Source: Nitrospinaceae bacterium | GTDB lineage: Bacteria; Nitrospinota; Nitrospinia; Nitrospinales; Nitrospinaceae | Assembly: GCA_965223665.1 (NCBI GenBank) | Contig: OZ245011.1 | Location: forward strand, 3,008,001-3,072,000 | Direction of reading: 5' to 3' | DNA: 64,000 nucleotides | Shown: in pieces, positions 1 to 64,000 of the stretch | How positions within the stretch are numbered: position 1 is the stretch's first letter | Layout: every line of letters starts with the position of its first letter | Notes under the pieces: model-generated | Database searches by the model: none | Told to the model about the DNA's origin: nothing | The model's input: only the letters and a program-made list of their open reading frames with translations | Made by a program: the position numbers and the translations under genes

Positions 1-611
1 GCGACGGTGAACGTGTAAATATCTGGCAATGGAAAGCTACCTGGAATAAAGAAGGTGCTGGAACTGCTGGAAACACTGGAATGAGTGACATGGAAGATGT
101 ATATGGTTACATGGGCATGGGTTCTGGTGGTTACTACATGTATGAGCCTGGTGGAAAATTGGCTATGAAATCTGCTTTGAAGCCTGGAACATCTGGAAGT
201 AAAGATGAGCGTGGTAAAGGTGGAGTTCATACAGGTGGCGTTGGAGATATCAGTAAACGTGGTAGTTATGTAGATTTTGGTATGGGTAAAAACGAAGGTG
301 TTTTTAATCCTGGCCGAGCTACTGGTAACATGTTATCTGATGCTTCCATGAGACGTTCTCCTGTGGAAGATTTAAATGCTGAAGGTTTCAGTACTTTAAC
401 CACTCAAGCGCATCAAGATGTTGATGGTGAAGGTAACTGGAGTAACAATCGCTGGTCTGTTGTATTCAAGCGAGCTTTGGCCACCGACGATTCTAACGAT
501 ACACAGTTTAGCGGCGGGAAAACTCCAATGGCAATCGCTATTTGGAATGGTCAAAATAAAGAAAGAAATGGTCAGAAAGCTGTTACACAATGGCAAACTT
601 TGGAATATTAA
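1..611 (+). CDS. Partial (5'-truncated) heme b subunit of a DMSO-reductase type II family enzyme, NxrC/ethylbenzene-dehydrogenase-gamma-like
   Basis: The frame is open from base 3 (DGERVNIWQWKATW...). It contains VEDLNAEGFSTLT, W-x-VVFKRAL and AIAIWNG-x-N-x-ERNGQKAV, typical of EB_dh-domain NxrC-like proteins. Confidence 0.75.
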   Translation, partial: DGERVNIWQWKATWNKEGAGTAGNTGMSDMEDVYGYMGMGSGGYYMYEPGGKLAMKSALKPGTSGSKDERGKGGVHTGGVGDISKRGSYVDFGMGKNEGVFNPGRATGNMLSDASMRRSPVEDLNAEGFSTLTTQAHQDVDGEGNWSNNRWSVVFKRALATDDSNDTQFSGGKTPMAIAIWNGQNKERNGQKAVTQWQTLEY

Positions 612-636
612 TCCCAAGTATTCTGATCTAAATATT

Positions 637-670
637 AACCCGGAGGCAAATTTGTCTCCGGGTTTTTTTT
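637..670 (+). terminator. Intrinsic terminator between convergent genes
   Basis: AACCCGGAG-gcaaatttgt-CTCCGGGTT hairpin followed by a T-run, just after the stop at 611. Confidence 0.8.
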
Positions 671-677
671 ATGGAAA

Positions 678-992
678 TTATTCGGTTTCCCAACCCATTT
701 CTTCCCACCGGTGCATTCCTCCCTGACTCACGCAAGTAATATTACTTAAACCCGCTTGCGTCAAGGCATCAGAAGCTTTTTGAGCTCGTCCACCCATTTT
801 GCAATGAACATAAACATTTTTGTATTTTCTTAACTCATCAACAATATCCTGAACTTCATCATGTTTATGGTTTCTTGCTCCTTTAATATGCCCCTCTGCA
901 AATTCTTCCGGACTCCTGACATCTAAAATTAAATCTTCTTCTCCCAAACTTGGAAGAAGGTCATGAAGCTTATCTATATTTATGTTTTCCAT
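678..992 (-). CDS. Rhodanese-like domain protein
   Basis: ILDVRSPEEFAEGHIKGA and active-site HCKMGGRA loop; C-terminal GGMHRW. Confidence 0.9.
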   Translation of the reverse strand: MENINIDKLHDLLPSLGEEDLILDVRSPEEFAEGHIKGARNHKHDEVQDIVDELRKYKNVYVHCKMGGRAQKASDALTQAGLSNITCVSQGGMHRWEEMGWETE

Positions 993-1196
993 ATTTTCCT
1001 CTTTGAAATTTTGTTTCTCGAAAGTTTAAAACTAATTTTTAGAGATAAATTTTCCTTTTTAAGAGAAATTCTTGCCGAAAGCAATTTTTTTTAAAAAAAT
1101 CTCTATATAAATCCCAAATAAAACCAACTGGGCAAAACCCTTTTGAATAAGGCTTTCTACCCCATTCATTCAAAAAATAAGACTTATAAAAAGTTT

Positions 1197-1212
1197 TGGT
1201 ATGGTAATTGCT
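1197..1212 (+). promoter_or_regulatory. Putative sigma54 (-24/-12) promoter of the flgF operon
   Basis: TGGTATG-GTAA-TTGCT with canonical GG-N10-GC spacing, 32 bp upstream of the flgF ATG. Confidence 0.65.
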
Positions 1213-1244
1213 CTTAACGGAATATCAACAATAGGAGTCTGCCT

Positions 1245-2030
1245 ATGCTCGAAGCTTTATATATAGCATCCTCTGGAGCAGTGAAGCAAGAAAGAAAGTT
1301 GGAACTAATAACCAACAACCTGGCCAATGTGACTACCACAGGTTACAAAAAAGATAGCCTTTTTTATAAAGAAATAACCGCTCCAACATCCGATCCTTTG
1401 ACTTTAAATGAAGGACAATCGCTTTTAGAAATTTCACATGAAAATGATGAAACCTCTTATGTAGCGGTTATGGGATCAATGACCCATTTTTCACAGGGGT
1501 ATTTGCAACCTACAGAAAACCCTTTAGATCTGGCTTTAGAAGGAGATGGATTTTTTGCAATGCAGACTGAAGAAGGAATTCGTTACAGCCGAAAAGGGGC
1601 TTTTCGAATGAGTGACGATGGACAATTGGTTCATCCGGACGGCCACTTGGTTTTATCCGAGGGTGGGGATCCAATATCCATTCCCTCAGGAAGTGGTCAA
1701 TTGACTGTTGATCCTGACGGCAATATTTCTGTAGGAAGTGGAAACAACATATCTCCTGTGGGAAAAATTCAAATTGCACATTTTGCAGATCTCAATAATT
1801 TAATCAAAGATGAACATGGATTTTTTAAACCGATTGATCCAGACATTACTCCCGATACGGAAGGAAACACAAAGTTATTACAGGGTTTTGTTGAATCAAG
1901 TAATGTAAATGTCGCAGAGGAAATGACTCTCATGATTGAAACTCACAGGCTTTTCGAAGCCTATCAAAAGGTAATTCAATCTGCAGATGAGGCGGATGGA
2001 CTTTCAGTGAGTATTTCTAGAGTCATTTAA
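1245..2030 (+). CDS. flgF: Flagellar basal-body rod protein FlgF
   Basis: NNLANVTTTGYK N-terminus, TENPLDLALEGDGFF, QGFVESSNVN; directly precedes flgG. Confidence 0.85.
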   Translation: MLEALYIASSGAVKQERKLELITNNLANVTTTGYKKDSLFYKEITAPTSDPLTLNEGQSLLEISHENDETSYVAVMGSMTHFSQGYLQPTENPLDLALEGDGFFAMQTEEGIRYSRKGAFRMSDDGQLVHPDGHLVLSEGGDPISIPSGSGQLTVDPDGNISVGSGNNISPVGKIQIAHFADLNNLIKDEHGFFKPIDPDITPDTEGNTKLLQGFVESSNVNVAEEMTLMIETHRLFEAYQKVIQSADEADGLSVSISRVI

Positions 2031-2071
2031 TAATGAATATTTAAAAACTTTTTTAGATTAGGTGTCTAATA

Positions 2072-2860
2072 ATGATACGTTCGTTGTATACAGCGTCCAC
2101 TGGTATGCAGGCCCAGGATTTAAACGTCAGCGTAATAGCCAATAATCTCTCCAATGTGAATACAGCGGGATTCAAACGAAGCCGTGCAGACTTTCAAGAT
2201 CTTTTGTATCAGAATTTAAGATTAATGGGGACATTATCGAACAATGGAAACCAGGTTCCCACAGGATTTCAACTTGGTTTGGGGGTCAAACCAGCAGCTA
2301 CCCAAAAAGTATTTATCCAAGGAGATTTTGCCCAAACTCAAAATCCATTAGATATTGCAATTGAAGGAAAAGGATTTTTTCAGATTACACAACCCAATGG
2401 TCAAATTGGGTATACACGTTCTGGTGCCTTCAAACTAGATAACGTCGGACAATTAGTCACTTCAGACGGTTTACTCATGCAACCTGCCGTTACCATTCCT
2501 CCCGATGCAATTACTATTTCAATTGATCCCTCTGGGACAGTTTCGGTGACTCAGCCTGGAGCCCCAACTCCTTCCGTCGTCGGGACCATTCAATTAGCCA
2601 CTTTCCAAAACCCAGGGGGATTGAATGCTATAGGAAATAATTTGTTTTTAGAAACAGCTGCATCTGGAACTCCTGTAGTTGGGAATGCTGGATTGGATGA
2701 CAGAGGAACTCTCAGGCAGGGATTTATAGAATTATCTAATGTGAGTGTCGTTGAGGAATTAGTGAACCTTATAACAGCTCAAAGGGCTTATGAGGTAAAT
2801 AGCCGTTCTGTCCAAACTGCGGATGAAATGCTGCAAATTGCAGGGAACCTAAAGCGATAA
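2072..2860 (+). CDS. flgG: Flagellar distal rod protein FlgG
   Basis: [44 protein letters not shown]. Confidence 0.95.
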
Positions 2861-2864
2861 CATT

Positions 2865-3614
2865 ATGAAAAAATTAAATTTAGATATTCATCAAGTTGTA
2901 AAAATTTATATTACTTTATTTTTCTCCTTATACTTTTTTGGTTTAAATGCACTTACCGCTGAGGCAAAACGGAATCAGCTTGTAAAGGAAAGGCTAATAG
3001 TTAAAGAAGCTAAACGCTTTCTTGAGAATACATTGATTTGGGATTCCGACCATTTAGAAATGGAAATTTTTTATAGCGGTGGAAATCTGGTGATCCCCAA
3101 GGGAGTGGTGGAATTAGAATACAAAATGCCTGGTAGAAAAAATAGAGCTGGGCGAGTTCCCTTAATCCTGAATGTTCGATTAAATGGGTTGGTGAAGAAG
3201 CGTGTCCGAATGTACGCTGAAGTTATTGTTATATATGATGTACTTACAGCAAGACGTGGATTGAGGCGGAACCAAATTTTAACTGAAAGAGACGTGGAAT
3301 GGACGGAAGTAAGATCTAAACATGTACTTAGAAATGTAGTGACGGATTTAAATGAAGTCATTGGAAGTAAAATTACAAGGAATCTGGATCCAGGTGAAAA
3401 TCTATCACCCTATATGTTGAAAAAGGTTCCTTTGGTAAAACGTGGGGACCGTGTCACTTTAATTGCAATTAAAGGCGCTCTTAAAATTACGGTTCCTGGT
3501 GTAGCCAAAGAGAATGGCTTTAAAGATGCAACGGTTATGGTACAAAATGTTCAATCCAAAAAAATTGTTTATGGAACCGTTGTTAATTCCAGAACTGTGA
3601 TGGTCAATTATTAA
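2865..3614 (+). CDS. flgA: P-ring formation chaperone FlgA
   Basis: Signal-like N-terminus, SAF-like region, LVKRGDRV...VQNVQSKKIVYGTV; lies between flgG and flgH. Confidence 0.85.
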   Translation: MKKLNLDIHQVVKIYITLFFSLYFFGLNALTAEAKRNQLVKERLIVKEAKRFLENTLIWDSDHLEMEIFYSGGNLVIPKGVVELEYKMPGRKNRAGRVPLILNVRLNGLVKKRVRMYAEVIVIYDVLTARRGLRRNQILTERDVEWTEVRSKHVLRNVVTDLNEVIGSKITRNLDPGENLSPYMLKKVPLVKRGDRVTLIAIKGALKITVPGVAKENGFKDATVMVQNVQSKKIVYGTVVNSRTVMVNY

Positions 3615-3631
3615 TTAATGGGAAATCTATT

Positions 3632-4345
3632 TTGAAAAATTTAATTTTGCGTTCATTTTTATTTTTAATAATGATTGTTGGATTAACTGCATGTGTTTCT
3701 GATCCAAAACCACCAAATCCGGCTTCACAGATAGTTACACAAAAAATTTATGAGGATTCTGTTTATATTCCTGAAGAAGGTTCAATTTGGCCAGGAGAAA
3801 CTTCAGAAAACTTATTATTTGCGGATACCAAAGCTAAAGAAGTAGGTGATGTAGTCATAGTAAGGTTAAATGAAGATTTTACTTCTTCCCAAACAGCATC
3901 CACAGATACTTCAAAGGACTCAAGTATAGATATTGAAACGGGGTCGGTTTTTGGTTTACCGACAGATTTTGGAATTTCAAATTTTTTGGGTTCCGGCAAC
4001 AGTTTTAGTCCAAACTTAGAAGCGACTACCTCCCGTTCAACGGCCGGTTCTGGTACTACCTCAAGACAAGGTTCTATGACGGGGACCATGGCTGCTGTAA
4101 TAAAGGGAATTTTACCAAGTGGTAATTTTGTCATTGAAGGAAAGCGTAAAGTAACAATAAATAATGAAGACCAGTTGATGGTGTTGAGTGGTGTCATTCG
4201 ACGAGTTGATATAGGTTTTGATAATTCTATTCCTTCACAAAAAATTGCTGATGCTTCAATTATTTATACAGGTAAAGGTGTTATTGCAGATGAACAGAAA
4301 GTTGGATGGTTCACTCGAATTTTGGCTCATATTTGGCCATTTTAA
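3632..4345 (+). CDS. flgH: Flagellar L-ring lipoprotein FlgH
   Basis: Lipobox LTAC, LFADTKAKEVGDVV, SGVIRRVDI, C-terminal GWF...WPF. Confidence 0.93.
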   Translation: MKNLILRSFLFLIMIVGLTACVSDPKPPNPASQIVTQKIYEDSVYIPEEGSIWPGETSENLLFADTKAKEVGDVVIVRLNEDFTSSQTASTDTSKDSSIDIETGSVFGLPTDFGISNFLGSGNSFSPNLEATTSRSTAGSGTTSRQGSMTGTMAAVIKGILPSGNFVIEGKRKVTINNEDQLMVLSGVIRRVDIGFDNSIPSQKIADASIIYTGKGVIADEQKVGWFTRILAHIWPF

Positions 4346-4447
4346 GAAAAAGTTATCAGTTGAAATATAAAAAATAAGTAATTTCTTTATCAAGTACCAA
4401 ACAAGCATAGATGCTCTTGGCACACTAATACAGTTGGAGATACAAGG

Positions 4448-5572
4448 ATGTTTCAAAACATTTATGGAAAAATGGCGTTATCGGTTTTTATTGTATTGTG
4501 TTTTCTGATTGGAACAGCTCAATCTGCTCGAATTAAAGATATAGCGAATATAAATGGGGTTCGTCACAATCAATTGATCGGTTTTGGATTGGTCATTGGT
4601 CTGGCTAATACCGGTGACCGTGCAACTAACGTTTTCTTTTCCATCCAAACCGTAGTAAATATGCTCCAAAAATTAGGAGTAACTGTCCCTGAAGATCGAG
4701 TGAATCAACTCCAATTCAAAAATGCTGCAACGGTTATGGTCACTGCGGAACTTCCACCCTTTGCCAAACAGGGAGACCGTATTGATGTTATGGTCTCATC
4801 ATTAGGAGATTCTAAAAGTTTGCAAGGAGGAACCCTGTTGATGACTCCTTTAAAGGGTCCTGATTCTGTGATCTACGCAGTAGCTCAAGGACCATTATCC
4901 ATAGGTGGATTTTCAGTTCAGGGGCAAGCACAAGGAGTGCAAAAAAATCACCTAAACGTTGGTCGGATTGTAAATGGAGCTTTTGTTGAAAAAGAATTAA
5001 AGAATGACTTTAAAAATAGAGACGAGTTGCTTCTCTCAATGAAATTAACTGATTTTACAACAGGGTTTAGAATCGCCAAAGTAATAAATACAGAATTAAG
5101 GGATGTAATTGCTACTCCATTAGATGGAAGAACTATTAAAGTAAAAGTGCCCCCATTCTATATACAAAATGTTCCAGCTTTTGTGACTAAAATAGAATCC
5201 TTGCAAGTTGAACCCGATACAGTTGCAAAGGTAATAATTGATGAAAGAACAGGGACCATTGTAATGGGAGAAAATGTGCGTCTGTCCACAGTGGCAGTAG
5301 CACATGGAAATCTTTTTGTTCAAATAACAGAATCTCCGTTGGTTTCGCAACCCCCTCCGTTCTCACCAAATGGAGAAACAGTAATTGTGCCTAGATCTCG
5401 AGTGACAATTGAGGAAGGAGAAGACCGGTTATTGATCGTTCCAAAAGGTGTTGGGATTGGCGAAGTGGTGAACGCGCTTAATGCATTGGGAGTGACTCCA
5501 CGAGATTTAATAGCAATCCTTCAAGCCATAAAAGCTGCCGGTTCTTTACATGCTCAATTGGAAATTATTTAG
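4448..5572 (+). CDS. flgI: Flagellar P-ring protein FlgI
   Basis: RIKDIA...NQLIGFGLVIGL, SLQGGTLLMTPL, LIAILQAIKAAGSLHAQLEII. Confidence 0.96.
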   Translation: MFQNIYGKMALSVFIVLCFLIGTAQSARIKDIANINGVRHNQLIGFGLVIGLANTGDRATNVFFSIQTVVNMLQKLGVTVPEDRVNQLQFKNAATVMVTAELPPFAKQGDRIDVMVSSLGDSKSLQGGTLLMTPLKGPDSVIYAVAQGPLSIGGFSVQGQAQGVQKNHLNVGRIVNGAFVEKELKNDFKNRDELLLSMKLTDFTTGFRIAKVINTELRDVIATPLDGRTIKVKVPPFYIQNVPAFVTKIESLQVEPDTVAKVIIDERTGTIVMGENVRLSTVAVAHGNLFVQITESPLVSQPPPFSPNGETVIVPRSRVTIEEGEDRLLIVPKGVGIGEVVNALNALGVTPRDLIAILQAIKAAGSLHAQLEII

Positions 5573-5715
5573 TAAGTATCAATTTTTAAACAGGAATATT
5601 TTTTATATTTATCAGGGAAAATTTTTCCGACTATATAATCTATTGGTCATTTGCATGCAAGCTTGAGACTTATTACTTATTGTTTTTTGCGCATTTAAAT
5701 TAATGAGGATTTTCA

Positions 5716-5731
5716 TGGCATTGTGTTTGCT
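5716..5731 (+). promoter_or_regulatory. Putative sigma54 promoter for flgJ-N-K-L
   Basis: TGGCATT-GTGT-TTGCT, a near-consensus -24/-12 site in the flgI-flgJ gap. Confidence 0.7.
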
Positions 5732-5808
5732 TAATTTCAGTAGAGCTAAATCTGTTAGTGATTTATTTGCCCTTTAGAGCTATTAAAAATATAGATTGAG
5801 AAACAAGA

Positions 5809-6201
5809 ATGGATATAAGTTTTCCTATTAACCAACCATCAAATATTTTAAATTTTTCTAACCCTTCCCGAGCGGAAGGCTTGTTGAATAGGTTGAAGAA
5901 TTCAAGTTTAGAAAAAAATGGTCCGGCTGAATTAAGTAATTCGGTATCCAGAGAAACAGAATTAAAAGAAGTTGCTCAGCAGTTTGAGGGAATGTTTCTT
6001 CATATTTTGCTTAAATCCATGAGGGCCACAGTTCCCAAATCAGGTTTATTTAAAAGTTTCGCTATGGATCAATATCAATCCATGCTGGATGAAGAAATTG
6101 CTACTGCTGGTTCTAAGCAGGGGGGATTAGGTTTGTCCGAACTATTTTATGATCAATTTAGCCGGTTGGATAAACAACTGCTTAACGAGAAAACAGGATA
6201 A
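5809..6201 (+). CDS. flgJ: FlgJ, rod-binding domain only (no muramidase domain)
   Basis: LKEVAQQFEGMFLHILLKSMRATV...GGLGLSELFYDQF; 130 aa. Confidence 0.85.
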   Translation: MDISFPINQPSNILNFSNPSRAEGLLNRLKNSSLEKNGPAELSNSVSRETELKEVAQQFEGMFLHILLKSMRATVPKSGLFKSFAMDQYQSMLDEEIATAGSKQGGLGLSELFYDQFSRLDKQLLNEKTG

Positions 6202-6238
6202 TTGAAATTCATAAGTATCTCTAAATCTCGAGGAATGT

Positions 6239-6739
6239 ATGGAAAATTCATATAAAATTTTGGACGAGTTATTGTTAAAAAAGACTCAGCTATATACCAA
6301 ATTTATTGATTTGCTAAAAGAAGAGTGGACGGCTGTCACTCAATATATGCTAGAGCGATTGGAAGAAATACTGGAGAAAAAAGAAGTATTAGTCGAAGAA
6401 ATCCAGAAAATTAATGTAATGCGGGAAAAAGTGGTTCAAACAATTGCTGGAAAGCAAAATATTCCTGTAAATGAAATTACATTAAACAAAATTATTGAAT
6501 TGAAAGAAAATCTTTGGTCAGAAAGAATGCAACTGCATAGAGAAAAGTTGCGTGAACAAATAGAATTAATCAATGAATTAAACTTAACGAACAGGAATTT
6601 AATTAATCGTTCGGCTATGACAGCAAAAAAATCCGTTACATGGTTATATCAAGTGGACGCTTCATATTCGCCTTACCACGCTAATGGACAAATCGCCGAT
6701 CCAAAATTTGAAAGCCGTATGGTAAGTACAGACGCTTAA
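6239..6739 (+). CDS. flgN: Flagellar export chaperone FlgN
   Basis: Helical 166-aa protein with ELNLTNRNLI and a C-terminal Y-x-x-x-G, immediately upstream of flgK. Confidence 0.75.
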   Translation: MENSYKILDELLLKKTQLYTKFIDLLKEEWTAVTQYMLERLEEILEKKEVLVEEIQKINVMREKVVQTIAGKQNIPVNEITLNKIIELKENLWSERMQLHREKLREQIELINELNLTNRNLINRSAMTAKKSVTWLYQVDASYSPYHANGQIADPKFESRMVSTDA

Positions 6740-6771
6740 GAAAGATTTTTTTCCAAGGATGGGAAAGTAAA

Positions 6772-8451
6772 ATGACAACAAATATTTTTAGTATCCTCAA
6801 TATTGCAAAGTCCAGCCTGTTTGCTCAACAATCTGCTATTGAGGTGACAGGACACAATATATCTAATGTCCAAACCAAAGGTTATACCCGCCAAGAAGTA
6901 AATCTCGAAACTTTTCCCCCAAGACAATCTGGATTAGGTCTTTTAGGAACCGGTGTCAAAATACGAAATATTACGCGAGATTTTGATCAATTTCTGTTTA
7001 ATCAGATTTTAGGAGAAGGAAGCACTACGGGTAACTTCGAAGCCAGACAAAAAATCTTTGAAAAATTGGATATTATTTTTAATGAGACAACAGGCCGCAG
7101 TTTAAACAGTGAGTTTAGCGAATTTTTTAAAGGGTTTGATGATTTAGCTACGAACCCTACTGGACTTCCTGAAAGAAGCACCATAATTGGAAATGCTCAA
7201 TCCTTGGTTTCGGTCTTCAATTTGATGGGTAAATCTTTGTTTCAAGAAAGATTGGACCTCAATGTATTAGTGGAAGACAGAGTTACTGAAATTAATGGTC
7301 TATTAGATGAAATTCAGGAATTGAATGTGGCTATTCACGCAAATGAACCTGGTGATGATGTTGCAAATGATTTGAGAGATCAAAGAGATATTCGAGTTCG
7401 TGAATTATCAGAAAAAATAGATATTAATATTATTGAAGAAAACTCAAATCAAATTAAACTTACGACCACTGATGGAACTCCATTAATTTTAGGAATTGAA
7501 GCTTTTAGATTGAGTACAGCCACAAACGGAAATAATCGAGGGCTAAAGGATGTATTTGTTAGTGATGGAGGATTTGGTACGGTCAATATAACAAATCGTA
7601 TTCAGGGTGGAGAAATTAGAGGTATATTAGATTTACGAGATCGTGAAATTACTTCCGCAATTGATCAATTGGATCGGTTAGCCGCAGGCGTGATTCAAGA
7701 AGTAAATCGAGTGCATCAACAAGGTGTAGGATTAGATGGAAGTACAGGAAATAATTTCTTTGCTCCTCTGGATCCTGTTGTCCATGCAGATGTGAATAAT
7801 ACTGGGTCAGCTAATGTGACTATGATAAATGCAAGCCCTACTTCGGTTTCTGTTGATAAATTCGAACTCCATTTTACAAGTGCGACATCGTTTGATTTAG
7901 TAAATACAACCACGGGAGTGACATCAGGTCCCAATCCATTTGTTGCTGGAAGTACATTTAATCTAGTAAATGGGTTAGCTGTTACGATAAATGGAACTGC
8001 TGCGGCAGGTGATGTTTTCAGATTTTCAGTATCAGAAGATGCAGCATTAAAAATCCAACTCAACGATGCGGTAGTAACAGATACCAGAAAAATGGCTGCT
8101 GGGTTGAATGGTAGTGAAGATGGGGGCAACGCACGTGCCTTATCGGATTTACAAAACAGATTTGTATTTGATGGATCGTCCTATCGCTCTGGATCGGGAT
8201 CGGTGACCTTCAATGCTTTTTATAATGCTTTGGTGAGTAGTATTGGTGTCGCATCAAAAACGGCTCAAACGGTAGTGGAACAACAGGAAGGTGTAATGCT
8301 TCAATTAGATAATCGTAGGCAAAGCATATCTGGTGTATCCATTGATGAGGAAATGATTAATCTAATTAAATTCCAGCAAGCCTATCAAGCAGCGGCGAGA
8401 TTAATAAATGTTGTGGATGAGATGTTTGACATTATTCAGGAACGAATTTAA
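6772..8451 (+). CDS. flgK: Hook-associated protein FlgK
   Basis: GHNISNVQTKGYTRQ, NDLRDQRD, SGVSIDEEMINLIKFQQAYQAAAR. Confidence 0.95.
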   Translation: MTTNIFSILNIAKSSLFAQQSAIEVTGHNISNVQTKGYTRQEVNLETFPPRQSGLGLLGTGVKIRNITRDFDQFLFNQILGEGSTTGNFEARQKIFEKLDIIFNETTGRSLNSEFSEFFKGFDDLATNPTGLPERSTIIGNAQSLVSVFNLMGKSLFQERLDLNVLVEDRVTEINGLLDEIQELNVAIHANEPGDDVANDLRDQRDIRVRELSEKIDINIIEENSNQIKLTTTDGTPLILGIEAFRLSTATNGNNRGLKDVFVSDGGFGTVNITNRIQGGEIRGILDLRDREITSAIDQLDRLAAGVIQEVNRVHQQGVGLDGSTGNNFFAPLDPVVHADVNNTGSANVTMINASPTSVSVDKFELHFTSATSFDLVNTTTGVTSGPNPFVAGSTFNLVNGLAVTINGTAAAGDVFRFSVSEDAALKIQLNDAVVTDTRKMAAGLNGSEDGGNARALSDLQNRFVFDGSSYRSGSGSVTFNAFYNALVSSIGVASKTAQTVVEQQEGVMLQLDNRRQSISGVSIDEEMINLIKFQQAYQAAARLINVVDEMFDIIQERI

Positions 8452-8478
8452 ATAAATGCATTTAAGCGGAATTAAATT

Positions 8479-10005
8479 ATGGTAACGCGGGTTACAAATC
8501 AAGCGCAACAAGCCAGTGCTTTGAGAAATATTTTTCGTATTACAGAAGATTTGTTTAAAGCTAACGAAAGAGTTGCAACTGGAAAAAGAATTAATAAACC
8601 ATCGGATGATCCAGCTGGGATACGTGATTCGTTAAGTTTAAAAACCTCAATCGCACAAACAAAACAATTCTTAAAAAATATGGATAATAATGAATTATTT
8701 TTAGAATCTGCGGATTCCTCTCTGGATACTGTTGGACTAAACTTAATTCGGGCAAGAGAACTTGCGATTGGGGCATTGAGTGGCGCAGATACTGCAGAAA
8801 CAAGAAGGTTCGCAGCGGTAGAAATTAGTCAAATCATTAATCAGGTATTTCAATCTGCAAATACTAAAGTAGGAAATCGTTTTATTTTTTCTGGAACACG
8901 ACTTTTAATTGAACCGTTCCAGTTGGACCCCGCTGGTTCGGGTGCTGTTTATTTGGGAAATAGTTCTCGGTTTTCTTTAGAAATAGCCCCTAACCAAACT
9001 GTTGAAATCACTCGCCCCGGTTCAGAAATTTTTGCAACCGATTTGAATCCAATAATCAATCCAAACACGCCCATTGCAGATTTAAATGGTGGGAATGGGG
9101 TTCCTCCAGGTGATATTTCTATTACGGACCGTTCCGGAAATAATGCTGTGATTTCTATCACATCCGGTATGAATTTTAACGATGTGATTAATGCAATAAA
9201 TGGAACTGGTTTAAATGTTACAGCTTCCTTAAATAGTGATCAAACTGGTCTTTTGCTTACAGAATCCAGTACCAATATTTTAAATCCTTTAATTATTAGC
9301 GAGGTGGGTGGCGGGTCTACTGCAGCGGGTTTGGGTATTTTAGGACAACGGGATGGGTCCTTAAAAGGTCGTGATTTAGATCCTATTGTGACGGTCAATA
9401 CCCTTATTTCTAACTTGAATAATGGTAACGGTTTATCCCTCGATCAAATCAATATAGTAAATGGGTCCGCATCTGGAACCATAAGTTTAAGTACTGCCAC
9501 TACCATTGGCGATGTCTTAACCACAATTAATAGCTCTGGATTAAATGTTAATGCAAGTATCAATAGTACAGGTAATGCACTAAGAGTAGTTTCCACAGAT
9601 CCCAATTCTGCTGCAATTATAAGAAATGTAGGATTGGGTACAACCGCAACAGATTTGGGGTTAGGGGGAGGCCGTAACGTTTTCTTGGCACTGGAAAAAT
9701 TACGAGAAGCCCTTCAAAAGGATGACTCGGATGGAATTATTGCGTCGTTAGATAATTTAGAAGCGGTGTTGAATAGTGTCACCAACGCTAGGGCTGATTT
9801 TGGAGCTATATTAAGAAGAACCATCCAAACCAAAAATGTTCACGAAAGTGATGTAGTAGATCAAGAACAACAATTAGCTTCTGTGGAAGATTCCGATATT
9901 ACGAAAGAAGCATCCGAAATACAATTATTGGAATTTGCATTAGAAGCCACTTTAAATACCAGTGCACGGATATTACAACCTACCCTTTTGGATTTTCTAA
10001 GGTAA
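8479..10005 (+). CDS. flgL: Hook-associated protein FlgL, long form with a duplicated internal domain
   Basis: TGKRINKPSDDP, RFIFSG, C-terminal ILQPTLLDFLR; follows flgK. Confidence 0.92.
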   Translation: MVTRVTNQAQQASALRNIFRITEDLFKANERVATGKRINKPSDDPAGIRDSLSLKTSIAQTKQFLKNMDNNELFLESADSSLDTVGLNLIRARELAIGALSGADTAETRRFAAVEISQIINQVFQSANTKVGNRFIFSGTRLLIEPFQLDPAGSGAVYLGNSSRFSLEIAPNQTVEITRPGSEIFATDLNPIINPNTPIADLNGGNGVPPGDISITDRSGNNAVISITSGMNFNDVINAINGTGLNVTASLNSDQTGLLLTESSTNILNPLIISEVGGGSTAAGLGILGQRDGSLKGRDLDPIVTVNTLISNLNNGNGLSLDQINIVNGSASGTISLSTATTIGDVLTTINSSGLNVNASINSTGNALRVVSTDPNSAAIIRNVGLGTTATDLGLGGGRNVFLALEKLREALQKDDSDGIIASLDNLEAVLNSVTNARADFGAILRRTIQTKNVHESDVVDQEQQLASVEDSDITKEASEIQLLEFALEATLNTSARILQPTLLDFLR

Positions 10006-10030
10006 ACTTCTAAAGATTTAAAATAATTTA

Positions 10031-11326
10031 TTAGAAGTTCTCAAGTTCTTCATTTTCTTCAGAGAAATTACTTTTGATTGGCAGGTCAATAATGAAAGTT
10101 GCTCCTCTTCCATATTCGCTCTCAACACGAATGGTACCTTGATGTTTTTCAATAATGGTATAGCAAACCGAAAGGCCTAATCCGGTGCCTTTATCCTCAG
10201 GTTTGGTAGTAAAAAAGGGATCGAATAATTTCACCATATCTTCTGGTTTAATTCCCGTCCCAGTATCAGATATTTTAATTCGAATCACCCCAATATGCCC
10301 ATTCTCATCAGTATCTAAATATTCAAAATCACTGACTTCATTCGAATGACTCGAGAAATCCTTATCAATAATTTCGGTGCTAACCGTTAAAGTACCAGCT
10401 TTTTCTTCCATTGCATGACGGGCATTGTTTATTAAATTCAGAAATACCTGACGCATTCGATTTGCATCAATTTTAATTTTCGGAATTTTAGGATCAAATG
10501 CACGAGATATATTAATATTGTCTAAAAGTATATCGTTCTCCATAATTGCTAATACAGATTCTAAATCTTCATTCACATTAGAAAATTTCAATTCCATGTC
10601 TTCTTTTCTAGAAAACTTAAGCAATCCGCCAACAATTTTCTCGATGCGTCCTATTTCTTCCATAATAGAATTCATATCTTCATTGAGCCCTGAATCTTCT
10701 CCTCTTTCAAGCATCAATGCTTGAACGTGCCCTGAAATAATATTTAACGGGTTAAGAATTTCATGACACACTCCTGCGGCTAATCGACCAATACTCGCCA
10801 GCTTTTCAGATCGTAAGACCAGATCTTGAGCTTCATGCAACTCCACCATGGAATTTTGTAATTTTTCATTCGCAGCTTTTATATTTTCATTTGATTCTTT
10901 AAGTTGGTCTTCTGCTGTTTTCCGCAATTCCTCTTCTTTATGAAGTTGCATTGCGAAACGAATAGATTGAAAAAGAGATTCAGACGTCAGGTTACTTTTG
11001 GTGCGATAATCAGTGGCGCCACATTTCATCGCCTCAACAGCAATTTCATGATTCCCGTGACCAGTGAGAAAAATAATGGGTATTGTTATTCCCTGCTGGC
11101 GGACACTTCGAAGTAATTCAATTCCATTTGTTTCACCCAGTCTATAATCAAACATGCACAAGTCGTACTTTTCTCGTTCTAGAAGTTCTAAAGTGGATTT
11201 GGGATTTAGGATGTGTTTGATTTTAGGTCGTGGTTCAAAATCTCCTTCGACCATTAAATCTTTAATAAAAAACGCATCATCTTCATCATCTTCGACTAAT
11301 AAAATTTTTAATGATTCTTTATTCAT
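10031..11326 (-). CDS. Hybrid sensor kinase (REC-coiled coil-HisKA-HATPase)
   Basis: ILLVEDD...FDYRLG receiver; HEILNPL H-box; QVFLNLINNA, DTGTGI, FFTTK, GTGLGL boxes. Confidence 0.92.
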   Translation of the reverse strand: MNKESLKILLVEDDEDDAFFIKDLMVEGDFEPRPKIKHILNPKSTLELLEREKYDLCMFDYRLGETNGIELLRSVRQQGITIPIIFLTGHGNHEIAVEAMKCGATDYRTKSNLTSESLFQSIRFAMQLHKEEELRKTAEDQLKESNENIKAANEKLQNSMVELHEAQDLVLRSEKLASIGRLAAGVCHEILNPLNIISGHVQALMLERGEDSGLNEDMNSIMEEIGRIEKIVGGLLKFSRKEDMELKFSNVNEDLESVLAIMENDILLDNINISRAFDPKIPKIKIDANRMRQVFLNLINNARHAMEEKAGTLTVSTEIIDKDFSSHSNEVSDFEYLDTDENGHIGVIRIKISDTGTGIKPEDMVKLFDPFFTTKPEDKGTGLGLSVCYTIIEKHQGTIRVESEYGRGATFIIDLPIKSNFSEENEELENF

Positions 11327-11601
11327 TACCTATTGATGATTTATTGATCAATGAAAAAATTGATTAACCCCAAAACTAAAGTAAAGAGATCAATATGCTC
11401 TTTTCACCAAGTCTTTTTTAAATTGGAGTAAAAGGGTTTTATATCAAATATGCAAAACAATGAAATTCAATCTATTGGAATCCCTATAAATAGTATAAGG
11501 GAATTAAAGAAGGACTAATAGAATATATTGTAAAATGGCGAATTGTGGAAATGAGATTTGAAGAAAGCTCGAAAAAGTGTTGATTTTTAGTACTTTATAA
11601 A

Positions 11602-12168
11602 TCAGGGTTTTCTTTTATGGAGATAGCAATTTTCCGTGTGGTCGTCAACTAAACCCGCAGCCTGCATGAAAGCGTAACAGATGGTACTTCCGACAAATTT
11701 AAACCCATTTTTCTTTAAGTCCTTACTTAAACAATCACTGTCTTTTGTGGTGGCTGGTAAATCTGTAAGTTTTTTAAACTTGTTTTTAATCGGTTTACCA
11801 CCAACAAATGACCAAACATATTGACTAAAAGTTTTGTAATCTTTTTTTATTTTTAGAAATGATTGCGCGTTTTGTCGAACTGAAAAAACTTTAAGTCGAT
11901 TACGAATTATCCCTGGGTCTTTTAAAATTTTTTCAAGTTGTTTGTCAGTTAATTTTGAAAGTTTTACTGGATCAAAATTGTAGAATGCTTTTCGATAGTT
12001 TTCTCGACGTTTCAAAATTGTTTCCCAGGATAATCCCGCCTGAGCCCCTTCCAGGCAAAGCAGCTCGAAAAGTTTTTGGTCATCCTTTAAAGGTCTTCCC
12101 CATTCTTTATCATGGTATTCCACGTACCAGGGTTTATCTAAATTCACCCATTCGCACCGCTTTTTCAC
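11602..12168 (-). CDS. tag: DNA-3-methyladenine glycosylase I
   Basis: YHDKEWG, LEGAQAGLSW, IIRNRLK, FKFVGSTICYAFMQAAGLVDDH. Confidence 0.95.
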   Translation of the reverse strand: MKKRCEWVNLDKPWYVEYHDKEWGRPLKDDQKLFELLCLEGAQAGLSWETILKRRENYRKAFYNFDPVKLSKLTDKQLEKILKDPGIIRNRLKVFSVRQNAQSFLKIKKDYKTFSQYVWSFVGGKPIKNKFKKLTDLPATTKDSDCLSKDLKKNGFKFVGSTICYAFMQAAGLVDDHTENCYLHKRKP

Positions 12169-12241
12169 TTGATCCTCAAAAAATTTAGTTATTAAAAAAG
12201 ATAGGCTTCAATAAAACATACTACCAATTAATTTCATAGTA

Positions 12242-12931
12242 TCAGCAGCACCCAAAGTCGGAAGATTCTTCCTTAAGACATTTGATTTTTTCGTAGGTAA
12301 AAGCACCAAGAGCAGCACCTAATATAGTAAATACCAAATAAATCCAGATTTGATGGACATTTCCAGAAATAATAGCGGGTCCTAATGATCTTGCGGGGTT
12401 CATAGAGGCTCCAGTTAAAGGGCCTCCAATAAAAGCGCACAAGGTGACTGTGGATCCTATTGCAATTCCTGCAAATTCACCTATAGCTCGTGTATCGGTG
12501 GCGACGCTAATGATGACAAACATTAAAACAAAACTTAAAATAATTTCTAATCCTGATCCAATTGCCAGAGAAGACTGAACCTGGGTCACTCCAAAACTAT
12601 GGGCCTTACCCCAAATAATCCAATGAATACAGGAAGCGCTCAAAGCCCCAAGTAACTGTCCGCTTATGTAACCGAAAACACGATTCAAAGGAAATTTACG
12701 GGTTAAAGAAAAAGCCACAGTGACTGCGGGGTTGAAATGGGCACCAGAAATATGACCCACCGAATAAATCATAATAGAAATAGTTCCCCCAAAAATTATG
12801 GGAACCATAAAGTTGGGCAGGGCTTGCGGTTGTAACTCACTTAAAATAATCGCTCCACACCCAAAAAATACGAGAAAAAAGGTTCCAATGAATTCTGCAA
12901 TGTACTGAGAAAGTTCGTGATGAGGTTTCAT
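12242..12931 (-). CDS. MIP-family channel, NIP/AqpN-like
   Basis: SGAHFNPAVT and GASMNPARS motifs; VATDTRAIGEFAG segment as in plant NIPs; ends in CC. Confidence 0.9.
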   Translation of the reverse strand: MKPHHELSQYIAEFIGTFFLVFFGCGAIILSELQPQALPNFMVPIIFGGTISIMIYSVGHISGAHFNPAVTVAFSLTRKFPLNRVFGYISGQLLGALSASCIHWIIWGKAHSFGVTQVQSSLAIGSGLEIILSFVLMFVIISVATDTRAIGEFAGIAIGSTVTLCAFIGGPLTGASMNPARSLGPAIISGNVHQIWIYLVFTILGAALGAFTYEKIKCLKEESSDFGCC

Positions 12932-13166
12932 ATTTCTAACCCAAAAAAATATTTAATAGTTACATGAGTTCCTTAGATAAGAACCAGTAATCTTCCTACG
13001 GATTTTAAGAAGCATATCAGGTTTAATAATAGGAATAAACCGCTTCTACTCCAGAATAAAAAGTATCAAAAAAAAGTGTTGAAAATCTGGGTCTAGTGAA
13101 AAGAAGTCATTGATTTTTTAAGTTAAAACCGGTTTAATAGAAATTTCCCTAATCTTCAAATAATAA

Positions 13167-13243
<77 letters not shown>

Positions 13244-13286
13244 AAAATCAATGGGTTATGAATTTAGGCTAACTTCAAAACTATCT

Positions 13287-13306
13287 TGGGTAGCGATATG
13301 GGTAGC
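13287..13306 (+). promoter_or_regulatory. Putative integrase arm-type sites, left end
   Basis: TGGGTAGC twice with a 12-bp period (13287, 13299); the same motif and period occur at the right end. Confidence 0.65.
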
Positions 13307-13607
13307 GTTTTTATTTATAGAGTTAATTTAGATAATACTAGATTTCCCTAGTTCTATTCTCACTATTCCCTCACTTACCTTAATTCAAAAAATATAGAAA
13401 AAATAGGAAGGGTGTAGGGTAGCTGCTTAAAATTCACACTAGTTGAATGATCTGAGGCAGGGGCAAGTTTACAGAAACTGAACTTTAAATATGGGCTAAA
13501 CTTCGGGGTTTGGTTAGCAGCAAGACTTGAGAAGTTGGAGGTAAGCTCTGAAACACCAGCTTGGTTCTGCCCACAATATTATTGGCAAGTCCTTTGGAGA
13601 ACCAGAC

Positions 13608-14174
13608 ATGATTTGGATACTTAGAGCTACCTACTTCTTATGCCCGATCTTAGCGATCGGATCGGTGATTTGGTTTTTCGTTAGTGATGTTGGTATCTGG
13701 GCCTTAATGCTATTCTTCTTTTTTGGATTCCTCGGAATGTTTGCGGGCGGTGCGACGAAGCAGATAGAAGATCAAAAACGCAAGACATTTACTTTCCACC
13801 CCGATGATCCACTCAGTATTTCACGCGCCGCCTTTTACGAGATCGAAGCCAAGGATGATGTTCCAGGTTTTTCACTTATAAAAGAGGATGTCTTGTCAAT
13901 GCTAAATGATCGGGAAAAGACGACAGCCTCGATAGTTGATGACAAGCTTGATCCAAAAGGACTTATATATCTACTCATTTCAAATGTGGCATACGCCAAT
14001 ATCTGCTCTGGACAGTACCATATTTATCGCGGTACTCTCAGTGCAAACGGAAAGCAACTTATGGCAGGGTTCAAGGTCGCCTCCCGCCAGATGGTGGCCC
14101 ACGGTATCCATGATCAAGCGGCGCACGAACAGGAGATGGCGAGCCTAAAGAAAGAGATTGCCGCTATAGGTTGA
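13608..14174 (+). CDS. Hypothetical membrane protein (two N-terminal hydrophobic segments)
   Basis: GGAG RBS, 188-aa ORF, visibly GC-richer than its flanks; followed by an attC-like stub. Confidence 0.75.
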   Translation: MIWILRATYFLCPILAIGSVIWFFVSDVGIWALMLFFFFGFLGMFAGGATKQIEDQKRKTFTFHPDDPLSISRAAFYEIEAKDDVPGFSLIKEDVLSMLNDREKTTASIVDDKLDPKGLIYLLISNVAYANICSGQYHIYRGTLSANGKQLMAGFKVASRQMVAHGIHDQAAHEQEMASLKKEIAAIG

Positions 14175-14296
14175 ATATGTTGCGCATAACCCACCCATCA
14201 AGTGGCACCCAAAAACTCTATTTTGCTACCTGACCCGACCCTCTGGAATTAGTCTTTCTGTTAAACAAAGAGAAACCTAAAAAACATTTTAGAATT

Positions 14297-14620
14297 TTAT
14301 ATTTTGGTTAATTTCAAATTCCCTATTGACTGAACCATCCGATTCAATTCCCGCCTTACCCTCATGGATTCTTTTCTTTGTTGAATAACTTCTGCAGATC
14401 GGTTCCCGTGTTTCCAGTTAGCTTTCCGACTTCGCTCTAAACCTGCCAATGTGCGGGGTCCTGTGCTCTTGCCCCCATGCAATCGACAGCGTCCATTTTT
14501 CATTGCGGGACTTTGGCAAGGAGTTTGTTTTCTGGTTTTGGCACCACAGCGAGGAGTTTGATTAGCATAGTTTAAACCTATCTTCCAAATGGGCTGATGG
14601 GGTTCATTGACGTTTCTCAT
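14297..14620 (-). CDS. HGGxSTG domain protein
   Basis: RCGAKTR...CQSPAMKNGRCRLHGGKSTGPRT...ANWKHG. Confidence 0.9.
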   Translation of the reverse strand: MRNVNEPHQPIWKIGLNYANQTPRCGAKTRKQTPCQSPAMKNGRCRLHGGKSTGPRTLAGLERSRKANWKHGNRSAEVIQQRKESMRVRRELNRMVQSIGNLKLTKI

Positions 14621-15315
14621 GATTCCCCCCTGGTATCTAAGGCCCCGGTGACTACCGCTTGGCCTCCATCTTTAACATTGATATGCTGCACCGTGATAGT
14701 CTGGTTCCCTCCAGTTCGAAGTTTATGGAGAGCCATTAAACCTTTCTGAAAACTATCCATCATTCGGGCAGAAGCATTGGATGCTCGTATAGACTCTAAT
14801 GAATAATATTCCTTACTATGGAGGGTGATTGCATTATCACTTTCACTCAAATTTTTAAGTGAACGACTGGCAAAAGTCATTGCCAGTTTATGAGCTGCTC
14901 CTAATTGGTGAGCCAACATTTTTTCCAACGAGTTCTTCGCTTGGATAGTTTCAGCCGCATCGAGAGCGAGTCCGGTGCAGTCTGCATCGAATATTAATTG
15001 CAGTCGTTCTTGACTCGCTTCGGCAGTGACATTATCAGGTTTATCAACAGTATTTACTAAAGCGGGTATTTCCTCAGCTCTTTCTTTGGAAAGAGATAAT
15101 TCACCTCCACAACCCACGGTGGGATGTTCATTCTCTGGAATCTTTATGGCTTCCTGAACCTGTTCTTCTAACTCATCAGCATCCAAACGCATAAAGCTTG
15201 CTCCCAAAGTATCTACACAAGGAGGAGATTCCAGTTCATTAGCCGTAGCTCTCAGGTTTTTTACTTCAACTTTATCTCGTAATGCTTTTTTTAATTTATC
15301 TTTAGGCTTTGACAT
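14617..15315 (-). CDS. Conserved hypothetical protein of the type often paired with HGGxSTG genes in integrative elements
   Basis: LEKMLAHQL...LHKLRTGGNQTITVQHINVKDGGQAVV; ATGA overlap with the HGGxSTG gene. Confidence 0.75.
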   Translation of the reverse strand: MSKPKDKLKKALRDKVEVKNLRATANELESPPCVDTLGASFMRLDADELEEQVQEAIKIPENEHPTVGCGGELSLSKERAEEIPALVNTVDKPDNVTAEASQERLQLIFDADCTGLALDAAETIQAKNSLEKMLAHQLGAAHKLAMTFASRSLKNLSESDNAITLHSKEYYSLESIRASNASARMMDSFQKGLMALHKLRTGGNQTITVQHINVKDGGQAVVTGALDTRGES

Positions 15316-15349
15316 AATTCATCCAAATAAAATTAGAATTATATGCTTA

Positions 15350-15649
15350 TTAATTTTTCCAATGTTTTTGCAGTTCTTCTCTAATAGCCTTAATTTTCAT
15401 GCTACCTGGTTTCCACCAATGGTACTTTTGATTGCAATCAAAAGGAATTACTAAACTTTTTTGTTCATTGAGATAAGGCTTGGGTGTTGATTTCTTAATT
15501 ATTTGAATTAATTGAGGCTTAAAACACTTTATTTGTTCAATTAAATCTTCCTCAATTGGTTGATTGCCTGCGCACTTTAATTGGTTTCCTTCAACGCTTA
15601 ACTCAAAACCTTTTTTTTGTATTTCTTTCAAAAATTGCTGAGGGGTCAT
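15350..15649 (-). CDS. Small protein with a TubC_N-like N-terminus
   Basis: LKEIQKKGFELSVEGNQLKC...IKCFKPQLI; ATGA-coupled to the primase stop. Confidence 0.6.
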   Translation of the reverse strand: MTPQQFLKEIQKKGFELSVEGNQLKCAGNQPIEEDLIEQIKCFKPQLIQIIKKSTPKPYLNEQKSLVIPFDCNQKYHWWKPGSMKIKAIREELQKHWKN

Positions 15650-18081
15650 ATCCTTACCTCATGTATAGGAGAATCTGGATTCCTTTTAGATTTATTAGGG
15701 GAAACGCCGTCATCGCCGTCAGGGCCGAACAATTCTTTATTTTTAAAGGTTTTATTTTTTGTCGGTGTCTTGTCGACGTTGGCCTGGGTCGACAAATCGC
15801 CGTCAAGAGCGGACTCTTTATTTGTCAAGGAGTTATCCTCCTTTATAGTGGCTCTGTCGGCCTGATCGGCCTTTTCCGGAACTTTTCTAAATGTGACAAT
15901 TTTTCGACCGGTGCCTGTTTCTCGTTGATCAAAATCGACTTCGATTCCGATTTCAAGCAGGGTAGGAGCCAACCTTCTGATTCGGTTCGAAAGTACGCTT
16001 GGAGATTTAGGCCATTGTCTGGTTCCACCAACTCTGGGGTCTATCTGTTTACCGAGCTCAGAAAGCAAATCTGAAAAACTGCCTTCCCATTTACCCAGCA
16101 TGGCCATCAATTCAATGATGGACTGGGCCAAGACATCTGTTTCCAGATTGTTTTCAATCGCTAAGGCAAGGTTATTCTCATATTCTTTTTGAAATGATCC
16201 GGACTCCCAACCTAGAGAGGATTCAGCGGCCGTCACCCACTTGGTAAAATCCGCCATGCGAGGATATGAATCCAAGGTTATAATTTCATTGACCTTATGG
16301 GCATGGCAAACTGCATCCAAAAGCGCTCCTAAAATTCTGGAACGGGCTTTTTCAAAATCCTTTAATAAAGTTTGTTCGTCTTTCCTTTTTTCTTTTGGGA
16401 TTCTTGGCAGGAATAAAATTAAAGATCTTACTCTAAGATCATCCCGTTTGCAGATGTCATCAATTCCATTCAGAATCAAAGGACGCTGAGATTCAAAGAT
16501 GATCTCTTCGGAATCTGTGTAAAGTTCTCGAGTACCAAGCCCTCCCCCCGTCGACAATCTGCAGAATGCATCCGATAGCCATGGGGAAAGGCCACTCAAG
16601 TTGTCAAAGGCTAATATCCAGGAGTTTTTGGCGCTGATCATCAAGTCTCGACATTCTTTCGGTGTACTTCTCAATGTCGATATTGAAGGATCGACTACAG
16701 AACGGATGATGCGACTGAAGGTAGACTTGGCAGAACCATGTTCGCCTTGAATGACTAATATAGGAAAAGGGCCTTTGGATTTTAAAGCTGCGATCAAATA
16801 ACCCACGACCAATTTTTTCTGGTCCTCACGAATATTAATGAATTGAAACAATTCATCAACCTTACCTCCAGATACTGGATGAGGAATGGGGTTCATTCCC
16901 CTCGCCCGGACAAATTTAACCGGAGATTGGGAAATAACTTTCCAACTTGTGCCAGTGATTTCTACGACTTCCCATTTGTTATTGCACAGATCTAGGTAGA
17001 TGTTTCCATTCGCTTCGCCTATTCGTGTATAAACTGGAATGGTTTTGCCCTCAAATCTAGCTCTACCTTCCAAAATTCCCAAGGCGTCACTTAGAGCTTG
17101 GTTGCCTGGGGGCTTATTGAACTGAGAGAAAAACTTATGACCTAGCCATAATTTGAAACCCTTCGATCGTACTTGACAAGTTTCATTATGGTCCTCTACC
17201 AAATAAGTCACATAGGCCGTCCCATCAGGATTGTGAAAAAATTCGCAACTTGAGGCTAGTTCAATCAACGACTGTGCCTGGGTGGGTTTTTCATCCCCAG
17301 ATAACTCAGAAAAAGAGTCAATAGAGGTGGTGGCGTCCGAATCGGGAATATTTTCTTCACCAAAATACTCTTCATAATTTCCTTGGTATATCGGAGCAGC
17401 ATCGACTAACTTCTTTAATTCTTCAATTGAATTTTCCTCAAGGTAATCAGAAACGTCATAGCCTGATTTGCAATCCTTAAATCGAATGATTTTGATGGAC
17501 TGAACAAAATTAAAAAGATGTTTCGAAACCAATTTGCCATGAGCCCGACCTTTTTCATCATTGTCTTCAATAATCACTACTTCCCGATCTTTAAAGTAGG
17601 GATTGTATTCAGATTTCCATTTTGCTTCGCCATCATAATTTGTGGTTGCGGTAAGTTTGTATTTTAATAAGGTATCGACATCCTTTTCACCTCCCACCAA
17701 ATAAACGGTTCCGGTACTATTTATTAACTCTGGAAGTCGGTAAAGGACCCGTTTTGTGTTGCCAAGTTTCCAAGTCCAGCCTCCTGATCGTTTTGGTTTT
17801 CTAAGTCGAAATTCTTTGGAAGGGTATCTTACCTTTTGAAAAAGGAGATTCCCGGTTTCATCCTGATAAGGGTATTCTTTGATTATGGATTCTGAATTTC
17901 CATCTTCTAGTCTGCCCTTCCAACCACAGTGGTGACAAACCCATACCCGTTTATCTAAATTGACGGACAGGCATGGTGCCGTCTTCTTTTTACGTGTATG
18001 AGAACATTTTGGGCATAATGCGCTTACTTCTCCTGCTTGTTTCTCATCAATCTTAATTCCAAAGTCAGCAAAGGTTAACAT
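15646..18081 (-). CDS. Zn-finger/TOPRIM primase fused to a P-loop ATPase/helicase (satellite replication protein)
   Basis: CPKC...CHHC Zn ribbon, TOPRIM VGGEKD and EDND, Walker A-like GEHGSAKST, FDNLS. The start is placed at 18081 because of an AGGAG RBS; the ORF track starts it at 18114. Confidence 0.85.
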   Translation of the reverse strand: MLTFADFGIKIDEKQAGEVSALCPKCSHTRKKKTAPCLSVNLDKRVWVCHHCGWKGRLEDGNSESIIKEYPYQDETGNLLFQKVRYPSKEFRLRKPKRSGGWTWKLGNTKRVLYRLPELINSTGTVYLVGGEKDVDTLLKYKLTATTNYDGEAKWKSEYNPYFKDREVVIIEDNDEKGRAHGKLVSKHLFNFVQSIKIIRFKDCKSGYDVSDYLEENSIEELKKLVDAAPIYQGNYEEYFGEENIPDSDATTSIDSFSELSGDEKPTQAQSLIELASSCEFFHNPDGTAYVTYLVEDHNETCQVRSKGFKLWLGHKFFSQFNKPPGNQALSDALGILEGRARFEGKTIPVYTRIGEANGNIYLDLCNNKWEVVEITGTSWKVISQSPVKFVRARGMNPIPHPVSGGKVDELFQFINIREDQKKLVVGYLIAALKSKGPFPILVIQGEHGSAKSTFSRIIRSVVDPSISTLRSTPKECRDLMISAKNSWILAFDNLSGLSPWLSDAFCRLSTGGGLGTRELYTDSEEIIFESQRPLILNGIDDICKRDDLRVRSLILFLPRIPKEKRKDEQTLLKDFEKARSRILGALLDAVCHAHKVNEIITLDSYPRMADFTKWVTAAESSLGWESGSFQKEYENNLALAIENNLETDVLAQSIIELMAMLGKWEGSFSDLLSELGKQIDPRVGGTRQWPKSPSVLSNRIRRLAPTLLEIGIEVDFDQRETGTGRKIVTFRKVPEKADQADRATIKEDNSLTNKESALDGDLSTQANVDKTPTKNKTFKNKELFGPDGDDGVSPNKSKRNPDSPIHEVRI

Positions 18082-18212
18082 TATGACCATCTCCTTTCTT
18101 CCCACCAAAGCCAAATACTGAGGATTAGGAGTATGGCTTGAGGCACAATTTCGTTGAAAAGCAACCGAGAAACTATGACATCGTAACTTAATTTTATTTG
18201 CCTAATTGTCAT
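18081..18212 (-). CDS. 43-aa small hydrophobic protein missing from the ORF track
   Basis: MTIRQIKLSYDVIVSRLLFNEIVPQAILLILSIWLWWEERRWS; overlaps the alpA stop (TGATG) and the primase start (TAATG). Confidence 0.55.
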   Translation of the reverse strand: MTIRQIKLSYDVIVSRLLFNEIVPQAILLILSIWLWWEERRWS

Positions 18213-18445
18213 CATGAGGTTATTCCTCCTTCTTCACCTAAAGTTCCCAAATTTCGTGAAGATCCACCCACCCCGCGAGGTCTTGATTCGATCCAGGCTT
18301 CAACTTCATTTAAATTCCAGCCCACACGATTTGAACTTAGTTGAATACTGAGAGGGAAATTCCCTGCCTTCATCAATCTCCAAATGGTGGACATGGACAG
18401 CCCAGTCATCTCAATAACTGTTTTCCTGGGGATGATTTTTTTCAT
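18212..18445 (-). CDS. alpA: AlpA-family regulator/excisionase
   Basis: IIPRKTVIEMTGLSMSTIWRLMKAGNFPLSIQLSSNRVGWNLNEVEAWI. Confidence 0.9.
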   Translation of the reverse strand: MKKIIPRKTVIEMTGLSMSTIWRLMKAGNFPLSIQLSSNRVGWNLNEVEAWIESRPRGVGGSSRNLGTLGEEGGITS

Positions 18446-18474
18446 TTTTCCCTTTTCAAAATTTGTTTTAGTCA

Positions 18475-18523
18475 AAAAAAAACGCTTCAAGGCATCGAGA
18501 AGCGTCTCAATGCCTTGAAGCGT
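18475..18523 (-). terminator. Terminator-like hairpin in the leader of the alpA-primase operon
   Basis: ACGCTTCAAGGCATCGAGA-agcg-TCTCAATGCCTTGAAGCGT, followed on the minus strand by a T-run, about 30 bp before the alpA ATG. Confidence 0.65.
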
Positions 18524-19207
18524 CCGGTTCGCACTCCAAGCGTGGTCTGGTTTAGGCGGAAACTAATTCAGTTAATGAAATAGTACAGACCAAATATTGT
18601 GCGTAGCCGCATGGTTTTTCCGACCATTAAATACTTAGTTCCAAAAATGCTTGGTTCCAAAGGTACATGCGACCACTATAAATTTAGGAGAGTTTAATAA
18701 TTATCCTCTCACTAACATAATATAAATTTTCTAATTAAAAGCCAAATATTTTTTTATTCTTTGGACCCTAACAATTGAATCCTTTTAATGAAAGCCCTTG
18801 ATAAAAAAATCTATTCTTTTTATTGATTAATCTAAACCTTAAATTTCAATGGTTTAATAAGGTTTTTATTTTAATCAACTGACTGGAGTAAATATTTTTC
18901 TAAAGGAAATTAAATAGACCATTGAGGCAATATTTGATAACACAAATTAGTTGAATCTGAAGAGATAGAAATGTTTTAGTGAAAAACTAGAATTAAATTA
19001 TTAGTAAGAAACAAAAACAAAGTTTACCATTATTCTTTCTCAAACCTTGGCCATTTGGAAATAGAACCTTTTCACAATTTCTTTACATGATAGATATTTT
19101 GTATTAAAAGAAAAGCATTCATTGCCTAGTTTGGCCATCAAGCTTAGAAGAGGAAGAGATAGCCCTGATAGACTATATCAGATATCAAACGACCGGTTGA
19201 AATGACT

Positions 19208-19223
19208 ACCCATAGCGGACATT
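19208..19223. repeat. Cassette-boundary palindrome, copy R0 (half site)
   Basis: ACCCATAGCGGACATT, 18 bp before the helicase ATG. Confidence 0.7.
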
Positions 19224-19241
19224 CGCATATAGAGTAAAAAT

Positions 19242-21083
19242 ATGGACTTTAAAATAATATTTTATTGGGGTGTTTTAATAGTATTTTTAATCTGGTGGCT
19301 CACAAGAAAAAAAAACGATGCTGAAAACAAAATAGTTGAGTACTCAGGCCCTCAAACTGGTGCGATAAAGAAAGAATTAAAGGAAACTCGTAAACCACAA
19401 AATTGGCTGGTCATAGATAAACCTCAAAGCTTTGAAAAAAATGAGGAAATCGAAGAAGTTCTCAATGCACTTGAAAATACAAACCAGAACATATTCCTAA
19501 CAGGAAAAGCTGGGACAGGAAAATCAACTCTCCTAAGTTATTTCCGTGCCACGTCCAAGAAAAATCCAGTTGTGATAGCTCCAACGGGGGTTGCTGCTGT
19601 CAATGTACAAGGTCAAACAATACATAGTTTCTTTGGTTGGGGAATTGATGTAACCCCAGAAAGAGTAAGAAAGCTTAGTTACGAAAAGTCAAAAATATAT
19701 AAAAAGTTAAAGATGTTGATTGTTGATGAAATTTCTATGGTTCGAGCGGATCTTTTTGAATGCGTCGACAAATTTCTAAGATTAAATGCAGGCAAGAAAA
19801 ATCTTCCTTTTGGAGGTGTGCAGATAGTTGTTATTGGCGATCTGTATCAATTACCTCCCGTTGTTAAAGATCAAGAACGAAAATTATTTGAAGGGATGTA
19901 TTCATCTCCATTCTTTTTTAATACTGCAGCCTTTAATAAAGGTTCTTTCAAAAAGTTTGAACTTAGTAAAGTTTACAGACAAAAAGACCCCAAATTCATA
20001 GCTGCATTAAATGCAATACGCGAGGGTGTTGTAGATGATAGTCATATTGAATTACTAAACCAAACAGTAATTGATGAAGAACCTGAGGATTTCGAAGAAT
20101 ATATTCATCTTGTTACCACCAATAGAATGGCAAAAGAAATAAATGATAACCGGATGCATTGCTTGCCATCAAAACCTGTTGTTTATGAAGGAAAATTATA
20201 TGGGACCTTCAAAGAGGAAAATGCTCCAACAGATTTAAGGTTAGAATTGAAATCAGGCGCTCGGGCAATGTTGTTAAACAATGATCGAAACAGAAAATGG
20301 GTTAATGGTGATGTGGTGAAAGTGTTGGAGACACGATCAGATTCTGTGCTTGTTGAGTTTGAAGATGACACGGTCCATGATGTGGGGTTTCATACATGGG
20401 AGACTGTTCGATTTATTTTTGATGAGGAAGAACAGAAAATTATTCCCAAAAAGATCGGAGGATTCACACAAATTCCAATTAAACCGGCATGGGCTATTAC
20501 TATACATAAGGCACAAGGAAAAACTTTTGAAAAAGTATTTATGGATTTAGGTGCTGGTTCTTTTGCAGAAGGACAAACGTATGTGGCTCTCAGTCGATGC
20601 AAAGCACTTGCAGGTCTAAAGCTTGCATCGCCGTTGATGATTGATGACGTTTTTGTAAACGAAAAAGTAAAGGACTTTATGTCTTTTACTCATGGTCAGA
20701 AAAATGAGACATCCTCTTCTAAGACAAAACAAAACCCAACACAGAAACAAACGAACCCATCTACTAATACTATATTAAAATCAGAAGAAAAGTTATCAGA
20801 GGAAGAATTTGTTCTAAATGCAATCAAAAATTTACGAACAGGAAATTACAAGGGTATTCATGTTGTATACAGTGGATTCAATAAAGCATTTCGCGAGTAC
20901 TTTGACGCTGATCCAGTTGAATCCGTTAAAAAATTAGAAAAAAATGGTGTGGTTGTAACTCGTCCTGTTAAAGGTGGTGTCATGCTTTATAATTCAAAGG
21001 AATACAGTGTTCCAAGCTCAAAAAAGAAAGAAGCGAGCAATACATTGTCTAAGATTTTAGGTGATGGGAGTAAAAAGCGTTAA
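19242..21083 (+). CDS. PIF1/RecD-like SF1B helicase with an N-terminal membrane anchor and an extra C-terminal domain
   Basis: FLTGKAGTGKS, APTGVAA, TIHSFF, DEISMV, GDLYQLPPV, AWAITIHKAQGKT, YVALSR. Confidence 0.9.
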   Translation: MDFKIIFYWGVLIVFLIWWLTRKKNDAENKIVEYSGPQTGAIKKELKETRKPQNWLVIDKPQSFEKNEEIEEVLNALENTNQNIFLTGKAGTGKSTLLSYFRATSKKNPVVIAPTGVAAVNVQGQTIHSFFGWGIDVTPERVRKLSYEKSKIYKKLKMLIVDEISMVRADLFECVDKFLRLNAGKKNLPFGGVQIVVIGDLYQLPPVVKDQERKLFEGMYSSPFFFNTAAFNKGSFKKFELSKVYRQKDPKFIAALNAIREGVVDDSHIELLNQTVIDEEPEDFEEYIHLVTTNRMAKEINDNRMHCLPSKPVVYEGKLYGTFKEENAPTDLRLELKSGARAMLLNNDRNRKWVNGDVVKVLETRSDSVLVEFEDDTVHDVGFHTWETVRFIFDEEEQKIIPKKIGGFTQIPIKPAWAITIHKAQGKTFEKVFMDLGAGSFAEGQTYVALSRCKALAGLKLASPLMIDDVFVNEKVKDFMSFTHGQKNETSSSKTKQNPTQKQTNPSTNTILKSEEKLSEEEFVLNAIKNLRTGNYKGIHVVYSGFNKAFREYFDADPVESVKKLEKNGVVVTRPVKGGVMLYNSKEYSVPSSKKKEASNTLSKILGDGSKKR

Positions 21084-21097
21084 TCGAAACATTAAAT

Positions 21098-21151
21098 AAA
21101 GTCCGCTTTGGGTCGAAATAGACCTGTCTGTCTTCGGCTAAAGCGGACTTT
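21098..21151. repeat. Cassette-boundary palindrome, copy R1
   Basis: AAAGTCCGCTTTGGGTCGAA...TTCGGCTAAAGCGGACTTT. Confidence 0.85.
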
Positions 21152-21239
21152 TGAAAATTCAATTTAAATTTTTCACACACCTAAATTTTATTGTTGTAGG
21201 AGGAGGGTTCCATAACAAGGGTTAATCAACATTCGAATA

Positions 21240-22112
21240 ATGACACAAAATACTTTTCGAACAACAACAATTGAAGAATTTTTTCATCCAATTTCTGGGC
21301 ATATAGTTCCTTTATATACTTTTTCAGGCCAAAATTCTTTCGTAGCTGGAACAGCTGTAATTATTGCTCCAGGTCTAGCTGTGACAGCTTGTCATGTGAT
21401 GGAAGCACTGCTTAATTATTTTGGGAACGATCAGCTAAAAGGTAATTTAGAATTAGATATTTACTTAACACAGCTAAATACAGGGGCGACATGGTATGTC
21501 TGCAATTCCGCTACTTGGGTTGGGACTGACATCACTGTTTTATCTCTTGTTCCAAGAAACTTTAATAAAGAGAAAAATGTTATTGGTTCGCTTCAAATAA
21601 CGGTAGATCCTCCCAATGTAAACGATACCGTTGTTGCCTATGGTTACCCAAAGACAGAATTAAATATTCCCAGAAATGACTCTGAGCAAACAGATTTAAA
21701 ATTTAAAGTATACCCAACATTGTCAGAAGGTTTAGTTTCTGAGATACATAATTCCAAACGAGATTCAGTGTTATGTAGATTTCCATGTTTTGAAGTAGGA
21801 GCAGAATTTAGTAGGGGTATGAGCGGAGGTGCTGTATTTAATCAAGATCGTGAATTATGCGGTCTTGTTTGTTCAGGTGGAGATGGGGACTTAAGAAACT
21901 ATTCCGTAGCAACAAGCATATGGCCGATGTCTATTATTCCTGTAATAATGCCAAGTGGTATAGCCTCTCATGATAGTGTTGTTTCAGGTGCTACATATAA
22001 GGTTCTGGATCTGGCAAAACAAGGTTACATAAAGATGAACGGGCATGAAAGGATTGAGTTCTTTAAACATGAAAATGGTTCGCAAGGGGTAAGACGTTTC
22101 CATAAAACATGA
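21240..22112 (+). CDS. Trypsin-like serine protease without a signal peptide
   Basis: Catalytic triad motifs TACHV, TDITVL and GMSGG. Confidence 0.85.
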   Translation: MTQNTFRTTTIEEFFHPISGHIVPLYTFSGQNSFVAGTAVIIAPGLAVTACHVMEALLNYFGNDQLKGNLELDIYLTQLNTGATWYVCNSATWVGTDITVLSLVPRNFNKEKNVIGSLQITVDPPNVNDTVVAYGYPKTELNIPRNDSEQTDLKFKVYPTLSEGLVSEIHNSKRDSVLCRFPCFEVGAEFSRGMSGGAVFNQDRELCGLVCSGGDGDLRNYSVATSIWPMSIIPVIMPSGIASHDSVVSGATYKVLDLAKQGYIKMNGHERIEFFKHENGSQGVRRFHKT

Positions 22113-22158
22113 ATATGTTTACTTCAATTCTATGGCAGTAAGGTTAGTATTGTCGTTT

Positions 22159-22210
22159 TGTCCGCTTTTGGCCGAATGTGCACATATTTGTTTTCGACCC
22201 AAGGCGGACA
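22159..22210. repeat. Cassette-boundary palindrome, copy R2
   Basis: TGTCCGCTTTTGGCCGAA...TTCGACCCAAGGCGGACA. Confidence 0.85.
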
Positions 22211-22307
22211 TCCGTCCGCATGAAAACCGAACTCCCCATAAGGAAATTTTAGAAAAATTTTTGTGAATTCTGGTGGTGCTTTTTTTGAAATGACCTGCGA
22301 GGTTACA

Positions 22308-23285
22308 CTAGCGACCTCTTTTTCTCCGCAGTTCGACCGTGGAATATTCTTCTGGACCAAACCCTCCTAACTTGATACCCGACTTGACATCCTTATATTT
22401 TTTCCCGAGACGCTCAATTCCTATATCCCTTCGCGGACCAAAAAGAAAGCGGCGCGCAGATACTGAACGTATCTTATTAATTTGCTTCACCATACTCGAT
22501 TTAATCTTAATTTCCCTAGGAAGTTCTTTGTCCCAAGTCGCCATCAAACAGGTTTTCTGTGAAAGCGGGAAAGTAAGTTGCACTTTCTTATGAATAAGTC
22601 CACCACCATAGAAAGGGTGTTGGTAAGCAGGGGGAACATCAAAAAATAATGGATTGTCACTAGTTATAAAATAATGCGGCTCTGGCGCCAGTAATATAGA
22701 CCAACACATTTTATAAAAGATTGGGCAAAATTTTTCGTAAAACTTTAGGGCTTGGAGTGACCATTCCTTGTCCACAGACACAATAAATTTTTGTGGATTA
22801 AGCATACCCTCTTTTAAACTTTTAATTTCTTCCTTAGTTAGAGGCCCTTGATCGCGTTGGTAATCCTTAATAAGGTTTTGAAATGCTCCATCATGTTGTG
22901 CAGTGGCGTACATTTTTAATTGATACGCGTTCATCATTATTTCAGCGTATTGATTCCTGAAGGAATCCGTTCGTAAATACATGAGGGCCATAAAACTAGC
23001 AAATGAGGCACGTTCCTGATCTGTAAGTGGTTTGCTTTCAATTAATTTATTAAAAATTGGGGCCGCTTTTGCTTCAATTTTAGAAAAAAAATCTTCCACT
23101 TCATCGGACCGCTGCCCATTTTCCAGCGTCACACTATAAAGATATTTTTCATAGGCAGTATTTTCGATCGTGGAAGTGCGCCCCTCCTCCAATTCAATGT
23201 CATAGGTCCAGATCTTTTCATCTGGTTCAATAGAAGCGAACCGTCGGAGATAAAATTGTGGAATGAAATGATGTTTTTTCTTCAA
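22308..23285 (-). CDS. DUF4238 family protein (family linked to anti-phage defence)
   Basis: KKHHFIPQFYLRRF, FITSDNP, FPLS motifs. Confidence 0.88.
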   Translation of the reverse strand: MKKKHHFIPQFYLRRFASIEPDEKIWTYDIELEEGRTSTIENTAYEKYLYSVTLENGQRSDEVEDFFSKIEAKAAPIFNKLIESKPLTDQERASFASFMALMYLRTDSFRNQYAEIMMNAYQLKMYATAQHDGAFQNLIKDYQRDQGPLTKEEIKSLKEGMLNPQKFIVSVDKEWSLQALKFYEKFCPIFYKMCWSILLAPEPHYFITSDNPLFFDVPPAYQHPFYGGGLIHKKVQLTFPLSQKTCLMATWDKELPREIKIKSSMVKQINKIRSVSARRFLFGPRRDIGIERLGKKYKDVKSGIKLGGFGPEEYSTVELRRKRGR

Positions 23286-23551
23286 AATTTTTAATTAAAA
23301 AGATGGTTTGTTTAGCTTTTGGGTGAGGCCTATGAATATGAATTGGAATGTATGGGGAAACTATTTCCTACGGAATCCGGCTCTAAAAGCATGCTCTTGT
23401 ATAATATATGGGATTTTGAAAGAAAAAAGTCAAGATTGCCCGAAAATTCATACTTTTCTGGCGAGCATAGTATTTGATTTTGTTTGGGATTTTTCTGCGG
23501 AAAACTCAAACAAAATGACAGGTTATTGTGCGATCCTTTTTTCTAGCTAAG

Positions 23552-23590
23552 TGTCCGCTTTTGGCCGGAAGGCGACCCAAAGCAGGCTTT
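23552..23590. repeat. Cassette-boundary palindrome, copy R3
   Basis: TGTCCGCTTTTGGCCGGAAGGCGACCCAAAGCAGGCTTT. Confidence 0.8.
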
Positions 23591-23696
23591 CGGCACAAGT
23601 TCCCTTAGCAGTCGAACTCGTGGAAGGTATGCTAAATTTTTCTTGATTGCCTAAACGGAAAGGATTAGGGTTGGGGGAACCCACGAAAAAAAGATG

Positions 23697-23724
23697 TGAC
23701 GGCTTTCGACCCATAGCAGACATT
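23697..23724. repeat. Cassette-boundary palindrome, copy R3b
   Basis: TGACGGCTTTCGACCCATAGCAGACATT. Confidence 0.75.
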
Positions 23725-23771
23725 TTTAAATGACAGAATTTTATCAGGAACATATATACGGTTGGAATTAA

Positions 23772-24770
23772 ATGAAAGCGATAACCTATAAAAATACGCT
23801 AACAACTTTACCTAATTGGGTAAAGGACCTCCACGAAAAAGAACCTCGAGGCATTGCATATGAAACCTCATCACATTTCGTCCATTTTTATTGTAGAGAC
23901 TATGGTTGGTGGGTTCTTTCTCCAGGAATCACAGTTGTTCAAAAAAAGAGTGATTCTTTAAATGACTGGGTCAAACGAACTTTTGGGGCTAAAAATATAT
24001 TAAACATGTCTACTAGGGTTGGTGAAAGCGTTAAAGGGGTATGGCGACCGGGCCTCTATTTTGATGATGAGATTCAGCAGGCTCTTTCGGTAACAACGCC
24101 AGGTAAGCATGAATCCCTCGTTTCAATAGGCCTTCTTCTGGAGTCCCTAGAAATTATTTTCCGTTACATAGAGCCTAGCCCAAATGGAATGTTGACATAT
24201 AGCCACAAAACCAGAGAATTACTGATTATCGCCTGTACAGAAGTTGAAAATCAATTGGCGCAGTATATGAAATTGGCCACTGCAAGGCCTATCAATAAAA
24301 AATTTTTTACCACTCAAGATTATGTTCGGCTATCTGACCCTCTTCATCTCTCTGATTTTGTTCTCAGTTCCAAAGCTTACCCTCACATAGGCACTATACA
24401 TCCGTTTGGAGGGTGGAAAGGAGAGGGAGCCACATCCTCTATCCCTTGGTATGAAGCTTACAACCACACCAAGCACGACCGTCAGTTAAACTTTGACAAA
24501 GCAACATTAAAAAGCTGTATAGATGCCGTATGTGCGAACATTGTTCTATTCTGCGTGAGATATAGTCCTTACGCTCTTGTCCGCGAAAATGGCAATGCCC
24601 AATCTTTATTTGGTCAGCTCTTTAATATAGAAATGAAGAACTGCGATCCAACAAAATTTTATGTGCCTAGAATTGATATATCAGTAAATACACGAACAGA
24701 TTTAATTTGTTACAATAGCTACCAAAAAAAAGACAATTGCCCTTGGAATATTTCCCCACTTATTTTGTAG
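23772..24770 (+). CDS. Hypothetical protein, possibly HEPN-like helical C-terminal domain
   Basis: 332-aa ORF with RELLIIACTEVEN and PWYEAYNHTKHDR; function not established. Confidence 0.7.
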   Translation: MKAITYKNTLTTLPNWVKDLHEKEPRGIAYETSSHFVHFYCRDYGWWVLSPGITVVQKKSDSLNDWVKRTFGAKNILNMSTRVGESVKGVWRPGLYFDDEIQQALSVTTPGKHESLVSIGLLLESLEIIFRYIEPSPNGMLTYSHKTRELLIIACTEVENQLAQYMKLATARPINKKFFTTQDYVRLSDPLHLSDFVLSSKAYPHIGTIHPFGGWKGEGATSSIPWYEAYNHTKHDRQLNFDKATLKSCIDAVCANIVLFCVRYSPYALVRENGNAQSLFGQLFNIEMKNCDPTKFYVPRIDISVNTRTDLICYNSYQKKDNCPWNISPLIL

Positions 24771-24812
24771 TGTCCGCTTATGGCCGGTAGGTGCAATTGA
24801 CCAAAGCGGATA
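24771..24812. repeat. Cassette-boundary palindrome, copy R4
   Basis: TGTCCGCTTATGGCCGG...GACCAAAGCGGATA, starting at the base after the TAG stop. Confidence 0.8.
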
Positions 24813-24832
24813 ATTACCTAAGGAGATAGAGA

Positions 24833-25702
24833 TTGTATAATTTACTGGTTTCAAGTAATGACGAGGCTTGGGATAGTGACTCATACACCCTAGAGATAGG
24901 CCGTTGTGTTCGTGAATATACAGATGTAAATTTAACTAAAAAGTATGGAGACTTTACTCAAGAGCAAGTTGATTCAATTAGACGTTTTCCTTGCATATTT
25001 GCTTACGAGTCTGGGCACAAAAAAAATCCCAAATTTGGAATTATCAAAGACTTAACAAGTCGCCAAGGAAAAGTTAAGATTGAATACGAATTAATTGAAA
25101 TTGATGATTTTATTTCTCACTCTGATATTAATGAGATGCTATTTGAGTTGGATATCAGTGACTGGGAGATGAATAGAACTCACTGGGCTATTAAAGATGT
25201 TAACCTACCTAAGGAACTTTTATCAAAAGGAGTTCGTCTTCCGAATTGGGCGAGAAGTGAGTCAAAAGCTGTTGATATTACAAAGCACATGTTTGATGTG
25301 GCATTTTCCTTTCCGGGAGAAATTAGGAAATATGTTGAGTCAATAGCGGCAGAATTAGAAAAAGAAATTGGGCCAAATTCATACTTTTATGACAATAATT
25401 ATAAGGCTCAACTAGCAAGGCCTTCTCTTGATACCTTGCTACAAGAAATTTATGGTTGTAGATCTAAACTGGTTGTGATTTTTCTATGCGAAAAGTACCA
25501 AGAAAAAGAGTGGTGTGGCATAGAGTTTAGAGCAATCAGAGAAATTATCATGAATCGAGACCATGAGAAAGTTATGTTCATCAAGATGGACGAAGGTAAG
25601 ATTGATGGTGTCTTCAAAACAGATGGCTACATTGATGGGCGTATCCACAAACCCCATCAGATAGCTGGTTATATTCAAGAGCGTGTTTCATTACTGTCAT
25701 AA
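24833..25702 (+). CDS. TIR-domain protein with an uncharacterised N-terminal domain
   Basis: FDVAFSFPGE, FYDN, SKLVVIFLCEKYQEKEWCGIE (catalytic-position Glu present); AAGGAG RBS with TTG start. Confidence 0.88.
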   Translation: MYNLLVSSNDEAWDSDSYTLEIGRCVREYTDVNLTKKYGDFTQEQVDSIRRFPCIFAYESGHKKNPKFGIIKDLTSRQGKVKIEYELIEIDDFISHSDINEMLFELDISDWEMNRTHWAIKDVNLPKELLSKGVRLPNWARSESKAVDITKHMFDVAFSFPGEIRKYVESIAAELEKEIGPNSYFYDNNYKAQLARPSLDTLLQEIYGCRSKLVVIFLCEKYQEKEWCGIEFRAIREIIMNRDHEKVMFIKMDEGKIDGVFKTDGYIDGRIHKPHQIAGYIQERVSLLS

Positions 25703-25759
25703 CAACGCACTGTTGACGGATAAATTCTTTACCCCAAATTTGCCATAAACGCAGTATGA
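25697..25759 (+). repeat. Degenerate integron attC-like site overlapping the TIR gene stop
   Basis: TCATAAC-AACGC-ACTGTTGACGGATAAATT...AATTTGCC...GTATGA imperfect hairpin; the R' end lacks one T. Confidence 0.5.
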
Positions 25760-25773
25760 ATGTCCGTTTTGGG
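25759..25773. repeat. Cassette-boundary palindrome, copy R5 (degenerate half site)
   Basis: AATGTCCGTTTTGGG. Confidence 0.55.
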
Positions 25774-25844
25774 AAAGTGAGAATGGTCCTTATGAAAACT
25801 GAGTGCTGTTCCCTAGCAGTGGAGAGACAAGGAGAGTAGGAATA

Positions 25845-26363
25845 ATGAACGAAAAGAAAAAAAGAAGCCCAAACCAATGGATTTACTTTGGTCTTCCTGA
25901 AGATGAGAAATTGTTGTCAACTCTGGGAATTATGTCCATTAGACATGGTCAGCTTGAACATGTGTTAAAAATGACTATAAAAACACTTGGAAATCTCTCC
26001 ATAGAAGAAGCGTTGGATGCTACATCCCGTGATGGTCCGGCCAAACTGCGAAAACGCATTAGGAAACTTGCTCAGGGCATATTTAGAGAAGGAGAAACTT
26101 TACTAAAATTACAGGCGTTGCTTGCCCGTTCGGAGAGAGTTACTGAGCAAAGAAACGAAATGACGCACAATTTATGGGGTCATGAAATGGATGGTATCCC
26201 TGTGGTAAGGAAAGAGGACCATAGCTGGGAAACTGCACCTACATTTGAAGAGGTAAATAGTCTTTCAAAAAAGATTGAAACTATTACAAAGGAACTTAAT
26301 GACGCGCGCCTGCAAGGTTTTATTTATAAAGAAATTGAAAAAAACAAAAAATCCAATCAATAA
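25845..26363 (+). CDS. Hypothetical helical protein with a HEPN-like Rx4H motif
   Basis: HGQLEHVL...RNEMTHNLW; the ATG at 25845 follows a purine-rich RBS. Confidence 0.65.
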   Translation: MNEKKKRSPNQWIYFGLPEDEKLLSTLGIMSIRHGQLEHVLKMTIKTLGNLSIEEALDATSRDGPAKLRKRIRKLAQGIFREGETLLKLQALLARSERVTEQRNEMTHNLWGHEMDGIPVVRKEDHSWETAPTFEEVNSLSKKIETITKELNDARLQGFIYKEIEKNKKSNQ

Positions 26364-26467
26364 AACCAAATGTAATAACGCTTATTGTGGAAATGGGTGA
26401 TTGCTCTATCCGATTGAGTTGTCTCTAGGGAATAGATAAAGAATATCCTTTAAACTTTCCTTGGCCG

Positions 26468-26641
26468 AAAGTCCGCTTTTGGCCCAGACTGTGTGAAAAC
26501 TCAAAACCAACTTGAAATTGAGGGTGCCTAACCCCTTCCCCATATAACAATAACAGCTTTACGGGCTTCTGGTGTAGTCGGTTTTCAGTAAGGAACCTTG
26601 CTATCAGAGTTTTCACACAATCTGGGCCGATAGCCGTCTTT
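26468..26641. repeat. Cassette-boundary palindrome, copy R6, split by a MITE
   Basis: Removing the MITE and one GGCC gives AAAGTCCGCTTTTGGCCGATAGCCGTCTTT. Confidence 0.75.
26485..26624. mobile_element. 140-bp MITE (non-autonomous IS derivative)
   Basis: 18-bp terminal inverted repeats CAGACTGTGTGAAAACTC / GAGTTTTCACACAATCTG (17/18 match), flanked by GGCC on both sides. Confidence 0.8.
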
Positions 26642-26753
26642 CCAAATTCGAATTCTAAAGTTTAGATAATTACCAACTCCCAAATGATGAACATATGACG
26701 CTCAAGTCCTCTATTGAAGTTGGAGCATGAGAAGGATTTAAGCATTTTCAGAA

Positions 26754-27962
26754 TTACTTTTGATGAATTTTGACTATCTTTTCTTTAGGTTTGCCAGTCA
26801 CAAGGCTTTCAAGATTTCGACCCCATGAGTTTAGGGCCATCCGTTTTTCCCGATCATAGCTATGGCGATCATAAACAGAAGTTACTCCTGATTCAACATG
26901 GTTTAAAATTTTAGAAACTGTGAGTCGGGGGATACCTGAGGCCGTCATCATGCTCGCAGAGGTACGACGAAGGTCATGGGGTGTGAAATGTGCGATCTGG
27001 AAATGATTCGCATTGATTCTTACTGCGTGATCCACTGAGGTTTCGGCGATATGCCTTTCTCCTCTAGGGGAAGGAAAGAGCCATGGAGAGAGGACAGTAA
27101 TTTCTTTTAATTCTTCCAGAATTTGAAGGGCAAAATTAGATAAAGGAACCCGGTGAGGAAAACCATTCTTGGCTTTTTCAGCCGGTATTGTCCACCAACC
27201 TTTTTTTAAGTCAAAATCTTTCCATTCAGCCCCAGTCACTTCACCTTTTCTTTGGGCTGTGACCAATTGGAGCTTTAAGGCTAAAGCTGTGGTTGATTCC
27301 ATTCTGGCCGAATCCAGTTTTTTCCAAAAAATTTGAATTTCTTCTTCGTTAAGTACTCTATCGCGTCTATTTTCTTTTGAAGGAGCAGGAATAGCGACAC
27401 AGGGACTGGAATCCAAAATTCCACGGCCCATGGCAAAGGAATACATTTTGCGAATAGCGGCAAGGGTACGGTTGGCTTGGATCAGAGCTCCACGTTCAAC
27501 AATTTCATCGAGAAGTAGGATGACGTCTCGACGAGTAATATCCTGTGCCTTGCGTTTTCCCCAACGGGTTATTACATCCTTATGCAAAATGCGCTCGTCT
27601 TCTTTCCATGATCTCTTTCTTGGTTTGGCATATTTTTCAATATATTCATCTACCAACCTTTTAACTGTAGGGGAACGACGAGATTCTTCCTTTTCTTCTT
27701 GTTCCACTGTTGCTGGATCAATGACTCTTTCAAGCAGTTGTCGGGCCTTCGCATGGTCGGCATGGGCATCGGCCAAAGACTTTTGGGGATAGTTGCCAAA
27801 TGTCATCCGCCGGGAGGTTCCTTGAAATCGGTATAAGAAGATAAAACTTTTTCTACCGGTAGGGGAAACACGGATTCCAAAACCTTTACCATTATCTTCC
27901 CAAATCTCATATCGTTGGCTTTTAGGTTTAAGTGCTTTAATTTGACGGTCGGTAAACTTCAT
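26754..27962 (-). CDS. int: P4-like tyrosine integrase with an N-terminal arm-binding domain
   Basis: MKFTDRQIKALKP...GFGIRVSPTGRKSF arm domain; catalytic R (AQRKGE), K (KAKNG), HDLRR, LNH and VY are all intact. Confidence 0.93.
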   Translation of the reverse strand: MKFTDRQIKALKPKSQRYEIWEDNGKGFGIRVSPTGRKSFIFLYRFQGTSRRMTFGNYPQKSLADAHADHAKARQLLERVIDPATVEQEEKEESRRSPTVKRLVDEYIEKYAKPRKRSWKEDERILHKDVITRWGKRKAQDITRRDVILLLDEIVERGALIQANRTLAAIRKMYSFAMGRGILDSSPCVAIPAPSKENRRDRVLNEEEIQIFWKKLDSARMESTTALALKLQLVTAQRKGEVTGAEWKDFDLKKGWWTIPAEKAKNGFPHRVPLSNFALQILEELKEITVLSPWLFPSPRGERHIAETSVDHAVRINANHFQIAHFTPHDLRRTSASMMTASGIPRLTVSKILNHVESGVTSVYDRHSYDREKRMALNSWGRNLESLVTGKPKEKIVKIHQK

Positions 27963-28049
27963 AAAATTCTGACTTTCAATCAGTTGGTTTAATGCAGCAA
28001 TTTCTGGTACAAAATTTTTTAACTCATTCCTCCACAAAATGAATTATCT

Positions 28050-28085
28050 GCTACCCATGAGCTTGGGGGTAGCATTGTGGGTAGC
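28050..28085. promoter_or_regulatory. Putative integrase arm-type sites, right end
   Basis: GCTACCCA (inverted) at 28050, GGGGTAGC at 28066 and TGGGTAGC at 28078 (12-bp period). Confidence 0.65.
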
Positions 28086-28241
28086 AAAATTGACCTGGCA
28101 ATGGGTGAAACAGAGTGAAATAATCTGATTAAGAAAATAGCATAAAAACTGTTTAAATACAATTAATTATGATATTAATGGTAGGTGTTCAGGGTGTTTC
28201 AGGAGGGGTCACCAATATTCAGCATATTTCAAACATGGACC

Positions 28242-28289
28242 GATTCGTAATCAGTAGGTCAGCGGTTCAATTCCGCTCGGTGGCTCCAT
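28242..28289 (+). repeat. att core direct repeat, right copy (tRNA-Thr 3' fragment)
   Basis: 48-bp exact copy of 13196..13243; the tRNA 5' half is absent. Confidence 0.95.
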
Positions 28290-28501
28290 TAAATCCCTAA
28301 AAATTTAAATATATATAGACCATTGTCTTATTAATTGGAAACGCCTGTTTAAAAATAATAAAGTGAAAATAAGGGTTGGAATCCAATAAAATAATTGGAC
28401 CGTAGCGGGAGTAATACAATACAAATCAACTTCATATGAAAGTAGGTTAAACACCACCATGAAATTATATAAATTTCTGGAACAAGCCATGTGGAGAACA
28501 T

Positions 28502-28731
28502 ATGGATATTAATATTATTCTTGCACTAAATTTTTAGCAATTACTCTTTTAGAGACCTTATCACCTGGACCCACATTTGCCTTAGTCGTACAAGCTAGAA
28601 TAAGTGAAAAAGAATCTGATATTAATAAGCTTTTAAGTGGAATAACTTTAGCAAATCTATTATGGGTCATTCTTGTTATTAATGAATACGAATGGTTTTT
28701 AACTTTAGGAATTGAAATTAAAAAAATATAA
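28502..28731 (+). pseudogene. LysE/RhtB-family translocator remnant
   Basis: GGAG RBS and ATG, then a frameshift into FLAITLLETLSPGPTFALVVQ...GITLANLLWVIL (SPGP motif); early stop. Confidence 0.6.
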
Positions 28732-29716
28732 TCAATCAAATTCCAATAACTCTACCTAACAGTCATAAGAATAGAATTAATATTTCTTTAATCTCATTAA
28801 GGGTATCAACCATTTTCCTGGATTATGTTTATTGGCGAAAAGGGGTATACTTCTTGTTTGTTATTATCATATTATTACCAATAAACCCCTGAAATTTTTT
28901 TATTAAAATTATACTTTTCAAAGTTTATCCATTTTACTCGACCACTTAAGGCCAAAGTTTTAATTCATGTGATTTAGAAACATATTGGATTAGAGATGAT
29001 TATTATAGGTAAGAAGTGTTATATAGTTTCGAGTAATTCCAGGTGATGTTTCGTTAAAGGGAGGTTTGGTTTTAAAGGGCCAATGTAAACAAGAAGTCTC
29101 ACAGAGTCTTAATTAATTACCAAAAAATCTGCAATTTATTTTTTTCTTTCCAAAGCTCAAAGTAACAACAATTCAAATTTATAACGTTTTCTACTTGTTC
29201 TCACCCTCTAAAAACGTCAATAAATTTTTAAAAATTTTTAACTTTACTTATGGAACACCTTTCTTAGGTGAAGCGGTCAATTAGGAACGGTATGAATTTA
29301 AATTTTGAGTTTGTATTCCTTTTTTATTGGAACTTTAAGGCATGAAAAAATCAGCTTAATTAAATCATTAAAAATAAACTTGTTAATCCATTTTCGATAC
29401 CAATCTTTCTTTCCTACGATTTTTCCTACTTTAAATTGGCTAGTTTTAGCCCAATACTTTCAAGTACTTAAAAAAAAGTATTTGACAATTTTGACTTATT
29501 TCCCTAGTGTTTGGCTTACTGAATTAATTTTCGCTATATAGAATTTTAATTTGTATTTTTATTCCGCTAATGAAGTTCAATGGGAGGGAGAGATAGGTCT
29601 TAACTATTTATAATATAGTTGATTATGGCCATTGAGCTCCTGGGTTGCAAAGTGCATCCTGTTTCCCTCCTCACAAAATATATTTTTACTATTTCCTAAT
29701 TTATAGGTGATTCCAA

Positions 29717-32700
29717 ATGAATAAAAGGCTGATGTATCCGTTTCTTTTCCTTTGTTTGTTGATTCAAACTTTAGGATCTCCTTTTGAAAGTTTTGCCCAG
29801 ACCCTCAAGCGTGGTCCTTATTTACAGCAGGGAACATCCAACAGCATGATCATTAAATGGCGGGTGCCGAGTGATCAATCGGACTTTAATACAGTCTATT
29901 ATGGAACGTCTCAAAACAGTCTTTTGAGTTCTGCTGTATCTGTTAGCCCCACAAACCTGAGTTTGGATGGGACTGCACTCACCGAAATGGAAACCACCTT
30001 ATCTGGTTTGGCCGAGAATTCGGTGTATCACTACGCTATCGGAAACGCTGCCGGTCCGTTGCCGAAAACATCGGCTCGTGGAAGCTTTATCACCGCACCT
30101 GCCAACGGAACCTCGCAAGCCACGCGTATTTGGGTACTGGGGAATTCCGGAATAGAAAATAACAACTCTGAAAATGTGAAGAACGGATTTCGCACGTATT
30201 CCCAATTGCGTTCGCCCAATTTACTTTTGATGTTGGGCGACAATGGGATGACGGAGGGAACCGATTCGGAATATCAAGTGGCTGTGTTTGATCAATATGG
30301 GAACTATTTGCGCGATGCTCCCCTATGGCCGACATTGGGAGATGCTGAAGGTAACAGTTCAGATGCATCAGCCCAAACCGGAGCATATTTTAATATTTTT
30401 AATCTGCCCAAAAATGCGGAAGCGGGTGGAGTGGCTTCCGGAACAGAGTCGTATTACTCCTACAATTATGCCAACATTCATTTTGTCGTATTAAATTCCG
30501 CCGGCGCTGATCGGTCTCCGGGCAGTCCTATGTTGACTTGGCTGAACAGCGACCTGGCGGTTAACTCTCAGGAATGGACCATCGCCTACTGGCACCATCC
30601 GCCTTATTCGAAGGGGGACCACGATTCCGATACCGAGATTGAATCGAAAGAGATGCGGGAAAACGTTCTTCCCATTTTGGAAAAGTATGGAGTCGATCTT
30701 GTATTATCAGGACGCAGTCACTCTTATGAGCGCTCGGCGTTTTTAAAAAATCATAATGGCGATTCCGGAACGTTCAATGAAATCACACATCAGATCAACG
30801 GGGGAAACGGACGATCTCTTCCCGAAGAAGGAGCCGATGGCTCTTATAGTAAATCCTTCGTCGATGGCCAAAAAGAGTCCAACAGCGGAACGGTTTATTC
30901 CGTGGTGGGGAGCTCCAGTTTGCTGGAAGAGGGTTCTTTGAACCATCCGGCGATGGTCGTTTCTCTTAAAAAGTTAGGTTCCATGGTATTAGATATTACC
31001 GGAAACCGCCTGGAAGCAATTTTTCTCGATTCCATGGCGCAAGTTGAAGACAAGTTTTCAATTGTACATACCCCGGATGCTCAAGCTCCGCAAATTTTTG
31101 GAGCGCAGTCTTTAAATACTTCCACCGTGAACATTCAGTTCTCCGAGCCTGTGGAAAAAGATTCTGCCGAGGATATTTCTAATTATTCTTTAAACAACGA
31201 AGCGACCCTCGTTTCTGCTACCCGATTGGACGACCCGCGTGTAGTGCAGTTGGTGACATCGGAGCTAGATCCAAACGTCATCCATATATTAAATGTGGTT
31301 AACGTCAAAGATGAAACTGCCCAGGTTGGTATTGCCGCTCCCGGCATTAAAATTAAATTTGTTCCCAATATTTCCACGTCAATGCAGCAAGGGGTTCTGC
31401 CGGATGAAAATTACTCAGGAGCACAGGACGCATACGTAAACTCGTCAGACCCGGAAACGAATTATGGTGAGACGACTTCTCTTTCCGCATGGAACAGCGT
31501 GGACGAAACCGGGGATGCTTCTCGATCACTTGCTCTATTGCAGTGGGATTTATCCTCAGTGCCCGAAGATTCTGTGGTTCAATTCGCCAACCTTTCAGTC
31601 AATGTGACCGAAGCCAGTTCCGGACAAAGTTTTCTTTACGAAGCAAAAACATCCTGGAAGGAAGGAACGGTGAATTGGAACACCTTTGCGGATCCGGCCA
31701 CGAAAGGCGATACCATTTTGGGCACCCTGGAGCCGGGTGAAGCAGGCAGCCATACTATTCACTTGAATCAAGCGGGACGACAACTGGTTCAGGATTGGAT
31801 TGACGGTAACATTGCCAATAACGGATTTATTTTGCAGGGAGACGCAACGGAAGATCTATTAAGTTTCGATTCCAGTGAAGTGGCCACGCCGGAGGATCGG
31901 CCTCGATTGCAGGTTTTGGTGACCACGGCTCAAGGAGATGAAATCTCCAAGGAACTTGGGTTGGATCAAACCATCGATCATGAAGAAGGTGATGGTTCTG
32001 GTGGTGGAACGGATGGCGAAGCGGTAGCGGCCATGAAAGAGTTTACTGTACTCAGTAAAAGCGGCAAGAAAATTGTTTATGACGAGGCGGAACTGGAAAT
32101 TGAAAAGACTTCTTTGGAAAACGATACCAACATTTCCATCACGCCATTGAAGCAAGACGATTTGCCGAAGTTGGATCCCGGCATGGTGAACGTGACTAAA
32201 GGACCGCGCAAAGGATATCGCTTTTTGCCGCACGGACAGCGTTTCAAAAACAAAATCAAAGTTAAACTGCCTTATGATCTGGCAAAAATCCCGGCTGGCA
32301 AAACCGCAGCGGACATTCGAACTTACTTTTTTGATGATGAAGCGGGTCAGTGGAAAAAACTGGAAAGAGTTCAAGTCGACGCCAACAGTCAAAAAGTGAT
32401 CAGTAACACTAACCACTTTACGGACATGATCAACGCGGTGGTGACGGTCCCAGATTCGCCTCAAACTGCTTCGTTTAATCCGACGCAGTTGAAGGACATC
32501 AAAGCAGCCGATCCCGGAGCGAAGATCAATCTCATTGAAGCGCCGCAGGCCAATAACATGGGCGATGCGCGAGTGAGTTACCCAATTGAAATTCCACCGG
32601 GACGTAACGGCATGCATCCGCAGTTAGCGGTGCAATATAACTCCTCCGGCGGTAACGGTTGGATGGGTGTTGGTTGGGATCTTCCAATGCAAACGGTTTC

Positions 32701-35700
32701 CATCGATACGCGATGGGGTGTTCCGCGTTACAGTTCCACCGAAGAAACCGAAACGTATTTGTTGAACGGAGAACAGCTCACTCCTGTGGCGCATCGTGAT
32801 ACGCTGCAGCCTCGCACGGCGGACAAAATTTTTCATACACGTATCGAAGGACAATTCCGAAAAATCATTCGCCATGGTGACCTGCCCGACAATTATTGGT
32901 GGGAAGTGATTGATAAAAACGGAACGCGGTTTTTCTATGGCGGTGGTCCGGATACCAATGGCGGCTCCGGTGGACCGACGACCAACTCCACTTTAGTGGA
33001 CGCCAGTGGCAACATCGGGAAATGGTCTCTTAGAGAAGTTCGCGATACCAACGGCAACTTCACGAAGTACACCTGCGTGCGTGAATCCGACAGTGGGTTG
33101 GGCGATGGCACCGGTGGCGTGCAGGGCTCGCAGCTGTATTTACAGACTATCACTTACAGTGGCCATGGAGCTACGGAAGGATTGTATAAAGTCGAGTTTA
33201 CCCGTGAAAGCGAACTCACCAATCCGGTACGTCGACCGGATGCGATGATCGATGCACGGCTCGGATTTAAAATGGTGACGGCCGATCTGTTAAGAATCAT
33301 TGAAGTGTCCTTCAACAATCAACCAGTGCGCAGTTATCGGTTCGATTACATCGAAGGCGCGTTCCGCAAAACGTTGTTGGAAAAAGTTTCGCAGTTTGAC
33401 GAAAACGCCAACCCGTTCGATACTGCGGCCATTCCCTTTAATTTTCATAACTTCGAGTACTTTGACGAAGCGCGGGAAGCCAACGATATCTACCGCGGGT
33501 TTGCAAGACCTTCCTATGGACAAGTGGAATTTTGGAATACCGGGAACGATAACGTAAAAGCCGACGGATTACTTGGTGATTTAGATGCGAGCGCTATCAG
33601 CGGAAATGAAGGTTCCGGTTTTGGTGGACACCTGTATATTGGAATCGGTACGGATCCCACAAAATACAATACTGTGGGCGGTAAGGTTGGTTTTAACTCA
33701 AGTGAAACTGAAGGGCTTCTGGCATTAATCGATATAAATGGCGATTCTCTTCCGGATAAAGTTTTCCGCGAGGGAAACACGGTATATTACCGCGCCAATC
33801 AATCCGGTCCCTTTGGGGGAACGGTGTTCGGAGATAAAAAAGTTGTCGCCAATTTATCGGACATTTTAGTTGAGCGCAATAATATGTTCTCATTTGGTGT
33901 GGAGTCGTACTGGGTTGGGTTCCTCGGATTTAATCTTAGCAACACCTTTGTAGAATCCCCCATTTATTTTACCGATGTTAATGGGGATAGTCTGCCAGAC
34001 TTAGTGAGAAATGGTGGAGTTTTGTTTAACCAGTTTATGGGTGTGGGTGATCCGGTATTCACTCCGAATAGTTCCGATACGGTTTATCCCATCGGTCCGG
34101 GTGTGGTTAATACCAATAATTTGTTGGAAAGTTTTCAAGCGCTATTTGAACAGCAAATCGATAACTTCCCTCTCATTGATACCTTAAGGAAATGGGTGGC
34201 ACCGTTTGACGGGCAAATTCAAATTACCGGAAATGTAGCGCTCATTGAGGACACCAGTCCGGAGCGCGCCGATTACACTACCGCTGATGGAGTAAGAGTT
34301 GCAATTCAACACAATGCCAGTGAATTGTGGACCGCCACCATTGTAGAAAACGACTACACGGCTAAAACTCCAACCGGGGTCGGTGCCATCAATGTGGTCA
34401 AAGGCGATATCATTTATTTTCGTGTTCAGTCTGAATTCGATGGTGCGTATGATCAGGTCAATTGGGATCCAACCATTCAATACCTGGGAGTGGTCTCCAC
34501 TCTTGATCCCAACAATTTAGATGCCTATGTCTATCAGGCCAGCGCGGACTTTGTGCTGCACGATTCTCGCGGTGGTGAAATGGGAATGCCACTGAACGGT
34601 ATGGTTCAAGTGGAAGGGACGCTGGAAAAAAATGGCGTAACTTCCGATGATATCACTGTTGAGTTGCTAAAGAATGGTTCAGTTATTTTTACACAAACGT
34701 TGAACTGGGATGTGCCCGGTTCCGCTGTGATAAACCAATCGGTTTCGGTCATAAAAAACGAGTTTGATAATACAGGGACCCAAACTCAAGTTGGGGATAC
34801 ATTATCCATTCGTGTTCTGGTGGACTCACCTATAGATTTGACCCAAATCAACTGGTTGTCGACGAATCCCATCCGTGCTTATTACACTTCTTCACCAGAT
34901 ATTCCCAATGTGAATGATCAAAACGGAAATCCACTGGTGAATATAAATTTATTTCCTGACACTGACCTGTATCCTGAAAATGATCTTACCGCACCGTTGG
35001 TTCCGTGGGTAGCTCCCTTACCTATGACCCAAACCTACACCGTCACACCGGCATTAGCGGCAGGTGGCGGCAGCAGCGTTCAGGATGTGGTGGTGACCGT
35101 TAAACGCAATGGCGACCGAGTGGCGAAGCATTTGTATTCGGATGGACCGTTTACCATCGATGCTACGCAAAACGACGAATTGTTTTTTGAGTTCACCACA
35201 CGTGATCCCGATTTATTCGGGAATCTCACGCAAATGGCGATAACAGTGACCTATGATCAAGGTGGTGTTCCACAAATGGTGCAAGTGCCAACGGCCTTTA
35301 ATTATCCGGAACAGCCAACCATCCTGACGCAACGATATCGAGGGTGGACCGCTTTCGGCTATAACGGTAATCGAGACCGTGCCACTCAACCGATCAATAT
35401 TACCCAAGAAGATCTTACTCTAAGTAATTTGGCCTCTCTGGATATTGATGCCTTGAATCAGGCGCTGCAGGATGCGGTCAATAACCAGAACCCGGATTTA
35501 AGTCTTGGTGACGATTTCAAAATGAACTTAGTTCCTTTCTTTCCTGCTTTTGCGAACCAACGATGGGAAGGTAACGATCCTAACTTATGGGCGGATGGAA
35601 CGACATTAAGTAGCTCCCGTAATGGTCCGGATTATATTTCAGTGCCTACTGCCGATTCTTTTGCGGGCGCTTCAGCGGTGCCTCGGCTCAGTCAGACCAA

Positions 35701-38700
35701 TCAAATTGGGTTTGCTTTAGGAGTGGGTTTTGTATCTGGTTCATTGGGAACCTCCGTGTCCCGTTCTATTCTGGATTTTAAAGATCTTAATGGAGATCAG
35801 TTTCCCGATGTCATCGGAAGTGGGCTTACAGTTCAGTTCTCTCCAATGATAGGCGGACTGGAAGGTTCGCGAAATGGAGTGGGTCTCAGTGGAGATAACC
35901 AGGAAACGGAGGGGGAAAGTTTTGTTTTTGGTATTAGTGGTGGTTTTCCCAGTCAGTCAGGTAACAGCACAGCTAATGTGGATTCCAGAGCAGGTGCAGG
36001 AGGAAACAGCGGCAATACAACCTTACAGCTTCCTGCATTGGGTATTAGTATCAGTGGTTCCGTCTCCCAGGGAGAATCGGAAATTCAGTATGACCTACGT
36101 GACATCAACGGCGATGGTCTGCCGGACAAAATTATTTTGGGTGGAACCATCTCGGTTCAATTCAATTTGGGTTATACCTTTTCTGCTCCGGAATCTTGGG
36201 ATGTGGCCAAAATTAATTTTGGTGAAAGTGACGGTACCACTCTGGGCCTAGGCTACAACGATGGAGTTTATGGTTGGGGAGCCGGTGTCAGCGGTAGTGA
36301 GTCGGAGTCCATCTCCTTCGATTCCTTACAGGACATCAATGGCGATGGTCTGTTGGATCGTGTCTCGGTGGATTCAAAAGATGCCAGCGTTATTCACGTT
36401 GGGTTTAATACCGGAAATAGTTTCACAATAAATTATCAGTTGGAAAGTGGTTTGGCCAAAGGAATGGCAAATACCATTTCAGAAACTGAAGGCGGAGGCG
36501 TTTACTTTACCTATCCTTATTTACTCTTTCCATTGCCTCCTATCTTCTTAGTCATCAACCCCGGAGTTGATTTCAGCGCGACGATGGGCCGTGTCGAAAC
36601 CAGTATTATCGACGTAGATGGAGACGGGTATCCGGACCACTTGTTCACGGACCAGGATCATGAAATGCAAGTGGCCCGTAATCTGCACAACCGTACCAAT
36701 ATCCTCAAACATATCAGCCGGCCTCTCGGTGGAACTGTCGATATTGAATACGTTCGTAGCGGTAATACCTATGACCAGCCGCAAAGCCGTTGGGTGATGA
36801 GCCGTGTCAAAGTATTCGACGGTTTCGTCGGAGACGGGGTTGATACCCAGGTGATGACTTACGAATACGAGGACGGATTTTTCCATCGTCAGGAACGTGA
36901 ATTCTATGGTTACCGAACGGTTATCGAAAACGATTGTGATAGCACCAACGATCCGGATGTGACCTGTGACAGCAATAACAGCGGCGGCAACCTCTATAGA
37001 ACCGTAACCCGTAAGTTCATCAACGACCTGTATTACAGCAAGGGCCTGATGGAAGAGGAAGTGATTGCTGATGCTTCCGGCAACCTGTTCATTGAAACGA
37101 TCAATGAATACCTGTTGCGCGATATCAATACCGGCAACGCACTGGTGGTCACTAACGATCCGAACGATGTGAATCAATTGACGGCCACGGTGTTCCCGGA
37201 GTTGTCCCGCGTCGATAAGTTTTTCTACGAAGGCCAGGCAACCGCGCAAAAAACCACGCACATGACGTATCAGTACGATACGCTCGGTAATGTCATCCGT
37301 TTCTTTGATGCCGGCGATACCGGAGCGCAGGATGATGTTGAAGCGATCATCGGTTACTTCAGCGATTTACCGAACTACATCGTCGGTAAGGCAGACAGCA
37401 TTCTGGTTAACGGCAATACGGTCGAGTTCCGTCGACGTGAAGCGGATATCCAACCGGGCACCGGCAACCTGCTGCAGGTGCGCCAATACCTGGCGAACGG
37501 TACACCAGCGGTGACCGATCTCACTTACGATGCGTTCGGGAATATCGCCAGCGTCACCGGTCCGCTCAATCTCAATGGCCAGCGTTATCAAATCGATTAC
37601 CTGTACGACAGCACGGTGAATACCTATGTGACCAGTATCACCGACAGTTTTGGTTACAACTCAACTGCCACATACAACTTGCTGTACGGCCTGGTGGAAA
37701 ATACCACCGATATCAACGCCAATGCGATTGATCGTACTTACGATGCCGTGGGCCGTGTCGATTCCATCACCGGTCCGTTCCAAACCGGCACCGGCAATAC
37801 CACGATTAATTTCGAGTACCATCCGAAGGTGACGGATACTGATCCGTTGTCCTGGGCGTTAACGCAGCATATCGATGTGTTCCGTAACGTCAACGATCCG
37901 ATTGAAACAGTGCTGTTCACCGACGGTCTGAAGCGTGTGCTGCAAACCAAGAAAGATTTGGCGCTGCACGTGGCCGAAGGTTCACCGACTCAGGATGTCA
38001 TGACCGTATCCGGTCGTGTGATTTTCGATTTCGTCGGCCGTACCATCAACCAGTACTATCCGGTGACCGAGAGCCTCGGTAACCAGGGTGCGTTCAACGT
38101 CAACTTCGATACGGTACAACCGACAGTGATGACGTATGACATCCTGGATCGTAATTTGCAAACCACCATTCCGGACAACACCAGTACGGTTATGGCATAC
38201 GATTTCGGTAACGACCGCAGTGGCACTCCACAGTTCCGTACCACGGTGACCGATGCCAACGGCATTATCAAGCAGACCTTCCGCGATGTGCGTAACTTGA
38301 TCACTTCGGTGAAAGAGTTTAACAATGCAGGCAGTCAGATTCTGTGGACCAGTTACGCTTACGATCCGTTAAAACAGATCACACAGGTGGTGGATGATCT
38401 CAACAACACCACCAACGTGGAGTACGACAACTTTGGTCGGCGTACGGTGATTAATAACCCGGATACCGGCCGCACTGAAACTCAGTACGACCTGGCGTCC
38501 AACGTCACGGCACGCATCACCGCGAACCTGCAGGCAGTTAGCCAGCAGATCAGCTATAACTACGACTTTAATCGCCTGTCGACTATCACCTACCCGCAGT
38601 TCACAGAAAACAATGTGGCGTATACCTACGGTGCACCGGGCGCACCGGATAACCGCGCCAATCGTATCGTGACAGTGAGTGATGAATCGGGCAGTGACGA

Positions 38701-40714
38701 ACGGTTCTACGATGTATTGGGCAACGTGGTGAAATCGATTCGGTCGATTGATTCCGATACCCAGGGAACCGGCGGACCGCCGGAGGTGTACACTACCGAG
38801 TTTGTGTACGATACCTGGAACCGTCTGCATGAGTTGACTTACCCGGATACGGAAGTGCTGACCTATCACTACGACTCCGGCGGGTTGGTCCACGATGCTT
38901 CCGGTGTGAAAGGTGCCTTTCCTTACGCTTACTTCAATAAACTGGAGTACGACAAGTTTGAGCAGCGCAAGTTCGTCGAGTACGGCAACGGTGTGAAAAC
39001 CACGTACGCTTACGATCCTTTGGATCGAAGGTTGTTCACGTTGAAGTCGGTGAAACCGGATACCAGCTTCTTCCAGGATCTGCTGTACACCTATGACGAT
39101 GTCGGGAATATTCTTCAACTGAAAAACCTGGCAGCAGTGAACCATCCGAATCAAATTGGTGGCGCAACGACGCAGAACTACCAGTACGACGATCTGTATC
39201 GGTTGACTCATGCCGACGGGGAATGGACTCCGGGTACCGGCAAGAAACAGTTGTACGACCTGGATATGGGTTACAACACGATTCACAATATCCAGTTCAA
39301 AGACCAGATGCATACGGAGCTGAAGTCGTCCGGTCAACCGGTGGTGCAGCAGAAGACGACGTATAATTTTGTGTACGGTTATACCGGACCGCATCCGCAT
39401 GCACCGACGGCGATTGGTGACAGAACGTTCACATACGATGCCAACGGTAACCAGACCGCCTGGACGCATAACAGCAATGGAACCCAGCGGACGATCACCT
39501 GGGACGAAGAAAACCGGATTCAGGGGATCTCTGATAACGGGGATCTGAGTACGTATAAGTACGATGATACGGGTCAACGTGTGATCAAAAGCACGTCTCA
39601 AGGTGAGACGGTGTATGTGAACCGTTGGGTGACGGCACGTAACCGTGATGTGGGCACGAAACATGTGTTCGCGGGACAGACGCGTGTGGTTTCCAAGTTG
39701 GCCAAACAGGAAAGAAACGGTCAGATCATCGAGGAGAAGGATCTGTTCTATTACCATCCGGATCATTTGGGCAGTAACGGTTATGTGACAGATGAAGCAG
39801 GTGCCATTTATCAGCATCACGAGTTCTTCCCGTTCGGGGAAACATGGATTGAAGAAACCGGCAACACTCAACCTTCACCGTACCTCTTCACCGGAAAGGA
39901 ACTGGATGAAGAGACGAAATTGTATTACTATGGAGCCAGGTACTTTGATCCCAGAACTTCTGTATGGCAAAGCCCTGATCCGATTTTGGGAGAATTAATT
40001 GCATTTAAATCAAGGCATGAAAGCCTTCCAAGAAAGCTATCCTTGTATAGTTATGGGTTGCAAAACCCGCTTGTTTTCACTGATCCAGATGGAAGGGATG
40101 CATTAATTGTTGTTTTTACACAATATAAAGTGGAAGTTCCTGGATTAGGAAAGATAGGGGGATTGGGGCATGCTGGTGTTGTTTTGATTGATAATAAATC
40201 TGGTTTTACCAAGTATTATGAATATGGAAGATATGATAGAGCAAATCGTGGGGTTGTGAGAAATATAAAAGTTCCAAATGTACAAATGGATGAAAACGGG
40301 AAACCGACTTCTGCATCCATGAAAAAATTATTAAGGACTTTATCGAAAAAAGCAGGTCACAACAGTAAAATAGAAGGGGCTTATATTAAAAACGATAACT
40401 TTAAGCAAATGTTTGATTATGCGAAAGGTAGAAAAGAGCAAAATAATGATCCTGACAGGGAGCCTTATGACAATACATCAAATAATTGTCTTACTTTCTG
40501 TTTGGATACTTCGAAGGCCGGAGGAGCAGAAGTACCTGATGATTTAGTGGATTGGCCAAATCAAGATATTGGAGACATCCAAGATGATCATCCTTCGGTG
40601 CGATTTGATCCGGAAAATGATGAAATTGGTGGTATGCTATATGATAAACCCTCTGGTATTGGAGAGAATATTGAACACCAATATAATCAATTTAAAAAAT
40701 GGTTAGATGAATAA
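29717..40714 (+). CDS. Giant secreted RHS/YD polymorphic toxin: signal peptide, purple-acid-phosphatase-like domain, Ig-like, DNRLRE, ZU5-like, SpvB, FG-GAP repeats, RHS shell, papain-like C-terminal tip
   Basis: [33 protein letters not shown] (SpvB); several DINGDxLPD repeats; YD repeats; [23 protein letters not shown] and [10 protein letters not shown] core. Confidence 0.92.
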   Translation: [3665 protein letters not shown]

Positions 40715-40726
40715 GGCAAAAACTTA

Positions 40727-41281
40727 TTGAAGCTAAGTAATTTTGTAAAATATCTTATATTTTTCTTTATTATTGGTTGTGATGATTCCGGTTTTCTTGG
40801 CAGTTGGAATGTGAAAAATGATAATGGTTTTTTCATAGAACACGTAGAAATATCGGACGTTTCAATCGAATGCAAACAGGGAGAATATGGTAATAAAAAG
40901 ACCTACTTTGTTCCTTGTTTCCTAAAAGCAAAAATAATATATAGCCCTAAATATATATTCTTAAACAAAGTAGCCATATTATCAAAGTTAATTCCACTTG
41001 ATAAAATTTCGAAAGTAGAATATCAATCTTTAAATAATGACGAGTTGTTTCGACCCAAAGGGAATTCAGATCCTGATTATTTAGGACAAACTTACAGTGC
41101 TTATATTCAAAGTGTAATAAAACCTTTGTTTACCTTGGATATTTGGGGAAACACTGGCGACAGACAAAAAATTGAAGATATTGAAGTTAAATTTAAACTA
41201 TCCATTAGTGCTACGAAATGTGAAAAATTAATATTTGGAAATCACTCAAAAATCTTTTGTTTTGATTTTGGAGGTAAATAG
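40727..41281 (+). CDS. Putative cognate immunity lipoprotein
   Basis: Starts 12 bp after the toxin stop, AT-rich, with lipobox-like FFFIIGC. Confidence 0.65.
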   Translation: MKLSNFVKYLIFFFIIGCDDSGFLGSWNVKNDNGFFIEHVEISDVSIECKQGEYGNKKTYFVPCFLKAKIIYSPKYIFLNKVAILSKLIPLDKISKVEYQSLNNDELFRPKGNSDPDYLGQTYSAYIQSVIKPLFTLDIWGNTGDRQKIEDIEVKFKLSISATKCEKLIFGNHSKIFCFDFGGK

Positions 41282-41490
41282 ATTTTTTATCAGAACTGAT
41301 GAAATTTTATAACCTTAAATGTTAAGTTAAATTAGAATTAATAATTCGATAGCGTTATTCTTATTTCTTCTACGCGGAAAATACCCCTTCCTAAATTGCC
41401 ATCAAATATTAAACGACCACTAACATCGAAAAAGCTAAATTTTTATCTCATCTTAATAAGAATATTAAGATAGTTAACGGAGAGAAAGAG

Positions 41491-42474
41491 TTGTTCTTTT
41501 ATCATCCGGATCATTTGGGCAGTAACGGGTATGTGACGGATGTGGATGGAGCGATTTACCAGCACATTGAGTTCTTCCCGTTCGGGGAAACGTGGATTGA
41601 AGATACCGGCAACACTCAACCCTCACCGTACCTCTTCACCGGAAAGGAACTGGATGAAGAGACCAAGCTCTACTACTACGGCGCCCGCTATTACGATCCA
41701 CGAACAAGCGTGTGGCAGAGTGCGGACCCGATTTTAAACCGGTATTTAGATGGATTGGGAAGTTTAGGTGGAGTTTATAATTCCAATAATTTAAATCTAT
41801 TTTCCTATGCTCATCAAAATCCATTGATTTTGTTCGATCCTGATGGATTGAGTACTGAGGTAGCTGAATCAGGTAATGGGATGTATAAAGTTACTGGAGG
41901 AAACCTTGCTGATGGAGATAAAGGAATATATGTGGTTAGCAAAAATAAGAAAACTGGAAAATTTGAAAGAACAGGTGAAAAACTAGGAGAATCGCTGACT
42001 ATGTATTCATTCTATAACGCTGACACTCAAGATGAGAAGGGACAACAAGGTTGGAAAGGTACTATTGACATAAATTCAAAAGAGTCTGGTAATTTGGTTT
42101 CGAACTTTAAGAAAAAAGTTAAAAGTGAAGCTGGGATCGGACTTTTTGAATATATGCTTAATGCCACCGATGGAAAAGAGTATGATTTTAAACGAGGTGG
42201 TGATCCAAACAGTAAGGACAGAAATTTTCACCATCGGGGATCTATATGGGAAACGAAAACTGACGGGACAAAAGTGTTTGGTACTGCAAGGGATGTCGGG
42301 AATTTTGCCGCAGGATATCTTGCAGCTTCAAAGGGCATTGGATATTCTTTTGCTAGAGGAGCTTTTGATCTCTTTGAGCAAAAGTTTATGCCTTGGAAAC
42401 CAGGAGAGGGCCCCCAGAGTACAAGGGCTCAGGAGTTAGGACATAAAGCTGGTACTTTAGATGCGGGAAAATGA
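41491..42474 (+). CDS. Orphan RHS core fragment with an alternative toxin tip (Ntox44-like motif)
   Basis: Begins mid-core ([10 protein letters not shown]), nearly identical to about 39743..39985; diverges around [20 protein letters not shown] near the C-terminus. Confidence 0.8.
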   Translation: [327 protein letters not shown]

Positions 42475-42485
42475 AAGTGAGCTAA

Positions 42486-43004
42486 ATGAAAACTAAAAAG
42501 TGGCTTTGGTTTCTATCAGTTTTTATATTGTTTCTATACTATCAGATTGACTATAAAAGATATTTTATAGAGAGCTCTGATGGCAGTAAGGTATTTACTG
42601 TTTGGGTCCGATATTTTGAATATTGTTATATAATTCCTGGGAAATATTATTTGCCCTATCTTCCTAAAGAAAATTATATAAAAACTGATGGCTGGAAAAA
42701 TTATTTAGATGTTGTTTTTAAGCCGCAAAATAAGGATAAATATGCTATAGCTATTTATCAGGAATTTAAAAAGTTTAACTTTGATAAGGGCATAAGGTTA
42801 TTTAAATCACAAAAATCACTGGAAGCCTATTATGGAATGGATGATGCGAGGATTTCAAGGGAAGATAAACTAAAAAGCTTGGAATATGTCTACGTTGATA
42901 TGGATGAAATATATGGTATTAGAGTAGTTCGCCATGAAGAGTTAATACAAACAAAAAAGAATTATGAAAAATTTTGGAAAGATATTAAGAAAGATAATAA
43001 ATGA
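42486..43004 (+). CDS. Putative immunity protein of the orphan tip, N-terminal membrane anchor
   Basis: Starts 11 bp after the orphan stop; AT-rich; WLWFLSVFILFLYY segment. Confidence 0.6.
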   Translation: MKTKKWLWFLSVFILFLYYQIDYKRYFIESSDGSKVFTVWVRYFEYCYIIPGKYYLPYLPKENYIKTDGWKNYLDVVFKPQNKDKYAIAIYQEFKKFNFDKGIRLFKSQKSLEAYYGMDDARISREDKLKSLEYVYVDMDEIYGIRVVRHEELIQTKKNYEKFWKDIKKDNK

Positions 43005-43109
43005 TAAGCTTAAAATTAAATTTGTTATGATCCAAGGATTATAGTAGAAAAAATACTATAAAGATTGTATTGGGTTTCTATCGAAGCCAGTAAAAAGATC
43101 CTACCTCCC

Positions 43110-43472
43110 AGTTTGTGTACGATACCTGGAACCGTTTGCATGAGCTGACGTACCCGGATACGGAAGTGCTGACCTATCACTACGACTCCGGTGGATTGGT
43201 GCACGATGCTTCCGGTGTGAAAGGTGCCTTCCCTTACGCTTACTTCAGTAAACTCGAGTACGACCACTCACCGTGGGGGTGATATGATTCTTGAAAAGTT
43301 TCTTGGGATTCGGTAGGCTATTGAATTATCGTAAATTTATTTTGCCTCTAACCGCTAGTTTGGTTTGGGCAGCACAAGTTCGTCGAGTACGGCAACGGAG
43401 TAAAAACAACCTATGCTTACGATCCGTTAGACCGGCGCCTGTTCACCTTGAAGTCGGTGAAACCGGATACCA
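43110..43472 (+). pseudogene. Interrupted RHS/YD-repeat fragment
   Basis: 43110..43264 matches 38799..38953 and 43363..43472 matches about 38956..39065, separated by about 100 bp of unrelated DNA. Confidence 0.85.
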
Positions 43473-43605
43473 ACAAGTTAGTCTTTGTGTTTCACCTGGT
43501 GGTTCAGTAATTTCCAAAAGTTAAAAGGTTTATCTTTTAATTAGAGGTTGAGTTGTCTATCATAATTATGGAAAAATTAACATTGTTTATGCAAGGAAAC
43601 GAGAA

Positions 43606-44001
43606 ATGACCCAAGTTGGTAAATACATGAGCAACACTCTTTATACAACCACCCCGGACCAATATGCTCACATTGCCTTGGACGATATGTACAAAAACAA
43701 AGTGAACGCACTTTTAGTCAAGGATGGTGAGGATTTTGTCGGGATTTTTACAAAGACGGATTGGATGATCCTGGCCTTAAAAGGAGAGTGCGACCCTAAA
43801 TCTGTCAAGGTTTCTACATTAATGACGAAAATTGAAAGTACTGTCGATAAAGATCAGACTATTGCAGAGGCTAGCGCCCTCATCGAAAAAAAGAAAGTGC
43901 GACACCTGCCTGTCACCGACGGGGGCAAAATTGTGGGAATGTTTTCTGTAAAAGACATGGAAAAGTACTACCTGGATCTACATAAGAAAACCGATTTTTG
44001 A
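43606..44001 (+). CDS. CBS-pair domain protein
   Basis: ALLVKDGEDFVGIFTKTD and VRHLPVTDGGKIVGMFSVKD. Confidence 0.9.
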   Translation: MTQVGKYMSNTLYTTTPDQYAHIALDDMYKNKVNALLVKDGEDFVGIFTKTDWMILALKGECDPKSVKVSTLMTKIESTVDKDQTIAEASALIEKKKVRHLPVTDGGKIVGMFSVKDMEKYYLDLHKKTDF

Positions 44002-44203
44002 CCTTCCTTGATTAACATTCACCTCCTATTCTTAATTCTCAGGCTAGAGGTTCCCTTCCGTTCCGGACTTCATTTTTACTATGAGTAAAAGGGTTTTTAC
44101 TTTTTTTAATCACTTTTTTTAAATTCTCTTCAACTATACGTTATATTAGATATTAGTTAAGGAATACTTCTTAAAGCTTATGTAAACCTCCTAAAACAAA
44201 CTG

Positions 44204-44842
44204 GTGCGAAACTTTTTAGAAAATTCAACGGATAAAAGTTTTTTTTCGATATTGCTGATTATCTTTTCCGTATTTTTTGTTTGGTCTGCAATTGATCCTT
44301 TTGATCGTTTTACCTGGTTTCTGGAAGTAATGCCAGCCATCATTGGATTAGTGGTTTTAGTCATTACTCATCCCAGGTTTCCATTGACTCGTTTCACGAT
44401 TTGTTTGATTTTGATCCACGCTATTATTCTGTTGATAGGAGGCCATTACACTTATGCTGAAGTACCTTTATTTAATTGGATCAAGGAAGCTCTAGATTTA
44501 TCTCGCAATCATTACGACCGATTGGGTCACCTCGCCCAGGGGTTTTTTCCCGCGATCATTGCCAGAGAAATTTTGTTACGCAAATCTCCCCTAGAACCGG
44601 GTAAATGGTTATTTTTTCTTGTGGTCTGCATTTGTTTATCGATTAGTGTGTTTTATGAGTTTATCGAATGGTGGGTTGCATTGGGCACCGGTGAATCTGC
44701 AGATGCATTTTTAGGTACACAAGGAGATGTTTGGGATACTCAATGGGACATGGCACTGGCAGGAACGGGAGCAATTTTAGCCCAAATCTTTTTTTCTAAA
44801 ACACATGATAGAGCTTTGGCACCCTTTACAGAAAAAGTTTAA
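44204..44842 (+). CDS. DUF2238 (YjdF-like) inner membrane protein
   Basis: GGHYTYAEVP, RNHYDRLGH, FLGTQGDVWDTQWDM. Confidence 0.9.
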   Translation: MRNFLENSTDKSFFSILLIIFSVFFVWSAIDPFDRFTWFLEVMPAIIGLVVLVITHPRFPLTRFTICLILIHAIILLIGGHYTYAEVPLFNWIKEALDLSRNHYDRLGHLAQGFFPAIIAREILLRKSPLEPGKWLFFLVVCICLSISVFYEFIEWWVALGTGESADAFLGTQGDVWDTQWDMALAGTGAILAQIFFSKTHDRALAPFTEKV

Positions 44843-44849
44843 TAGTTCG

Positions 44850-44893
44850 AAAAAAATACCGCCCAAATTTCATACATAAATTAGGGCGGTATT
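44850..44893. terminator. Probable terminator between convergent genes
   Basis: AATACCGCCC...GGGCGGTATT stem with an A-run on the left side. Confidence 0.7.
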
Positions 44894-44931
44894 AATTGTT
44901 GTTTGAAATAATAGTTGTTTACAGATGAAGG

Positions 44932-45468
44932 TTATAATTTAGTTTCTGTTCCTAAAGCCGAAGCAATTTTTTGAAGCATTTCCTTTTCCCCGGCGCTCAC
45001 ACGCTCTCCTCCAAATCCTAAAAATCCTCCTTCTTTAGCAGACATGGCGACTTTTTCTGCTACTGACATAGCCCATTCCTTATATTCCGAAGCTTCATTT
45101 GGAGTTGCTTTTTCGGAAAGTAAACTTTTGACCTGTTGACAATCTCGTAAACATTGTTCGAGAAATTTGTCTTTGGAATCCACTCCCTTTTCTTTCATCC
45201 GTTCCACACTTTTTTCTCGGAAATTTTTTGCTCGATCCCATGCACCTTCTTTCGGGCCAGCGCCCAGGTTGGGAAGAACACTTTGAATAAGTTCATTATT
45301 AGGGTATTCCTTTAAACCTGATAAAACTGATTTTGCATTGGACCAGCTTTCCTTTAAAGTTCCGAAAATACCACTACTCTCCGACATGGCGATAGTTGTG
45401 CCAATCATGGATGGCGTGTTTGTGAGCAAGAATATTTCTTCTTCTGAATATTTGTCCGCAAGTGCCAT
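44932..45468 (-). CDS. Conserved hypothetical protein
   Basis: 178 aa; EASEYKEW...VAMSAKEGGFLGFGGERVSAGE; GGAGG RBS. Confidence 0.8.
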   Translation of the reverse strand: MALADKYSEEEIFLLTNTPSMIGTTIAMSESSGIFGTLKESWSNAKSVLSGLKEYPNNELIQSVLPNLGAGPKEGAWDRAKNFREKSVERMKEKGVDSKDKFLEQCLRDCQQVKSLLSEKATPNEASEYKEWAMSVAEKVAMSAKEGGFLGFGGERVSAGEKEMLQKIASALGTETKL

Positions 45469-45793
45469 AATCCTCCCCCTGACTTATTTGTTCTAATGTT
45501 TTGAAGAAAAATGAATTGTAACATAATTAGTTTGGACAAAAAATTGGTGTTGATTAAGGCCATAAATTACAATATATTAGTTGAGTTAAGCTAACTAAGG
45601 GTTTCTAGTTGGAGTCATTATGTTAGATTATTGAATAATATGGATATTTGTTTTTTAAATTAGAAAAATAGTCACTCGCCACTGCTTTCTTTAATAAATG
45701 ATTATTATAGTTGTCTGAAAAAAAGATTAATTGTAACCCTTCCTAAACCTTAGAAATATTCTTCAAAGAAATCATTTCCTCAGGAGAACCTTA

Positions 45794-46684
45794 ATGGATA
45801 TTCTTTTTGAAAAAATTCCTTACATATGGGAACTTTTAAACACCCCTTTATTTGAATTGGATGGAAACAAGGTTTCTCTTGTTTCATTTATCATTGCTTT
45901 ATTTATTCTCTTCGGGTTTTTCTTAATTTCTAAATTAATTGAACGAGGGGTACGCAACACTCTCAAAAATAAAACCATTGATCCGGGAATCAAAGGATCC
46001 ATTGAACGATTTTCTCGATACTTAACAATTATTGCTGGGGCGTTCATTGCACTGGATACCATTGGAATAAGTATGTCTTCCATTGCAGCATTAGGCGCGG
46101 TATTAATGGTAGGAATTGGTTTTGGATTACAAAATATAACTCAGAACTTTATTGCAGGTATCATCATTCTTTTGGAGCGACCCATCAAACAAGGCGATGT
46201 TGTAGTTGTTGGTGATGTTTCTGGAAGAGTTCGTGATATTCGGGTTCGATCCACTATCATAGAAACCAGAGATGATGTGGCTATTATTGTTCCCAACTCT
46301 CAGTTCATCGCGGAACAAGTGATCAATGACAGTTTTTCTGGCCACACTATTCGAAGAACTTTAAAAGTGGGTGTGGCTTATGGTTCGAATGTTCAATTAG
46401 TAACAAAAATTCTTATTGAGCTTGCTAATGCAAATGAACAGATTTTGAAGGATCCTGCACCTAAAGTCTTTTTTATGGATTTTGGAAGTTCGTCCTTAGA
46501 TTTTGAATTACGGTTCTGGGTAACAGAGCTTTGGGCTACAGATTCTATTCTTTCCGAATTAAGATACGATATTGATTGTGAATTTAGAAATGAAAACATT
46601 TGTATCCCCTTTCCTCAACGGGATCTGCATATCAAATCATCAGAGCCTCATTTTCGCCTCGCTTATGAACAGGGATCTTCTTAA
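45794..46684 (+). CDS. MscS-family mechanosensitive channel
   Basis: GIGFGLQNITQNFIAGIIILLERPIKQGD, IIVPNS, VGVAYGS, IPFPQRDLHI. Confidence 0.93.
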   Translation: MDILFEKIPYIWELLNTPLFELDGNKVSLVSFIIALFILFGFFLISKLIERGVRNTLKNKTIDPGIKGSIERFSRYLTIIAGAFIALDTIGISMSSIAALGAVLMVGIGFGLQNITQNFIAGIIILLERPIKQGDVVVVGDVSGRVRDIRVRSTIIETRDDVAIIVPNSQFIAEQVINDSFSGHTIRRTLKVGVAYGSNVQLVTKILIELANANEQILKDPAPKVFFMDFGSSSLDFELRFWVTELWATDSILSELRYDIDCEFRNENICIPFPQRDLHIKSSEPHFRLAYEQGSS

Positions 46685-46743
46685 TTTAATATCATTCTCA
46701 TTTATCCGAGCGAATCGTCGTCAAATTAGTTTTTAATCAATTG

Positions 46744-47292
46744 TTACTTCATGAGTTTGGGGTTTGGAAGGTTTAGACCAAAGGCGGGAACTTTTTTATC
46801 TTGTTGCGTCAATTTTTGATATATCGCATGAAATTGGTTTGTATCTAATTCCGGATCTAGCAAGGTATTCAATTGTTGGGTTGTAATGGGTTGTTGAGAG
46901 CTTTCAGCAAATAGAGAAGTTCCTAATCCCATCCAATGCGGATAAACAAATTTATGATGAACTAAACTTTTGATCTCACCATAATATTTTAAAGCCATCC
47001 AAAGCACATGTTGGGCAATATATACAGGAACACATCGCCCAATGGCTGCAACACGGGATGGATTTTCCCCTGGATAACTCCAAAAAAATACCTCTGTTTG
47101 ACCCATTAATGAAAACTCTTTCCGCATTTCTCGAAACCTGGGTCTAAGTTTTTTTGAAAACCAGGCTTCAACCTTTACAGGTTGCTCTTCTATGGATGGG
47201 CAATTAGTTTCGGCCAATGAGTAATTCACATGAAATAATATTAGGCTGCTAACTAAACTTATGTAAGTTAAATACCGATAGATACTTTTCAT
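46744..47292 (-). CDS. Exported hypothetical protein, paralogue of 47879..48427
   Basis: From the ATG at 47292 it is 182 aa with a signal peptide; AIGRCVPVYIAQHV and HWMGLGT are shared with the paralogue. Confidence 0.75.
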   Translation of the reverse strand: MKSIYRYLTYISLVSSLILFHVNYSLAETNCPSIEEQPVKVEAWFSKKLRPRFREMRKEFSLMGQTEVFFWSYPGENPSRVAAIGRCVPVYIAQHVLWMALKYYGEIKSLVHHKFVYPHWMGLGTSLFAESSQQPITTQQLNTLLDPELDTNQFHAIYQKLTQQDKKVPAFGLNLPNPKLMK

Positions 47293-47424
47293 ATTCACCC
47301 AATAGAACACAATTACTGTAAGTCTATGATGAATAAATACTAAAAGATGGCTTTTAGTTCTTTTCAAATTGTTTCCTAATAAAAATACAATAAAACCACT
47401 CTACCCTGATACTGAAAAATATAA

Positions 47425-47877
47425 TTGGAGAAAAAAATGAGAGATAAAAAGAAAATTGTAAATTTAGTTGTTGACCAAATAAGATCTCAAATAATTATTG
47501 GAACTGAAAGTAACCTGGATTCTATAGATAATCCCTTAAATGAATATGCTTTGGGTTACATTTTTGGCTTTAGTTGCGGTTCTTTTGAGAATAGTGAAAT
47601 TCGAAACTATTTAGAAAAAATGAGTATCCTAACTCAGGTATATTCAAAGCTTTTTGGGACCTATGGCGAACACTTTTTGAAAGAATCCCTGAGTTTACAA
47701 GGAAATCCGGATTTTCAAAAAGGGGGAAATTGCGGTTGGGAAGAAATGAAGCGGATCCTTTTTAGAGAAGAACGAGCCATGGGATTAGCTCGCTTCCTTA
47801 AAGAAGGTAAAGCAACTTTCGCTTTATCAACGCGAAAACCAGTTTTTCTTAATAATGCTGCCCTTTCTGTGGCATAA
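47425..47877 (+). CDS. Hypothetical protein
   Basis: 150-aa ORF filling the gap between the two paralogues (likely ATG at 47437). Confidence 0.6.
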   Translation: MEKKMRDKKKIVNLVVDQIRSQIIIGTESNLDSIDNPLNEYALGYIFGFSCGSFENSEIRNYLEKMSILTQVYSKLFGTYGEHFLKESLSLQGNPDFQKGGNCGWEEMKRILFREERAMGLARFLKEGKATFALSTRKPVFLNNAALSVA

Positions 47878-47878
47878 A

Positions 47879-48427
47879 TTAGGGTTTGACCTTTTTAACA
47901 TTGGCAGGACGACTTCCAAAATAAGGAACGGTATCGTCTTGGACAGAAAATTTACGATATAGCGAATGAAACTCTTCAGTGCTGAGATTTGCGTTTAGCA
48001 ATTGTTGCACTTGATCAGGGGTTACCACCTGTTGGGAAGGTTCATCAAAGGTGGTAGTCCCAATTCCAATCCAATGAGTATGTAAAAAAGTTTGATTGAC
48101 CAAGCTTTTTATCCCGCCTGTATATTTCAATGCTTTCTTAATGACGTGTCGCGCAATATATGCCGGAACACATTTGCCAATTGCGATTACTTTTGCTGTT
48201 TCCCCTATTGGAAAAGGGCGGATTGCAGCTCGTGTATATCCTACCTCCAAAAACTCTTTAATTATTTGTTTTTTTTGCTTTTTAAATTTTTTTGAGATAT
48301 ATCCCTCGATCTTTACCTTTTTTTCCTCAACAGGTTGACAACCTTCAATCGCCTCGGACCAAGCATTTCCTTGAAAAATCGCACAAAATACCACACCTAA
48401 AATAAAAACAAATAAAGTTCGTTTCAT
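47879..48427 (-). CDS. Exported hypothetical protein, paralogue of 46744..47292
   Basis: Signal peptide; AIGKCVPAYIARHV and HWIGIGT. Confidence 0.75.
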   Translation of the reverse strand: MKRTLFVFILGVVFCAIFQGNAWSEAIEGCQPVEEKKVKIEGYISKKFKKQKKQIIKEFLEVGYTRAAIRPFPIGETAKVIAIGKCVPAYIARHVIKKALKYTGGIKSLVNQTFLHTHWIGIGTTTFDEPSQQVVTPDQVQQLLNANLSTEEFHSLYRKFSVQDDTVPYFGSRPANVKKVKP

Positions 48428-48567
48428 TTCTATAACTGCCTTTCTAAATCCTGATTAAGATAAAACCATGTAATTCCTTCCATTTAATGGGGTTATGGTA
48501 AAATAAACCAATATAATGGAGGGCTTTCAATTAAATATGCCTGAAAACTCTGAAATTCAGGCGATTT

Positions 48568-48798
48568 TTATCTATTATTGTATTCATTTGCACATTTTAC
48601 ACTGCAAAAAAATAATTCTTCCCCGGACACATTTTTTTTTACTGCTTCGGGTTTAGGAATATAAATTCCGCAATTCGGGTCCCTGACCATTTCTGTGGAA
48701 TTTTGGGAAGAACCCTCCTGGTCAGATGGTTTTAAAAACCACCGAAGTAAAAGTAAAACCAGGGTGATAATTAATGCAATTATTGCTAACCGAGACAT
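48568..48798 (-). CDS. Small membrane-anchored YHS/TRASH-domain protein
   Basis: MVRDPNCGIYIP...FFCSVKC. Confidence 0.8.
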   Translation of the reverse strand: MSRLAIIALIITLVLLLLRWFLKPSDQEGSSQNSTEMVRDPNCGIYIPKPEAVKKNVSGEELFFCSVKCANEYNNR

Positions 48799-48883
48799 TG
48801 CTCATTGTACTTTTTATAGACCACCGAATCAATGGCTACGGATTTCATTTAAATTTGAGTGCTAGAAAGAAAAAACATCTTAT

Positions 48884-49897
48884 ATGAGTAAGAATTTACC
48901 AGAAAATCCTCAAGACCCAGATGATGAGAATATTCCTGATGAAGAGTTACTCCCACCTCTTTCTGAGGATATAGAGCCAGATAATTCTGAGGGTGAAGAA
49001 AATCAAGGTTCCAGTCAGCTTTTACCGGTGGTGCGTGAAGATCATTCCCTTGCTCCCCTTGACCCTTTAACAACTTATATTAATGAAGTTCGAAATTATT
49101 CAGAATTAACCGAAGAGGAAGAACATAATTTAGCTCTTCATTTCAAAGAAACCGGAGATGTAAAAGCCGCCTACCAATTGATCACTCACAATTTAATGTT
49201 GGTGGTTAAAATTGCTCTCACATTTCGCCGCGAGTGGGAAAATATGATGGACTTGATTCAGGAAGGTAATGTGGGGCTTATGAAAGCAGTTCAAAATTTT
49301 GATCCGTTTCGAGGAGTGAGGCTTCCGGCATATGCCAGTTGGTGGATTAAGGCTTATATTTTAAAATTTATTTTAGATAATTGGCGTTTGGTGAAAGTAG
49401 GTACAACCAATGCAAGACGCAAGTTACTTTATAACCTGCAAAAAGAAAAAGCGAAATTAGAAGCCCAGGGTTTTGTGCCTTCGTCGAAACAACTGGCTGA
49501 GCATTTTGGTGTAGAAGAACAAGATGTTATCGATGTAGAAGCAAGTTTAGGAGCTTATGATGTTTCTATGGATACTCCTACTAAACCGGACAGCACACTC
49601 ACCCCAATGAAAACACTCACCGATGGGGCTCACCCTGAGCAGGATGTCGAGACTCAACAATTTCATGAAGCGTTTCGTGAAAAAATTGCCCAATTTCTTG
49701 AAGACCTTAAACCTATCGAAAAAGAGTTATTTGCCACTCGAATTCTATCTGTAGACCCGACTTCCTTGAAAGAAATTGGGGAACATTATAATATCACCCG
49801 GGAAGCAGTCCGCCAGGCAGAGCAGCGCTTGCTTAAAAAGTTCAAAGCGTATATAACGGAGGCCATGCCAGAAGCTGAGGATTATTTCAAACTTTGA
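48884..49897 (+). CDS. rpoH: RpoH (sigma-32)-like sigma factor
   Basis: DLIQEGNVGLMKAV, YASWWIKAYI, WRLVKVGTTNARRKLLYNL (RpoH-box-like), ITREAVRQ. Confidence 0.8.
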   Translation: MSKNLPENPQDPDDENIPDEELLPPLSEDIEPDNSEGEENQGSSQLLPVVREDHSLAPLDPLTTYINEVRNYSELTEEEEHNLALHFKETGDVKAAYQLITHNLMLVVKIALTFRREWENMMDLIQEGNVGLMKAVQNFDPFRGVRLPAYASWWIKAYILKFILDNWRLVKVGTTNARRKLLYNLQKEKAKLEAQGFVPSSKQLAEHFGVEEQDVIDVEASLGAYDVSMDTPTKPDSTLTPMKTLTDGAHPEQDVETQQFHEAFREKIAQFLEDLKPIEKELFATRILSVDPTSLKEIGEHYNITREAVRQAEQRLLKKFKAYITEAMPEAEDYFKL

Positions 49898-49987
49898 GAT
49901 AAGTAGTATTTTCTGGGTTAGTTGCAGGATGTATTTATTCATATTAAAGAAATTTTTGGGTATTCATTAAATCAGGAGGAGGAATAA

Positions 49988-51376
49988 ATGGAACACCGGG
50001 TTGAAACCGATAGTATGGGAGAAATTAAGGTTCCCGCAAATAAGTATTATGGCGCCCAAACCGCTCGGTCTCTTATTCATTTTGATATTGGAATTGAAAC
50101 CATGCCGCGTGAACTGATCCGCGCAATGGGTATCCTTAAAAAAGCCGCGGCTACTGTTAACTGTGAGTTAGGGCTACTATCTGAAGATAAAAAGATTTTA
50201 ATGAATCAGGCAGCAGATGAAGTTATTTCCGGAGAGTTGGATAGCCATTTCCCTTTGCGTGTATGGCAAACTGGAAGTGGAACTCAAACAAATATGAATA
50301 CAAATGAGGTCATTGCAAATCGGGCCATTGAAATTAGTGGAGGAAAACTTGGGAGTAAAGACCCCATTCACCCGAATGATGATGTTAATAAAGGTCAGTC
50401 TTCTAATGATACATTTCCTACTGCAATGCATATAGCAGCGGTAGAAAAAATTAATGAAACCTTAATTCCTTCAATAGGAAAACTAAGGGATACATTGAAA
50501 AAAAAGTCGGAGGAGTTTAAAGAAATAATAAAAATTGGCCGAACGCATTTAATGGATGCAACACCTCTTACTTTAGGGCAGGAGTTTAGTGGGTATGTGA
50601 CTCAACTGGATAACGCTATTCAACGAATTGATGGATGTCTGCCTCGGTTGCTTCAAATTGCTTTAGGGGGAACTGCTGTGGGAACGGGAATTAATTCTCA
50701 TAAAGAGTTTCCTAAAAAAGTCGCCTCTGAAATTGCCAATCTGACGGGTCATCCTTTTATAACCGCTCCAAACAAATTTGAGGCACTTGCGGCCCATGAT
50801 GCAGTGGTTGAAGCAAGCGGGGTTATGAAAACAATTGCCTGTTCGCTGATGAAAATTGCAAATGATATTCGATGGTTGGGCTCTGGTCCACGCTGTGGAA
50901 TTGGGGAAATTACTTTACCGGCCAATGAGCCTGGGAGTTCTATTATGCCGGGAAAAGTTAATCCTACTCAGTCGGAAGCCATGACGATGGTGGCAGCACA
51001 AGTGATTGGAAATGATACGGTAGTTAACGTTGGGGGCTCGTCGGGTAACTTTGAATTGAATGTATTTAAACCGGTGATGATATACAATTTGCTGCAATCG
51101 ATTCGGCTTATTTCCGATGCTTGTAAATCCTTTAACGAACATTGCGCTGCAGGAATTAAACCCAATAAAGGGAAAATTGAAGAGCATCTAAAAAATTCTT
51201 TAATGTTAGTGACTGCTTTGAATCCACATATTGGTTATGACAATGCAGCCAAAGTAGCGAAAAAAGCATTTGAAGAAAATAGCACTTTAAAAGAAGCGGC
51301 AGTATCTTTAGGGCTGTTAACAGGAGAGGAATTCGATGAAAAAGTTCAGCCAAAAAATATGATCGGTCCGAAATAA
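49988..51376 (+). CDS. fumC: Class II fumarate hydratase
   Basis: [36 protein letters not shown]. Confidence 0.97.
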
Positions 51377-51380
51377 CCCT

Positions 51381-52148
51381 TTAAATTGGAGAAGATTTAA
51401 ATCGATCAATCAGTTGTAAGTTTTCTGTAAAACATTTACGAGTGGCAAGATGAGTGGTAAGAATGGTTGTTAGACTTGCTGTTCCCGCGATCATGAATAC
51501 AACGGCTAGTTGATACTTTACCGCTTCTAAGGGTGATCCTCCTGCAATAATAAATCCAGTCATAATTCCTGGTAAATGAACCAAACCAATTACCTTCATG
51601 CTATCTATCGAGGGAATTAGAGCAGCCCTAACTGATTTTCTTAGTGCCCGCTGACTGGCTTGAGCTTTGTTTGCCCCTAGCGCAAGTAAGGTTTCAATTT
51701 GGTTACTTTGATGCTTCATTTCTCCAATTAACCGGTTCATGGCCAGGGATGATGCATTCATTGAGTTTCCAATAATCATGCCTCCTAAGGGAATAATAAA
51801 TTTTGCTTCGGGAGCAATGATTCCTGCAGCAAACAATATTGAAAACGTTAATACAGATCCTGCAAGGATACCTATGAAAGCCACTTGGAAAGATTGAGGA
51901 ATTTCGTTTCCACGTTTTCCAGAAATAGAAGCTGCCACTCCGCACATTAATAACAATATCAAAAACAAAAATACTTTTCCTTCAATTTGGAAAATAGCTT
52001 CTAAAATGAAACCCATAACTATTAGTTGTATTAATGCTCGGGTAGAACCAATCATCAAATCTTTTTCTAATTTCAATTGATTGCTGTATGAAATAATCAT
52101 TGCAATCAATACTAAACCGTAAACTATCACTAAAGATTCAATATTCAT
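51381..52148 (-). CDS. fetB: FetB/YbbM-like ABC permease
   Basis: RALIQL, IIPLGGMIIGNSM, GLVHLPGIMTG, PLEAVKYQ. Confidence 0.88.
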   Translation of the reverse strand: MNIESLVIVYGLVLIAMIISYSNQLKLEKDLMIGSTRALIQLIVMGFILEAIFQIEGKVFLFLILLLMCGVAASISGKRGNEIPQSFQVAFIGILAGSVLTFSILFAAGIIAPEAKFIIPLGGMIIGNSMNASSLAMNRLIGEMKHQSNQIETLLALGANKAQASQRALRKSVRAALIPSIDSMKVIGLVHLPGIMTGFIIAGGSPLEAVKYQLAVVFMIAGTASLTTILTTHLATRKCFTENLQLIDRFKSSPI

Positions 52149-52173
52149 TTAAGTTACCTACAATTTATAAAAT

Positions 52174-52893
52174 TTAGGAATTAGAGTTGAGATTACCTTT
52201 GAAAAATTTTTTCAATATATCGTTTTCATGGTCTTTCATTAAGTGTTCAATCGGACCTCGCACCAATATCGAACCATTTATCATTATGATGGTTTGTGCA
52301 TTAAGTCTTCGAGCCTGTTCAATATTATGAGTGACTAAAATTGTGGTGATTTTTAGGTCATGGTGTATTCGTTGGATAAGTTTTTCAATGGTCAATGCGG
52401 CTGTAGGGTCCAATGCTGATGTAGGTTCATCAAGCATGATAATCTCTGGCTTGTTGGCTAATACCTGGGCAAGAGCCACTCGTTGTTGCTCTCCGATGGA
52501 TAAAGAATTTGCTTGCCGATTCAATATATCTATAGGAAGCCCCACTTGCTTAATTAAAGACTCACATTCAGTTTTTAAAAAAGATTCGTTTCGTAGAGAA
52601 GGTCCGGTGGAGATATTTTTCTCGACACTTCCCGGTAGTAAAGCAGGAACTTGAAATACCATTCCTATTTGTTTTCTCAAATTCAAAGGGTCTATGGAAT
52701 TGACATCTTGCCCATTCAACATAATTTGACCGGAACTAATAGTTTCAAGGCGGTTCAAGCACCTCAGTAAGGTAGACTTTCCGGATCCCGAAGGGCCCAG
52801 GACCAATAACATTTCAGCTGTTGGAACTTTAAATGAAACGTTATTAAGAATGGAACGTTCAAAATTTTTATAAATATTAGAAACTTCTAACAC
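52174..52893 (-). CDS. ABC ATP-binding protein, FetA/YbbL-like
   Basis: GPSGSGKST, LSIGEQQRV, MLDEPTSALD; GTG start inferred at 52893. Confidence 0.88.
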   Translation of the reverse strand: MLEVSNIYKNFERSILNNVSFKVPTAEMLLVLGPSGSGKSTLLRCLNRLETISSGQIMLNGQDVNSIDPLNLRKQIGMVFQVPALLPGSVEKNISTGPSLRNESFLKTECESLIKQVGLPIDILNRQANSLSIGEQQRVALAQVLANKPEIIMLDEPTSALDPTAALTIEKLIQRIHHDLKITTILVTHNIEQARRLNAQTIIMINGSILVRGPIEHLMKDHENDILKKFFKGNLNSNS

Positions 52894-52991
52894 CAAACGA
52901 CCTAAAAAAAAGATGAAAAAATAGTATTTTTTTTTTGGAAAAATTAGATACAATAGAATTATAGTACCCTTATTCAATTATTTTAAGGTCG

Positions 52992-53468
52992 GTGACTATG
53001 GCATTACCGCCTAGAAAAAAAATGAAATCATTGCTGGGGTATCTACTTGTCCTTTTATGGATATTCCATTTTAGTTTTGGCAATTCTTTTCATTACCATC
53101 CCACTTATACCCATTCCCATGCGGGGGCTTTAGAACCTCATAATCATGGGGGCCACTTTCACTCACAAGAAATAGAGACAATTGCGGAATTTCTCCATCA
53201 AAGTAATCCTTTATGGCCTGGCGAAACCCACCAACACCCTGAACCCTCTCCTGGAACTGACAGAGACTCGGCACAACTAGATTTTAACAAAAGTATCCTA
53301 CTTCCAGACAAAAGTTTTGTTCCTATTAAAGTGGCCTGGTCGCAAACTCAATTATTTGCAATAAATCATAGCAAGCAAGATTTTAATATTGACGTATCTC
53401 AACATTTTCAAATATTAAAATTTCCCTCCTCAATATCAGAGCGTTCTCCACCTTTCCATAGCATCTAA
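52992..53468 (+). CDS. His-rich exported/leader protein with C-terminal RSPP (CzcI/DUF2946-like architecture)
   Basis: Hydrophobic N-terminus, HYHPTYTHSHAG...HNHGGHFH and SERSPPF near the stop; upstream of czcC. Confidence 0.65.
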   Translation: MTMALPPRKKMKSLLGYLLVLLWIFHFSFGNSFHYHPTYTHSHAGALEPHNHGGHFHSQEIETIAEFLHQSNPLWPGETHQHPEPSPGTDRDSAQLDFNKSILLPDKSFVPIKVAWSQTQLFAINHSKQDFNIDVSQHFQILKFPSSISERSPPFHSI

Positions 53469-53572
53469 TTTTATTTTTCTTTAGCTAAAATAATAATTGC
53501 AGCTCTATCACCTTGTCTGCCTATTTTAAGCAGTGAGGAGACTATGTGATTTTTTGAAGCATTAGGTTTGCT

Positions 53573-54898
53573 ATGAATTCTTACTTTTTAAAAACTATTG
53601 TTTCCTTCGTTATTTTACTAAGTCTGCACAATATAGCGTTGGGAAAATCAGATAAAAATAAAAACTCTATTAATGAGCTTACGGGAGAATTAACACTTCG
53701 GCAAGTAGTTACTCAGGTTCTGATGCGGAATCCAGAGTTAAAAGCCTACTCTCTCGAAATCCGCGCAAGGGAAGCTCGTATTCTGCAGGCAGGGTTACGG
53801 CCCAATCCACAAATTTTGTTGGATACACAGGATATTTTGGGTTCCGGAGGATTTAGTGGCGCTGATCAATCTCAATCGACTATTACACTTAGCCAAATTA
53901 TAGAGTTAGGTGGAAAACGCACTCGAAGAGAAAAAGAAGCCATTCGCAAACGGGACTTAGCTCAATGGGATTACGAAACCAACCGAATGGATGTTTTAAC
54001 ACGAGTTGCTAAGGATTTTATTGAAGCGGTAGCGGCTCAAGAAAAATTATTGCTCACTAAAGAATTGGTTAATCTATCAAAAAATTTATTAAGAGCCGTA
54101 AAGGAAAAAGTAACTGCTGGGAAGGTATCTCCAATCCAAAAAATAAAAGCAGAAGTTGCTCTTTCTTCCACTCGAATTCAATATCAACAAGCTTTCAACC
54201 AAGTGCAAAAAACCTATCGCAAATTGGCAACTTCGTGGGGAAGTACTCAACCCCAATTTAAAAAAGTAGTTGGAGATCTATTTAAGATTTCTTCGATTCC
54301 TAAATTCGAGACACTAAAAAAACAATTATTGCGTAACCCTCAATTAGCGCGATGGGCGGCAGAGGTAACTCAACGCCAGGCAAAATTGGATTTAGAACTT
54401 GCAAATGCTAAACCGAACTTGAGAGTGGGCGCGGGGGGCCGTTGGTTCCAGGAAACAAAGGATAATACTTTTATTTTTGAATTTTCATTTCCGTTACAGT
54501 TCTTTGATCGCAACCAAGGGGCGATTGCAGAAGCAAGACATCGATTAGCCAAAATAGAGCAAGAGAAAAAAGCCATCACACTTCAATTGCACCGCAATCT
54601 TTCTGAAAAATATTTACGTTTAATCAATGCACATCAAAGTGTCATTGCATTAAAGAAAAAAGTCCTTCCGGGAGCGCAAACGGCTTTTGAAGCCACACAA
54701 GAAGGATACCAATATGGAAAGTTCGGTTATTTGGAAATATTGGACAGTCAACGAACTTTATTTGATGCACGTGCGCAATACATCAACGCTCTATTGGAAT
54801 ATCATCAAGCTCTTGCAGATGTAGAGCGATTAATTGGCAAACCCTTAAGCCAAATTTTTTATTTAAAGGAATCAAATTCCGGAGGACCCAATAAATGA
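53573..54898 (+). CDS. czcC: Heavy-metal RND outer membrane factor, CzcC-like
   Basis: QAGLRPNP, LSQIIELGGKR, FFDRNQG, GKFGYLEILDSQRTL. Confidence 0.85.
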   Translation: MNSYFLKTIVSFVILLSLHNIALGKSDKNKNSINELTGELTLRQVVTQVLMRNPELKAYSLEIRAREARILQAGLRPNPQILLDTQDILGSGGFSGADQSQSTITLSQIIELGGKRTRREKEAIRKRDLAQWDYETNRMDVLTRVAKDFIEAVAAQEKLLLTKELVNLSKNLLRAVKEKVTAGKVSPIQKIKAEVALSSTRIQYQQAFNQVQKTYRKLATSWGSTQPQFKKVVGDLFKISSIPKFETLKKQLLRNPQLARWAAEVTQRQAKLDLELANAKPNLRVGAGGRWFQETKDNTFIFEFSFPLQFFDRNQGAIAEARHRLAKIEQEKKAITLQLHRNLSEKYLRLINAHQSVIALKKKVLPGAQTAFEATQEGYQYGKFGYLEILDSQRTLFDARAQYINALLEYHQALADVERLIGKPLSQIFYLKESNSGGPNK

Positions 54899-56667
54899 AT
54901 CCTCGGTCAAAGCGAAACATTTTTTGGATTTTGTTAGTTGGCTTTTTGTTTGGGATTTTCATTTTTAAAGGGGATTGGTTTTCTTTCAAAAAAAAGACCT
55001 CAACTTCAGTCCATCTTCCTACTCAAAGTACACTTTCAGAATATAAAAAAGGTTCCCATGGTGGAATTTTATTAACCAAAGAGGATTTACAATTGGAAGT
55101 TCTTCTTATTGAGGACAAAAACAACCCACCTCATTTCAGAGTTTATCCATTTAATTCTGAGGGAAATGCAATTAACCTATCGCAACTCCAATTGCAAATT
55201 CAATTAAACAGATTGGATCAAACGAATAAATTTTTGTTTAGACCTTCCGGAGAGTATTTTGAAAACAATGAAATTGTAGAAGAACCTCATTCTTTTGAAG
55301 TGGAGGTGACGGCAAAGTTTAACAATAAAGACTATTCATGGAACTATTCCCACTATGAAAGCCGCGCAGAAATTTCCAGTGAATCGGCGCGGAACGCAGG
55401 AATTGAATTATCTAAAGCAGGTCCAGCTAATTTGAAAAAAGTAATGCAACTTCCCGGGGAAATTGGTCTTCATGAAAAAAGAGTAGCGCATGTAGTGCCT
55501 CGGGTGGATGCAATGGTTTTAAAGGTAAATAAAGACTTAGGTGATAAGGTAAGAAAGGGAGACTTGCTGGCTATTTTAGAAAGCCGGGAACTGGCTGATG
55601 CCAGAAGCGCTTACCTTGCTGCTATCAAAAAAGCTGAACCCGTGAGAATGGACTTAGAGCGCCAGCAAATGCTTTATAAAAATACAAAAACGATGATTGA
55701 TTTATTAAATGAAGAGAAAGATCTGGATCAAATACATGATGAAATTGATAAGTTAATTTTAGGAGAATCCCGAGCCCAACTTATTCCGGCATATGCAAAA
55801 TTGTTAAGGTCCCAGGCGGTTTATGAAAGAGAAAAGTTACTTTATGAAAAAAAGATTTCTTCAAGATCCGAGTATCTTTTAGCCTTTGAAGAATTTAAAA
55901 GTTCAGATGCAAAGTATAAGGCCATGCGGGAAGAAGTAGAATATAAAAATCAGATATTGATGTTAGAAAAAAAACGAAATTTTGATATGGCAAATTTGCA
56001 AATTCAAACCACTCAGCAGAAACTTTTGGCATTGGGTCTTTCAAAAAAGGAAATTCAAAAATTGCCGGATTCCAAAGGACAAAAGTTTACTCAGTATGAA
56101 CTCAGATCTGCAATTGACGGCGAAGTTATCCAAAAACACATTACTGCAGGTGAAGCCGTTAAAAAGGATGATGATATTTTTGTTTTAGCCAATCTTTCAG
56201 AAGTCTGGGTGAATATTGCGGTTCCCGCAAAGGACTTGAATATTATTAAATTAGGTCAATCCATAAAGGTCAAATCAGATAATTTAGGTATTGAGGCTAC
56301 AGGAAAACTTACTTATTTAGGATCCATCATTGACGAAAAAACACGGACGGTAACTGGGCGAGTTGTGATTTCAAATACTGATCAACAATGGCGACCCGGG
56401 ATGTATGTCACGATTGAGTTATTAAAAGAATCGAGAGAAGTTTCCCTAGCAGTTCAAGCTAGCGCTATCCAATCTTATCAAGGATGGTCTGTGGTCTTTA
56501 TTAAAGTTGGCGATATTTATGAAGCCCGACCTCTGGAACTTGGTGAATCTGATGGTCAGTGGATTGAAGTTTTAAAAGGTTTGCAACCGGGCGCGGAGTA
56601 TGTGAGTAAAAATAGCTTTGTGATTAAAGCGGAAATTGGAAAGTCCGGGGCTTCACAGGATCATTAA
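54895..56667 (+). CDS. czcB: Heavy-metal RND periplasmic adaptor, CzcB-like, with an extended helical hairpin
   Basis: GDKVRKGDLLA, LRSAIDGEV, ANLSEVWV, DEKTRT, WRPGMYV; 590 aa. Confidence 0.85.
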   Translation: MNPRSKRNIFWILLVGFLFGIFIFKGDWFSFKKKTSTSVHLPTQSTLSEYKKGSHGGILLTKEDLQLEVLLIEDKNNPPHFRVYPFNSEGNAINLSQLQLQIQLNRLDQTNKFLFRPSGEYFENNEIVEEPHSFEVEVTAKFNNKDYSWNYSHYESRAEISSESARNAGIELSKAGPANLKKVMQLPGEIGLHEKRVAHVVPRVDAMVLKVNKDLGDKVRKGDLLAILESRELADARSAYLAAIKKAEPVRMDLERQQMLYKNTKTMIDLLNEEKDLDQIHDEIDKLILGESRAQLIPAYAKLLRSQAVYEREKLLYEKKISSRSEYLLAFEEFKSSDAKYKAMREEVEYKNQILMLEKKRNFDMANLQIQTTQQKLLALGLSKKEIQKLPDSKGQKFTQYELRSAIDGEVIQKHITAGEAVKKDDDIFVLANLSEVWVNIAVPAKDLNIIKLGQSIKVKSDNLGIEATGKLTYLGSIIDEKTRTVTGRVVISNTDQQWRPGMYVTIELLKESREVSLAVQASAIQSYQGWSVVFIKVGDIYEARPLELGESDGQWIEVLKGLQPGAEYVSKNSFVIKAEIGKSGASQDH

Positions 56668-56676
56668 ACTAATATT

Positions 56677-59600
56677 ATGTTAGAAAAACTTTTAAATTTT
56701 TCCATAAAGCAAAGAGTTTTTATTTTACTTGCCACTCTAGGGATTGCGGGTTTGGGAGTATTCAATTTTCAACAACTTCCTATTGATGCTTTGCCGGATA
56801 TTACTAACATTCAGGTACAGATAAATACGGAAGCGCCTGGTTACTCCCCTTTGGAAGTGGAACAGAGGATTACCTTTCTAATAGAGACGGTGCTTTCAGG
56901 AATGCCGTATTTAAATGAAATCCGATCCATTTCCCGTTATGGATTATCTCAAGTAACCGTGGTTTTTAAGGATGGGACAGACATTTATTTTGCCAGGCAA
57001 TTAATCAATTCGAGATTGCAGGAAGTTAAAAGCAAGTTGCCCTTGGGAATTGATCCGGTTATGGGACCAATTGCCACAGGTTTGGGAGAAATTTTTATGT
57101 GGGCGCTTCAATGGGAGCGTCAACCTCCAAGTGAAGACACCTTTAAAAGTTCCGTTGAATTGAGAACCGTTCAGGATTGGATAATTCGTCCTCAATTACG
57201 AACCATTCCCGGAGTAGCAGATATCAATAGTATTGGAGGATACGTGAAGGAATATCATGTTTCACCCGATCCTGAAAAGCTTGTAGCCTTTAATGTGACG
57301 TTTCGTGAAATATTAAATTCTCTTATTAAAAATAACGCAAATGTAGGGGCAGGATATATCGAACATCAGGGAGAACAATATCTCATTCGAACTCCGGGAC
57401 AGGTCCAATCCATTCACGATATTGAACAAATCATAATAGGATCTCATCGAGGGGTTCCCATATATATAAAAGACGTGGCTAAAGTTAATGTGGCCAAGGA
57501 GCTTCGAACGGGAGCAGCAACCCAGAATGGACAAGAGGTTGTACTGGGAACCGTTTTTATGTTGAAAGGTGAAAACAGCAGGGCAGTTTCTTTGCGGGTT
57601 GCAGAAAAAATGAAAGCAATCAATCGGACCTTACCCGATGGTTTAGAAGCTAAAACTGTGTATGATCGAACCAAATTGGTCAACGCTACTCTTCAAACCG
57701 TCCGCAATAACCTTTTGGAAGGCGCCCTATTGGTTATTGTTATTTTATTTTTATTGTTGGGGAATATCAGAGCCGCTTTAATCACCGCATTGGTCATACC
57801 ACTTTCCATGTTGTTTGCTATTTCGGGAATGGTGGCTCATAAAGTGAGTGGAAATCTTTTAAGTTTAGGAGCCATCGACTTTGGAATTATTGTAGACAGT
57901 ACCGTAATCATTGTAGAAAACTGCCTTCGGCGTATGGCCATTGCTCAAGCAGAACACAATCGATTACTTACGCGAGAGGAACGATTTTCTGTAGTTCGTG
58001 GAGCTGCAGCCGAAGTGGCCCGGCCCAGTATTTTCGGCATCATTATTATAATGATTGTGTATCTGCCTATAATGACTCTATCTGGAATTGAAGGAAAAAT
58101 GTTTCAGCCTATGGCATTTACAGTTTTAGCCGCATTGACAGGGGCGATGATACTTTCAATAACCTTTATTCCTGCTATGGTAGCTCAATTTGCCACCGGT
58201 CCAATCTCTGAAAAGAATAATCCTCTGATTAAATGGTCAAAAAATGTCTACAAGCCTGTTTTGGATTCAGCTTTGAGAAATCGTCCTGCAATTTTAACCT
58301 TTGCTGGAGTGCTGTTGGTATTGAGTATATTAATGGGAACTCAATTAGGTAAAGAATTTATTCCCACTCTTGATGAACAAGACTTAGCGATTCATGCGTT
58401 GAGAATTCCTGGGACAAGCCTAACCCAAGCCGTTCAAATGCAGGATGAAGTTGAAAGAAAGATTAAAGAGTTTGCCGAAGTCGACTATGTATTCGCCAAA
58501 ATTGGTACTGCAGAAATTGCTACCGACCCTATGCCCCCAAGCGTTGCTGATGTGTTTGTAATAATGCAACCGCGTTCAAACTGGCCTAATCCCAAACTAT
58601 CCAGAACCGGTTTAATAAAAAAAATAGAATCCTCCCTGAGAACATTACCGGGAAATAATTATGAATTTACACAACCCATTCAGATGCGCTTCAATGAGCT
58701 AATTGCCGGGGTGCGTAGCGATGTTGCAGTTAAAGTTCATGGGGATGATTTGGACGTATTGATCAGCCAAGCCGAAAAAATATCTCAACAACTTCGGATT
58801 ATTCCCGGAGCTTCTGATGTACGTGTTGAGCAGGTTTCCGGATTGCCCATTTTAACCATTCAGTTAAAAAGGGATGAAATGGCGCGCTTAGGATTAAATA
58901 TTTCAGATGTGCAAGATATCATAAGCATTGCTATTGGGGGTAAATCAGCAGGTCAAATATTTGAAGGAGACCGTAGATTTGATTTGATGGTACGTCTACC
59001 TGGCAATCAAAGAGAGGATATTGAATTTTTAAAACGGATTCCTCTACCTTATGCAGAAAACTTAAAAACCGGGGTGGGGACTAAAGATATTATAAAGCCC
59101 AGGTTTCAAACAGGGAAAAACCTCCCTACGTTCATAACTTTAGGAGCGGTAGCTGAGTTTAAAGTAATTAAAGGTCCCAATCAGATAAGCCGAGAAAATG
59201 GAAAACGGCGAGTGGTTGTTTCCTCAAATGTACGAGGACGCGATTTAGGTTCTTTCGTTGAAGAGGCGGAAACCCTTATTCAAAATAAAATTTCCTTACC
59301 CCCTGGTTATTGGATTTCCTGGGGGGGACAATTTGAACATTTGATATCTGCGGGTAAGCGTTTGTGGATTGTCGTTCCAGTGGCTTTATTATTAATTTTT
59401 CTATTATTGTTTGCAGCGTTTGGCTCCACGAAGCATGCTTTTCTTGTTTTTACAGGCGTACCCTTGGCTTTGACAGGAGGTGTATTTTCGTTGTGGATTC
59501 GAGATATTCCTCTTTCGATATCGGCTTCCATAGGGTTTATAGCTCTTTCCGGGGTGGCTGTTTTAAATGGAGTGGTCATGATCTCTTTTATTAATAAACT

Positions 59601-59853
59601 TAGAGAAGAAGGTTTTTCTTTGGATAAAGCCATTCATGAAGGATGTTTAACGCGATTGCGACCTATTCTTATGACGGCTCTTGTGGCTTCACTGGGATTT
59701 CTGCCAATGGCTATCGCAACGGGTACGGGGGCTGAAGTACAAAGGCCCTTAGCAACCGTTGTCATTGGAGGGATTCTTTCTTCTACCGCCTTAACACTTA
59801 TTGTACTTCCCGTTTTATATCGAATTTTCCACAGAGAAAGTCAAACGAATTAG
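56677..59853 (+). CDS. czcA: CusA/CzcA-family heavy-metal RND pump
   Basis: LPIDALPDITNIQVQINT, GAIDFGIIVD, EIATDPMPP, RLRPILMTALVASLGF. Confidence 0.93.
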   Translation: MLEKLLNFSIKQRVFILLATLGIAGLGVFNFQQLPIDALPDITNIQVQINTEAPGYSPLEVEQRITFLIETVLSGMPYLNEIRSISRYGLSQVTVVFKDGTDIYFARQLINSRLQEVKSKLPLGIDPVMGPIATGLGEIFMWALQWERQPPSEDTFKSSVELRTVQDWIIRPQLRTIPGVADINSIGGYVKEYHVSPDPEKLVAFNVTFREILNSLIKNNANVGAGYIEHQGEQYLIRTPGQVQSIHDIEQIIIGSHRGVPIYIKDVAKVNVAKELRTGAATQNGQEVVLGTVFMLKGENSRAVSLRVAEKMKAINRTLPDGLEAKTVYDRTKLVNATLQTVRNNLLEGALLVIVILFLLLGNIRAALITALVIPLSMLFAISGMVAHKVSGNLLSLGAIDFGIIVDSTVIIVENCLRRMAIAQAEHNRLLTREERFSVVRGAAAEVARPSIFGIIIIMIVYLPIMTLSGIEGKMFQPMAFTVLAALTGAMILSITFIPAMVAQFATGPISEKNNPLIKWSKNVYKPVLDSALRNRPAILTFAGVLLVLSILMGTQLGKEFIPTLDEQDLAIHALRIPGTSLTQAVQMQDEVERKIKEFAEVDYVFAKIGTAEIATDPMPPSVADVFVIMQPRSNWPNPKLSRTGLIKKIESSLRTLPGNNYEFTQPIQMRFNELIAGVRSDVAVKVHGDDLDVLISQAEKISQQLRIIPGASDVRVEQVSGLPILTIQLKRDEMARLGLNISDVQDIISIAIGGKSAGQIFEGDRRFDLMVRLPGNQREDIEFLKRIPLPYAENLKTGVGTKDIIKPRFQTGKNLPTFITLGAVAEFKVIKGPNQISRENGKRRVVVSSNVRGRDLGSFVEEAETLIQNKISLPPGYWISWGGQFEHLISAGKRLWIVVPVALLLIFLLLFAAFGSTKHAFLVFTGVPLALTGGVFSLWIRDIPLSISASIGFIALSGVAVLNGVVMISFINKLREEGFSLDKAIHEGCLTRLRPILMTALVASLGFLPMAIATGTGAEVQRPLATVVIGGILSSTALTLIVLPVLYRIFHRESQTN

Positions 59854-59874
59854 TAGGGTGGGGTTGATCAGAAG

Positions 59875-60891
59875 TTATTTTTCAGCATATTCGAACATAC
59901 GATCTAAGCAACGTAGTGCCAGTTTTTGAATTTCAGGTTCGAGGTTGATGATATTTTCCGGTTTAGGATTTTCTAATGTTGCTAAAACTTCTTCTAATGA
60001 ATTTGCCTTCATGTATTTGCACATAGTACAAGTGCCGACGAATTTTTTTTCAGGAAATTCAGACTGCAATACTCCGGACAAACCACATTCCGTCAGTAAG
60101 AAGAAAGAACCGCAATCTGATTTTCTTACATGATTTAGCATTCCTGTAGTACTACCAACATAATCGGCTTTGTCTACAACTTCGGGCTTACATTCCGGAT
60201 GGACTAGTATCTTTACATCCGGGTTGTTACCTCGAACAAAATCAATAGAGTCTGGAGCATATTCTTCATGGACGTAGCAGGTGCCATCGTAAACAATGAT
60301 CTCTTTTTTCACACCCTTTTCTCTTAAATAATTGATCACATTAAGACCCATTAACTTATCCGGTAAAAAGTAAATTTTATCGTTTTCAAGGTTCTCAATG
60401 ATTTTATATACATTAGAAGATGTCACACAAACGTCGCAGTGGGCTTTTACAGCAGCAGTGGTATTTATGTAGCAAACAAATGTGTGATCTGGATATTCAA
60501 CTCGCAAACGCTTCACAATAGTGTCAGAAATACTATCAGCCAATGAGCAACCCCCATCAGGGTTTGGGTCCAGAACCAGTTTTTCAGGGTTTAATATTTT
60601 TGCAGTTTCTACCATGAAACGTACCGAAGCAAATAGAATGACATCGGCCTTAGATTGACGAGCCGCTTTTGCCAATCCATAAGAATCACCAGTATGGTCA
60701 GCTACCCCATAGAGAATTTCAGGAGCTACGTAATTGTGGGCAAGGATGATTGCGTTTTTTTCCTTCTTTAATTCTTCAATCTGCCGAATAGTCGGAAAAA
60801 TACGCTCGCAATGCTCTCTGGTGAATTCACACAAAGGACTACCCACTCGTATGGGTTTTAGTTTTTCATATAAAGAATCAACGGTAACCAT
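59875..60891 (-). CDS. nadA: Quinolinate synthase
   Basis: ILAHNY, GDS, GCSLA, YINT, CYVH, HPEC, CKYMK; the ATG at 60891 avoids overlap with the HIT gene. Confidence 0.93.
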   Translation of the reverse strand: MVTVDSLYEKLKPIRVGSPLCEFTREHCERIFPTIRQIEELKKEKNAIILAHNYVAPEILYGVADHTGDSYGLAKAARQSKADVILFASVRFMVETAKILNPEKLVLDPNPDGGCSLADSISDTIVKRLRVEYPDHTFVCYINTTAAVKAHCDVCVTSSNVYKIIENLENDKIYFLPDKLMGLNVINYLREKGVKKEIIVYDGTCYVHEEYAPDSIDFVRGNNPDVKILVHPECKPEVVDKADYVGSTTGMLNHVRKSDCGSFFLLTECGLSGVLQSEFPEKKFVGTCTMCKYMKANSLEEVLATLENPKPENIINLEPEIQKLALRCLDRMFEYAEK

Positions 60892-60895
60892 AATC

Positions 60896-61240
60896 CTAAC
60901 CTGGAGGCCATTGCATGGGACGTCCCCCAAGCAAATGAAAATGAATATGAAACACTGACTGGCCGGCACCTCTTCCACAATTGTTGACAATCCGAAATCC
61001 CGATTGGTCAATGCCTAAATCATGTGCGATTTTCTTTCCTGCCATGAAGATCGATCCGACTAAACCAGCATCCGCTTCTTCAATATCCATTAGAGACGAA
61101 AAATGTTTTTTGGTAATAAGCAAAATATGTGTGGGTGCTTGGGGATTAATATCTTTAATAGCAAACACCTCGTTATTTTCATAAACTTTTTCAGCAGGAA
61201 TTTCGCCTTGATCAATTTTACAAAACAAGCAATCAGCCAT
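60896..61240 (-). CDS. hinT: Histidine triad nucleotide-binding protein
   Basis: DCLFCKI, DINPQAPTH, GQSVFHIHFHLLGGR, WPPG. Confidence 0.93.
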   Translation of the reverse strand: MADCLFCKIDQGEIPAEKVYENNEVFAIKDINPQAPTHILLITKKHFSSLMDIEEADAGLVGSIFMAGKKIAHDLGIDQSGFRIVNNCGRGAGQSVFHIHFHLLGGRPMQWPPG

Positions 61241-61391
61241 GATAGCCCTTTTCCGCAGGTTGAAGAATGAATATCAGTCCTAATATATAACGGAATGACA
61301 TTAGACTCAACTATGGGTAAAAGTGTTTATTTATTAAATAGTTGAGATGTTTGTTGCCTAATAAAAATTTTTTTCCAATAGAGTTTCTAAA

Positions 61392-61425
61392 TTAAAAGGG
61401 CTAAAGCTTTCAAGCTTTAGCCCTT
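61392..61425 (-). terminator. Intrinsic terminator of the repeat-protein gene
   Basis: AAGGGCTAAAGCTT-tc-AAGCTTTAGCCCTT perfect inverted repeat with a T-rich tail on the minus strand. Confidence 0.75.
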
Positions 61426-61479
61426 ATTGGTCATTGCGTAATATACTAATTTAATTAAAAATGAAATTAAGGTTATTGC

Positions 61480-64000
61480 TTATGGAGATCCCTCCAGTTC
61501 GAGGAGGTAATTACCTGAATCATTACCTCCTATATCTCCAACAACAATCGTGTGCACTCCTGTTTGATTCAAGGTGCAGTTGATTTCGCTTTGAACGCCT
61601 GGACTACTTGAGCCCCCTTGACATAATAAAATATTGTTAGGTTGAAAAACCCTAATCGAAGCGGAAACAGGATTATCAGGATCCATGCGAATGGTAATCT
61701 CATCTCGAAAATTACCGGAAAAGGTATATCCGTCGAGTTCTACTCCGGGGTTGATAGTTCCTGCTACAGAATTCCCATAAGAAATAGAGGTGGGATTCAC
61801 CCAGGGAAGATTCTGTAACATTAAATCAAAATTCCAGGTTTGGTTTCCACCAGCATCTCCTACAAGGATCAGAAATGTTCCCGTCTGATCTAAAGTACAC
61901 ATTAGTTCCGTGATATCATCAAAACAAAGGACTGTTCCGTCATCTCGGTAAACCCGAATATCGGTGGCCACCAGAATTTCAGGGATCGTTCGAACAAATA
62001 TTTTATCCCCCAATGTTCCTGAAAAAGTAAAACCGACTGGTTTAACTGCCGGATTAATGAAGTTTCCTGTAACAATATCGTCGTACGCAATTGGAGTTGC
62101 TCCAATCCATGGTAGCGTTTGCAGAAGAAGTTGGTAATTCCCGGATTCATCGGACCCATTTTCACCGGCAACAATTAAATAAGTTCCTGTTTCATCTAAA
62201 GTACAAACCAAATCCAAAACCACAGGAGGCACATCAGTTCGTGAACTTTTATTGCACAATAAGGTCCCATCTTCTCTATAGACTTGTAAATGAGGATGCA
62301 TTGGGAAATCAGCTGCCATACGAATAAAAATTTGATCCCCTGATGTTCCGGAAAACGTATATCCATCAAGCTCAATAGCCGGATTGATTGAGCCAGCAGC
62401 CGTATCTCCATAAGCAATCGGTGTAGAGTTCGCCCAAGGGTTTAACCTCTGCAGTAAAAGATCATAAAAGCTGGACGCATTTCCCCCTTCTTCTTGGACT
62501 AAGATGGTATGGGTTCCAGTCTGATCCAACGTACACTGCAATTCCTGAGAAACCGGAGGATCATCATCATCTCTAAAAAAGGTTCGCGAACATAATAATA
62601 TTCCATTTTCTCGAAATACTTGTACCAAGACAACAAATGGGCCTGATCCGGTTACTACTCCAACAGCATCCATCCTTATTAAGATTTTATCGCCGGATTG
62701 CCCATTAAATAAATATTGATCCGTTCCACCAATTGGATCAATACTATCCAAAATTACGTCACCATATTTAATCAGCTGTTGAGAGGGTCCACTGGAAAAG
62801 GTGATCTTAAGTTGAGGTTGACCGGAAGCGGCTTCTCGCGAGTTCAGGTCAATGCCGTTGGTGGTGCCACCGGTTCGGATAGCAATCCCATTATTGGGAA
62901 TGGCTCCATCCACCCAATCCTGGACTAAATCAATGCCGTCCTGATTTAAGTCGATGATATTTTCTCCAAATTGAAATGGCGGAATGGTCCCCAGAACTGT
63001 GGTGCCAAAGTTAGAACCCAAATTATTCCAGGTTACTGTTCCTTCATCCCAAGACGCGTTAGTTGAAACAATTTCGTAATTACCGCTACTAACATCGAAT
63101 AGATTTAAAATTACGCTTACAGCTTGTATTTGTGATCCGGCAGGAATGAAACTTAAATCCCAACCGATTACAGAGATTAATTCACCACCCCCATTATCGC
63201 CGTCTGCATTGATAAATATTTCATTTCCAAAATTCGTATTGGGAGTAGTTTCGTCAACATAAGAATCTCTATTTGAAATAAGGGTTTGCATTTGCGTAGG
63301 GGAACCGCCACTATAAGCAAGAGTGAGTTTGGGTCGAGTTCCGGCAATAGCGGCTTCACTGGAGCGAATGTCAATTCCGTTGTTGGTTCCACCGCTTTTA
63401 ATCACGATTCCATTGTTAAAAATCGACCCATCCACCCAGCTCTGTATCAATTGGATACCATCTGTATTCAAGATAATGACATTTTCACCGGATTGACCTG
63501 CCGGAATTGTTCCCAATAAAGTAGTGCCAGTATTGGGAGCAATATCGTTCCAATTGACCGTACTCTCATTCCATGCGACATCTATGGAATAAATTTCATA
63601 GGGACCGGAACTGATATCGAATAACTCAAGGGTGATAAAAGCGGATTGTACAGTGGCACTAGCAGGTACCGCAGAAATATCCCACTGAATAACGGATTGC
63701 AATTCACCGAATGATCCGTTACTCGGATCCTGATCAGTACCATCTGCACTTAAGAATGTTTCATTGCCAAAGTTACTGGTCGGAGACGTTTCACGAATGT
63801 AAGAATCTTCCGTTCCGGAATAACTGGGATCAGGAGACACTCCATTTTGAAAACTTTGCAGGATGACACCGGATGAGGGAGTGTAGTCGATAGTTAGTTT
63901 AGGTCGTGTGACAGCAGTGACCGTTTCACGGCTATTGGCATCAATGCCATTATTAGTGCCGCCGCTTCGAATGACAATACCATTATTGGGAATGCTTCCA
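61480..64000 (-). CDS. Partial large extracellular protein with at least 3 DNRLRE-type repeats and 4 PPC-like beta repeats
   Basis: The frame stays open to the window edge. Repeats DSY...TNFG...WD(I/L)S...WNE-x-TV-x-WN...NNGI and YGD...G-x-I...Y-x-F-x-G-x-x-GD...CTLDQTG. Confidence 0.8.
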   Translation of the reverse strand, partial: GSIPNNGIVIRSGGTNNGIDANSRETVTAVTRPKLTIDYTPSSGVILQSFQNGVSPDPSYSGTEDSYIRETSPTSNFGNETFLSADGTDQDPSNGSFGELQSVIQWDISAVPASATVQSAFITLELFDISSGPYEIYSIDVAWNESTVNWNDIAPNTGTTLLGTIPAGQSGENVIILNTDGIQLIQSWVDGSIFNNGIVIKSGGTNNGIDIRSSEAAIAGTRPKLTLAYSGGSPTQMQTLISNRDSYVDETTPNTNFGNEIFINADGDNGGGELISVIGWDLSFIPAGSQIQAVSVILNLFDVSSGNYEIVSTNASWDEGTVTWNNLGSNFGTTVLGTIPPFQFGENIIDLNQDGIDLVQDWVDGAIPNNGIAIRTGGTTNGIDLNSREAASGQPQLKITFSSGPSQQLIKYGDVILDSIDPIGGTDQYLFNGQSGDKILIRMDAVGVVTGSGPFVVLVQVFRENGILLCSRTFFRDDDDPPVSQELQCTLDQTGTHTILVQEEGGNASSFYDLLLQRLNPWANSTPIAYGDTAAGSINPAIELDGYTFSGTSGDQIFIRMAADFPMHPHLQVYREDGTLLCNKSSRTDVPPVVLDLVCTLDETGTYLIVAGENGSDESGNYQLLLQTLPWIGATPIAYDDIVTGNFINPAVKPVGFTFSGTLGDKIFVRTIPEILVATDIRVYRDDGTVLCFDDITELMCTLDQTGTFLILVGDAGGNQTWNFDLMLQNLPWVNPTSISYGNSVAGTINPGVELDGYTFSGNFRDEITIRMDPDNPVSASIRVFQPNNILLCQGGSSSPGVQSEINCTLNQTGVHTIVVGDIGGNDSGNYLLELEGSP

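Follow-up and report, generated by a model that had tools for sequence, protein, structure and literature searches.

Short arm–core–arm sites flank the cargo genes of a satellite-like island in a Nitrospinaceae bacterium, with a small tyrosine recombinase as candidate enzyme

The array described here, which lies in a 64-kb stretch of Nitrospinaceae DNA analysed as a whole (the window), and its relatives resemble integrons (IntI, attI, attC cassettes) and CALIN (attC clusters without an integrase) in their mostly single-gene, largely promoter-less cassettes of about 0.5–1.5 kb, in their orientation bias and in an extreme gene diversity that includes defence genes. A tyrosine recombinase is the likely engine, and many arrays have no recombinase nearby. 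However, the window system has no IntI, and neither an attI nor a Pc platform was identified. The sites are 24–30 bp long with symmetric arms and a 6-bp core, whereas attC is a folded sequence of 55–140 nt with RYYYAAC/GTTRRRY ends. Moreover, a cassette has a site at each end here, the two with different cores, where an integron cassette has a single attC at its 3′ end, and the point of exchange falls in the middle of the site. The pdif (XerC/XerD) modules of Acinetobacter plasmids are likewise accessory-gene modules bounded by short sites of two arms and a 6-bp spacer, with inverted sites and varied contexts. pdif sites are dif-like, with two different arms for two host recombinases, whereas the present sites have two similar arms and an unrelated sequence, several phyla are involved and the candidate enzyme is small and dedicated.

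FimB/FimE-type invertases and shufflons (Rci/sfx) share with this system a recombinase that, at about 200 aa, lacks a full N-terminal DNA-binding domain, short inverted sites and some cassettes in both orientations. Nevertheless, the NCBIfam model for tyrosine-type DNA invertases gave only 21–25 bits on the small recombinase (cut-off 222), and the segments here are whole unrelated genes rather than a promoter or alternative gene ends, with whole modules differing between genomes. In the PeSL "mobile regulatory cassettes" of T4-type phages, the small accessory genes of hyperplastic regions are separated by a short conserved motif; these motifs are promoter and stem-loop units, and module shuffling by homology within one phage group has been proposed. 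Repeated promoter-like leaders precede some of the sites here too, but the motif is a recombinase-type site, common to several phyla and linked to a recombinase gene. Finally, P4-like satellites carry an integrase, a primase-helicase, an AlpA-type regulator and a variable defence-gene slot beside the integrase. The 15-kb tRNA-Thr island of the window has the same components, and the array occupies its cargo slot; we know of no description of a site-bounded multi-cassette organisation of such a slot. Literature searches found neither the site nor the small recombinase described.

Anatomy of the sites and layout of the array

The features of the island are collected in Table 1. Its backbone (14334–18071) is 90% identical to positions 7771–11507 of contig C4 of the same genome, where the copy holds other cargo. 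Allowing two mismatches, the half-site pattern GTCCGCTTWKGGYCG had nine matches in the window against 0.29 expected, a number reached by none of 100 shuffled windows, so the repeat that the first-pass annotation had reported at the gene junctions is real. The matches lie at 19206, 21101, 22160/22195, 23553/23573, 23707, 24772 and 26471, all within 19206–26485, and at this threshold the rest of the window holds none, as had been claimed; the copy at 25759 is visible by reading the sequence and too degenerate for the pattern. The closeness to gene ends was also borne out on re-reading: sites begin 1 nt after the stop at 24770 (at 24772) and 17 nt after the stop at 21083 (at 21101), and the gap to the start codon is 21 nt at both 19242 and 24833.

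Table 1. Island and array features, by position in the window.
Feature	Position	Strand	Description
tRNA-Thr(CGU) gene and left attachment site	13167–13249	+	ARAGORN; Rfam tRNA 72.7 bits
Left copy of the island's 57-nt direct repeat	13193–13249		96.5% identical to 28239–28295
Island backbone	14297–18490	−	ORF list, PHROGs; includes a 107-aa gene (weak small-terminase-like match, PHROGs) and 232-aa and 99-aa genes of unassigned function
Primase-helicase, 822 aa	15646–18114	−	PHROGs; tblastn matches to phage primase/helicases
AlpA-type excisionase/regulator, 92 aa	18212–18490	−	PHROGs
First 5′-type site	19197–19220	+	Core CTACCC, inner arm ATAGCGGAC
Cassette 1, PIF1/RecD-like helicase, 613 aa	19242–21083	+	Pfam PIF1 3.6e-32; also matches PADLOC PDC-S68 and RecD-like models
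Two-site junction	21101–21148	+	21101–21124, GTCCGCTTT GGGTCG + weak arm; 21125–21148, weak arm + TCGGCT AAAGCGGAC; core types reversed compared with the remaining junctions
Cassette 2, trypsin-like serine peptidase, 290 aa	21240–22112	+	Pfam Trypsin_2 2.7e-12; PADLOC protease-domain matches
Junction, 50 nt	22160–22209	+	3′ site, GTCCGCTTT TGGCCG + weak arm; 2 nt; 5′ site, weak arm + CGACCC AAGGCGGAC
Cassette 3, DUF4238 protein, 325 aa	22308–23285	−	Pfam DUF4238 1.4e-50; PADLOC DUF4238-Pers 5.5e-8; gene reversed relative to its sites
Junction	23553–23587	+	3′ site, GTCCGCTTT TGGCCG; 5 nt; 5′ site, CGACCC AAAGCAGGC
Leader repeat, about 95 nt	23628–23724	+	blastn; ends in full 5′ site 23698–23721, GACGGCTTT CGACCC ATAGCAGAC
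Cassette 4, 332-aa protein	23772–24770	+	Full-length member of phrog_19461 (PHROGs 1.4e-92); no match in Pfam and PADLOC searches
Junction	24772–24811	+	3′ site, GTCCGCTTA TGGCCG; 12 nt; degenerate 5′ site, GACC AAAGCGGAT
Cassette 5, TIR-domain protein, 289 aa	24833–25702	+	Pfam TIR_2 2.7e-7
Degenerate 3′-type site	25761–25776	+	GTCCGTTTT GGGAAA; seen by eye, below pattern threshold
Cassette 6, 186-aa protein	25803–26363	+	No family found in Pfam, PHROGs and PADLOC
Last junction	26467–26642	+	3′ site, GTCCGCTTT TGGCCC + degenerate inverted partner; 36-nt inverted arms, 86% complementary, around 104 nt; searched for a recombinase remnant, none found
P4-type island integrase, 427 aa	26754–28037	−	Pfam Arm-DNA-bind_3, Phage_int_M, Phage_integrase; PHROGs phrog_1
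Right attachment site	28239–28295	+	Copy of tRNA-Thr 3′ end

What had been read as one imperfect palindrome does recur, but each copy consists of one or two adjacent sites of 24–30 bp, usually a 3′ site paired with the 5′ site of the next cassette, in which arms of 9–12 bp are inverted around a 6-bp core. The arms are GTCCGCTTT and AAAGCGGAC, with the consensus AAT GTCCGCTTT ... AAAGCGGAC ATT, and the core reads CGACCC at sites preceding a gene and TGGCCG at sites following one. Among 77 half-sites (at most one mismatch) the core was CGACCC in 46 and CGGCCA in 25, and conservation continued on the gene side into ATT and on the outer side into a degenerate arm; minimal arm–6 nt–arm units were found at 23 sites. 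Cassettes measured from site to site (n = 54) span 0.49–7.5 kb with a median of about 1.1 kb, and 46 of them carry one core of each type. All open reading frames run from CGACCC to TGGCCG in 36 of the 52 orientable cassettes and all run the opposite way in 9, the remaining 7 being mixed. The median distance from a CGACCC site to the start codon that follows it is about 50 nt, and in most cassettes the TGGCCG site comes 1–50 nt after the stop codon. Some sites, such as that at 19197–19220, have no recognisable outer arm.

A perfect site would fold into a 9-bp stem closed by a 6-nt loop. Inner arms that deviate from the consensus face an outer arm with a compensating change in 21 cases, one that still matches the consensus in 66, and one that does neither in 25. 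Folded as single strands and compared with shuffled sequences, five units gave z scores of −6.15, −2.45, −1.90, 0.13 and 0.35, clearly significant only for that at 21101–21148 (−6.15). Since the outer arms seldom compensate and four of the five units fold not clearly better than shuffles, the sites are, to judge from their sequence, double-strand-type binding sites and not hairpin-type palindromes.

Distribution of the sites and breakpoints at their cores

The pattern had 10 exact matches in the genome against none for the reversed pattern, 20 against 2 with up to one mismatch, and 47 against 25 with up to two, so most isolated two-mismatch matches are noise. The repeat is thus not scattered over the genome: it is present in about 20–30 copies in five clusters, at 1.48–1.56 Mb and 2.242–2.244 Mb of contig C1, in the window, and on contigs C2 and C4. 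The exact 15-mer was present in 45 of the 120 phylum genomes searched, and all 45 belong to the same order as the window (reversed control, 0). Sites are also found in GC-rich viral and metagenome contigs, in plasmids of Pseudomonas, Pantoea and E. coli, and in E. coli chromosomes, with near-identical sequence across phyla of 37–73% G+C. The 22-nt pattern was found in at least 120 metagenome contigs, and arrays reach 16 sites within a single 14-kb locus. Some arrays have no paired ends: each intergenic space carries one full site, and the sites all point the same way, as at locus L178 with about 15 of them. Cargo had been described as defence genes; it is broader, as relatives also carry MaoC, Rieske, ankyrin, TPR, HEAT, MFS/TetR and GNAT genes.

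Breakpoints of synteny coincide with the sites in four comparisons, the opposite of what the first-pass annotation had named as refuting its proposal. In the three comparisons between related elements homology breaks at the cores, where exchange inside the core is indistinguishable from exchange in the first bases beside it. The homology of a MaoC cassette (508 nt, 90.6% identity between two genomes) begins at CGACCC and stops at TGGCCG, with unrelated flanks. Four sister prophage-like elements, whose integrases are 99% identical, share a backbone up to ...GGCCGCTTT CGACCC(A) that resumes at (T)GGGTCG AAAGCGGTC..., and differ in the cargo between these points; only 6–7 bases are identical at the exchange point. 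In the window's genome, three loci have a leader and site in common and diverge in the alignment right after the site into different genes; one of the three is 23628–23724, and at the other two, outside the array, the leader and site precede two different Shedu cassettes. Lastly, a dynamin cassette of E. coli is present at 80% coverage or more in 121 of 5426 genomes, its flanks are commoner (1822 genomes with some match), and the partial matches begin or end within about 10 nt of its two sites. The repeats are thus supported by sequence comparison as boundaries of exchangeable gene modules. The only reads available, for low-depth metagenome contigs, showed no cassette-level circles, deletions or inversions.

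A small recombinase beside the sites

Inside the arrays of two loci (L042 and L158) we found small proteins matching PF00589 only, 70% identical to each other. They represent a tyrosine recombinase of 200–218 aa that has the catalytic domain with only about 40–50 residues before it and matches no curated family. Homologues with at least 60% identity had sites beside the gene in all eight examined, on one side only in one of them, whereas at 55–58% identity none of three had; viral contigs with full-length relatives carried sites in 7 of 7 (31 relaxed matches against 9 in the reversed control). The linkage thus rests on eight hand-inspected and seven viral loci, a sample rather than an exhaustive survey. 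The gene always lies between a 3′-type and a 5′-type site in inverted orientation, with the weak arms toward the gene, which is the place of the 2–100-nt inter-site spacers of the window, and in E. coli the conserved recombinase module extends from core to core. It was found in 4 of the 120 phylum genomes, intact in 2, and a search of the window's genome found none, so the window array is an orphan, comparable to an attC cluster that lacks an integrase. The first-pass annotation had left the choice between the adjacent integrase and an enzyme acting in trans; the latter is most likely correct. The P4-type integrase is a poor candidate because its own attachment site, which consists of the tRNA-Thr 3′ end and carries GGGTAGC arm repeats, differs from the sites, and the small recombinase is likely the better one.

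Alternative readings and a proposed mode of cassette exchange

We consider it reasonably probable that double-strand recombination sites bound exchangeable cassettes, with the small tyrosine recombinase as the likely enzyme. It is far from likely, though worth weighing, that the units are MITE-like, gene-less derivatives of a small selfish element inserting between genes of flexible regions. Its parent would consist of two inverted ends of roughly 28 bp around a 0.6-kb recombinase gene, the "cassettes" would be host or island genes caught between insertions, and recombination between copies would exchange modules just as a side effect. The constant placement of the recombinase gene between inverted sites, its core-to-core conservation in E. 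coli and the resemblance of the units to abutted inverted ends all fit such a parent. However, the single direct sites of arrays such as L178 have no paired ends, the flanks show no target duplication when read by eye (not counted), no filled and empty pair differing only by a unit was found, and the copies cluster in cargo regions without genome-wide spread. An even more doubtful proposal is that the sites are mainly regulatory or RNA elements (a 5′-leader hairpin, a 3′ hairpin or terminator, or an operator for a conserved DNA-binding protein), modules being swapped by short-homology recombination at the sequences they share, a route that has been proposed for the promoter and stem-loop motifs of T4-type phages. 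Strict polarity, with CGACCC before starts and TGGCCG after stops, the repeated promoter-like leaders in front of some 5′ sites (promoters as read by eye) and the stem-loop possible for perfect sites would suit it. Yet there is no U-tract and a single partial overlap with a terminator-like match, promoter and terminator counts equal those of shuffles, and the outer arms decay without compensation in units that mostly fold no better than shuffles. Furthermore, the few identical bases at the exchange point of the sister elements are too few for ordinary homologous recombination, and near-identity across phyla together with recombinase linkage is unexpected for a terminator.

Use of the sites as secondary attachment sites by the island's P4-type integrase or by host XerC/XerD is very improbable. 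The integrase gene does have its 3′ end 112 nt from the last junction, a site follows the integrase gene by about 85 nt in the four GC-rich prophage-like elements, and of the neighbours that sites share in viral contigs, integrases are the most frequent (11 loci). These site-adjoining integrases fall in different families, though, the array flanks examined at 15 loci from relatives contain no tyrosine recombinase, the island's own att core is unlike the sites, and symmetric arms are not expected for the XerC/XerD pair. We give hardly any credence to a classical integron remnant (attC cluster) or a REP/RAYT family, which the integron-like array layout, single-gene modules, orientation bias and short intergenic palindromes might bring to mind. 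No integron integrase is present (the best score, 82.8 bits against a cut-off of 265, is XerC/D-like), nor is a Y1 transposase, the sites lack a variable folded centre, and Rfam gives no match for the repeat. The repeat is clustered and low-copy and has neither RYYYAAC/GTTRRRY ends nor a U-tract; the earlier view that it is no attC, CRISPR or U-tailed terminator is supported, and it is not a REP either.

Recombination between double-strand sites is the reading we retain. Site anatomy, distribution, core breakpoints and the linkage of recombinase and sites are observed; from them we infer that recombination occurs, that the small recombinase acts on the sites, where it would cleave, and how often and in which direction cassettes would move. 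The inverted arms would bind the recombinase, and strand exchange would take place in the asymmetric 6-bp core. A cassette would be the DNA from a 5′ site (here with core CGACCC) to a 3′ site (here TGGCCG); its well-conserved gene-side arm would move with it, whereas the degenerate outer arm would belong to the neighbour, and a 3′ site with the next 5′ site 2–100 nt away would together resemble one imperfect palindrome. Recombination between sites with the same core may then lead to excision, insertion or swapping of a cassette, and genes may be stacked one at a time. Some observations count against this model: the available reads showed no recombination product, some sites have no recognisable outer arm, the candidate recombinase is rare where sites are common, two different cores per cassette leave an alternation that one-site circle integration alone does not explain, and 9 of 52 cassettes are reversed and 7 mixed.

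As sites mark the exact swap points of modules in many other bacteria, E. coli among them, and adjoin a small uncharacterised recombinase there, the whole looks like an integron-like gene-shuffling system of which our literature searches found no description. Of the original proposal of integron-like gene capture, the placement of module boundaries at the sites is retained, but not the hairpin-type unit, the adjacent integrase as a candidate or the limitation to defence genes. Cassettes may travel among satellites, prophages, plasmids and chromosomal arrays, and the orphan array of this satellite-like tRNA-Thr island would be either frozen or reliant on an enzyme supplied by another element.

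Anatomy of the sites

The array in the cargo slot of the tRNA-Thr island holds six genes separated by short repeats (Table). The first-pass annotation placed a repeat copy at the junctions between these genes. Indeed, all nine window matches to GTCCGCTTWKGGYCG (at most two mismatches; 0.29 expected) fell within the array at those junctions (19206-26485), and none of 100 shuffled windows reached nine matches. A relaxed 24-mer gave 67 matches in the window and 61 in the reversed control; because this is close to the control level, strict matches alone were used. Each repeat is better described as one or two sites, in which arms fitting GTCCGCTTT / AAAGCGGAC frame a 6-bp core and the better-conserved arm faces the gene; the window sites have this form. 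The 50-nt element at 22160-22209, initially described as one imperfect palindrome, consists of a downstream site that is followed, after 2 nt, by an upstream site. When the five window units were folded as single-stranded DNA, one clearly beat its shuffled versions and the other four were no better or only marginally better.

Across the 4.35-Mb genome, the half-site gave 10 exact matches (0 for the reversed pattern), 20 with at most one mismatch (2 reversed) and 47 with at most two (25 reversed), so that isolated two-mismatch matches are mostly noise. The copies were grouped at 1.48-1.56 Mb and 2.242-2.244 Mb of contig C1, in the window, and on contigs C2 and C4.

We then oriented all the copies from this genome and from 15 loci of relatives. 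The 77 half-sites included two end types, CGACCC-AAAGCGGAC (n=46) and CGGCCA-AAAGCGGAC (n=25). In a larger set of 35 loci from relatives, ends of the CGACCC type precede the gene, and those of the other type (read as GTCCGCTTT-TGGCCG) follow it. Of the 54 site-to-site units, which measure 0.49-7.5 kb (median about 1.1 kb) and mostly carry a single gene, 46 combine the two types. The open reading frames all run from CGACCC to TGGCCG in 36 of the 52 orientable units, all in reverse in 9, and in mixed directions in 7. On the outer side of the 6-mers a further arm, degenerate in sequence, is often present, which makes a single site an arm, 6 nt and an arm; 23 sites display this minimal form. Inner arms that deviate from the consensus are accompanied by a compensating outer arm in 21 cases and by a consensus outer arm in 66; in another 25, neither applies. 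Judging from these sequences, the arms appear to act like independent binding sites and not like the halves of a hairpin. A search for "empty" palindromes with 0-5 nt between the arms yielded no convincing case. Core sites of tyrosine recombinases combine symmetric arms, an asymmetric centre and hybrid arms of different history. By analogy, the symmetric 9-12-bp arms, the asymmetric 6-bp centre and the hybrid sites described here would resemble such a core site, and the stronger conservation of the gene-side arm fits a scenario in which cassettes bring good arms into weaker resident sites.

Features of the array, its island and related loci (window coordinates unless a contig or locus is named)
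Feature	Position	Remark
PIF1/RecD-like helicase		array cargo gene
Trypsin-like peptidase		array cargo gene
DUF4238 protein		array cargo gene, opposite strand
332-aa protein		array cargo gene, member of phage family phrog_19461
TIR-domain protein		array cargo gene
186-aa protein		array cargo gene, no family match
Arm-core-arm site	21101	
Arm-core-arm site	21125	
Arm-core-arm site	22160	
Arm-core-arm site	22186	
Arm-core-arm site	23553	
Arm-core-arm site	23564	
Arm-core-arm site	23698	
Arm-core-arm site	24772	
Arm-core-arm site	26471	
Leader copy	23628-23724	
Leader copy	C1:2242090-2242186	
Leader copy	C2:34683-34775	
Leader copy	C2:33304-33354	
Leader copy	C2:31397-31440	
tRNA-Thr 3' end	13193-13249	57 nt
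Duplicate of tRNA-Thr 3' end	28239-28295	96.5% identical
GGGTAGC repeats	13290-13310	directly within one island end
GGGTAGC repeats	28045-28085	directly within the other island end
3665-aa open reading frame	29717-40714 (+)	single; begins about 1.4 kb past the right attachment site of the island
Plastic region, own genome	C1:1460000-1580000	syntenic with the next
Plastic region, congener G001	C13:2150000-2219000	
2.75-kb insertion, own genome	C1:1554389-1557125	upstream of the second tRNA-Thr
Reverse-transcriptase and dynamin-family modules	L251 (E. coli chromosome) 1126-4815, 7961-11205	separate site-bounded modules

Distribution and probable exchange at the cores

Of 120 genomes in the phylum, 45 contain an exact 15-mer of the site and none its reversed control; all 45 belong to the window's order. 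With the window's own genome left aside, the count is 44 of 101 within that order and 0 of 18 among the phylum's other orders; allowing one mismatch, the 15-mer was present in 29 of 41 relatives. Sites are also found beyond this order. A 20-nt arm-core-arm pattern matched 17 IMG/VR contigs (45-69% G+C among those listed), one of which (L118) carries a site array around ORFs of 90-110 aa. A 22-nt pattern matched at least 120 metagenome contigs; the 80 loci listed have a median G+C of 0.58 (0.37-0.73) and up to 16 sites each. In the L178 array, about 15 full sites follow one another in a single orientation, interspersed with small ORFs that are themselves co-oriented. Further arrays combine the same arms with other cores (TGACCC, TGGCAC), and sites occur on plasmids of Pseudomonas, Pantoea and E. 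coli as well as on E. coli chromosomes. By a rough estimate, lone 15-mer matches in 58 viral contigs are at about the chance level, and viral matches were counted only with full site context; the site query had no match in the phage collection. Homologues were searched for one of the six cargo genes, that of the DUF4238 protein, and 4 of the order's 102 genomes, own genome counted, have one. As to whether cargo homologues elsewhere have the same repeat beside them, one of the three foreign DUF4238 loci shows a site 39 nt upstream of the gene, and the other two show none at up to one mismatch.

If the sites are exchange points, synteny should break at them, as the first-pass annotation had anticipated. 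In relatives, in E. coli and in the window's own genome, the homology of related elements does break at the core. For example, two genomes of one genus share a MaoC-dehydratase cassette with 90.6% identity across 508 nt; the homology runs from CGACCC to TGGCCG, and the flanks of the two genomes are unrelated. The same pattern was observed with four GC-rich prophage-like elements from IMG/VR, which have in common an integrase (99% identical), a CI-like repressor, CII and a prim-pol helicase. Their common sequence extends up to ...GGCCGCTTT CGACCC(A) and resumes at (T)GGGTCG AAAGCGGTC..., and three of them carry different cargo in between (an MFS transporter with a TetR regulator, a 775-aa protein and a 388-aa protein); the fourth locus ends shortly past the site. 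Their outer arms are identical and their inner arms different, which, together with the shared flanks, maps the exchange to the 6-bp core or the adjacent base. Within the window's genome, one 85-nt leader with outer arm and core heads three cassettes, those of the window's 332-aa gene and of two Shedu genes, and the three loci diverge directly past the site (23698-23721 in the window). A leader measuring about 50-95 nt, which by eye resembles a promoter, fronts several unrelated genes or operons with or without a 5' site (Table), and similar recurring leader repeats of 120-190 nt were seen in three relatives' loci (L004, L009, L016).

Synteny between two congeneric species also covers a chromosomal region, about 100 kb long and highly plastic, in which about a dozen sites adjoin ordinary genes (SUI1, a second tRNA-Thr, ankyrin, TPR, HEAT). 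The 2.75-kb insertion found there in the window's genome is flanked by a direct repeat, GCGGAATA, and not by sites.

E. coli offered a comparison at the population scale. A DNA search detected the E. coli form of the recombinase module described below in 982 of the 5426 complete genomes. On one chromosome, the small recombinase lies within a defence-type island in which a large reverse-transcriptase cassette, a hypothetical gene and a dynamin-family cassette are each preceded by core-GTGCCA sites and followed by core-TCGCTC sites. In L251, a 1229-aa reverse transcriptase and a dynamin-family pair, each a site-bounded module of its own, adjoin the small recombinase, next to a YeeP-like GTPase gene. 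When the dynamin cassette and its flanks were compared with the 5426 genomes, at least 80% of the query was present in 121 and some part of it in 1822. Among the partial matches listed, some stop at query position 298-299, at the final bases of the site that follows the recombinase gene, and others start at 4244-4262, about 10 nt or less from the start of the post-cassette site. As the partial matches break at two sites, the varying unit here too is the module between sites.

A candidate recombinase and the orphan array

We compared every ORF of the fetched loci with the tyrosine recombinases of the window's genome. Besides island integrases, this screen yielded two small proteins of 206 and 218 aa, both encoded inside arrays, one on a metagenome contig and one in a genome of the window's order. 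They consist of a Phage_integrase catalytic domain alone and are 70% identical; their alignment contains LRxCDL, HSxRRT, LLGH and RY motifs, which we read as the putative usual catalytic residues. None of the NCBIfam models matched them at its cut-off, and the nearest solved relatives are Xer proteins (E about 1e-6). The gene occupies an inter-cassette junction, in the order downstream-type site, weak arm, gene, weak arm, upstream-type site. We inspected 11 homologues from the window's phylum, a metagenome, plasmids and one E. coli chromosome. At 60% identity or more, sites flank the gene in 8 of 8 cases (in one, on a single side only), and at 55-58% such sites lie beside it in 0 of 3. Viral contigs with full-length relatives carry sites in 7 of 7 cases, with 31 relaxed matches and 9 in the reversed control. 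The linkage of recombinase and site is based on 18 inspected loci. The recombinases at 55-58% identity, which include those of a Sulfitobacter plasmid (L252) and a Vibrio plasmid (L254), may serve other site families. A Tn7-like tnsB/tniB/tniQ module neighbours one distant relative, and a type I restriction-modification locus neighbours another. Taken more widely, the family is very large, with at least 8000 candidates passing E 1e-20 and 445 matching plasmid records.

Three tyrosine recombinases of the window's genome (the window integrase, a 376-aa integrase at 2.23 Mb and an Xer-like gene at 0.63 Mb) were compared by tblastn with the relatives' and own-genome loci, and none matched in the relatives' loci. 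A serine recombinase was rejected as the enzyme, being absent from the genome. Clustering of gene neighbours in GTDB and viral loci left the island integrases as the sole recurring neighbours. Around the first 15 relatives' loci and the own-genome regions, the recurrent neighbour families contain no recombinase, and those annotated are ordinary genes (SDR, GGDEF, FGE-sulfatase, TyrRS); no neighbour family occurred in more than 3 of the 80 metagenome loci. Nothing on the site or the enzyme was found in searches of the openly accessible literature, passages of PMC8138268 among it.

Within the window's phylum, the small-recombinase gene was found in 4 of 120 genomes and is intact in 2. The window's own genome gave no match at E ≤ 1e-15, and tblastn returned Xer-like genes only. 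Because the candidate recombinase is absent from this genome, the most fitting reading of the window's array is that of an orphan occupying the cargo slot of a satellite-like island, built elsewhere or earlier, or relying on a recombinase in trans. The island itself is framed by a duplicated tRNA-Thr 3' end; a P4-type integrase adjoins the right repeat, and the backbone encodes an AlpA-type regulator and an 822-aa primase-helicase. The GGGTAGC repeats at both ends are likely arm-type binding sites of this integrase. Contig C4 carries a backbone 90% identical to that of the island with different cargo, which holds the repeat too. The short contigs C4 (13.4 kb) and C6 carry near-copies of the backbone at 88-90% identity, with other cargo and their own integrases, and may be more copies of the island family or unplaced metagenome variants. 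One low-depth contig (run X2) links 13259 to 29416, omitting 16,156 nt, with a shorter side of 44 letters, and this joint may represent an island-free form in the population. Among low-depth metagenome contigs from four public read runs, no cassette-level joint was listed, a result that has no bearing either way on movement. The primase search in the genome contigs returned two loci, both weak and uninformative, and island DNA had no match among plasmids.

Alternative readings and significance

Integrons are among the closest known parallels. Like integron and CALIN arrays, those described here are co-oriented and mostly made of single-gene units (54 cassettes, median about 1.1 kb; 36 of 52 co-oriented). 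In contrast, attC sites measure 55-140 nt with a folded, variable centre, whereas the window units measure 24-50 nt, and the RYYYAAC/GTTRRRY ends are missing from the sequence, as first noted. Moreover, the best score with the IntI model TIGR02249 was 82.8 bits against a cut-off of 265, obtained with 300- and 314-aa Xer-like genes. A classical attC identity is thus less likely, and so is a REP identity: REP/REPIN families have tens to hundreds of dispersed copies, and here about 20 (at most one mismatch) lie in 5 clusters, a distribution unlike the genome-wide scatter of the plain REP or terminator envisaged earlier. Use of the sites by the island integrase or by Xer is likewise a less likely reading. 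The dif-like sites of pdif/Xer modules are 28 bp long with distinct XerC and XerD arms, and the arms of the window-type sites are symmetric and 9-12 bp long. The Rfam check of 12000-32000 returned the tRNA alone. A regulatory or RNA role for the sites, with shuffling driven by homology, also appears less likely. Terminator-like matches in the region numbered 8 against 6.3 in shuffled sequences, promoter-like matches were at the shuffle level as well, and 21109-21126 is the sole terminator-like match that overlaps part of a site. The intrinsic terminator, with its G+C-rich stem-loop and U/T tract, was rejected on these counts.

According to the main rival reading, a small selfish recombinase element gave rise to the junction units as gene-less derivatives, and the cassettes are passive. 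The position of the recombinase gene speaks for it, and direct arrays of single sites speak against it. Viewed as an IS or MITE, the units have inverted ends, and a "master" copy does exist but encodes a tyrosine recombinase; no target-site duplication was seen at the flanks read, and no empty-versus-filled pair was found for the unit. The HUH-type transposase that the first-pass annotation had raised as a possible partner did not materialize, as PF01797 (Y1, IS200/IS605-type) had no match in the genome (98.6% complete) and did match in control genomes. Between these readings, we judge the chances evenly balanced that the sites belong to an integron-independent, cross-phylum cassette exchange, based on arm-core-arm sites, heterospecific 6-bp cores and a tyrosine recombinase of about 200 aa, of which the window is one orphan array and by which E. 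coli defence cassettes are likewise bounded. In such an exchange system, the two core types of each cassette would make its ends heterospecific, and the cassette could be swapped or moved without being lost through recombination between its own ends. Single genes or small operons, many of them anti-phage defences, would hop among phage satellites, prophages, plasmids and chromosomal arrays.

If this proposal is true, the general cassette-capture devices of bacteria would not be limited to integrons, and the second device would have much smaller sites that escape standard finders. The gene-by-gene assembly and reshuffling of defence islands, satellite cargo slots and plasmid accessory regions would be partly explained, and mobile modules could be delimited by a simple sequence signature, in metagenomes as well as genomes. 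One functional family would take in thousands of "site-specific integrase" annotations. Such a system would also provide a compact natural recombinase-site pair with several mutually exclusive cores, directly testable in E. coli.
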